From the NCBI GenBank assembly GCA_965655095.1, contig OZ296651.1:38378001-38442000 (forward strand): a stretch of 64,000 nucleotides of DNA, written 5' to 3'. Of this stretch, positions 1 through 64,000 are shown one piece after another. Each line of letters begins with the position of its first letter. Positions within the stretch are counted from its first letter, which is position 1. The notes under the pieces are model-generated. The model worked only from the letters and a program-made list of their open reading frames with translations, did not search any database and was not told the DNA's origin. This stretch comes from Haplodiscus bocki (lineage: Eukaryota). A program made the translations under genes and the position numbers.

Positions 1-12500: not shown

Positions 12501-15500
12501 GATGTACTGAGAGATTTCGTGGCTGATTGCGGAGGGGAATAACTTGAATAAGGCTAAATACAGCGAAGCTGTTGCAGGCAGCTGCTTGTGACGAGCAGTG
12601 TAAGAAATAGCCTCCAAAAATCTTGCCAGGTAAAACATGGAAACATCCTGCCCCTATTTTAAGATCAAAACCTAATTGAGAGCTGAAAGTATATAAACTT
12701 TTGTCTATATATAAAATATATTTTTCCCAGCTTATCAAATTTATGCATATGTATACTGTTATATGATAGTTGTGAATCGAACCTAAAATCAACTATAAAA
12801 AGACTCTAGCGCAAAAAGGGTAAAAATTACAATGCAGTAGTTTTAAAACAGTCTGTTTACGAAGGTTCTCAATTATTGTTGACCAAATGAAATTCGATCA
12901 AGCTCATGCAAAAAACTATTTATCCGATTGATTTCAAGTTTGTCACATCAAAAATAAGTAGCATTGACGTGATTTTCACATAGACGTCGGCAGCCATAAT
13001 TCTACTGCACTCACTGCGCCGGCAGCCCAAACTCATGTCAGAATCAAGTCACTAGCAATAAAACTAACGTGACGAAGAAACCGATAATTTTAGGTTGAAT
13101 ATGCCTTAAAAATAATCAAATGTGCTTGTAAATTACAAAGAACGATGAATTGAAGTGAAATTGCATACAAATTATTCGCAAACTATATAAAATGTAATAC
13201 GTCAGAACTTATTTCAACGCTCTGCCATGACAGTATACTGATGCATAGTTTTAACAGCTTTGTATCTCTAAGAGTTTCAATTCCATCTCCAATAGCTTTT
13301 TCAAGTGTATTCTGGCTTCCGAGAACTCAATTGACAAATCAAGGAGTGTTACGAAGTTCTGCTTCGCCGTTGTGTCAATGATGTAGAAACGTTTACCAAA
13401 ATAAAAAAATAAATTTAGTTTAATTTTGTCAGCTTCCTGCATTTCATTTTGCCAACCACCGATGAAAAAACCATCAACAGTCTCATAACGGTCTCAGATA
13501 ATTCCCTCTAGAAATTGTTGTTTCGAAGTTTTTACCTGTGGTTAAATGTCACGCTCGCATGAAAAGGACACTAAGTCAACACTTATATTATGCATTTAAG
13601 GTATGTCTTATTATGAAGCTCTTACATCTATCTACTATGACCTAAAATAAAAAAAAAACAAATGAATCACTATGATAAGTCGAAATGAATACAACTACAC
13701 AATATAACCGTCTCCACGTCTGCTATGAACGCGATAAAGTCAATATGATAAATGTGGAAAAAGATGGCAAAGGCACCTCTTTCAATGACCTTCAAGTGAT
13801 GCACCTAATTGACCAATTCGAAGGTCATCGGAACCGAGCCCAACCAGATGTCACTTTAGTGCAGTCAATCTGTACAGTGCCGAGTTTAACAGTTAGAGCA
13901 AGCAGTACCACGCCCACTCTAGTGCCGTCAACTTATTTCAGTTTTTCACAAACTGACCATTCTTAACTTATGAACAATCGGAAATGAGCTGCACCAGCCA
14001 TCACAACAGCGCATTCAACTTAAACTAGGTTTGGAAGTGAGTCGTAACACACCTCACTTCAGTGCATTTAAATTATACAAAACGAAATCTGTCACTGGAT
14101 GTCAGCCGTAACACACCTCACTTCAGTGGAGCGAGCAGCACCACACCCCATTTAGGTGCATTCAATTCACGCAGCTTCAAAACACTCATACTGGAAGTCA
14201 ACTCTACCAGATTTCAATCCAGTGCACTTTCTTCAAATAGCGTGGGAATAGTAGTTGGAGAGAGCTATAAAACGGCTCAACAACAATTGCAGTACGTGAT
14301 CATCCGGCGCTGAAAAGACATAACCAAAAAAATGAAGGGCACATAAACTTACTCAAATGAAATTAGCACCTCCTGTCGAAAAGTAAAAAAGTACAAACCA
14401 AAAGTACAAAGTAGTAATTTTTATATTAATGCGAAAAAAATATAAATGTTAATTGAATAAAAAAAATGGTTCTAAGCAGATAACAACGAGACAACCGTGA
14501 AAGTGAGGTGGAACGAAACTCACTGATCTGGTGACCTGACGTAATTGCATCCGCATTAGAGCCACAATTGTCAGGCGTTACTGTACGCAATCAATAACGT
14601 TAGCTAACTCTCTTACGCCTAACGACGTCACTCTGCTCGATTTCACGTGGCATATTCTTAAAGGTCATTATTGAAAACGACTTCAACCTGCCATTACTTG
14701 TACCTACATGTAGGTCATTGAAACAAGTAATTCGAAGGATTTTATTTCCAAACCTTTTCTCCTCAAATCATGTCAAACAGAACCGAGAACAACTCGCCAA
14801 CAAAAGGTAGTTCAGAGTAACGGTTTGAAGGAAAGAACTGTCAAACAAGTGATATTGATCACCAGGAAGTTCATGAATCCAAGTTTGTGTTCAGTGAGGT
14901 GCCTCACGATTCAGTGTGCGCACGGATAAAAATGGCCACAGACCCGATTCCAGAGAAACTGAGAGATTGTGTGGCTGATTGCGGAGAGGATTGACTTGAA
15001 TCAGGCTAAAAACAGCGAAACTGTGGCAAGCAGCCGCTTTGGGATGTGCAGTTGTTAGAAATAGCCTCTGAAAATCTTTGCCCGGCAAAACACAGAAACA
15101 TCCTATCCCTATTATGAGACCAAAACCTAATTGATAGCTGAAAATAAATAAATTTCTGTCTATATATAAAACATATTTTTCTCAGCTTACCAAAACTATG
15201 CATATGTATATTTTTACATAAAAGATGTGAATCGAGCCCAAAATCGACTATAAAAAGACTGGCGCAAAAAAGGAAAAAAACTACAATGCAGTAAATTTAT
15301 AACAGTCTGCTTAAGAAATTTCTCAATTTTTGTTGGCCGACTGAAATTCGGTCAAGCTCATGCGAAACATTTTTTATCCGATTGATTTCAAACCTTTCAA
15401 ATCAAAACAAAGTAGTGTTGACGTGATTACAAATTATTCGCAAATTATATAAAATGTAATCCGTCAGAACTAATTTCAACGCTCTGCCATGACATTATAC

Positions 15501-15523
15501 TGATGCATAATTTTAACAGCTTT

Positions 15524-16630
15524 TGTCAAAGACAATTCAAAGTACTTTTTCTGACCGCAACACGAAATTACTTCCAATGCAGTGAACGGGTTGCTTTGTC
15601 ACAATCAAGGCATTTACCATAGCTTATGGCACTTTTTCATGAAACCCTAAATTGATGCATTTAATTGTATAATTGGACTCAAGCTTGTAAAATTACATGA
15701 AATTGAACGTATATAACCAGGTTGTCCTCAGTTTAGAATAAAGTCACTGTTCATTGATATATGTCATCAAACGTCATGTAAAAAGCACCAGTTTGGTTTT
15801 GGTGTTCATCCGAGTTAAAGTTGTAGTTATAGTGACAGAGGTAACGTTAGCTTCGGGAGATTGGTGACGAGCAGAAAAGCGACCGAAGGCACGAAGTCAT
15901 TAGAACCCTCGAAGAGGACAGAGAGAAGACACAACAATTCCTGCTTTCATACAAAACATTTGCTCATAACAAAACTTAGGATCTACCTCTATTCGATTGT
16001 TTTATACATTTTTTTATATTTTTTTCGCTGAACCGTTGATATCATTGCTTTTGAATACTTCAACCTTTGACGTGAATATGGTCTTCACTCGTAAGAAAAA
16101 AGACAAAACAAAAGGCTTTGTCAGTTAAATGAACTTTTAAATGGTTTCATCTTTGGTAATGATACCAATGCGGATACAGTTGAAAATGAAAACGTTGAGC
16201 CTCAGACCGGTGGTCTTATTTATAATTTTGGGAAGTCCGCAGTCGGTGGAAGCAGTACAAGTCATAATCAAAGTATTGAAAAGGATCTTGCCGAGTGATT
16301 TATGAAAGAATTTGACAATGCTCTTACAGCCGTCGAAAATCGATTCCACGAAGCGATTTTGCCATCAATGGATAACTTAGTTATACCTAGAGTAGAGACG
16401 GCTGTCAGGTCTATTACTGGGTCATCAGGACGCGGACCAAACAGTGTGGCTCATAATCATGATCAGAGAGATTTCTCAGGGAACATGGAAAATCACTACA
16501 GCATCTAGCCGAGCAGACTCACACATCGATCAAGATAGGAATGATGAGACTCGTAATGTAGAAAATTGTGAGGATGGCGGTTTCCGCGCATGATGACCTA
16601 AATGTTCCCGGCCATCGCACACTCATCACA
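15524..16630 (+). mobile_element. Solo-LTR-like fragment of a second retrotransposon family, with a decayed gag-like leader frame; truncated copies at 7373-8298 and 16846-17781
   Basis: Starts TGTCA where the 2.45-kb unit breaks off and ends ..CATCACA. The decayed frame from ATG 16078 reads MVFTRKK..LCQLNE..ENRFHEAIL..MDNLVIPRVE.AVRSITG. No TSD was found. Confidence 0.5.
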
Positions 16631-16749
16631 GAAGCTCCGGCAAGCTCATTCGACAACCAGTACGACAGAGAGAGACTCAATTTACTCCATTCATTTGTTA
16701 TTATTGGAACTTGTTTGATGGCAACAAAATAAAGTAGTGTTGACGTGAT

Positions 16750-18997
16750 TACAAATTAATCGCAATTTATATAAAATGTAATCCGTTAGAACTAATTTCA
16801 ACGCTCTGCCACGACATTATACTGATGCATAGTTTTAACAGCTTTTGTCAAAGACAATTCAAAGTACTTTTTTTGACCGCAACACGAAATTACTTCCAAT
16901 GCAGTTAATGGGTTGCTTTGTCAAAATCAAGCCATTTACCATAGCTTATGGCACTACTTCATGAAACCCTAAATTGATGCATTTAATTGTATAATTGGAC
17001 TCATGCTTGTAAAATTACATGAAGTTGAACGTATATAACCAGGTTGTCTTCAATTTAGAATAAAGTCACTGTTCATTGATATATGTCATCAAACGTCATG
17101 TAAAAAGCACCAGTTTGATTTTGATGTTCATCCGAATTAAAGTTGTAGTTATAGTTACAGAGGTAACGTAAGCTTCGGGAGATTGGTGATGAGCGGAAAA
17201 GCGGCCGAAGGCACGAAGACATTAGAACCCTCGAAGAAGGCAGAGAGAAGACATAACAATTCCTGCCCTCATACAAAACAGTTGCTCATACCAAAACTTC
17301 GGATCTACCTCTATTCGATTGTTTTATACTTTTTTTATTTTTTTTCGCTGAACCGTTGATATCATTGCTTTTGAATATTTCAACCTATGACGTGAATATG
17401 GTTTTTACTCGTAAGAAAAAAAAACAAAACAAAAGTCTTTGTCAGTTAAATGAACTTTTAAATGGTTTCATTTTTGGTAATGATACCCATGCGGATACAG
17501 TTGAAAATGAAATCGTTGAGCCTCAGACCGGTGGTCTTATTTATAATTTTGGGAAGTCCGCAGTCGGTGGAAGCAGTACAAGTCATAATCAAAGTATTGA
17601 AAAGGATATTGCCGAGTGAATTATGATAGAATTTGGCAATGCTCTTACGGGCGTCGAAAATCGATTCCACGAAGCGATTTTGCCATCAATGGATAACTTA
17701 ATTATACCTAGAGTAGAGATGGCTGTCAGGTCTATTACTGGGTTATCAGGACGCGGACCAAACAGTGTGGCTCATAATCATCTCCAAGAAATAATTAAAT
17801 TTTTTTTAAAGTATTGAATGTTTAGGTTTCGGTTTTTGAATATGATGCAACTCAATTGTTGCGGCTTTTCAGAAGAAGTCAAAATTCACGGGTAGGCTTC
17901 ATTTTCTATATCGTCATCTTAACTCTGGCTCTTCACCTATCAGGTGATATCATATCTACATGTTCACTATAACCATAGCTACAACTTTAATCAAATACGT
18001 CTCAGCGTTATATTATACCAGATTTTCCAACCCGGGTGCATATATGTACTCAAGCCCTACCAGAGATAAAACACTACCAAGATCGTGTTAGAAATGCAAT
18101 AATGCCCTGCGCACATACATGCACTGTAGTAAGAATGCCATGTACTAAGGGTTGTACCTTAATAAGAACGCTCTGTACCCCATAGGAGAAATTTAGGGCA
18201 AAGTTGTCTTTTTGTTAGGTTTGCGTTTTTTATTAAAGAAATGTGGTGAAATTCGCTTCCAAACCCAGCGTTTTGCGTCTGTTCAGGGAACAACAATAAA
18301 GGTCTAATCCAAACGTACCAGTTACAGCAATGTTTGAAATTTTTCTGTCTATTTTCAATCTTTCATCAGACCAACTAAACCAATGAAAATTCCAAATAAT
18401 CCGAAACAATGCATTTGCGAGGCTTTCAAACATATTTCATTGCAATATTTCCAATAGAGATATTTTTTTCCTTTCATTTCATTTCCATTAGCTGATTTTT
18501 TGTGGGTTTTGCTGAAAAGCATAAATTATCAGAACATTACCCTATCATGTAATGTGTACGTATTGGGCCATCCATAAATTACTAAGTAGTTTATGCCTGG
18601 CCCCAGGTCTATTCCTGGGCACGTACTACGTTGTCCCTGTTTCGCCTGTCCCGATCCCTGTCTTATTAATGAAGCCCTGTTCCATCCTTGCAGTAAACTC
18701 GGGATTGCTTTCAAGATGTTTTATTGAAAGTGAAATCTGGAATTTAGCAACAGGTACAAACTCCAAACATGGAAGTGTCGACAAAAGGCGATGGCGATGG
18801 CACTCCAAAAAAAATCAGTAATCATATTACAATTGCTCTTTGAAGTGTCATTCGTATGAAGGCTCATCGTCGACCCATGCAAGTCGATTCTGCTGGGGCT
18901 CAAATTGGATGACAAAGTTTTCAGTTGGCTGCCGGCTGGTGATTGAAGGTGATCGGTGCAATAATACCATAACTACAGTTTGTTTCAATGGCAATCT
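16750..18997. repeat. Segmental duplication, copy 2
   Basis: Near-identical to 7270-9515. Similarity ends after ..CAATGGCAATCT. Confidence 0.92.
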
Positions 18998-20319
18998 GTA
19001 AAGTTTGGTTGAACAACTTTTTTTACTACTTTGCTCAACTTTGGTTGTCTACCTACGATGCCCCAGTAAGTTTGCAAATCTAGGTGCTGCCGCAGTTTTT
19101 CATAAGATTGCAGCAATGAATTGGGAACCTACCACTCAGTTTTTTTGGTAAAAAAACTTCCAAAGACTTAGAACCTGAAAAATTTGCTTTTTCATCCGAT
19201 TTTGAAAGATGTTAATTTATTTGGAATGCAATTGTAAGCACAGCACTGATCTTAATTATTTATCTGGACTCCTGAGCAAAACTTGAGGAACTTATTTTCT
19301 GAAAGCAAAATGATTTCACAAGCAAAAAATAACAGCAAAAATTTCTCACTTTTTTTTACTTTGAAACTGAGCCAATATTTTAAAAGTTATGGCCATCCCT
19401 ATTTTCGTCATTTTTGATCAAATTTGAGGTTTTCATGGATAACCATAAAACTAAAAAAGTACAGATAGCGCCCATAAGTAATTTTTTGGCTATGAATCCT
19501 TCCTAAAAAAATTGAAGGTTACAACTTCGTGCCAAATCAAGTTATTAAAAGTTTAGGCTACTCAACTGCAGTGGATTCTTGAAACACATTATCATGAAAG
19601 AGTTCATCTTTTGAAAAGTTCATATCCCTGCAAATTGTTGAAGCTAAAAATTTTAGGAGAGATACAAGGCTTTAAGACGGTGCATGCTGTGTTTTTCTAC
19701 CTCCTTTGAGCTTTGAGACTTTCAAGTCTCAATGCATGCAGAGCAAGACATCAAAATCTTGCAAGAACGAGCGTCTTCAAAGAGAATGGGAGTTGCTTAC
19801 CATGGCCTCGGGTGGATTCTGAAGTTTCATTTGAGCCCATCAAATATAGATTATTCAACCATTTAGCCGTTCAAAATCTGCAAAAAGTCCAAAATTGTGA
19901 AAAATAACCGAAAATGGGGGTCTCATGCTCCATGAACACCCGTCCGATTATCACAAAACAAAAAAATTTAGGATCTTATCAAAAATCCAAAGAACTTTTG
20001 TCTCTACGACTTTACTCCAGCCCTTTTCGTTTTTGAGATTTTCGCTTCAAAAGTGTCAAACTTCAAACTTTGCTTGGGACTTCCTTCTGTACAGTAGTCT
20101 TGAACACAAACGCATCAACCGCAACTAATGTGAGAAATCTCATTGCCAAGAAAACTACGCAAACACCATTGATCCCATTGAGACGATTTATGTTATTTAC
20201 ACTGATTTAGCATTTTTACCCAATTTCGGGAGCGTTATAGAATATTTTCGCCAAACATTTCTCCCCATAAAACCCCCGGAATCTTTTGATTCCACTGATA
20301 CCTTTTGATATCAAGTTAT

Positions 20320-22473
20320 TGTCAAAGCATTTCTGCTAAGCCTTCCGAAAAACACTCCGTGAAGTAAAGGACACCCGAGGCCCTTTCAAAAACTAAAACT
20401 AGACTGAATGAACACAGAACTATATGGTTATATATAATTTTCAATTAATTATTAAAGGCTGTTTACGTAGCACTTCAATTCAACAATTTGTAAAATATAT
20501 CAGTAGTGTCTACGTATTATTCCTTACAGTTGTTTTCATGTAAATTGGCACGTATCGTGTACGCGCATTTCCAGTGTAGGGATCCAGATTGGGACAGAAC
20601 CGTTACGGAACAAACGGGTAATCACTTATTGTCCTAATTGCTTTTTTATGTTATTAAACAGTGCTAAATTTATAACGTTTTCAAGTATTTATTAATATGA
20701 ACTCATCAGTTACTATACAAGTTATATGCACCGTAGTAAAAATGCCAAGTACGCAGTGATGCACCTTAAGAACAACGCTCTGTATTACATAGGAGAAATT
20801 TAGGGCAAAATGTCTCTTTGTTATGTTTGTGGTTTTCATTAAACAAATGTGGTAAAATTCGCTTCCGAATCGAGCGTCTTGTGTCTATTTAGTGAAAAAC
20901 AATGAAAATCATGTTCAGAAAGACGAATACAGTAATGTTTGAAAAATTTTCTGTCAATTTTGAATCTTTCATCAGACAAACTGAACCAATAAAAATTCCA
21001 CGTAATCCGAAACAATGCTATTGCGCTGCTTTCAAACATATTCCATTGCAATAGTTCCATTGAGGATATTAATTTCTTTTCATTCTTTTTCCATTGGCTG
21101 ATTGTTTGTGGTTTTTGCTAAAAAGCTAGGGTTACCAAAAAACACACAAGTTCATGAACAAGTGCAGCAATTTGATCAAAATTGTGCTGAAAAGAGCTTG
21201 CATAAACAACTGCAACACTAAGAGCGTGACTTTAAAAGTGAATATTTGTTGCCTACGTGATACGTTGCTAACAATCTGGTGACGTCACTACACCTTAATC
21301 CAATGCACCGAGCTACTACGCTGTGTCATTTTGGCCAAACACGGAATGTTTCCGTAGCTACTCAATTCCTTCCTCTCAACAGCACTGCAATGAGCAGTGA
21401 TACAGGCGGCTACTTAGCTGTTCCGGAACACCATGGCCGAATTGAGGAACCAGCTAGTAGAAATAAAGAACGGGCCAAGAACAGGCCTTTTTCTGTACCA
21501 AAAACCTAACTAAACGACGCACCGTGAAGCAATGTAATTTTTAACCTATAATCATGTTATTCTAGTAGTATTTTATTTCATTTTCATCAATTCATTATTT
21601 TATCTTTTCTTTCTACAGAGTAAATTTCGATGTTTTATTTTGTACTTTTATTTATTGTGTCGGCGGGCGAAAAAGCAGTTTGATGTCATTTTCTGATGGA
21701 TTGGACTCGTACATTTTCTTTCGAAAGATGGAAAATACGCGGTCTCCAAGGAGGAAATGGATGGAAAAGTGTTTTTTCCCTTCAAAGTCGGCATTTTTTC
21801 CTTGTAAAAATTATGAGTAAAGTACTTTTTCCTATATGTTACTTGACATGGCGTGTAAACATAAATGTTTCCCCATAACAAAAAGAGGTAAATAGGAGAG
21901 AAAAAAGTACAAAAGGATAATTTTTGTTTTTATTTGTTGCTCTAAATAACACTTCTTTTTTACGCAAACTGTTCCTCACTGAAGCTAGTTCTTCGTCATT
22001 AATTGTACCCAAATTGTTCATTTAGTGCGGAAAAACTAACTTCAGGTTTCACCACTGTCAGCTGTTTTCAATGGCAATTCTGAGAATTAGGAGAAAACTT
22101 GCAGCCCTTAATAAAAAGAATTGTGAGGAAAATCTCAGGAGCGACCTGGCACAAAATACAACTGTTGCCAAACTACAAGAGGAGTATATTACTCAAGTCT
22201 CCGAGAAGATGTAGGGTAGAATGACCAAGAAGTTGTCCTACGATTTCAGTAGGACAGAGAACCACTTTCTAGATGCGCTTTCCCTATTTGATGCCTTTCT
22301 TCTGAACCCACTACTCCAGAGCCACTCCGGATTTACTTCCGACACATCCCAAAACGCGCCTCACATAAATCAAGGAACAAATAATGACGATTCCCAAGTT
22401 GATCTTCATCCTCAAACTACGGTCTCTCAGAGTCAAACAACACAAGTTTTTGGCCCAGACGACTCTTCTGACA
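20320..22473 (+). repeat. 5' LTR (contains a ~440-bp secondary insertion at ~20712-21152)
   Basis: Runs TGTCAAAGCA..GACTCTTCTGACA. Colinear with 34008-35687, roughly 70-80% identical by eye. Confidence 0.88.
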
Positions 22474-22870
22474 TGGTGACAGGCGTTCAAGAAACCCCTT
22501 TATGCTCACTTGGGACGTCTTCAAGTAACCAAAGAAAGCGCGCTCCACAAGTCAGCCACAATTCTGCAGTGAAAACACCTCTGCGAAAATCGGGGCACAC
22601 CAGATGTTGTTGGTCCTTCAGCAGTTGGCGAGTGATAGCAACTCTGCCAACTTCATCAACAACATTATTCGGATTTCAAAACTACCGAAATCCCTCGGGA
22701 CGACAATGTCTACTTTCGATGGGAAATCAAAAAAATTTGAACTGTTTCAGGATTAATCCCAAACGAAAATAAATGTCCATGATCAGTTCACAGAAGACAG
22801 CAAAATATACTAATTTCATCCCTAAATTCGTGGTGAAGCGCTGCAGACATTCAAAAACATCAGCGGCCCA
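22071..22870 (+). pseudogene. gag: gag N-terminal part (stops and frameshifts)
   Basis: MAILRIRRKLAALNK..EEYITQVSE..SRTE..DMVTGVQE, then in a shifted frame KLPKSL..MSTFDGKSKKFELF..RGEALQTFKNISG. Confidence 0.75.
22474..22487 (+). promoter_or_regulatory. Primer-binding site
   Basis: TGGTGACAGGCGTT immediately follows the LTR-terminal CA. TGG complements the tRNA CCA end. It resembles Leu-type TGGTGTCAGGAGT sites, but the tRNA is not identified. Confidence 0.7.
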
Positions 22871-24883
22871 CCGTCTGGATTCATGCTTAGGATTGCCATA
22901 TGGTCGGGTTTGATGAACTTGGATTGCTCCGAAGTGACTTTTTTCTGGTTCCGGTTAGTGAGTTCTTCTTTATTAGATATGGTGAATATGTTGTGTTGGT
23001 TACACTGACTGCTATCTTCTGGCAAATTATTGTCGACATTGAATGTGAAATCAACGAACATCCTGTGTCCGTAAGTTTCTCCAATGGTGTCACAGTTCCT
23101 ATTGTATTGCCTTCTGATGGATGATCAACAAAAGTTGTGATTGTTTTCGTTGTCCTAGATGGTATTGTCATGGCGGTAACCACTAGGACAATTTGGGGTT
23201 TTGCACTCATTTCATTCGCAGCACTCTTGACTCGCATTGTCAAGTGTCGAAATTGCATGAGATCATGCGTCGTATAAATGACTACACTGTTATGTCTCAT
23301 GAAGTGCAATCCGATAATCCGTCCTGTCAAATTCTTTATTACGACGCAGAGTTCAATAAAGGCATTATCTCCATTATCATTTTCAAGTGTGGCTGCTGGT
23401 AAAAGTTTGCTTCTGTAAAGGGCCATTTGCTAGTTGTATTTGAAAATTTGGAGGCTCGTTGACTTTGAAAATATTTTTCGGGGCTTGTTGTTTTGTTCTG
23501 TACAAAATGTTCTGGGCAATTGCACTTTTGTAAGTACTTGAGCTAAGTAAGAGTCGATTGTGAGGCCGTTTTTGGAATACAGGGGCACGTAGAGCATTTT
23601 TTTTGTGTTTTAGGACTACTGTAGAGGTTAGCAGGAGATGCATGTCTTTGATCTGTTCGTCTCCCAACAACTTTTCCTCAATATGTGGGATTGTTTTTGT
23701 GAGAGGAGAATACTGGTATATCCGTTAAGGGTAGTCATTATGTGTTTTTCCGATTCTTGGATGTTGGTTGGGCAATTGTTGGAGCAGTTGAGGAACGGTA
23801 CTCGTTTGTTCCCTGTACGACTTGTCTAGAATTGCTCCATGGTAGTCTTTGGGTTGTGTAATTGGATTCCTTTTGGAGGCCACGCTTGACTTGCCACTCC
23901 ATTTTGTTGCTTCTTTTCAATTTCTTGAGTAGTTTGTTTAGTTTTATTTACAGAGCTTCTATAAGTTTTGTTGTTCTTGTGTTTTTCAAGAGATGTCTCC
24001 TACGGTTTCCGCCAGAAAACCTCGGGATTGGTGGAAGTTTTGTTTTAGTGGTCTCCGGTCTGTCACGTGCAGTTCCTGAGTGAACACTTGGAGTTTAGTT
24101 TAACGTTTTGGTCGCGGCTTGGATGGTTCCATTCGTGTTGTTTTGTGTGTCGTGTGTTAGTTTTGACTCTGTCCTATCGGCCTTCTATTCCAAGTAGGTG
24201 GTCTGTTTGCTGCAACGGCTCCAGAAAAGCATTTTTCTGTGGTGTGTTTCGGTTTCCCACGGGTCTGACAAGGTAGGTAGACAGCTCTGGGTTTGCTGTC
24301 ATTTCGGTAGTTTGCGTTGTGATTATTAATATTATTGCCAATTTTGTTCTTAGGGATGGTGTTCGTTTGACGACGGGTGTTTTTTTGTTTTTTTTGTCAG
24401 CAGTATTTTTGTTGGCCTGACCTTGGTCTTCCTCGCGTTTGAGTTGACGGCATTGATTGCGTTAGTGACTTGGTTTTTTCTAGTGGTGACATGATGATTG
24501 GGTTTTCTCAGGATTTGGTTCTGTGACTTTTTGTGTCATAATGTTTATTTGCAGTTCATCTGGGGCTTACACACCGTTCAGCACTAACTCTATTTCAAGA
24601 TCTGACACCAACTGTTCATAGGTGCTATTCTCCAAATGCGCCTGGTTTCATCAATTTCTCCAGGTGTCGAGGCATCTTGGCATTTATGAAATGTTCCATT
24701 AGCGCTTGAGCAGCAACTCCGAATGCGTACTTTGCTAGTTTTTCGGGTGCGTCCAGAAGGTCGAATAACTTTTGTTTGCTAAACTTTAAGACTAGTTGTT
24801 GAAATTTGTGTTTCGCCATGGCCATTGACTGGGAATTAACGTTTTGCCTACAGTATACAGTCAGATAAACTCCCAAGTCCCGA
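22871..24883 (-). pseudogene. Inverted segment: gag C-terminus (capsid part, two zinc knuckles), aspartic protease and PR-RT spacer
   Basis: The minus strand gives SMAMAKHKFQQLV..AFGVAAQA..AKMP.HL, decayed CCHC motifs (CHH*KKPSH*RNQC; CQTRGKPKHTTEKC), a protease region (..SSTYKSAI..IIGLHFMRHN) and KFIKPDHMAILSM. Confidence 0.82.
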
Positions 24884-24889
24884 CAGCAA

Positions 24890-27800
24890 ATCATTCAAAA
24901 CTGAGGATTACACCCCAATTCAAACACGAACCTTCACAGAAAAACTAGAGGTGAAAGAAAAAGCGAAATCCACACGAAGACATCGAATCCTCAACTAGAA
25001 CCTCTAAAGGATTTGATTGGACCGATACGCTACTTACAGAAGCCAAAAAAAACGAGCAATTGAAAACATTTCGGTTGAGTATCATGACATTTTCGCCAGA
25101 CACAGAATGAACATTGATAAAAATACGGAGTTCAAGGTGAAACTCACCCCGGAAGACAACACAGCTGTCTACACCCAAAGCCAGCCAGTGCCAATCTACC
25201 TGGAGGAAGACCTAATCGTTGAATTAGCTCTTATGCACAAATATGGAATCATTACAGTACTGCCCTTTTGCAAGGACGCAAACACCATCTGCACACAGAG
25301 GAAACCCAACAGCAAACTAGGGATTCCTAAGGTCCTTGGGAAAATCAACAGTCCGATTGCAGATGACTACATAAGCAACAACTACACAGTCGGCACTTTG
25401 TCAGACGCAGTACAACACCTGGCAGGGAAGTCTCTTTTCTGCAAGCTTGATTGCTCCCAAGTCTATCACTGTCTGCAGATGGCGGACCAACGGTCTGTGG
25501 AAACGATTCCAATCAATTTTTCTCGCAGAGTCTTTGCCTGCAAAAAACTTGCACAAGTTCTCAACAGATCTGTGTTTGCCTTTTCAAGTTTCATGTGCGA
25601 GTACTTGGACCCAGTTGTCAAAACTGACCAATGTGCTCAATACGTGGACGATTTTGGAATTGCAGCCAACAATGCTACGTACCTTTTACGTAAAATTCGG
25701 ACAATTTTCAAGTGCATTCGCTGAGCATGATAGAAATTGGCGAAAAAAAGGCCATTTTGTAGTCAGAGAAATTCAATTCCTAGGCAGAACCTTCTCACCA
25801 GAAAGAATTTCAACGCAAGCTCGGAAAAATCAAACAACTTCGGCTAACTCAGATTGTCCAGTTCAAAAAGCACCACATCGCTGCTTGTGATTCGTAAATT
25901 ATTACAAAAATTATTTCCCAGGATGGCCAAAGAGCCTAACCCGTTCTAAAAAGTGCTCAAGGCAAAAACGGCGATCAAGGTCATATTAGAGCTCACGGAG
26001 ACTTTTGATTCAATAAACAAAAGAAAGAATGATTCGTTTGAATTAGCATTGGAACAACCCATTCCAGGAAAACAAATTGTTCTGCTGACTGACGCAAGCT
26101 TCAGAGGCGCTGGTGACGCCCTCATGATCGAGATTAACCCTGACAAGAAAACGCAATCAAAGCAAAACATGTTCGCCGCCATGGCATTTGAATTAAAAAT
26201 CTTCTCTCCAGCGCAAATCAAAATGCCCATCTACTCAAAAGAACTTTTGGCAATGTAAATGCCCCTTCTTGAGCTTGCACGCATTCTGTGGGAAGCAACA
26301 ACCTCGACAATCGTCCAGACAGCTAACTGATTAGTCACGCGATTCTTCCAGACGAAAGCAATTCCACCAACCCTGTGGAACACATGTGACTATGTGTTGC
26401 AAGTTACCATCGAAAAAGCGCACATTGCTGGCTCAGTCAATACGCCTGCTGACTTTTTCTCTACACTAGAACTCAAAGTTACGGAGAAGATACGTCTCAA
26501 AATCAAGAAAGACATCCAGAGAACGCCGATTGAGAGCACAACATTTTCCTCGGACGTCGCTGATGAAGACCAATTCATATTCACTGAAGCTGATACTCAG
26601 AACAAATCATAGGTACAGACTCTGCAACGGAGAGATCAATTTCAGCAAGATCCGAGAGAAAAAGTAGCAAACGAGGAACCATCCAAAATGAGAACTAGTG
26701 TGAAAGAATTTACCAAGATCGACTGAAACACTACGTCGTACTCCACAAATGGAATCAAAGCAAATGAACAATTATGAGCGGCGCAAGATGTCAATGTAGT
26801 TCCGAAGGATTCAAAGATCAAAAGACTTAGCCAGCCAAATGACGAAGTAATACTAACAACAAATAGACGATTTAAACACTACACAGCAAATGAGGATCGC
26901 TTTATCATCAAAGATGGACTGTTGTTCAGGAAACATTACAGAGGAATTGGCAGTGTCAAAAACTACCAAATTCTCATCTCCAAGAAATTAGTCGATGAAA
27001 TAATCTGAAGCTGGCACGGAGAATTTGGAAAGTACTTTGGTATTAACACGACAAAAATTGCCTACGGGAGCAAGTATTATTATCTAAACAAGGCGCAGTC
27101 GAACCGAGAATGGGTCATGTCATGTGAGCAGTGCATGAGAGAACAACGGTTTGATCACAGAATCACCAAGTTTTTCCTGCGAAAGCCTAGCTGACAAATA
27201 ACAGCACCCGAAGACGCCATGCAAATTCGTTTAGTTCCGGAATTACATCGGTCGGGTGGCTATCAGGGTATGGTGACAGTCTTGGACGTGTTTTTTAGTT
27301 ATTTATTATATCCTACCTCACACCTACCTAAGACACCAAAGCAAATGCCAAAATTAAAAAAATCACAAAAAACTGAGCACGCCTACTCACCGACGACAAT
27401 CATTTCCAACAAAGGATAAGCCTTTATGTCTCACGTAATTAAACAAGTGGCTGGCGTCCCATGCGATTACTCTAGAGTCGCTGGAACAAAGCGCGCAAAG
27501 ACCATTGGGTTACTTGAACGCTCACGCGCGTTAATAAAACAATCATTGAGGATTGATACAAGTGAGCGAAGATCATTGTGCAACAAATACGTAAGCATTG
27601 CAGTCGTGAATTGCAACACATCTTATCATTCAAGTATTAGCTGTGAATTAAGCAGACTGTTTCTTGGATACAATCCCAAAAATGTCCTCGACTTGAAAAG
27701 AAACATTCGTCCGCAGAAAGTACCCGCACCAAATTCACAAAATGCCCCGGAGATTCTAGAAAAGACAGAAAGGATTTACCAAGGCGTTCGCAAAAATACC

Positions 27801-28460
27801 ATGCAAGCTCACATCGAATGCAGAGCTTATCACGACAAGAAGATTAATACTTCGAAACTGAAAGAATCAGATTATGTGCATGTTTTACAGCTTAAAGAAG
27901 ATCCTCAAGGAAGCAAACTTCTTCAAACAGAATATCTGTAGATTGGGCCCTCTATTTTTGAAATAGTTATCGAATAACAGTTTTTTGGTACGAGAAATTG
28001 GGACAAACACGACTCATATGCTTGATCGCATGAGACTTTGCTATATGACACCATGACAACTCATACCCAAGGTACAAATCAGGCCATGGGCATGGAAATT
28101 TGGCCCGGAAGGGATCATTAAACATAAGTTCTACGCCAGAGCATGGGAGTGTGAGTACGAAAACCCAGTTTTCGAAATGGATCGCCATAAGGCGGTAACA
28201 CCTAACTCACCCGAAATTGCACTATGATCCAATTCACCAACCAATTAGAAGTGTAGCAAACAAGGAACTCCACGAGAAGGTTCCGCAGAAAGTTTCGCCC
28301 AACAGACGCTTGGTGTGACGGAACGGATACGTATTCCCCCACGGAACTACCTGCGGAATAGGTTTCGGAACAACCCAGTACTACTCCTACGAACCCGGCA
28401 GTACGAAATACGATAAACTTCACAATCCGAAGCCTATCTGTAATGACGATCACACTTTTT
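24890..28460 (+). pseudogene. pol: pol: reverse transcriptase, RNase H and integrase (multiple stops and frameshifts)
   Basis: RT motifs KLDCSQVYH and QYVDDFGI. RNase H motifs LLTDASF.GAG and YSKELLA. Integrase zinc-finger remnants (HGEFGK..CEQC) and core (MQI.LVPEL..SGGY..VLDVF, TIIS.KG..F, TIGLLERS). Confidence 0.92.
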
Positions 28461-28793
28461 AAACTCTCTACATACATTAGTGTGTTCTACAGAATGCATA
28501 CGTACACTTTCCAGGAATCCAACGAACGTGTTACGGAACACGTACGCAGCAACTCAAATCTCTTCCTATTTAGTTTTTTAGATACTCTCTGGTGACCAAA
28601 TTACTTACTACTGTGTCCTACCAATTTTAAAAACACGGTCACTAAAAGAAAAAATTCACATCTATAGACAGACCGGATTCAGACTATTCTACAAATTTGT
28701 TCTCGTTCAACTAAAACTTTATGAACAATGAGTGAACAGATTCAAATAAATGCACATGGAAGCAGTTTAGCAAAATCCAACGGAAAAACGGCT

Positions 28794-31700
28794 TCAAAAT
28801 GGCAGTTCCCCTTGGAAAACGGGCGCGGCTTTTCGATCCCGCCCACTTCGTCGTGTTTTTCCGAGGGATTGCTGGAGGTGCAATGCTTCACTGAAACCTG
28901 AATCCTTAAGTACAATTCCCTTGCGGGGAGTCTCAGGAGGGCTTACAACTCCGACGTGCCTAAGGAGCTTCACTAGCCTTCGGCTTTTCTTCCTCTCCTT
29001 TGATTTTCCTGAGGAGCCACGTAAATTGTTGGGTCTGGGAGTACTAGCAGAGGGAGGACTGACAGGGATGTACTCAACACGCCTTTCTTTAACTATGGAA
29101 GATATCCCCGCCGCTGACCAAGAAGTTGAGCCCTCTGATACCACCAGCCGCATACCATTGCTCTCGTGTATCTTTGATCGCCCGTAGGTGACCAACGGCC
29201 AGATCACGACATGCACACACTTCTGCAAGCACTTGAGAGCGCGACTGAGTCCCAACGTGGATCCAGTGTTCAAACACAGCACTGTTCGGTTTCATGTTGA
29301 ATGTGGCCGCAAACTCTGTTAACTTTGCCACACCGGAGTTGGATAGGAAATTTCGCTGCGTGATGTGCGTGCTCCTGATGAAATCCTGCCAGCAAAGCAG
29401 GGCACCACGCACTCCATGCTCAGCTATCATCACTCAGTCCAGAAAAATGGAGAACTTCTCATCCAAAATCACTGGCAGATGAAGAATCAGAGCTGTAAGT
29501 TGAAACACTTGCAACAAAAGAAAAATAACAACGCCCTACATCGTAGGTCACGACACATACCTTAACCAAATGCTGGAGAGCACGGAAACCAAACTGCAGA
29601 GAGCAAAACGCCAGTGCATTCCCCAAAATCAGGGCGGCTCCTCATGCACGACCGCTCCAGTTGGCACTGTTCCTGCACGAAAGACTGGTTTCCAGTCCAG
29701 CACGCCTCCACCTCACTGCTTCGCAACCACCACCTCCCGAAGTACGTCTAGTTGCAGACCAAACAACAGAAGCGGCGCGTGGTTCTCTCCACCAACCAAT
29801 GTAACAGGCGGAAAACAACTAAATCCCTGTCCGATGTTGAATCGTGCTGCTACGATGGAGAGAACAGAGTTCGTAAACTCCTCCAAAAACTGCCGAGCCG
29901 TGTGCCGAAAATCCTTCTTCAGATAATGGTTCCCAATTTTGATGAGAGCTACTAACACGCGTGTACCGGCAAAAAAGTCCTCTTCCTCTATGGCAGGAAA
30001 TCGGGAGCGATTCGTGGTGACGTACTCCGCCCACTGCTCCACCAGCGGCAACGGAAACCTTTTATTAATCTTCTGCGGAAGACAGTAGGCGAATCTTGCC
30101 AACTCGCCAAAATCGTGGTAGGTGTAACCATTTGATGTCCGGAATGCACGAAACTGTTGCCTGCTGAAACAACAACATAAATCACAAGCATGGAAACAAC
30201 GCCACTTTTACACAAAAGTAACCAATTGTGTGAATTAGGATGAATAGTAGACAGGAAACCTATGAAAAAAAATACTAGTTCGTTCCTAGGACTTTTCTGG
30301 AACCGATCCGCAGCCAGTGCGTCACCAAACTACTGTGATGAAGAACATGACAGTATACTGACAGCTTTCAAGGAAGAGATCACACAACTTGACTTTCATC
30401 CGCGCAAGTTGATCGTGATACAAATAACTGCCCACCCAATTTTTCTAAGCAACAAAACTGCAATGAATACAAAACGAAAGCCGCAATTGAGATTACACAA
30501 AACAGAAAATCTCATCACGCAACTATCCCTATCAACTTTTTGTCCAGTTTCCTTCAATTATGACACCACCTGCGGCCACGCTACAACCATTTTTGAAGCA
30601 AAGTCCACTAGGCTTGGCACTGAAAGTTCGTTGGTATACTGGCTCCTCGAAGTTCAGGGCAAGAGGCCCTACAGTCGCGAGTCTCGGCACACTTCAAACA
30701 TTTGATTACGAACCCTGTCACTTAGAGCAGGTCAAGGCTCCCAAACACAGATGCAGCCGTCCACTGGAGGCAACGCTTGAACAGCCGGAGATCCAATACC
30801 GGGTATTCCACGAATTTGGCATGTTACCCATTGCCCAAGTAATAGGCAAAAATTTTTGGGAGTAGGTGTGGCCCGCCAAGAATGGGAAAGATGGTGACGT
30901 CAGGGCCCAGAGCATCAATAATTTCCCCCAATAGAGTATCGTCAGAAGTGGTGTTGCTACTAGATTGACTTAGTACAACAATACAAACGCGACGAAATGT
31001 GGACCTCTCCCACGTCCACACAAACATTAAAATCTTAGACCAACGCTCCTCAAACTCTACACTTCATGTCTTGTGAGCTCTGATCCTTCCATAACCCCGA
31101 GAAAGAATGCGGGAGTACATCCCATTCAAAACAACAGACTAAAACATAACGCCAATAAGATAATGCATACAGATACGTTGAAACATGGAACAAGGAAACT
31201 AACAGCCAGCATCTCTTTGCGGAACCATGTAACATCAATTTTAATTGGACCGGCAGTCAGGGTGAACTATGACCATTGTTGTTATACACGTTCGTTAGGG
31301 CTGCCCAATCGTAATACTTCGATTAAGGACAACACCTTTCGACGTACTGGCATTGTGGCATCCGGGGTCCCAGAATCATCAACAATGAGATCCTCGGCAA
31401 ACGGATACTCTCTTTTTTTAATTGCCAGAAGATCTCGGAGAATGCGCTCACGTTGTCGCTGTAAATCGTCATTGCTGAAACGGTTTCCCTCAAAACCCAG
31501 TACACGCCAGCCAGGTGTCTCGAGTCTGAGTCGCTGGTCTCGCGGAAAATATTTGACATCTTCGAAAAGCTTCAAAAAATCATGGGCGCCGTATTTCAAC
31601 ACGTACACGTCTTTTTTGGGCAGATGCGACAAATAAAGTGGTTGGGTTTACCAACTACATATGTAGCACTGGTAACAAGAAACAGACTCACTTCCTCTGC

Positions 31701-33041
31701 TCCACAATTTCTTCGTCTTTTACGTCCGTTTTGCACGTACTCGCAGACGGGGCTGGCTGGCTTCGGACTTTTCTCCGCTGGTGTCACTGGCGTCCGGAAC
31801 ATGGGGACCACAAGGTGTAATACCCTGTCCCAATTGACTAAAAAAGGCATCAAACTCTGTGAACAGAAAAAATACAGTGAGGAGAGGAAAGACGCGAAAT
31901 CCTAGAACATGTAGCAAAATTACTTACTTCCCATCAGGGGCTCAGATTTTTGTGCCTTCTCCTCTGCACAAAAAAAGCGACACAGCGTCAACCACTGATG
32001 TGCCTAGTGACGTTGAATGGAGCATTAGCAGGTGCCAAGGAAAAATGGTCTACAAGGAAAAGTCAACAGAAGGAGGAACCGCCAGGGAACCGAACTCAAA
32101 GTGTCTCCATTTGAAATATTCATTACAATGGTCGAACGCCTGCTCGAGCAACTCTTGACTTCAATCGCGGCTCCCATATTCAACTGGACCTGGCTTGAGA
32201 TCAGACAGTGGCACAAAACGTCGCACGATCAGGGCGCCTTTCCATCGTCTTTTGTTCCTCAGCTCCGCCTCTGTTGACACATCATCAGCTCCGTAGAAAC
32301 GTGAAATTGCATCTGCTGGACCTGCAAAATGGGAAAAACAACCGATAAAAACCTGTCCCAATTTTGCTGATGCAAGCACAACAATGCTACGAACTCGACG
32401 GAATTTCCTTAATAGCAACAGTAATGCCGCCGAAATCCTCTTCTCCAGATGTAGCGCAGCCAACCACAAACTCCGATCCGGAACTGGTCGGAACATCACA
32501 AGGTACAACTCCAAGACGAGCAGCAGGCTCTCTGGAAGAAGCAAATACAAAAACACAACAAATTCATGATGCCATCTTCATTTATGAGTAGAAGCTTCAC
32601 CCTAGCTAATGGAAAAATGGATGGCCACTCAATTACTCCTACAATGGAAGCTTACGGAGATGAAAAAAGAAGACTAACCCAATGGCAACTCAACCGTGTC
32701 GACTACACTCTCCATCAGAATCTTTAACAGCAAATTTGCACACTGCAGGATGTCAGTAAACGTGAATCTCTTTGATTTACCTACACTTTTTCTCTCTATG
32801 CTGGCCATGATGTCAACAAAACTGGCTTCTCCTTTGCTGGCTTCTTCTGCTCTGCGGTCAGCATGACTGGCAACCCCCACCACAATTTTCTCCAGTGCTC
32901 TCCTCGCACATTTTTTCCGTCTCTAGCAGCCACACTCAAATCGCGGACAACAGGGGGACTGGGGAGCAAACTTCTTGCTGCAGCGTCCTCTTCAATCGCC
33001 AGTTCTCTTTCTTCAGTACCTGCTTCTTCACATGAACTCAT
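28794..33041 (-). pseudogene. Antisense multi-exon accessory gene inside the LTR element; zinc finger plus hAT-transposase-like body (decayed)
   Basis: A chain of minus-strand protein-like frames is separated by short AT-rich GT..AG introns (31927-31857, 31203-31139, 32678-32639; 29560-29509 has a degenerate acceptor). A CRIC..KDV.V..G..D...F zinc-finger-like motif lies near 31630. Confidence 0.65.
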
Positions 33042-33422
33042 TTCCGCCCAACACTGAATGCGGTAGCTATTACATGACGGATTTAAATCTTCATTTCTTG
33101 AAACATTCTATTTCTTTTTTTCAAGTTTGACTAAATTGTCTGCCAGCGATGACGTCGGCATGTATTGCCAAGGACACATTGAGGAACAGTACTCAAGTGT
33201 TACTCAATTTTATGTTATCCATTTTTCAAATTAGTTTACACTTCGTCAATTTCAACTTTTACTTCTTATTACATAACCTCATCAACTCTAACCGGTAACA
33301 CGGGAGCAACAAAAGAAATCCCACTTGATGAAAGTGAATCAATATTCCCCGCAATAATCATACACTTTTCTAAGTTACTCTTCACGAATCAGTATATATT
33401 CACAGTTCTTCATAATACCGAC

Positions 33423-34094
33423 ATGGTTCGACCACTTACTCCTGACTCAAGCAACTCAGACGTTTTCTGTGCGGAACAGTCATCGGGAGAACCGAGGTCG
33501 GGAAAACGCCCAGGCAGAAAACCCCGAATTCCTCAACTCAACGGAATTATCCAGAGTCCATGCCAGAAGGATGGTTACCATATCATCCGTCAGTTCCCCG
33601 GAGTCAAAAGTGGTCCTATTTGAATTCGACTCAAAGGAGCTGACATTTTTTCATACGCTTATGGAAGGGACGAACCCTATGGTACCGCCCAATCTCAATG
33701 ATTCAAAGCTGCCACATAACCCATTTAACCTCCTGGCTACAATGGCGATGGTACAGCCGACAGCATAACGGTGTCACAAACATCACGGCCCCCAATCATC
33801 GGAGCCATCAGACCCGTCTCTAATCTCGACAGGCCGATGACTGTTAGCACAATTGAAGACTGGGAGACTTCTTCGGATGCCGGAACTTCCGATTCGGAGG
33901 ACGAGCTCCAAAAAGTTTATCTCCTTTCCAGTTCCTCCCCTCCGCCGCCACCTGGAAAACAAAAGAGGAAATTCGGCGTGGTGATGTCTTTTTCAAGAAG
34001 AAGGGATTGTCACAGCACGTCTGTGAAGCCTCCGGACAAAACTCTCGTAAGTAAAAGACACCCCATGCCTTTCCGCATACTAAAATTAGACTAA
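33423..34094 (+). pseudogene. Sense accessory ORF (Ser/Pro/acidic-rich, frameshifted) overlapping the PPT and the start of the 3' LTR
   Basis: Overlapping frames 33423-33623, 33469-33768 and 33771-34094 (MVRPLTPDS..PHNPFNLLATMAMV..STIEDWETSS..SPPPPP.K.KRK). No homologue recognised. Confidence 0.45.
33995..34006 (+). promoter_or_regulatory. Polypurine tract
   Basis: AAGAAGAAGGGA ends one base before the TG of the 3' LTR. Confidence 0.8.
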
Positions 34095-35687
34095 AGATTT
34101 TCCTATGTTTTTCATGTAACTAATAAGCGCTGATTACCTACTATTTCAATTCAACGTTTTCTATTGTTTATACATAGTGTGTACGTAACATTCCTTACAA
34201 TTGTTTTCGTGTAAATTGGCACGTAGCGTATACTTGCAATTCCTGTGTTTTGGAGCAGATAGGGACGGAACCGTTACGGGAGAAACGGATATTCAAATAT
34301 TGTCCTAATTGCCTAATTATGTTTTTAAGGTGTGCTGTAAGTAAAACTTTTCTATGTATTTTTTAATATAAACCCACCAATTGATGAACAAGTGCAGTAA
34401 CTAAAAAAAATTGAGAAAGTCAATGAGTTTGCATAAAGCGATGCAATAAAAGGAGCGTGATTTTAAAACAGAATATTTGTTCCGTATGTGTTCCGTCGTC
34501 GTCAATCTGGTGACGTCACTAGAATTTAATCCAACCCGCTCTGCCACTTCGCTGTGTCAATTTGGTGAAACACGGAATGACTCCGTAGCCACTCAATTCC
34601 TTCTTCTCAACAGCACTGCGACGAGCACTGCGCTGGCTAAGTAGTTGTTCGTGAACGCCTTCGCCAAAATGAAAAACCAGTTAGTAAAAACAAAAAATGA
34701 GCTAGGAACAGTCTTGGTTGTAGTCCAAAAACAAAATTAAACGACGAACAGTGAAGTCATGTATATTTGTAACATGTAATCATGAATGTATAGTTTTAGT
34801 TTTTTCATTTATCATGAAGATATTTACTAATCTTTTGCTATTACGGAAGACCTCCTGATCTTGTTGTATTTTGTAATATTATTCATTGTGTCGTCGTGGG
34901 AACAAACACCTTGATGTCCGTATCTGAATGGTTAAATCCGTGCATATTCCATCGAAATGGAAAGGACGCGGCCTGTGAGGGAAGAATTGGATGGTAATAT
35001 GTTTATTTCCCGCCAGATTCACCATTTTTCTTCTGTACACTTTATGATTGAAGTACTTTTCTCTATTTTTACCGTGAAATGGCGTGTAAACAATTATGTT
35101 TCCTCACAAAAAAGGGATAAATTGGAGAAACAAAAGTACAAAGGGATCATTATTGTTCTTATTTGTTGCTCTGATTAACACTTTGTGTTTAGGTTAACTG
35201 TTCGTGACTGAAGCTAGTTCTTCGTTATTTGTTGTACCCAAAATTTTAATTTGGAGTGGAAAAACTTTCTTCAGTCTTCACCACTGTCAGTTAATTTCAT
35301 TGGCAACACTGAGAAATAAGACAAAACTTGCAGCCCTTAATAAAGAGATTTGTGAGGAAAATCCCATGAGCAACCTGGCACAAAACACATGTATTGCCAA
35401 ATCAGAAGAAGATTATATTATTCAAGTCTCCATGGAGATAGAGGGTAAAATAACCAAAAAGCTGTCCAAGGAGTTCAGTAGGACAGAGAGCCGCATTCTA
35501 GATGATCTTTCCCGAATTGATGCGTTTCTTCTGAGCCCACTACTCCAAGGTCACTCCGGATTTTCTCCGGAAACATCCCAAAACGCGCCTAACGTAATTC
35601 AAGCAACACATGATGACGACTGCCAAGTTGATGCTCATCCTCAGAGTTAAACAACACAAAAAATTAGCCCCGACGACTCTTATGACA
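34008..35687 (+). repeat. 3' LTR (1680 bp)
   Basis: Runs TGTCACAGCA..GACTCTTATGACA. It is preceded by the PPT and followed by the TSD. Confidence 0.88.
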
Positions 35688-36726
35688 GGTATGTATAGAG
35701 TTTTTCTATAAAATGGAATTGGTGAGAATTGCAATTGTTAAATCTGAATTCAGAAATTGCGTTTCTCAGAGCCCGTTTTCCTCACCAATTAAAACTGGTT
35801 TTTGTACCAAAATGTATCAGTGTCTTCAAGATTGTCAGTGGAGTTTTTTGATTGAAAAAATTTGCCGAAAAACAATTTTTTAAGTCGATCAAAAATAGAA
35901 AAAACCGCCAATTTGAGTCAATATTGTTCGAAATTGGCTATTCGTAACTTTTGGCAATGTTCACCGTAGACGTTTCAAGCAAAAACTATTGTAAACTAGA
36001 TAAAAACTTGAGCAAGTTTTTGTCAAGGAATTTTTCGAAAATCCTAATGATTTCGGTGATGTTCGAGTTTTAGATTGGTGCTCATGCGTTTTTATTCAAC
36101 ACTTCTTAGTCTTAGTCTGAATATTCAATAGCCACAGTTCCAAATCCTCCGCACCAATTTAGAAACAATAAGTAAAAAAACCCAGCCGGTCACTATTTAC
36201 CGTTGAATGGTAAATAGGAGTTGACTATGTCCACTATTTTCAAGTCTACCAGCAAGTCACTGTACTAACCGTTAGTAAATTCCCAAAAGACGTAAGACCA
36301 GTGAATTTAAGATTCAAAAAAGTCACTAATCATAAAAGTTCAATCTCGTACAGACGAAATTTTCTGACAAAATGTAAAAGAACTGGATCAAATTTTTGTA
36401 CTTTCTGTCGGTTAAGTCGTTATATTATAGTCAGCGGACGTTTTTACGAACAACAAATTGCTACTAATGGCGGCAAGTGAGTATCTCCGAGCGTTGCATG
36501 GGCACACATACCGGCCGTCGAGCGGTCGGAATAGACAATGTCGATGTGCCCAAGATAATGGTTTCGATGTAGATAGTATTGCAAGCCCCTTTGACGCTGC
36601 TGTTAGCCCACAGGTACCCATTATGGATGATCGTCATTGATAACTTTATGTTTAGTGATAATCTTTTCTCAATTATTTTTGGATGTATTATGTCATTTGG
36701 TACAAAATCAGTTGATACGTTAACAA

Positions 36727-36926
36727 NNNNNNNNNNNNNNNNNNNNNNNNNNNNNNNNNNNNNNNNNNNNNNNNNNNNNNNNNNNNNNNNNNNNNNNNNN
36801 NNNNNNNNNNNNNNNNNNNNNNNNNNNNNNNNNNNNNNNNNNNNNNNNNNNNNNNNNNNNNNNNNNNNNNNNNNNNNNNNNNNNNNNNNNNNNNNNNNNN
36901 NNNNNNNNNNNNNNNNNNNNNNNNNN
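36727..36926. other. Assembly gap (200 N)
   Basis: A run of exactly 200 N, probably a fixed-size scaffolding gap. Confidence 0.99.
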
Positions 36927-38329
36927 TGGATTACTAGATGAATACCTGTTTGCTCCTTAACCTTTCCGTCCCAATTTGGATCAGTACACGGGGGTGATAC
37001 TTATATAAAACGGATCAGTTGCATCAAATGAAATTAATACATACTTGAAACATAAAGTTCATTGTTTTCATTTAGTTTTCGTTAGTCATTTGATGATCTG
37101 GGGATGTTACTTTTTTCTGGCTGCTCTTTTGCTGCGACAAATACAGAACGTCCAGTGGTCTCATGAATCAGACCAAGGTTGACTGCATTAAACTTACAAA
37201 TACCTCACATCGTAGCAGTGTCGCCTGAAATGATGAACCCAGCTACACAGAAAATTCAAAATAGTAGGTTCAGTTAAAGCGAAAAAGACAGCTGCAATAA
37301 CGTCTTATTCAGAAATAAAACGACAGCGGTCACCAAACCAACGATCCTGCATCGAAAAACTGCACTCTAATATCATAACTCAAGACACTAGTGAATGATG
37401 CGAAATCACTAAATGATTAGTAATATTTCCTCCCATGACTTTGTATTTTATTGGACCAATGAATCATCGTACCACTGAACAGTTTACAGTAAAGTTGCTA
37501 TCTCTGCCAACCTTCTGTTCTCTTCATAAAGGTGATTATAAAGATATTTGATTGCTTATTTTGGTAAAGATTTCAAAAGGAAAGGGATCCCAATAATTAT
37601 TGAAGTCCCTATTTAACAGGAATTATTAGAATAAATAATGTTGATTGTTTTATTGAAAACAGTTACAATTTTAATCCTCTTCGCGGGTGGAATTATTTTT
37701 CTTACAGCTAAATGATGACGTGGACAGCCGACTGACGTCAAACAAGAAGCTAACCACCACTCAACCACTGCGAATGGCCATGGTGACGTCGACACTTCCG
37801 TGTAAAGTCAAACCACCTACATTCTGGTCCGCCAGCTGGAGTCACATTTGCCCTTGCCATCATCACCAGCTCTCAGACTAAATTCCACCATTTGATTACT
37901 AGCAACTACTCACTGCAGCATGAGTTGGCTTCTCAGCTCAGCCTAATAATGCTGCTGATGAAGTTCCGCGAATTTCGCATTCCCTGTACGGGTACTAAAC
38001 GGCGAACTTCCACGTTGCTGTAATCACAGAAGATGAAAAGCAATCTCAAGCACCAAAAACGCGTCCGAAACTCTTCTCCGCTTAAAAAAACAGGAGGGGA
38101 GCTATCCGGTTGAGAATGTGTCAAAAGTTTTGAATTTGTTGACATCATAATTTTTACCCTGACAATGACACGAGATGCAAACCATGATGCAAATGTTCTG
38201 GTCGTAAACCGTTCCTTATTGACATTTCATCACGAAAAAATATTGCTTCTGTAAAGTCAAAGTGAAAGTCCTTGTGGTAGTAGGAGTTTTCCTCGGGGAC
38301 GATTTATCCATGGAAATTGCTGATTATAT

Positions 38330-39050
38330 GGTTGGTGCTTCAGGGTAACTCCTGATCGTTACTGGATCCAAGGTTTCCATCTTCAAACCTACATAATTTC
38401 TAAAATCCACTAAAGTCATAATCACGCTTGTGGATGCTTTCCACCACAAAAATTTACACTGTCACAGACTGCAGTAAAGTGTTTCTACCATTGGAAATAC
38501 TTGAAGAAAAGAAGGACAATCTGAGACATCTTCTACATCAATGATTTTTCTGCAAATGCGTAAAGTTTGGTTTTCATTCAATTAACGACTTCTCTTTTAA
38601 CTCTACAAATGGATTACTCCAAGACAATTCGCCACGGTTGCGCACCATGCCACATTTCATACGTTGCCACAATACTTCTGTCAACAAGTTCGATTTAACC
38701 ACCCCGGTTATTAGGAATGAACTTTTTTGGTACGTAGTGGGTACAAAGATTCCAAGATGTGCTCGAAGACATCAACTTCAGCCGACCAGTTTTATACAAG
38801 ACACTGAGTCGCAAGAATTTGACATGTGAGGGACCTCTTTGTGCACCTTGAGGAACAAGTCCTGAAAAATTCAAAAATGCACACCAAAACTTGAACTCCA
38901 TGTTAAGAGCGGGTATTTGATTGCCCATTTCCCAGGACTAATCATTACAGTCAGATATGGTTCCTGAGTAAGAAGCTAAACATTGGCCTCCATGTGGTGT
39001 TTGTAGAGGGTATGAGGCAGCTACAAAACCATGTCTCTATCATCTTTCTC
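38330..39050 (+). pseudogene. Possible very old RT remnant
   Basis: Only weak motifs (KIYTVTDCSKVF; ELFWYVVG). Confidence 0.25.
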
Positions 39051-39539
39051 AAATGTGGGACTTCAACGCTTATGGTAAAAAGATCTTCAATGAATTCAAT
39101 CGTTATTAGGTCCAACATTTGACTCTTGTACTAGAACATCGAGAAAACTGCAGTCTACAACTTTTGCTGGGAATGTTATTTCCAAAATTCCACTCGTACT
39201 CCGGAAAGCCTTTCAGACTTTCCAACGATTCATGTACAGTCTGTCAATGCTTGGACTCTGTCTTTGCATTTGTTGATGTTGCTCTTACTGCCTCTCAAGG
39301 TTAAAAACTTTTCAAAAAAGTTTCCAGGTAGCTCTGCAATGTTTGCATAAACATGGTTTACGTTGCTCACTTAAAAGAATGCTTTTGGTTGAAACTTAAA
39401 TACAATTAGTACGATTCTAAGTCAAATCTGAACATTTTAGAGCAAAAGCAGAGAACGTAGAAATTTTAAAAGTACTAGGATTAGTAAATTCCAATAAATT
39501 GAGATGTTCATTTAGCATGAACTCTTTCAACCGACAGCA

Positions 39540-39960
39540 ATTACCTTGTTATCCCGAAATTATCAAACATTGACAGTATTTACTAAACAAATGTCAATCC
39601 TACCGAAAAACGCCCATCAGAACTGAAACGCTGCTAAAAGGGGAAGAAATTGCAGGAAAATATTGCTCACTTTGTGGACAAAACTAGCTGACTGTGTACT
39701 GCTGTATCTCTTTTCAACTCAAGGTACTTTAACATTAACTAGCATTAACGACAGATGCTTCCTGTAAAGCAATCCGTACTCTGTTACAGACAAACAGAAC
39801 AGACTGGTGCTTTGTCCCGTGGCTTTCTTTCTCTGCGAACTCTACCTAGTTGAATGAAAATATACCGTTCCTGAGAAGAAGCCTATTCCAATAGTTTCAG
39901 CTACAAGCATATTCAGAGGAGTGATTGGAACATGACCTTCCGGTTTTTTTCATCGATCAA
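39540..39960 (+). pseudogene. Highly decayed Ty3/Gypsy RNase H remnant
   Basis: LALTTDASCKAIRTLLQ at 39739, then PVAFFLCEL..E*KYTVPEKK..IV. This fits TDAS..AIGAVL.Q / PVAFFSR.L..E..YS..EKE. Confidence 0.65.
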
Positions 39961-40739
39961 AAACCCATCGCGGCATCCCTCAGGAAAATGACCGAGAACT
40001 CGGCAATCCGTCTAGCTTTCTATCCGAATTTTCGGATGATATCCTTGAAATAGCAGGAGTTGCCAACATGGTTGCCGGCCCACCTTTACACCGGAGAACA
40101 GCAACACCATATCGTACCATCAGTGAGTTGTGATCTTTTTAACCTCCGCTTTACCGAGTCGCAATGAAAGAGGCCACAGGGAAGAAAGAGGTTTACATCT
40201 CAGGTTTCCGACAAAACGCTGCTAAAACATGATCACACATTCTTTTACGATGCCATGATAAATTAACGACTAATCTTTCAAGAAATACACATTAACTAGA
40301 TGTTCCACAGCTTCCATGGAAAGTGACACGGAAACCCTACTCTCAACAAATTTCAAGCTGTTTAACTTCCGTAAAGATGTAAAGCATTGAAGCGCTGAAT
40401 GCCAGGATTGACAAAGAAGTAATTGAAGTCCTTTGTCGTAAGAAATCTTTTGGTACCATTGCCGACTGGCGTTCAAGATTTGAGCACTTGCAGATTTTTA
40501 TAGCTTGTGCCCTACCAATGCCGCCAGATTCATTCAACTGTTACCACTTCCTTTTCTTTACTTACCAGCAAATTGAAAATCACCAATCCAAAAGATGTCC
40601 ACCACCGCGGATATCTTTGCTGAACAGAAAAAGAAGAAATTTTATTTGTGCCGTAAGTATGTATCAAGCAGAAAATACAATCTTTGTAGTATAGCATAAA
40701 AAAAACAAAAAAACATTTGACGATGCCATTTCAAAGTAT

Positions 40740-42095
40740 AATTTCACTCAGCAAAGTTTATTTACTTGAAAAAATCAGTGATATTGGCATTGCTTAAAAC
40801 GAAGTTGTTTATCAAACAATGGAACGATGTATTCTTAGCGCTTCTATCAGTAGTTACAAAATCACCTGAACATGCACCCTTTGCCTCAAAATTTTTAATC
40901 ATTTTATTGGCTCAATGTTCAACAGAAAACTTTTTGACCTGTTTTTTGAAAGATTTTTGTCTGAGAAAAGATAATGAAGTTGACCGCGATTTTTGAGTTG
41001 TTGAATAGGTGAATGAACTAAAGTTTTCCTAAAAAACCCAATTAGGGCTGAGACATAGAGCTGATGAACAGCTTGAAGAATTGAACGCTCAAACAATCCA
41101 CTAGAATGAGTGAAAAAGGGTTTTCCAACAATAAAACGGAAAATTTTTTTTGAAGCAGAAAAATAATATGGAGATTCTTGCTATTTGCACTGCCGTATTC
41201 GATGGGTGCATAAGATATAATTGGTTCAATATAGGTTTTGTAGTAGAGGAGACAGTTTTCGAGGTTCAAATGTTGTCTGGTAAATTTTAGCAAACCAAGC
41301 AACTTCGAAAGTTTCTTCACTACTAAATCTACATGTTTTTTAAAATTCAGCTGGGAGTCTAATTTTTTTCCCAGGTATTTCACGTCATCGACACTCTCAA
41401 AAGGATGGCTATCAAAAAAGATGCTTCTTGTTTCCGATTTTTTCTTTCCAAATTCGATGAATACTGCTTTTTTTCCATATTAAGTCTAAGCCTGTTACAA
41501 TTCAGCCATTGATGAATGCATTCAAGGTTTTCAGTCAATTTTGTAATGGAATCTTTCTCATCAATGACCATAATAGTAGTATCATCAACGTAAAGAGTAA
41601 TTTCAGATTTTTTACTTTTTTCTGGCAGACAATCAGGAAGGTCGTCTATCTAAAGAAGGAAAACAGTGGCCCGAGAATCGACCCCTGAGTTACCCCGACA
41701 AAAATGTTACTTCTCAATGATTCTGTGGAGCCAACTTGAACATACTGGGATCTGTCAGTCAAATAACTCTCTAAAAATGACCACCCTACGCCTCTGATTC
41801 CATAATTTTCTATTTTTTTCAAAAGATTTTTATGATTGACGGTATCAAACGCTTTACTCAAATCCAGAAAAGCACACGCTACAAGCATGCAATTATTGAG
41901 ATGGTTTCTTATATTCTCGATTGGAGAGATCAGAGCGTCTATTGTTGATAATTTCTTTCGAAATCCAAACTGTCTCGGAATTATCTGTTTTGTTGTTTCC
42001 AGGACGTTTTCGAGCTTAGTTTACATTATTCTCTCTACAATTTTGCTGACTGATGGTAGAACAGAAATGGGACGATAATTACTGGGATTAGTAAA
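40740..42095 (-). mobile_element. 5'-truncated non-LTR retrotransposon (CR1/L2-like LINE), RT pseudogene
   Basis: Minus-strand motifs NYRPISVLPSVSKIVE, FLDLSKAFDTVNH, GVTQGSILGPLF, LYVDDT and KYLG..LDSQLNF, with frameshifts. Confidence 0.9.
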
Positions 42096-42499
42096 CAGCT
42101 CTATTCCACATGGTTTTCACGCTACAGTGTACCTTTTACTTAACGGCAGAGTAGACGTTACAAAGTGAAGATATTTGTATACTGACGTATCTTATGTGCT
42201 GCTATTTTGGCGGTTGCTCATAACCAAATATCACCTTCTAGGAACGACAAGATTGAACGTCATCGTCGAATGCTGAGGGGCATCTCCATAGACTTGGACC
42301 AAGACACTACCCGTGGTTCTATCTAACGATAACTTTTTACTGAACTACTGGTTCTGATGCGTTTTTTCCCACATAACTTCGCAAAAGGTCTCAGAAGTCT
42401 ACCAAAGTGAGCATTTTAAAACTAACTAAAAACTTCTGGTTGTTAGGATCCTACCCTCCTACATGTACTTCGCACAGCACGCCAAACACGTTGATTCCG

Positions 42500-43700
42500 G
42501 AGAATTCGAAAGCGTGTATTCATGTTTGGTTACGAAGAGATTCAACAAGAGGACGTTTAGAGCATGGATTTTAGGAGTAAGCATTTAGGAGTGTCCCACC
42601 GATTACTTACCCAGCGATGAGTCATGTTTCAAACCTGAAACCTACACTCCGTCTCAGAGCACGGGGACCTATACGGCGTCCCCGTTGTCAATAAAGTCAT
42701 TGCTTGACCTGCACCAGAGAAAATTAAGAACGTCTTCAAAATCGTTCAGGAGAAAATTTTCATCCTGACGCAGCTTATTGAATCAATATTCACGTGCAAA
42801 AGCGACATAGCCAGATGATTACTCACTCGACTGATCGTTGAAATTCTCCATATGCGCTGTTTTCCATCCTCCAAAGTCAACTCTTGGCGATGCAAATTCG
42901 TTCTTGTGCTAAGACGATAGACGATCACTCAATCCAAAACGCAAAAAAACATAACGAAGCTGCAAGTTTGCAGCTATACAGAACATGCCAATTGCAGCCT
43001 GGTGGAATTTATCGCAACATGACCAACTTGAACATTTTCTCTATAAAGCAGTTAGACAACTTGATCGCTGTACCTTTACCAGTGGGCCTCTTTGTAACGG
43101 CCCATGTCAAAAATCCTACAAAAGAAGAAACGTTCAGCATGGATATCGCCTAGCCCATAGCCTCTACAGATCAATTGATAAAAGTGTTGGTGTTGTCGTA
43201 AAAGTGTACAGATTCAAGGTATGAAAGTGAAACTGGACCCTTTGGCGTACGGAGGAAAAGACCAAAGTGAAATCATTTTCCGAAAATTAGGTGGTAAGAA
43301 GACAAACGTGCGTCGAAAGAAAAATTACAGCCAAAAAAAATGCTTTCCTCAAAGCTGAGACGAAGCGAAACCACCGTCAATTGACCAGAACAAGAGTTTA
43401 GTCCCCCTGCATAACCTGTGCAGTCTCAAAGTTTCTCGAGCCAAAACTTCTCGAACATACCGTTGAGATGGGCAGACATACTACAGATATGACCCCTCAA
43501 ATCGAACATGAGGAATTGCTTATTGAAAGGTTGACATTAGTGTAAGAGTTACTAGCGGGTGCGAGTAGGCAAAATGATAATGTTCAACCAAATGGATTTA
43601 GCAATTTCCGCTGTCAACAATATCCGTATAGCAGTGGGACTCTTTTTGGGTGTGATATTAACCGCATAACAGAGAGTGAAAAGAACGAATATTGTAATAA
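42500..43700 (+). pseudogene. Decayed Gypsy RNase H-end / integrase remnant
   Basis: AWW.. segment and TFSMDIA*PI..T....VLV at ~43130, resembling the start of an integrase core. Heavily disrupted. Confidence 0.35.
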
Positions 43701-46419
43701 GGTAGCTGATACAGCAAGTTCACTAACACTGGAAAAACAACTACAGGAAAAAAACTTAGAACCTTAGCCGCCAACCATTCCACTTGAACTGTTACTGGAG
43801 TTTTTTCGTTGAAACTCGTGTCGGGAACCGCCGCCAGACGGAGGGTAATAGTTGTTTGTCAGGTCTAGGCATAGCTGGTTTCAAAAACAGTGGTGTACAA
43901 CAAAACGAAAAACAACGGATACTGTTTTAGTGCAGATGAATTGCTGCAACTAAGTAAAGGGTTTCTTGGAGAGAATAATGATTTTTATCATTTTCTTCCG
44001 TAACTATAAGAAGTTTTTATCATCTCTGAAGAAGTTTTTCAGCTGTGTGATATCAGCAAAATGGATTTTTTCAAATCAATAAGGTCTGTGAAACGACATT
44101 TTGAGCCAGGCTTCTGCAATAGAATTTTGACTTGTTTTAGGGTAATTGTTCTCTAGAAAAGAGGCCTAATTTCGGTGCTGCATTTCGGCAGACACAATAC
44201 GTAGTCGGCTGTCGGTTGGATGTACCGAGATCAACTCTCATGAAAGCTTTAATGTTTTCAATGAAAACCTAAGCTAAGCTATTTTTCAATGAGAACCTAA
44301 GGCAAGTTATTTTGCCACAAATTGCATGAAGGTAAAAAGTCAAGCATGTTTGTTTTTACCTTCTCCCGATTAGAGAAAGATTTTGTCTCACAAAAAAACA
44401 ACCGAATGTGTCTTCAATTGCTAGGTTTTAAAAAGAAGATTCAACTGACGAAAACCAAAAAGCAAAATGAACCAGCCAGAGCAGTTATATGTTGCCTTCC
44501 ACCAAATACGTGGTAGCAGAATCCCAAATACGTTTCACAGCACTTGTTTGGAATTAGCACTTACGAATTTGAAGGCCTCTCTTTTACGAAGAATTGACAA
44601 GCTCAGCAAGATGATGACTAGCCTGCAAAACCAACCAATACTATAAACCGCTGCACCAATTAATGGCAGAAAAAAATGAATTCATATTAACCACCAACGA
44701 GCGACTAAAAAAGTGGAAAACCATCTAGAGTTAACGAAGACAACCGTTCAATGATCGCACGAACATTTAGCGAACGAAGGACAACTGCAACTCCCCAACA
44801 CATCGAAGACCAACTGGACGCTTTTCTGAGCAAGCAGCACCTCTGCAGGATGAGCCCGCACTACAGCTTCTAAAAACTACTCCCGGAGCGACTTTTCTCA
44901 TGCAAAATCTCAAGAAATTGCACCAGAAGTCTTCCGCGAGAAATTGCATTAAGACGCAGATGCAAACTTGTCATGTTACTCACTTTCTCCCGACTTGCAC
45001 GAGGACATGATGAGGTTATGTTTTTCAACTATACAACCAATTGTATTATGTATTTCTGAGCATACAAAGGCTTATTTACACAGCAAAAGCTAAATTGCGA
45101 AAACAATCAGCTTAGAAAGTGACAGTTTGCGACGGGGGTTCAAAAGTGCAACAAAAGGCATACTTAGGACAGAAGCTCTGTGGGAGTCAAAACTTGTTTT
45201 TTTTTCATGTATCTTTATATCTCGTAAATTTGCGAGTCTTCAATAATTGTATGTTAATTATCTTTACCCGCAGAAATCTACGATACACGGAAAGACATGC
45301 CCTAGCTTACAGTACAAAACAATGACCGAAAGCTGCACCGTAGAAAAACAGGACAACGCAACATCTCATGATTCAGCTGATCTCAATTCTTTGACGTGAG
45401 GGCAGGTAGAAAAACATATATGCCCTATAACCCTATAATTAAACAATGCTGCGTTATATGCATTGATGAGCTTGAAAAGGCATTTTTACTTCCTGAAGGT
45501 TGAATTGCGGAACAATCAGCTGTGAAAATGAAATATTGCGAAGTGAACTCAAAACTGCATGAAAAATGTATTTGGGACACTGAAAGTTACAGGCAACAGT
45601 TACCTCTGACCACAACACCATGGGAAATTACAGTTGCCCTCTACAGTTGCCGGAAGTATTAAAATACTATTGACGCAATATTTAGCTGGGATATACCTTC
45701 ATCGGGAAACAATTCTATCACGTTCTTGCCGTTTATCGCAACCTGTGTGTGAGAAGTTGCAGACGTGCTGGGATATTATTCAAAGAAAGGATGTAGAACT
45801 GATGGATCGAACGTACAACGATTGGATTCCACAAAATTTTTGATTAAATGGAAAGTTGTCGATTGAGACATTTTTTGCTAGGAGTTAAGTCTTTATTCAC
45901 ACGTTTGACTCTTCAAATTGTAATTTTTGATAGTTAAATCGAGCTTCAGATTTCTACATTTATGCAAAGAATGGTAGAGCGCGGAAGAGCGTTAGAAAGG
46001 TTTTCGATGAAAATTCGACTAAATAACCAAAACAGCTTCGCTTTTCTGCATTTTCGGCCAATGGTAAAAGTATTATTGGTAATGCAAAAAATAACGAATA
46101 TCAACTCAAAGATTTTTCGTAGGACAAAAAACTGCCAATTTTAAACCTTATAGAGAAAGTCAACCCACTAGCTATGCAGAGTTGAGAACTTAAAAGTGGG
46201 ATCTGTCGTGTTTTGTGATAGATTTTTATGGTCTTTTCCGTTTGTCAGGATTCCAACGCAAATATTAAGATTCAAAAGGTATCAAATTGATTAGTGCTTT
46301 TCTTGTACAGAAGTGTCGATTGATCAATTTATGCCAGATTTAAAGCTCAAAATTGTGGAAATTGAAGAGTTTTTAATCTTACATGTATTTGTTAATGACA
46401 TTCTTGGCATCTTCGAATG

Positions 46420-49400
46420 GTCACCAATGGAAAACACAAAAAATAAAGGTACCATTAGCTCAGCGCTGGCCTCGTGGCTATGTTTTCAAAAAGACAAGAA
46501 ACTCATTTTATCATCTTTCAAATGAAACTGAGGCGTTTCACGTATTGGATATGAACCAGAGCTTGCCGGAAGTCTTCAAAAAAGAACAATTTCAAGTTTT
46601 AGAGCGAGTAAACTTTTCAGAACAATTTCTGCTTCTAACTAAAGCAATGTGTAATATACCTTGGAGTGTTGTTTTGGTTCAGTGCGAAAACGGCCTATTT
46701 TCACTTGTTGAAGCGACCAATTTGCATCAAAAGGCGTTTTCATGAAAAAAAATTTTGATGCTTTTGACAGAGCATTTCGGAAGGATTGTCATGAACTCGA
46801 CAAGAGCCTATTGAGCAAAAGTCTTGGATTTAAAAACAAAACATTGTTAGGTTTTCTGAGCGAAAAAGTTGCCAGCTCAATTCAGAGAAGTTTCGACAGT
46901 TTCGCTGGAATTACTTTCTATGTAATCAAAAAAAATTTTGAGGAAGAACCTACTCAAAAAAAATTGTTTTCAATCTTTTTTGGAAATCTTTGCAAGAAAA
47001 CGTCAACGATCGACAGGATTGTCAAAATTGCGTTATGAGATTCAATTGGAGCTTTTTGAGGATCCTATTCTCTTTGAATTACGGTCAATATCCTTTTTGG
47101 ACTATACACAAGCAGTCTTCGGAAAGGTTATCCAGACTGCCTTTCTAGTGTCCAAAAGAAAGTTTCTGGCGGAAAAAAGTTTCAAAACCATCAAAAAGTT
47201 TGAAATTTTCCGGACATTGAGCAACAAATTCTATGTTTTTAGGAGAAACTTTTTCGGCAGGATTGACAAAACTGCAGTCTGGGTATCCAGAGGAACGTTT
47301 TAGTCAGGCAAAGTTGTTAACAAAAAGTTTGAAAAATTTTGGGACTTTGATTAAGTTTTTGCCAAATATGAGTTGCAAAAAATGAGTGATTGTATTTAAT
47401 CTGCAATCAACGTGTCCAGGGGATGATTGTAGGAGAAAAAACTGAAAGAATGGAAGATTTCAACATTTCAACCTACTTTCGGACTTTTACCCAATTTTTT
47501 TGGACCCTGCATGACAAATTTTTGGCTAGTTTTACCTAAAAAGCCTTTTACGAGTCAAGGGAACAACTTGGTGAACAAATATTGAAAGAAATGTTCTATT
47601 TTGTTGGACTTTGACATATAAAATTCAGAACTTTCGAAGAATTTTTTTCCGAACGTCTTTCAAAAGTGCACTCTACGTGTCCAGAGTAGCAGGTTAGGGA
47701 TGCCTTGAACGTTCGTTCATCTTTACGGACTTCGAGCGGAAGTTATTGGACCCTGAGTGACACAACCATAGTTGGTTTTGTCAAATGGAAATTTTTCGAA
47801 AAGAGTGTCGAAGCTAATTTTAGCGTATGCGGGAAAGCTTTGTGGGGTCGAAAAAGTGTAAAAAAAGAAAAACTTTCAATGCTAGTGGACTTTGACCTAA
47901 AATTTTTCTCCGAGGTTTTCAGAAAGGCAAGCTACATGTCCCTAGCAACTTTTTGGAGAAAAGTGTTTGCAAATTTTCATCTGATAATTGTTTTTTTCGG
48001 ATTTTAGCAAAAACAATTCGGACTTTGAGTAGCAAAGTTTCGTCATGGTGGACAAATTTGATTCCTTCTTGATTATACGATTGCTTTGCGGTCTGAAACC
48101 AAGTGACTCTGTTCACTCCGATTTGGTATGTCACCAAAGACGGAAACGCTGCATTTTGAGGGAATGATTTTCATGTTTCATGTGAAGGGAAAACGCAAAA
48201 AAACTAGGCACCAAGAGCGCAGCGCTGGCCTCGGGTGGTATTTAAAAAGACAAAAAACTCGTTCCATCACCTTTCAAATGGATCTGACGCATTTCACGGA
48301 TTGGATATGAACCAGAGCTTGCCGGAAGACTTCACAGAAGAAACTTTTCAAGTTTTCTACCAAGTAAACTTTTCAGAAAATTTTTGTCTCTAACTAAGGC
48401 ATTGTGTAAGATACCTTGGAGTGTTGTTTGGGTTCAGTGCAAAAACGGCCTACCTTCATTTGTTGACGCAATTAAATTGAATCGATAGGCGTTTACATAT
48501 AAAATAGTTTTATTGCTTCAGACCGGAACTTTCTGGAGGTTAGTACAAAACAGCACAACGAAACTCGACATTACTATCCAGAGGGAAGGTCTAAGATTTA
48601 AGAAGAAAACCATATGAGGTTTTCTGAGCAAAAAACTTGCCGACTCAATTCGTAAAGTTTTTCGACAAGGTTGTTAAAACTACAATCTACGTAATCAAAA
48701 AATTGATTTTAGGGAGAAACTTACTGAGAACATTCATTTGTTTTGATTTTTCTTCATATTTTCTAGAAGTACAAGGTCAACATTCAACAAAAATGTCAAG
48801 TTTGCGTTGTTTGATTGTATTGGAACCCTTTGAGGATCCTATTTTCTTTCGAGTTACGATCAGTATCAATTTTGGACTATACAGATGCCTTTTTTCGAAG
48901 GGTTGTCCTTACTGCCCTTCAAGTTTCCAAAAAAAACGTGAAACAATCAATAGCTTTGAACTTCTCCGGACATTAAGCTGGAACTTCTTGGGTTTTAGCT
49001 AAAAAGTTTTCTGCAGGACTGACAAAACTGCAGTCTGGGTATCCAGAGGAATGTTTTACGTAGAAAAAGTTAACAAAAAATGATCAATTTCTGGGATTTT
49101 GATTAATTTTGTTGCCTCCCGTGAGATGCAAAATGAGTGGTTCTTCAGGCTGTATTCAACGTGTCCAGGGGATGAATATAGGAGAAGAAACTGAAAGAAG
49201 GTAAGATTTCCCAATTTCAACTTTTTCTCGGACTTTTATCCAAGAATTTTTAGGCCCTGCATGATAAAATTTGGGCTTGTTTTAATAAAAAAACGTTCAA
49301 CGTATCCAGATACTCAAAATGGAAACAAATTAAATATATTTTTGATTTTTGACAAAAACATCTAGAACTTTCGACAGAAAATTTTCCGAAGGTCTTTCAA

Positions 49401-52400
49401 AACTGCATTCGACGTGTCCTTAGACACCTGTTAGGAATACTTTCAAAGTTTGGTTATCTTTATGGACTTCGCACGAGAGTACCACGAGCCTGAGTAACAA
49501 AATTATAGTTGGTTTTGTTAACTAAAAAATATCCGAGAAGCGTGTCAAAACTAAGTTATACGTATGCGGGGACAATTTGTAGTGTCGGAAAAATGTAAAC
49601 AAAGAATTTTTAATTCTCGCGGACGTTGAGCAAGAGTTTATCGGCAAGACTGTCAAACCTGCAACCTACGTGTCCCTAATTCCATTTGGAGAACTTTTTC
49701 TGGAAACCTTAACCTTTTAATTGATCTTTTTTGAATTTTAGCCAAAGCAATTCTGATTTTGAGTGACAAAGACTAGTCAAGGTAGTCAACCTTGATTTTT
49801 TTTTGAACATACGAACGATATGCGGTCTGAAAATGAGTGACCACGTTCAGTCCAGTTTGGCTTGTCACAAGAGACGTAAACGCTGCGTATTGAGGGATTG
49901 ATTTTTGTGTGAATAAAAAACGCACAAAAACTGGGCAACAGGAGCGCAGCGCTAATCTCGGGGCAGGTCTTTTTTGAAAAACAAGGAATTCGTTCTATCA
50001 CCTTTCAACACCTTTCAAATGAAACTGCTGCGTTTCTCGGTTTTGACATTAACCAGAGCTTGTTGCAAGTCATGGTAGTAGAATATTTTAACTTTTTTAA
50101 GCGAGTAAACTTTTCAGAAATTTTTTCTGCCTCTAATCAAGTTATTGTGTAAGACACCTTAAGGTCTTGTTCTGGTTTAGTGCAAAAATCGCCTAACTTT
50201 ACTTGTTGAACTGAATAATTTGTTTCAGACGGCGGTTTCATATAAATAATTTTAAATGCTTTTGACAGAAATTTTCCGGAGGATTTTCAAAACAGCACTC
50301 CGAAACTCGACAGGAGCATATTGAGGAAGAGTATTGGGTTTGAAAACAAAAAGATAGCAGGTTTTTCGAGCGATAAAGTTGCCAACTCGATTCAAAAAAC
50401 TTTCAACAGTTTTGCTGAAGCTGCATTCTAAGTAACTAAAAAATGTTTTTGGTAAAAAACACAGTGAAATCATTCCTTTGTTTTTAATCTTTCATTGAAT
50501 TTTTAGCAAGAATAGCTCGATACTCGACTGAGCTGTCAAAATTGCGTTACATGATTCTATTCGAGCTTTTGGACGATCCTATTTTCTTTGAATTACGGTC
50601 AGTATCTTTTTTGGAATATACACAAGTTTTTTTCGAAGGGTTGTCAGGACTGTCTTCCAAAATCCGAAAAAAAAATTGTACGGAAAATCTGAAAAAAATA
50701 TCCAAAACAAACACTAGTTTTGAACTTTTCAGGACATTGAGCACAAATCTCTTGGGTTTTAGGTAAAACTTTTTCTGCATGATTGACGAAACTGCAGTCT
50801 GCGTATCCAGAGGAAAGTTTTAGTTAGAAAAAGTAAACAAAAAAAGATCAATTTATTAGATTTTGATTAATTCTGTTGCCTACCGTGAGTTGCAAAATGA
50901 GTGGTTCTTCAGGATGCATTCAACGTGTCCAGGGGACGATTACAGGAGAAAAAGCTGAGAGAAGGTAAGATTTCGAAATTTCAATTTTTTTTCGGACTTT
51001 TAAACAAAACTTTTTGGACACTGCATGATAAAATTTGGGCTGGCTTTATTTAAAAGAACGTTTAACGTGTCCAGAAGTTCTAATTGGGGAACAAAATGGA
51101 AACAAATTTAAATATAATTTTGAGCTTTTGACAAAAATATCTAGAACCGTCGGCAGAATATTTTCCGAAGGTCTTCCAGAGACACCTGTTAGGAATACTT
51201 TCAAAGTTTGTTCATCTTTACGGCCTTCGCGCGAGAGTAACCGGACCTTGAGTAACAAATGTATAGTTGGATTTGTTATTTAAAAAACATCCGAGAAGCG
51301 TGTGAAAGCTAATTTTTACGTATGCGGGGACAATTTGTAGTGTCGGGAAAATGTGAACAAAGAGAATTTTTTTTCTTGCGGACGTTGAGCAACAGTTTAT
51401 CGGCAAGATCGTCAAACTTGCAACTTTTGTGTCCCTAATTCCATTTGGAGAGCGTTTTCTGCAAACCTTAATCTGTTAATTGTTCTTTTTTGACTTTTAG
51501 ACAAAGCAATTCTGATTTTGAGTGACAAAGATTCTTCAAGGTAGTCAATCTTGATTTCTTTTTGATCATACGAATGATATGTTGTCTGAAAATAGGTGAC
51601 CACGTTCAGTCCAGTTTGGCTTGTCACAACAGACAAAAACGCTGCATATTCAGGGATTGATTTTCTTGTCCTTGGAAAATGCAAGAAAAACTAGGCACCA
51701 AGAGCGCAGCGCTGTCCTCGGGGCAAGGTTTTTAAAAAGACAAAAAGCTCATTCTATCACCTTTCAAATGAAACTGACGCATTTCACGGATTGGATATGA
51801 ACCAGAGCTTGCCGGAAGACTTCAAAGAAGAATATTTTTAAGTTTTCTACTGAGTGAACTTTGCAGAACATTTTTTGTCTCCAACTAAGGCATTGTGTAA
51901 GATACCTTGGAGTGTTGTCTTGGTTCAGTGCAAAAACGGCCTGCTTTCGTTTGTTGAAGCTATTATTTTGAATTGAAAGGTGTTTACATACAAATTAATT
52001 TTACTGCTTCAGACAGAAACTTTCGGGAGGTTAGGAAAAAACAGCACAACGAAACTCAACCTTACTATTCTGAGAAAAGGTCTAAGATATAAAAACAAAA
52101 CCATATCAGATTTTCAGGGCAGGATAATTGCCGACTCAATTCGTAAAGTTTTTCGACAGTGTTGTTGAAACTGCAGTCTAGGTAATCAAAAAAAATGTTT
52201 TAGGGAGAAACTTAGTGAAAACATTCATTTCTTTTGACTTTTCTTCAGATTTGTTAGAACGACAAGGTCAACATTCGGCAAAATTGCCGAATTTGCGTTG
52301 TATGATTCTATTGGAACTTTTTGAGAATCCTGTTTTTTTTGAGTTACGATCCGTATCTGTTTTGGACTAAACAGATGCCTTTTTTTGAAGGGTTTTCATG

Positions 52401-55400
52401 ACTGCCCTTCAAGTTTCCAAAAAAACATGAAACTAAATTCCAAAACAATCAATAATTGTGAACTTCTCCGGACATTGAGCTGCAATTTCTTGGGTTTTAG
52501 CTAAAACGTTTTCTGCAGGATTGACAAAACTGCAGTCTGGGTATTCAGAAGAACAATTTAGGTGGAAGAAAATAACAAAAATCTATCTATTTCCAAGACT
52601 TTGATTAATTTTGTTGCCTACCGTGAGTTGCGTAATGAGTGGCTTTTTAGGCTGCGTTCAACGTGTCCAGGGGATGATTATAGGAGAAAAAAACTGAAAG
52701 AAGGTAACATTTCGAAATTTCAACTCTTTCTAGGACTTATTTTCAAAAAGTTTTGGAACATGCATTTTAAAAACTGGTCTGGTTTTATAAAAAAAACATT
52801 TAACGTGTCCAGATGTTCAAAATGGGGAACAAATTGTGGACAAATTTAATTATATTCTTGAGTTTTTGACAAAAATATCCAGAACTTTCGACAGATTTTT
52901 TTCCGAAGGTCTTCCAGAGACACCTGTTAGGAATTCTTTCGAAGTTTGTTCATCTTTACGGACTTCGCGCGGGAGTAACCGGACCCTGAGTAACAAAGTT
53001 TTAGTTGGTTTGTCAACTAAAATAAATCTGAAAAGCGTGTCAAAGCTAAGTTGTAGGTATGCGGGGACAATTTGTAACGACGAAGAATTGTAAACAAAGA
53101 GATTTTTTATTTTTTGCGGACGTTGAGCAAGAGTTTATCCGCAAGATTGTCATAACTGCAACCTACATGTCCCTAATTACAATTGAAAATTTTTTTTGCA
53201 AATCTTAATCTGATAATTGTTCTTTTTTTGAATTTTAGCCAAAAGCAATTCTGATTTTGAGTGACAAAGATTCGTCACGGTAGTCAATCTTGAAGTCTCT
53301 TTGATTATACGAATGATATGCGGTCTGAAATTGGGTTACCACGTTCAGTCCCGTTTGGCTTGTCACAAGAGACGGAGACGCTGCATATTTAGGGATTGAT
53401 TTTCGTGTGATTGAGAAACGCAAAAAAAATTAGGCAACAGGAGCGCAGCGCTGTCCTCGGGGCAGGTGTTTTTTGAAAAACAAGGAATTCGTTCCATCAC
53501 CTTCCAACACCTTTCATATGAAACTGCTGCGTTTCTTGGTTTTGACATTAACCAGAGCTTGTCGCAAACCATCGGAAAAGAATATGTTTTAAGGTTTTTA
53601 GCGAGTAAAGTTTTCAGAAATTTTTTCTGCCTCTAGTCAAATTATTGTGTAAGACACCTTGGAGTCTTGTTTTGGTTTTGTGCAAAAATCGCCTAAAATT
53701 ACTTGTTGAACTGGATAAAGTGGTTCAGACGGCAATTTCATATAAAATATTTTTAACGCTTTTGATAGAAATTTTCGGGAGGATTGTCAAAACAGCACTC
53801 CCAAACTCAGCAGGAGCATATTGAGGAAGAGTATTGGGTTTGAAAACAAAACGTTAGTAAGTTTTTTGAGCCATAAAGTTTCCGACTCAATTCAGAAAAC
53901 TTTCAACAGTTTTGCTGAAACTGCATTCCAAGTATTCAAGAAAATGTTTTTGCGAAATTACACAGTAAAAACAATCTTTTGTTTTGAATTTTTTTTAACA
54001 TCTTAGCAAGAATAGCTCAATACTCGACTGGGTTGTCAAAATTGCGTTACATGGTTCTATTGGAGCATTCTGACGATCCTATTTTCTTTGAATTACGGTC
54101 AGTATATATTTTGGAAAATACACAAGCTTTTTTTTGAAGGGTTGTCCGGACTGCGTTCCAAAAATCCGGAAAAAAACGTTTCTACTGAAGTTAATATCCA
54201 AAAAAAACACTACTTTTGAACTTTTCAGGACATTGACCACGATTTTTTTGGGTTTTATTCAAAACTTTTTCTGCAGGATTGACAAAACTGCAGTCTGCGT
54301 ATCCAGAGGAATGTTTTAGTAAGAAAAAAATAACAAAAAACGATCAATTCCTGCGATTTACATTATTTTTGTTGCCTACCGTGAATTGCAAAATGAGTGG
54401 TTCTTCAGGTTGCATTCAAGGTGTCCAGGGGACGATTACAGGAGAAAAACTGAGAGAAGGTAGAATTTCGAAATTTCAATTTTTTCTCGGACTTTTAATC
54501 AAAACTTTTTGGACACTGCATGATAAGATTTGGGCCGGTTTTTTTAAAAAAACTTTAAACGTGTACAGATGTTCAAAGTGGGGAACAAAATGGAAACAAT
54601 TTTAAATATAATTTTGAGCTTTTGACAAAAATATCTAGAACTTTCGACAGAATATTTTCCGATGGTCTTTCAGAGACACCTGTTAGGAAAACTTTCAAAG
54701 TTTATTCATCTTTACGGATTTCGTGCGAGAGTAACCGGACCCTGAATAACAAAATTATAGTTGGTTTTTTTACTAGAAAATATCCGAGAAGAGTGTCAAA
54801 TCTAAGTACGTATGCGGAGACAATTTGTAGTTTCAGAAAATTGTAAACAAAGAAAATTTTTAATTGTTGCGGACGTTGAGCAAGAGTTTATCGGCAAGAT
54901 TGCCAAACCTGCAACCTCGTGTCCCCAATTCCATTTGGAGAAATTTTTTGCAAACCTTATTCTGTTAATTGATCTTTTTTGAACTTTAGCCAAAGCAATT
55001 CTGATTTTGAGTGACAAAGATTAGTCAAGGTAGTCAGCCTTGATTTCTTTTTGAACACACGAACAATATATGCGGTCTGAAAATGAGTGACCACGTTCAG
55101 TCCCGTTTGGCTTGTCACAAGAGACGTAAGCGCTGCGTATTGAGGGATTGATTTTTGTGTGAATAAAAAACGCAAAAAAACTGGGCAACAGGAGCGCAGC
55201 GCTAACCTCGGGGCGGGTGTTTTTTGAAAAACAAGGAATTCGTTCCATCGCCTTTCAACACATTTCATATGAAACTGCTGCGTTTCCTGGTTTTGACATT
55301 AACCAGAGCTTGTCGCAAGTCATCGGAAAAGAATACGTTTTAAGTTTTTTAGCGAGTAAAGTTTTCAGAAATTTTTTCTGCCTCTAGTCAAATTATTGTG

Positions 55401-58400
55401 TACGACACCTTGGATTCTTGTTTTGGTTTTGTGCAAAAAGTGACTAAAGTTACTTGTTGAACTGAAGAATTTGCATCAGAAGGTCTTTTAATATAAAACA
55501 TTTTCAATGCTTTTGACAGAAACTTTCGGGAGGATTGTCAAAACAGCACTCCGAAACTCGACAAGAGCATATTGAGAAAGAGTCTTGGGTTTGAAACAAA
55601 ACCTTAAAGTGTTTTTTGAGCCATAAAAATATGCCGACTCAAATCAGAAATCTTTCAACAGGTTTGCTGAAACTGCAATCCATGTAATCAGACAAATGTT
55701 TTTGGAAAAAACACCCATTGAAAACATTCTTTTGTTTTGAATCTCTGTTTGAAATTTTACCAAGAATAGCTTGATACTCAACTGGGTTGTCAAAATTGCG
55801 TTTTATGATTCCATTGGAGTCTTTTGACGATCCTGTTTTTTTGAATTACGGTCAGTATCTATTTCGGAATATACACAAGCTTTTTTTCGAAGGGTTGTCC
55901 GGACTGCCTTCCAAAAGTCCGAAAAAACATCTCTACTGAAATATGAAAATATTATTCAAAACGAACAGTAGTTTCGAACTTTTCAGGACACTGAGCACGA
56001 ACTTCTTGGGTTTTATGCAAAAAATTTTCTGCAGCATTGGCGAAACTGCAGTCTACGTATCCAGGGGAACGTTTTACTTAGAAAAATTTAACAAAAAATG
56101 ATCAATTTCTGTGATTTTGATTATATTTGTTGCCTACCGTGAGTTGCAAAATGAGTGGTTCTTTAGGTTGCATTCAACCTGTCCAGGGGACGAGTATAGG
56201 AGAAAAAAGAGAGAAGGTAAGATTTTTGAACTTCAACTTTTTCTCGGATTTTAATCAAAAATTATTGGACCCTGCATGATAAAATTTGGGCTCGTTTTAA
56301 TAAAAAAACGTTTAACGTGTCCAGATGTTCAAAGTGGGGAAGAAATGGGAACAAATTTAATTCTATTTTTGAGTTTTTGACAAAAATATCTAAACATTCG
56401 ACAGAAAATTTACCATATGTCTTTCAGAACTGCATTCGACGTGTCCAGAGACACCTGTTAGGAATATTTTCAAAGCTTGTTCATCTTCACGGACTTCGCG
56501 CGAGAGTAACCGGACCCTGAGTAACAAAATTATAGTTGGTTTTGTTAATTAAAAATTATTCGAGAAGCTTGTCGAAGCTAAGTTGTACGTATGCGGGGAC
56601 AACTTGCAGTGTCGGAAAAATGTAAACAAAGAGAATTTTTATTTTTTCCGAACGTTGAGCAAAATTTTATCGGCAAGGTTGTCAAAAATGCACCCTACGT
56701 GTCCCCAATTCCATTTGGAGAACTTTTTTGCAAACCTTACTCTGTTAATTGTCCTTTTTTGAATTTTAGCCAAAGCAATTTTGATTTTGAGTGACAAAGA
56801 TTCCACAAGGTAGTCAATCTTAGTTTCTTTTTGAATATACGAAAGATATGCGGTCTGAAAATGGCTGACCACGTTCAATCCAGTTTGGTTTGTCACAAAA
56901 GACGGAAACGCTGCATATTGAGGGATTGATTATCCTGTGAGTGAAAAACGAGAAAAACTAGGCACCAAGATCGCAGCGCTAGCCTCGGGGCAAGGCTTTT
57001 CTGGAAAACAAGGAGTTCGTGCCATCATCTTTCGACACCATTCAAATGAAAATGCTGCGTTTCTCGGTTTTGACATTAACCAGAGCTTGTCGCAAGTCAT
57101 CGGAAAAGAATAATTTTAAGTTTATTAGCAAGTAACCTTTTCAGAAATTTTTTCTGCCTCTAGTAAAGTTATTCTGTAAGACACCTTGGAGTCTTGTTTT
57201 GGTTTTGTGCAAAAATTGTCTAAAGTTACTTGTTGAACTGAATAATTTGATTCAGCGGGCGTTTTCATAAAATTTTTTTTTAATGCTTTTGACAGAAACT
57301 TTCGGGAGGATTGTCAGAACAGCTCTCCGAAACTCGATGTGGGCATATTGAGGAAGAGTCTTGAGTTTGAAAACAAAATGTTAGTAGGTTTATTGAGCCA
57401 AAAAAATGCCGACTCAATTCGAAAAACCTTCAACAGTTTTGCTGAAACTGCTTTCCATGTAATTAAAAAATGTTTTTGGGAAAAAACACAGTGAAATCAA
57501 TCATTTCTTTTGAAACTTTTATTGAATTTCCAGCAAGATTAACTCGATACGCAACTGGGCTGTCAAAATTGCGTTACATGATTCTATTCGAGCCTTTGGA
57601 CGATCCTACTTTCTTTGAATTACGGTCAGTATCTGTTTTGGAATATACACAGGCTTTTTTTCGATGGGTTGTCCGGACTGCCTTCCAAAAGTCCGAAAAA
57701 ACGTTTCTACTGAAAATCTGAAAATAATATCCAAAACAAGCAATATTTTTGAAGTTTTCAGGTTATTGAGCACGAATTTCTTGGGTTTTAAGAAAAACTT
57801 TTTCTGCAGGATTAACAAAACTGCAGTCTGCATATCCAGAGGAACGTTTTAGTAAAAGAAAGTTAACAAAAAATGATCAACTTCTGGGATTTTGACTAAT
57901 TTTCTTGCCTACCGTGAGATGCAAAAGGACTGGTTCTTCAGGCTGCATTCAACGTGTCCAGGGGATGAATATAGGAGAAAGAAAACTGAAAAAAGCTAAG
58001 ATTTCGAAATTTCAACTTTTTTTCGGACTTTTAATCAAAAATTTTTGGACCCTGCATGATAAAATTTGGGCTCGTTTTGTTAAGAAAAATGTAACGTGTC
58101 CAGATGTTCAAAATGGGAAAAAATGGAAACAAATTTATTTATATTTTATAGTTTTGGACAAAAATATCTAGAACTTTCGACAAAAATTTTTCCGAAGGTT
58201 TTTCAGAACTGCTTTCGACGTGTCCATAGACACCTGTTAGGATTACTTTCAAAGTTTGTTCATCTTTACGGATTTCTCGCGAGAGTAACCGGACCCTGAG
58301 GAACAAAATTATAGTTGGTTTTGTTAAGTAAAATTTATCCGAGAAGCGTGTCAAAGCTAAGTTGTACGTATGCGGGGACAATTTGTAACGACGCAAAATT

Positions 58401-61400
58401 GTAAACAAAGACGTTTTATATTTTTTGCGGACGTTGAGCAAGAGTTTATCGGCAAGATTGTCATAACTGCAACCTACGTGTCCCTAATTACAATTGAAAA
58501 TTTTTTTTTGCAAATCCTAATCTGATAATTGTTCTTTTTTTGAAATTTAGCCAAGCAATTCTGATTTTGAGTGACAAAGATTCGTCAAGGTAGTCAATCT
58601 TGATTTCTCTATGAACAAACGAATGAAATGCGGTCTGAAATTGGTTGACCACGTTTAGTCCAGTTTGGCTTGTCACAGGAGACTGAAACGCTTCAAACTG
58701 AGGGATTGATTTTTGTGTGAGTGAATCGCAAAAAAACTAGGCAACAGGAGCGTAGCGCTATCTTCGGGGCAGGTCTTTTTTGAAAAACAAGGAGTTCGTT
58801 CCATATCACTTTTCAACACATTCCATATGAAACTGCTGCGTTTCCTGGTTTTGACATTAACCAGAGCTTGTCGCAAGTCATCGGAAAAGAATACGTTTTA
58901 AGTTTTTCAGCGAGTGAACTTTCCAAATCTTTTTTCTGCTCCTAGTCAAGTTATTGTGTCAGACACCTTGGATTCTTGTTTTGGTTTTGTGCAAAAAGTG
59001 ACTAAAGTTACTTGTTGAACTGAAGAATTTGCATCAGAAGGTCTTTTAATATAAAACATTTTCAATGCTTTTGACAGAAACTTTCGGGAGGATTGTCAAA
59101 ACAGCACTCCGAAACTCGACAAGAGCATATTGAGAAAGAGTCTTGGGTTTGAAAACAAAACCTTAAAGTGTTTTTTGAGCCATAAAAATATGCCGACTCA
59201 AATCAGAAATCTTTCAACAGGTTTGCTGAAACTGCAATCCATGTAATCAGACAAATGTTTTTGGAAAAAACACCCATTGAAAACATTCTTTTGTTTTGAA
59301 TCTCTGTTTGAAATTTTACCAAGAATAGCTTGATACTCAACTGGGTTGTCAAAATTGCGTTTTATGATTCCATTGGAGTCTTTTGACGATCCTGTTTTTT
59401 TGAATTACGGTCAGTATCTATTTCGGAATATACACAAGCTTTTTTTCGAAGGGTTGTCCGGACTGCCTTCCAAAAGTCCGAAAAAACATCTCTACTGAAA
59501 TATGAAAATATTATTCAAAACGAACAGTAGTTTCGAACTTTTCAGGACACTGAGCACGAACTTCTTGGGTTTTATGCAAAAAATTTTCTGCAGCATTGGC
59601 GAAACTGCAGTCTACGTATCCAGAGGAACGTTTTACTTAGAAAAATTTAACAAAAAATGATCAATTTCTGTGATTTTGATTATATTTGTTGCCTACCGTG
59701 AGTTGCAAAATGAGTGGTTCTTTAGGTTGCATTCAACCTGTCCAGGGGACGAGTATAGGAGAAAGAAGAGAGAAGGTAAGATTTTTGAACTTCAACTTTT
59801 TCTCGGATTTTAATCAAAAATTATTGGACCCTGCATGATAAAATTTGGGCTCGTTTTAATAAAAAAACGTTTAACGTGTCCAGATGTTCAAAGTGGGGAA
59901 GAAATGGGAACAAATTTAATTCTATTTTTGAGTTTTTGACAAAAATATCTAAACATTCGACAGAAAATTTACCATATGTCTTTCAGAACTGCATTCGACG
60001 TGTCCAGAGACACCTGTTAGGAATATTTTCAAAGCTTGTTCATCTTCACGGACTTCGCGCGAGAGTAACCGGACCCTGAGTAACAAAATTATAGTTGGTT
60101 TTGTTAATTAAAAATTATTCGAGAAGCTTGTCGAAGCTAAGTTGTACGTATGCGGGGACAACTTGCAGTGTCGGAAAAATGTAAACAAAGAGAATTTTTA
60201 TTTTTTCCGAACGTTGAGCAAAATTTTATCGGCAAGGTTGTCAAAAATGCACCCTACGTGTCCCCAATTCCATTTGGAGAACTTTTTTGCAAACCTTACT
60301 CTGTTAATTGTCCTTTTTTGAATTTTAGCCAAAGCAATTTTGATTTTGAGTGACAAAGATTCCACAAGGTAGTCAATCTTAGTTTCTTTTTGAATATACG
60401 AAAGATATGCGGTCTGAAAATGGCTGACCACGTTCAATCCAGTTTGGTTTGTCACAAAAGACGGAAACGCTGCATATTGAGGGATTGATTATCCTGTGAG
60501 TGGAAAACGCGAAAAACTAGGCACCAAGAGCGCAGCGCTAGCCTCGAGGCAAGGCTTTTCTGGAAAACAAGGAGTTCGTGCCATCATCTTTCGACACCAT
60601 TCAAATGAAAATGCTGCGTTTCTCGGTTTTGACATTAACCAGAGCTTGTCGCAAGTCATCGGAAAAGAATAATTTTAAGTTTATTAGCAAGTAACCTTTT
60701 CAGAAATTTTTTCTGCCTCTAGTAAAGTTATTCTGTAAGACACCTTGGAGTCTTGTTTTGGTTTTGTGCAAAAATTGTCTAAAGTTACTTGTTGAACTGA
60801 ATAATTTGATTCAGCGGGCGTTTTCATAAAATTTTTTTTTAATGCTTTTGACAGAAACTTTCGGGAGGATTGTCAGAACAGCTCTCCGAAACTCGATGTG
60901 GGCATATTGAGGAAGAGTCTTGAGTTTGAAAACAAAATGTTAGTAGGTTTATTGAGCCAAAAAAATGCCGACTCAATTCGAAAAACCTTCAACAGTTTTG
61001 CTGAAACTGCTTTCCATGTAATTAAAAAATGTTTTTGGGAAAAAACACAGTGAAATCAATCATTTCTTTTGAAACTTTTATTGAATTTCCAGCAAGATTA
61101 ACTCGATACGCAACTGGGCTGTCAAAATTGCGTTACATGATTCTATTCGAGCCTTTGGACGATCCTACTTTCTTTGAATTACGGTCAGTATCTGTTTTGG
61201 AATATACACAGGCTTTTTTTCGATGGGTTGTCCGGACTGCCTTCCAAAAGTCCGAAAAAACGTTTCTACTGAAAATCTGAAAATAATATCCAAAACAAGC
61301 AATATTTTTGAAGTTTTCAGGTTATTGAGCACGAATTTCTTGGGTTTTAAGAAAAACTTTTTCTGCAGGATTAACAAAACTGCAGTCTGCATATCCAGAG

Positions 61401-64000
61401 GAACGTTTTAGTAAAAGAAAGTTAACAAAAAATGATCAACTTCTGGGATTTTGACTAATTTTCTTGCCTACCGTGAGATGCAAAAGGACTGGTTCTTCAG
61501 GCTGCATTCAACGTGTCCAGGGGATGAATATAGGAGAAAGAAAACTGAAAAAAGGTAAGATTTCGAAATTTCAACTTTTTTTCGGACTTTTAATCAAAAA
61601 TTTTTGGACCCTGCATGATAAAATTTGGGCTCGTTTTGTTAAGAAAAATGTAACGTGTCCAGATGTTCAAAATGGGAAAAAATGGAAACAAATTTATTTA
61701 TATTTTATAGTTTTGGACAAAAATATCTAGAACTTTCGACAAAAATTTTTCCGAAGGTTTTTCAGAACTGCTTTCGACGTGTCCATAGACACCTGTTAGG
61801 ATTACTTTCAAAGTTTGTTCATCTTTACGGATTTCTCGCGAGAGTAACCGGACCCTGAGGAACAAAATTATAGTTGGTTTTGTTAAGTAAAATTTATCCG
61901 AGAAGCGTGTCAAAGCTAAGTTGTACGTATGCGGGGACAATTTGTAACGACGCAAAATTGTAAACAAAGACGTTTTATATTTTTTGCGGACGTTGAGCAA
62001 GAGTTTATCGGCAAGATTGTCATAACTGCAACCTACGTGTCCCTAATTACAATTGAAAATTTTTTTTTGCAAATCCTAATCTGATAATTGTTCTTTTTTT
62101 GAAATTTAGCCAAGCAATTCTGATTTTGAGTGACAAAGATTCGTCAAGGTAGTCAATCTTGATTTCTCTATGAACAAACGAATGAAATGCGGTCTGAAAT
62201 TGGTTGACCACGTTTAGTCCAGTTTGGCTTGTCACAGGAGACTGAAACGCTTCAAACTGAGGGATTGATTTTTGTGTGAGTGAATCGCAAAAAAACTAGG
62301 CAACAGGAGCGTAGCGCTATCTTCGGGGCAGGTCTTTTTTGAAAAACAAGGAGTTCGTTCCATATCACTTTTCAACACATTTCATATGAAACTGCTGCGT
62401 TTCTTGGTTTTGACCTTAACCAGAGCTTGTCGCAAGTCATCGGAAAAGAATACGTTTTAAGTTTTTCAGCGACTGAACTTTCCAAATCTTTTTTCTGCTC
62501 CTAGTCAAGTTATTGTGTCAGACACCTTGGAGTCTTGTTTTGGTTTAGTGCGAAAATTCCTAAATTTATTTGTTGAACTGAATAATTTGATTCAGAGGGC
62601 GTTTTCATTTATTTTTTTTTGCAAGCTTTTGACAGAAACGTTCGAAAGGATTGTCAAAACAGCACTCCGAAAATCGACAGGAGTATATTGAGGAAGAGTC
62701 TTGGGTTTAAAAACAAAATGTTAGTAGTTTTTTTCAGCCATAGAATTGCCGACTCAATTCAGAAAACTTTCAACAGTTTTGCTGAAACTGCATTCCAAGT
62801 AATCAAGAAATTGTTTTCGGGAAAATACACAGTGAAAACGTTCTTTTGGTTTGAATCTTTTTTTAAAATCTTAGCAATATGAGCTCGATACTCGACTGGG
62901 TTGTCAAAATTGCGTTACATGATTCTTTTGGAGCCTTTTGACGATCCTATTTTTTTGAACTACGGTCAGTATTTTTTTGAACTATACACAAGCATTTTTC
63001 GGATGTTGTCCAGACTGCTTTTCAAGTGTATAAAAGAACGTTTCCAGTGGAATTTATTTTCAAAATTATCATTTTTTTCTTTTCGAAATTTTTCACACAA
63101 TGAGCAAAAATTCTGGGGTTTTGGTTAGAACTTTTTCTGCAGGTTGACAAAACTGCAGTCTGTGTTTCCAGAAGACCACTTTAGTAAGAAAAAGTTAACA
63201 AGATTTTGAAAGTCTTTGGGAATTTGAGGAGGTTGTTTTTAGGCTGCATTCAACGAGCCCAAGGGGTGACTGTAGGAGAAAAATTTCAAGAAAAGGAAGA
63301 TTTCAACTTATATCCGGAATTTTAGCCGCAAATCTGTGGTCCCTGAAAGACAATTTTTGGCTAGTTTTAAATAAGAACGGTTTTACACGTCCATGAAACA
63401 ACGTGGTGCAGAAATTTGAAAGAAAAAAGAAATGTATTACTTTGTTGGACTTTGACATAAAATATTCAGAACTTTTGAAAATTAATTTTGCAAACGTCTT
63501 TCAGAACTGCATTTGACGTGTCCAGAGAAACTTGTTAGGAATTATTTCAACGTTTGTTCAATTTTACGGACTTCGAGTGAAAGTAATCGGGCCCTGTGTA
63601 AAAAAATTTAGTTGGTTTTGTTAACTAGAAATTATCCAAAAAGCGTGCCAAAGCCAAGTTTTGCGTATGCGGGGACAATTTGTATTGTCGGCAACTTCTA
63701 ATCAAGAAGAATTCTTACGGCCTGCGGACGTTGAGCAAGAGTTTTTCAGCAAGATTGTTAAAACTGCAACATACTTGTCCTTAAGTCTTTTTGGAGAAAC
63801 TTTTTTGCAAACCTGATTATGTTAATTGTCTTTTTTGGATTTTTCGCAGAAACAATTGTGTTTTTGAGTGACAAAGTTTCGTGAAGGTGGTCAAACTTGA
63901 CTTTTTCTTGACTATGCGATCGATTCGCAGTCTTAAAATACATGACTATGTTCACTCCGACCTAGCCTAGCGTGTCACCGGAGACAGAAACGCTGCATAC
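46420..64000. repeat. Macrosatellite, ~1.75-1.78-kb unit, about 10 copies, reaching the window end
   Basis: Marker AACCAGAGCTTG at 46554, 48310, 50051, 51800, 53550, 55301, 57078, 58859, 60637 and 62418. Confidence 0.95.

What the first reader, a model, noticed from the sequence alone, without database searches (positions are those of the whole stretch)
28794..33041. Gypsy retrotransposon carries an antisense, intron-containing gene between integrase and the 3' LTR
Seen: about 4.2 kb of protein-like frames on the minus strand, inside the LTR/TSD boundaries, broken by short canonical introns. These are GTAAGT..TTTTTTCTGTTCACAG (31927-31857, 71 nt), GTTAGT..GTTTTAG (31203-31139, 65 nt), GTTAGT..TGTAG (32678-32639) and GTATGT..TTTTCTTTTGTTGCAA (29560-29509, acceptor decayed). 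Removing the 65-nt intron joins the frame of ORF 31282-31632 exactly to that of ORF 30824-31027 (..KEMLA|SVVLNGMYSRIL..). Established: sense introns are lost during retrotransposition, whereas antisense introns survive. Inference: this family stably carries its own spliced cargo gene in the position where env normally sits. This is the best candidate here for an undescribed system.
Basis: partly seen in the sequence, partly recalled or inferred. Interest (0 to 1): 0.9.

Follow-up and report, generated by a model that had tools for sequence, protein, structure and literature searches.

The report
Retrotransposon carries a spliced backward gene
A jumping-gene family with likely thousands of copies in this genome carries, backwards between its polymerase gene and its right end, a large nine-exon gene that selection has kept; its protein is likely a disarmed DNA-transposon enzyme that would bind DNA and help keep the element switched on.

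Summary
The window holds an old, broken Ty3/Gypsy copy (20320-35687; LTRs 76% alike). Its minus-strand cassette is a fixed part of a large family. Pol follows it in antisense in 46 of 50 copies found by the cassette, and 20 of 20 copies found by pol carry it. It has eight introns, not four; each canonical site counted is kept in 39-45 of 45 copies. Exon lengths keep phase while intron lengths drift. Variants shared among copies show pN/pS 0.08-0.26, against 0.66-0.95 for private ones. No inverted ends flank it. The protein (about 1,170 aa) has an acidic start, a C2H2-type finger, a predicted RNase H-like core and a basic tail. This order suggests a catalytically dead hAT transposase, but no profile test reached significance. 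A second selected ORF sits back to back with it on the sense strand, and cassette types are swapped between pol lineages. No RNA data were available, so splicing is inferred. Antisense accessory genes at this site are known from plant and fungal Gypsy elements; the size, exon count, copy number and likely transposase origin make this a new variant.

The parts
20320..22473 (+). 5' LTR, TG..CA, with about 440 bp extra near 20723-21190; its 3' part holds the start of the gag-like frame
22474..22485 (+). primer-binding site
   Evidence: same motif in relatives
22876..24620 (-). inverted gag/protease-region stretch of this copy (ends approximate)
   Evidence: frame 22890-23429(-) matches the pol strand of 10 of 10 relatives at 49-62%; skew flips
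25017..28600 (+). broken pol: RT, RNase H, integrase and its C-terminal tail
   Evidence: RVT_1 and RT_RNaseH hits; integrase and tail matches
32679..33041 (-). cassette exon 1 (ATG at 33041; acidic)
32395..32547 (-). cassette exon 2
32127..32321 (-). cassette exon 3
31928..32049 (-). cassette exon 4
31207..31856 (-). cassette exon 5, with the C-x2-C-x16-H-x5-H finger of the family
30516..31138 (-). cassette exon 6, predicted RNase H-like core followed by helices
30363..30444 (-). cassette exon 7
29561..30163 (-). cassette exon 8
28794..29508 (-). cassette exon 9, basic tail and stop
33042..33400 (.). spacer between the two back-to-back genes, with a short motif kept in the types viewed about 50-60 nt before the cassette ATG; likely promoter (inferred)
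33358..34094 (+). second accessory ORF (sense, Ser/Pro/acid-rich, about 250-330 aa in relatives), running through the purine tract into the 3' LTR; broken here
   Evidence: shared pN/pS 0.13, no modal stop in 208 codons
34008..35687 (+). 3' LTR, preceded by the purine tract

Best explanation
This Gypsy family carries, antisense between pol and the 3' LTR, a selected nine-exon accessory gene whose protein is likely a catalytically dead hAT-type transposase that would act in the nucleus as the element's own DNA-binding activator or anti-silencing factor. SHOWN: fixed position in independent insertions, eight conserved intron positions, phase-keeping exons, purifying selection during the family's spread, no flanking inverted ends, and exchange of cassette types between pol lineages. 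ESTABLISHED LOGIC: introns that are antisense to the packaged RNA are not spliced out of it, so they ride along through reverse transcription. INFERRED: (1) a DNA transposon inserted backwards into the 3' region of an ancestral element, bringing or later gaining introns, and lost its ends and active site; (2) integrated copies transcribe it from the spacer shared with the sense ORF and splice it; (3) the finger and transposase scaffold bind sites in the element while the acidic N-terminus recruits transcription or chromatin machinery, raising the output of genomic RNA. My odds: selected spliced accessory gene about 0.95; hAT ancestry about 0.6; activator or anti-silencing role about 0.45.
Confidence: 0.45

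Rival explanations
1. The same selected gene, but the protein acts at integration: it escorts or tethers the pre-integration complex to chromatin or to preferred sites, as a scaffold for integrase.
For: A transposase-like DNA-binding scaffold with a basic tail. It is kept in 20 of 20 pol-found copies, as expected for a step each new insertion needs. A nuclear-import role has been proposed for plant antisense ORFs (PMC7264820, section 3).
Against: The cassette types do not follow the integrase tail: five type-B2 copies form one branch on exon 8 (100/100) but are rejected as a clade on the pol tail (p-AU 2.8e-05), which argues against a tightly co-evolving partner. The TSDs seen are all different.
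Confidence: 0.22
2. The same selected gene, but it counters a host restriction or small-RNA pathway by protein contacts, or works as half of a toxin-antidote-like pair with the back-to-back sense ORF.
For: Two selected accessory genes lie back to back. At least five cassette types at 52-68% DNA identity ride on much closer pol backbones (A, B1 and B2 at 83-87%) and are swapped between them, as with alternative counter-defence modules.
Against: No sign of positive selection: dN/dS is low within and between types. No enzymatic or toxin family was found for either protein.
Confidence: 0.2
3. The cassette is a captured host gene unrelated to transposases; the fold likeness is only the common RNase H-like arrangement.
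For: Kinase- and actin-like folds tie with or exceed Hermes. All sequence-level hAT tests were non-significant. Eight introns are more than I recall for most hAT genes.
Against: No host-gene relative turned up: the listed hits are unnamed family-like pieces, and one search found none among long proteins. A finger, then an RNase H-like core, then a long helical part is the hAT order (recalled), and three exons place collinearly.
Confidence: 0.3
4. The cassette is a nested, still-mobile or neutrally decaying DNA transposon, or the introns are chance motifs.
For: Every copy aligned is broken somewhere: 0 of 46 have all nine exons open, 5 have eight. No RNA was seen.
Against: Same place and orientation in 66 of 70 copies. 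No inverted repeat of 9 nt or more is shared among 4 copies tested. Strong purifying selection on shared variants and phase-keeping exons. Breaks are private, as for pol.
Confidence: 0.03

Closest known systems
Antisense additional ORFs of plant Ty3/Gypsy elements: Grande gene23, RIRE2, Retand TRP28 (PMC7264820, parts 1-2 of section 3 read; PMC11963269, passages read)
   Same: Antisense to gag-pol, between pol and the 3' LTR, present in most copies and conserved; a nuclear, DNA-binding regulatory role is proposed; gene23 has its own promoter.
   Different: No TRP28 (PF04195) hit here. The word 'intron' does not occur in the Retand paper's main text. The review says these ORFs lack similarity to other transposons, whereas this one likely derives from a hAT transposase and has nine exons.
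brtn of Boty-like Gypsy elements of Botrytis (Zhao et al. 2011; not held, seen only as a citation in PMC7264820, PMC8365987 and PMC4227169) and spliced antisense genes in other fungal Gypsy elements
   Same: Antisense gene at the same position; that such fungal genes are spliced comes from recall and from the scan's notes.
   Different: The notes describe stretches of about 0.6-2.2 kb, several for small Cys-rich proteins. This one spans 4.2 kb and about 1,170 aa, has a different architecture and has a second, divergent sense ORF. Homology to brtn was not tested.
hAT transposases (Hermes, PDB 4D1Q, 2BW3, 8EDG)
   Different: No acidic residue where the second catalytic Asp would lie, no CxxH, no conserved third Glu (register inferred), no PF05699 hit, no TIRs, and long acidic and basic extensions.
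Retroviral antisense regulators (HTLV-1 HBZ; passage in PMC11963269) and extra ORFs of animal Gypsy elements (bdelloid ORF3, PMC5408684 passages; planarian Burro, PMC6431247 passages)
   Same: Accessory genes in the 3' region of LTR elements; HBZ is antisense and nuclear.
   Different: The passages read describe the rotifer and planarian extras as ORF3 or polyprotein domains (exonuclease, esterase, BIR and others), with no antisense multi-exon gene and no transposase. HBZ is a small bZIP protein (recalled).
VANC anti-silencing proteins of Arabidopsis VANDAL elements, and dead Harbinger-transposase chromatin factors such as ALP1 (recalled; no paper read)
   Same: Functional analogy: a transposon-encoded or transposase-derived, non-catalytic factor that acts on silencing.
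   Different: They belong to DNA transposons or to the host, not to an LTR element; no homology was tested.

Membership tests
Ty3/Gypsy LTR retrotransposon | Two TG..CA LTRs, PBS, purine tract, short TSD | tested here: met
   window; relatives
Ty3/Gypsy LTR retrotransposon | gag, then pol in the order PR-RT-RNase H-integrase | tested here: met
   Pfam on relatives' frames and their order
Antisense accessory genes of Gypsy elements (aORF-3R) | Antisense, between pol and the 3' LTR, in most copies | tested here: met
   46 of 50 and 20 of 20
Antisense accessory genes of Gypsy elements (aORF-3R) | Conserved like the element's own genes | tested here: met
   shared pN/pS 0.08-0.26 against 0.23 for the pol tail
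Antisense accessory genes of Gypsy elements (aORF-3R) | Own antisense transcript and nuclear protein | not testable with these tools
   no run on record as RNA
Retand-type antisense ORF | TRP28 (PF04195) domain | tested here: not met
   no hit at E up to 1
hAT transposase | N-terminal BED or C2H2 zinc finger | tested here: inconclusive
   C-x2-C-x16-H-x5-H conserved; only weak C2H2 Pfam hits, E 0.04-0.1; hhalign E 0.024
hAT transposase | RNase H-like core with a helical insertion | tested here: inconclusive
hAT transposase | DDE triad and CxxH motif | tested here: not met
   Glu is common at the end of strand 1, but no acid at the second site, no CxxH and no conserved Glu at the third; the register is inferred
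hAT transposase | C-terminal dimerisation domain (PF05699) | tested here: not met
   no Pfam hit; hhalign E 0.36; the members scanned hold an intron read-through at this spot, which weakens the test
hAT transposon (nested element) | TIRs and 8-bp TSD around the gene | tested here: not met
   (inverted repeats only; an 8-bp duplication was not searched separately)
env of errantiviruses | Sense orientation, signal peptide and transmembrane anchor | tested here: not met
   antisense; no env family hit; highest 19-residue hydropathy 1.89, in exon 6, and 1.04 in exon 9

The most novel reading that the evidence does not exclude
A class I element domesticated a class II one. A hAT transposase gene was captured backwards with its introns, disarmed and kept under selection by a Gypsy family that then reached thousands of copies. 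It serves as the element's own DNA-binding anti-silencing factor, and is swapped as a module between pol lineages together with a divergent second accessory gene.
Probability: 0.35. Interest if true: 0.87.

Novelty: new variant of a known kind. Interest (0 to 1): 0.7.

Why it matters
The origin and job of antisense accessory genes in LTR elements are open questions; the 2020 review says their origin is mostly unknown and asks for a look at antisense spliced transcripts (PMC7264820). This family offers many natural copies of different ages (LTR pairs from 76% to 99.8% alike), at least five cassette types and a candidate ancestor. That makes origin, intron history and function testable with ordinary RNA-seq, profile searches, ChIP and knock-down. 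If the hAT reading holds, it shows one transposon class recruiting the enzyme of another as a regulator. In practice, gene predictors would call these copies as thousands of false host genes.

Tried and rejected
RNA: no RNA holder was listed. The four runs of unknown kind covered introns and exons alike, and none of the 15 joints shown (of 339) matched an intron, so they say nothing on expression. ESM Atlas gave no usable hit twice. Pfam gave nothing meaningful for cassette pieces or the sense ORF. PDB sequence searches were blank or at chance level. An alignment of non-overlapping exon pieces failed and was dropped. The exon 5-6 model was too poor to use (pLDDT 39.6; search). The profile search found 1333 proteins at E of 0.001 or better, but only the best 150 were listed, all pieces of 474 aa or less, so distant relatives could not be seen. 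A search among long proteins found none. Exon profiles did not hit 25 hAT loci of this genome; further hAT groups were not examined. Self-association of the protein was not tested. Acceptor 6 was mis-set by 2 nt and corrected. Five of 50 loci (L066, L067, L076, L085, L090) were left out of the cassette alignment for gaps or truncation. In one search one copy (L072) was mis-grouped, so the clade test was repeated with five rows, also leaving out the long branch L064. Literature: nine searches were answered, and no listing showed a multi-exon antisense transposase-derived gene in an LTR element; the library lacks most subscription journals, Repbase and Zhao 2011. No supplements were read. The scan's notes held nothing for this genome or this protein.

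Full report
Setting. The window lies in a 1.5-Gb eukaryotic assembly (G000:C4). The host was not identified; 'probably animal' is my inference. The finding sits in a Ty3/Gypsy copy at 20320-35687. It has TG..CA LTRs that are 76% alike (1276 of 1674 columns), a PBS, a purine tract and a 5-bp target duplication with one mismatch. Pol is broken but recognisable, and about 22.9-24.6 kb is inverted. It is an old, dead copy.

The family. One cassette exon gave 4008 first-look candidates, of which 150 were scored; a second type gave 8530 (95 scored) and the pol tail 5889 (150 scored). These are not copy numbers, but they point to thousands. Ten of ten 20-kb stretches showed protease region, RT, integrase and then the cassette on the other strand, with an LTR pair visible in 9 of 10 at 95.5-98.6%. 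Pfam on their frames gave gag, protease, RT, RNase H and integrase in Gypsy order. Among 50 copies found by the cassette, 46 had the pol tail in place; three of the others hold N gaps and one is truncated. To avoid ascertainment bias I hand-picked 20 copies from the pol hit list, and all 20 carry exon 9 in antisense. Six copies of a young type C have LTRs 95-99.8% alike. Eight of 12 copies examined have exact and different 5-bp TSDs, and one more has 4 of 5. The cassette therefore travels as part of the element.

Gene structure. Aligning 45 copies with the window (5 of 50 loci dropped for gaps or truncation) showed eight introns. GT was kept in 44, 41, 43, 43, 45, 42, 45 and 41 of 45 copies at donors 1-8. 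AG was kept in 43, 45, 42, 39, 44, 43 and 42 of 45 at acceptors 1-5, 7 and 8; acceptor 6 was mis-set and is seen. Type C has the same eight positions (one of six copies lacks the 5' part). Modal exon lengths differ between types only by multiples of three, while intron lengths vary in all phases; intron 8 is 79 nt in 32 of 35 type-A copies, so it cannot be read through there. The exons add up to 1,173 codons in L033.

Selection. In the frame set by the intron phases, pairwise dN/dS is 0.19-0.44 where estimable, and synonymous sites are saturated between types. Four other frames give 0.82-2.48, and the reverse frame that shares third positions gives 0.23-0.56. Among 35 type-A copies, variants shared by three or more give pN/pS 0.26, 0.08 and 0.18 (exons 1-4, 5-8, 9), with 1 stop among them. 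Private variants give 0.95, 0.72 and 0.66, with 39 stops. The pol tail gives 0.23 and 1.0 by the same method. The gene was therefore under purifying selection in the lineages that transposed and decays after insertion, like pol. None of 46 copies aligned has all nine exons open; five have eight, and the window has two. Type C was not in that count.

Not a nested transposon. No inverted repeat flanks the cassette in the window, and none of 9 nt or more is shared among four other copies.

A second gene and module exchange. Back to back with the cassette, a sense ORF of about 250-330 codons runs into the purine tract and the 3' LTR. It has no modal stop in 208 codons, with shared pN/pS 0.13 and private 1.01, and no Pfam family. 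A short motif in the spacer is kept in the types viewed, which suggests a shared promoter (inference). Cassette types A, B1, B2, C and the window's are 52-68% alike in exon DNA, whereas the pol tails of A, B1 and B2 are 83-87% alike. Five B2 copies form one branch on exon 8 (100/100) but are rejected as a clade on the pol tail (p-AU 2.8e-05; L064 left out, L072 regrouped). Cassettes move between pol backbones, most simply by template switching (inference).

How it likely works. A backwards DNA-level insertion of a transposon explains orientation and introns together (inference). Integrated copies would transcribe and splice the gene from the spacer. A dead transposase keeps DNA binding and self-association, and an acidic arm suits activation, so I commit to an activator or anti-silencing role (0.45 for the whole chain). 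Rivals are an integration co-factor (0.22), counter-defence or a paired system with the sense ORF (0.2) and non-transposase ancestry (0.3, overlapping with these). None of the functional steps was tested, and no RNA run was on record.

Comparison with what is known. Antisense ORFs between pol and the 3' LTR are described for Grande, RIRE2, Retand, PvRetro13 and Boty, with origin and function open (PMC7264820, abstract and parts 1-2 of section 3; PMC11963269, passages). Zhao 2011 on brtn was not held and was seen only as a citation. Unchecked notes of this scan report spliced antisense genes, one with seven introns, in fungal Gypsy elements; this lowered my novelty rating. Extra ORFs of rotifer and planarian Gypsy elements are of other kinds in the passages read (PMC5408684; PMC6431247). 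The search listings showed no multi-exon, transposase-derived antisense gene in an LTR element, but the library is partial and Repbase was not available. Verdict: a real, selected accessory gene; a new variant of a known kind; interest 0.7, and 0.87 if the transposase-domestication reading holds.

Noticed in passing
window 152-2380 (+): Four adjoining frames that look, by recall, like the core protein, major capsid and protease end of a Polinton/Maverick; Pfam gave no meaningful hit.
   Followed up: partly
window about 2986-16900: Tandem units of about 2.45 kb, roughly five copies, in part 92-99% alike.
   Followed up: no
window about 46900-64000: Array of about 1.75-1.78 kb units, nine or more copies, with alternating unit types that suggest a two-unit higher-order repeat.
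   Followed up: no
window 20723-21190 and 18116-18520: About 440 bp present in the 5' LTR but not the 3' LTR resembles a stretch 2.6 kb upstream (78-85%).
   Followed up: no
window 22215-22473 and 35198-35650; relatives L031-L050, L123-L134: The gag-like frame begins inside the LTR, so each LTR ends in coding sequence upstream of the PBS.
   Followed up: partly
window 41646-42020 (-): A separate reverse-transcriptase fragment (RVT_1, E 3.5e-13).
   Followed up: no
L043-L044: A family copy with four tandem 1.79-kb repeats of the integrase region, over 99% alike; real or an assembly artefact.
   Followed up: no
L039-L040; L045-L046; L129: Tandem or nested family members: a shared LTR followed by a second gag, and type-A cassette pieces beside a type-C element.
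   Followed up: no
G000, for example L135: A young hAT family with about 20 equal-scoring hits and 624-aa open frames, besides several other hAT groups.
   Followed up: partly
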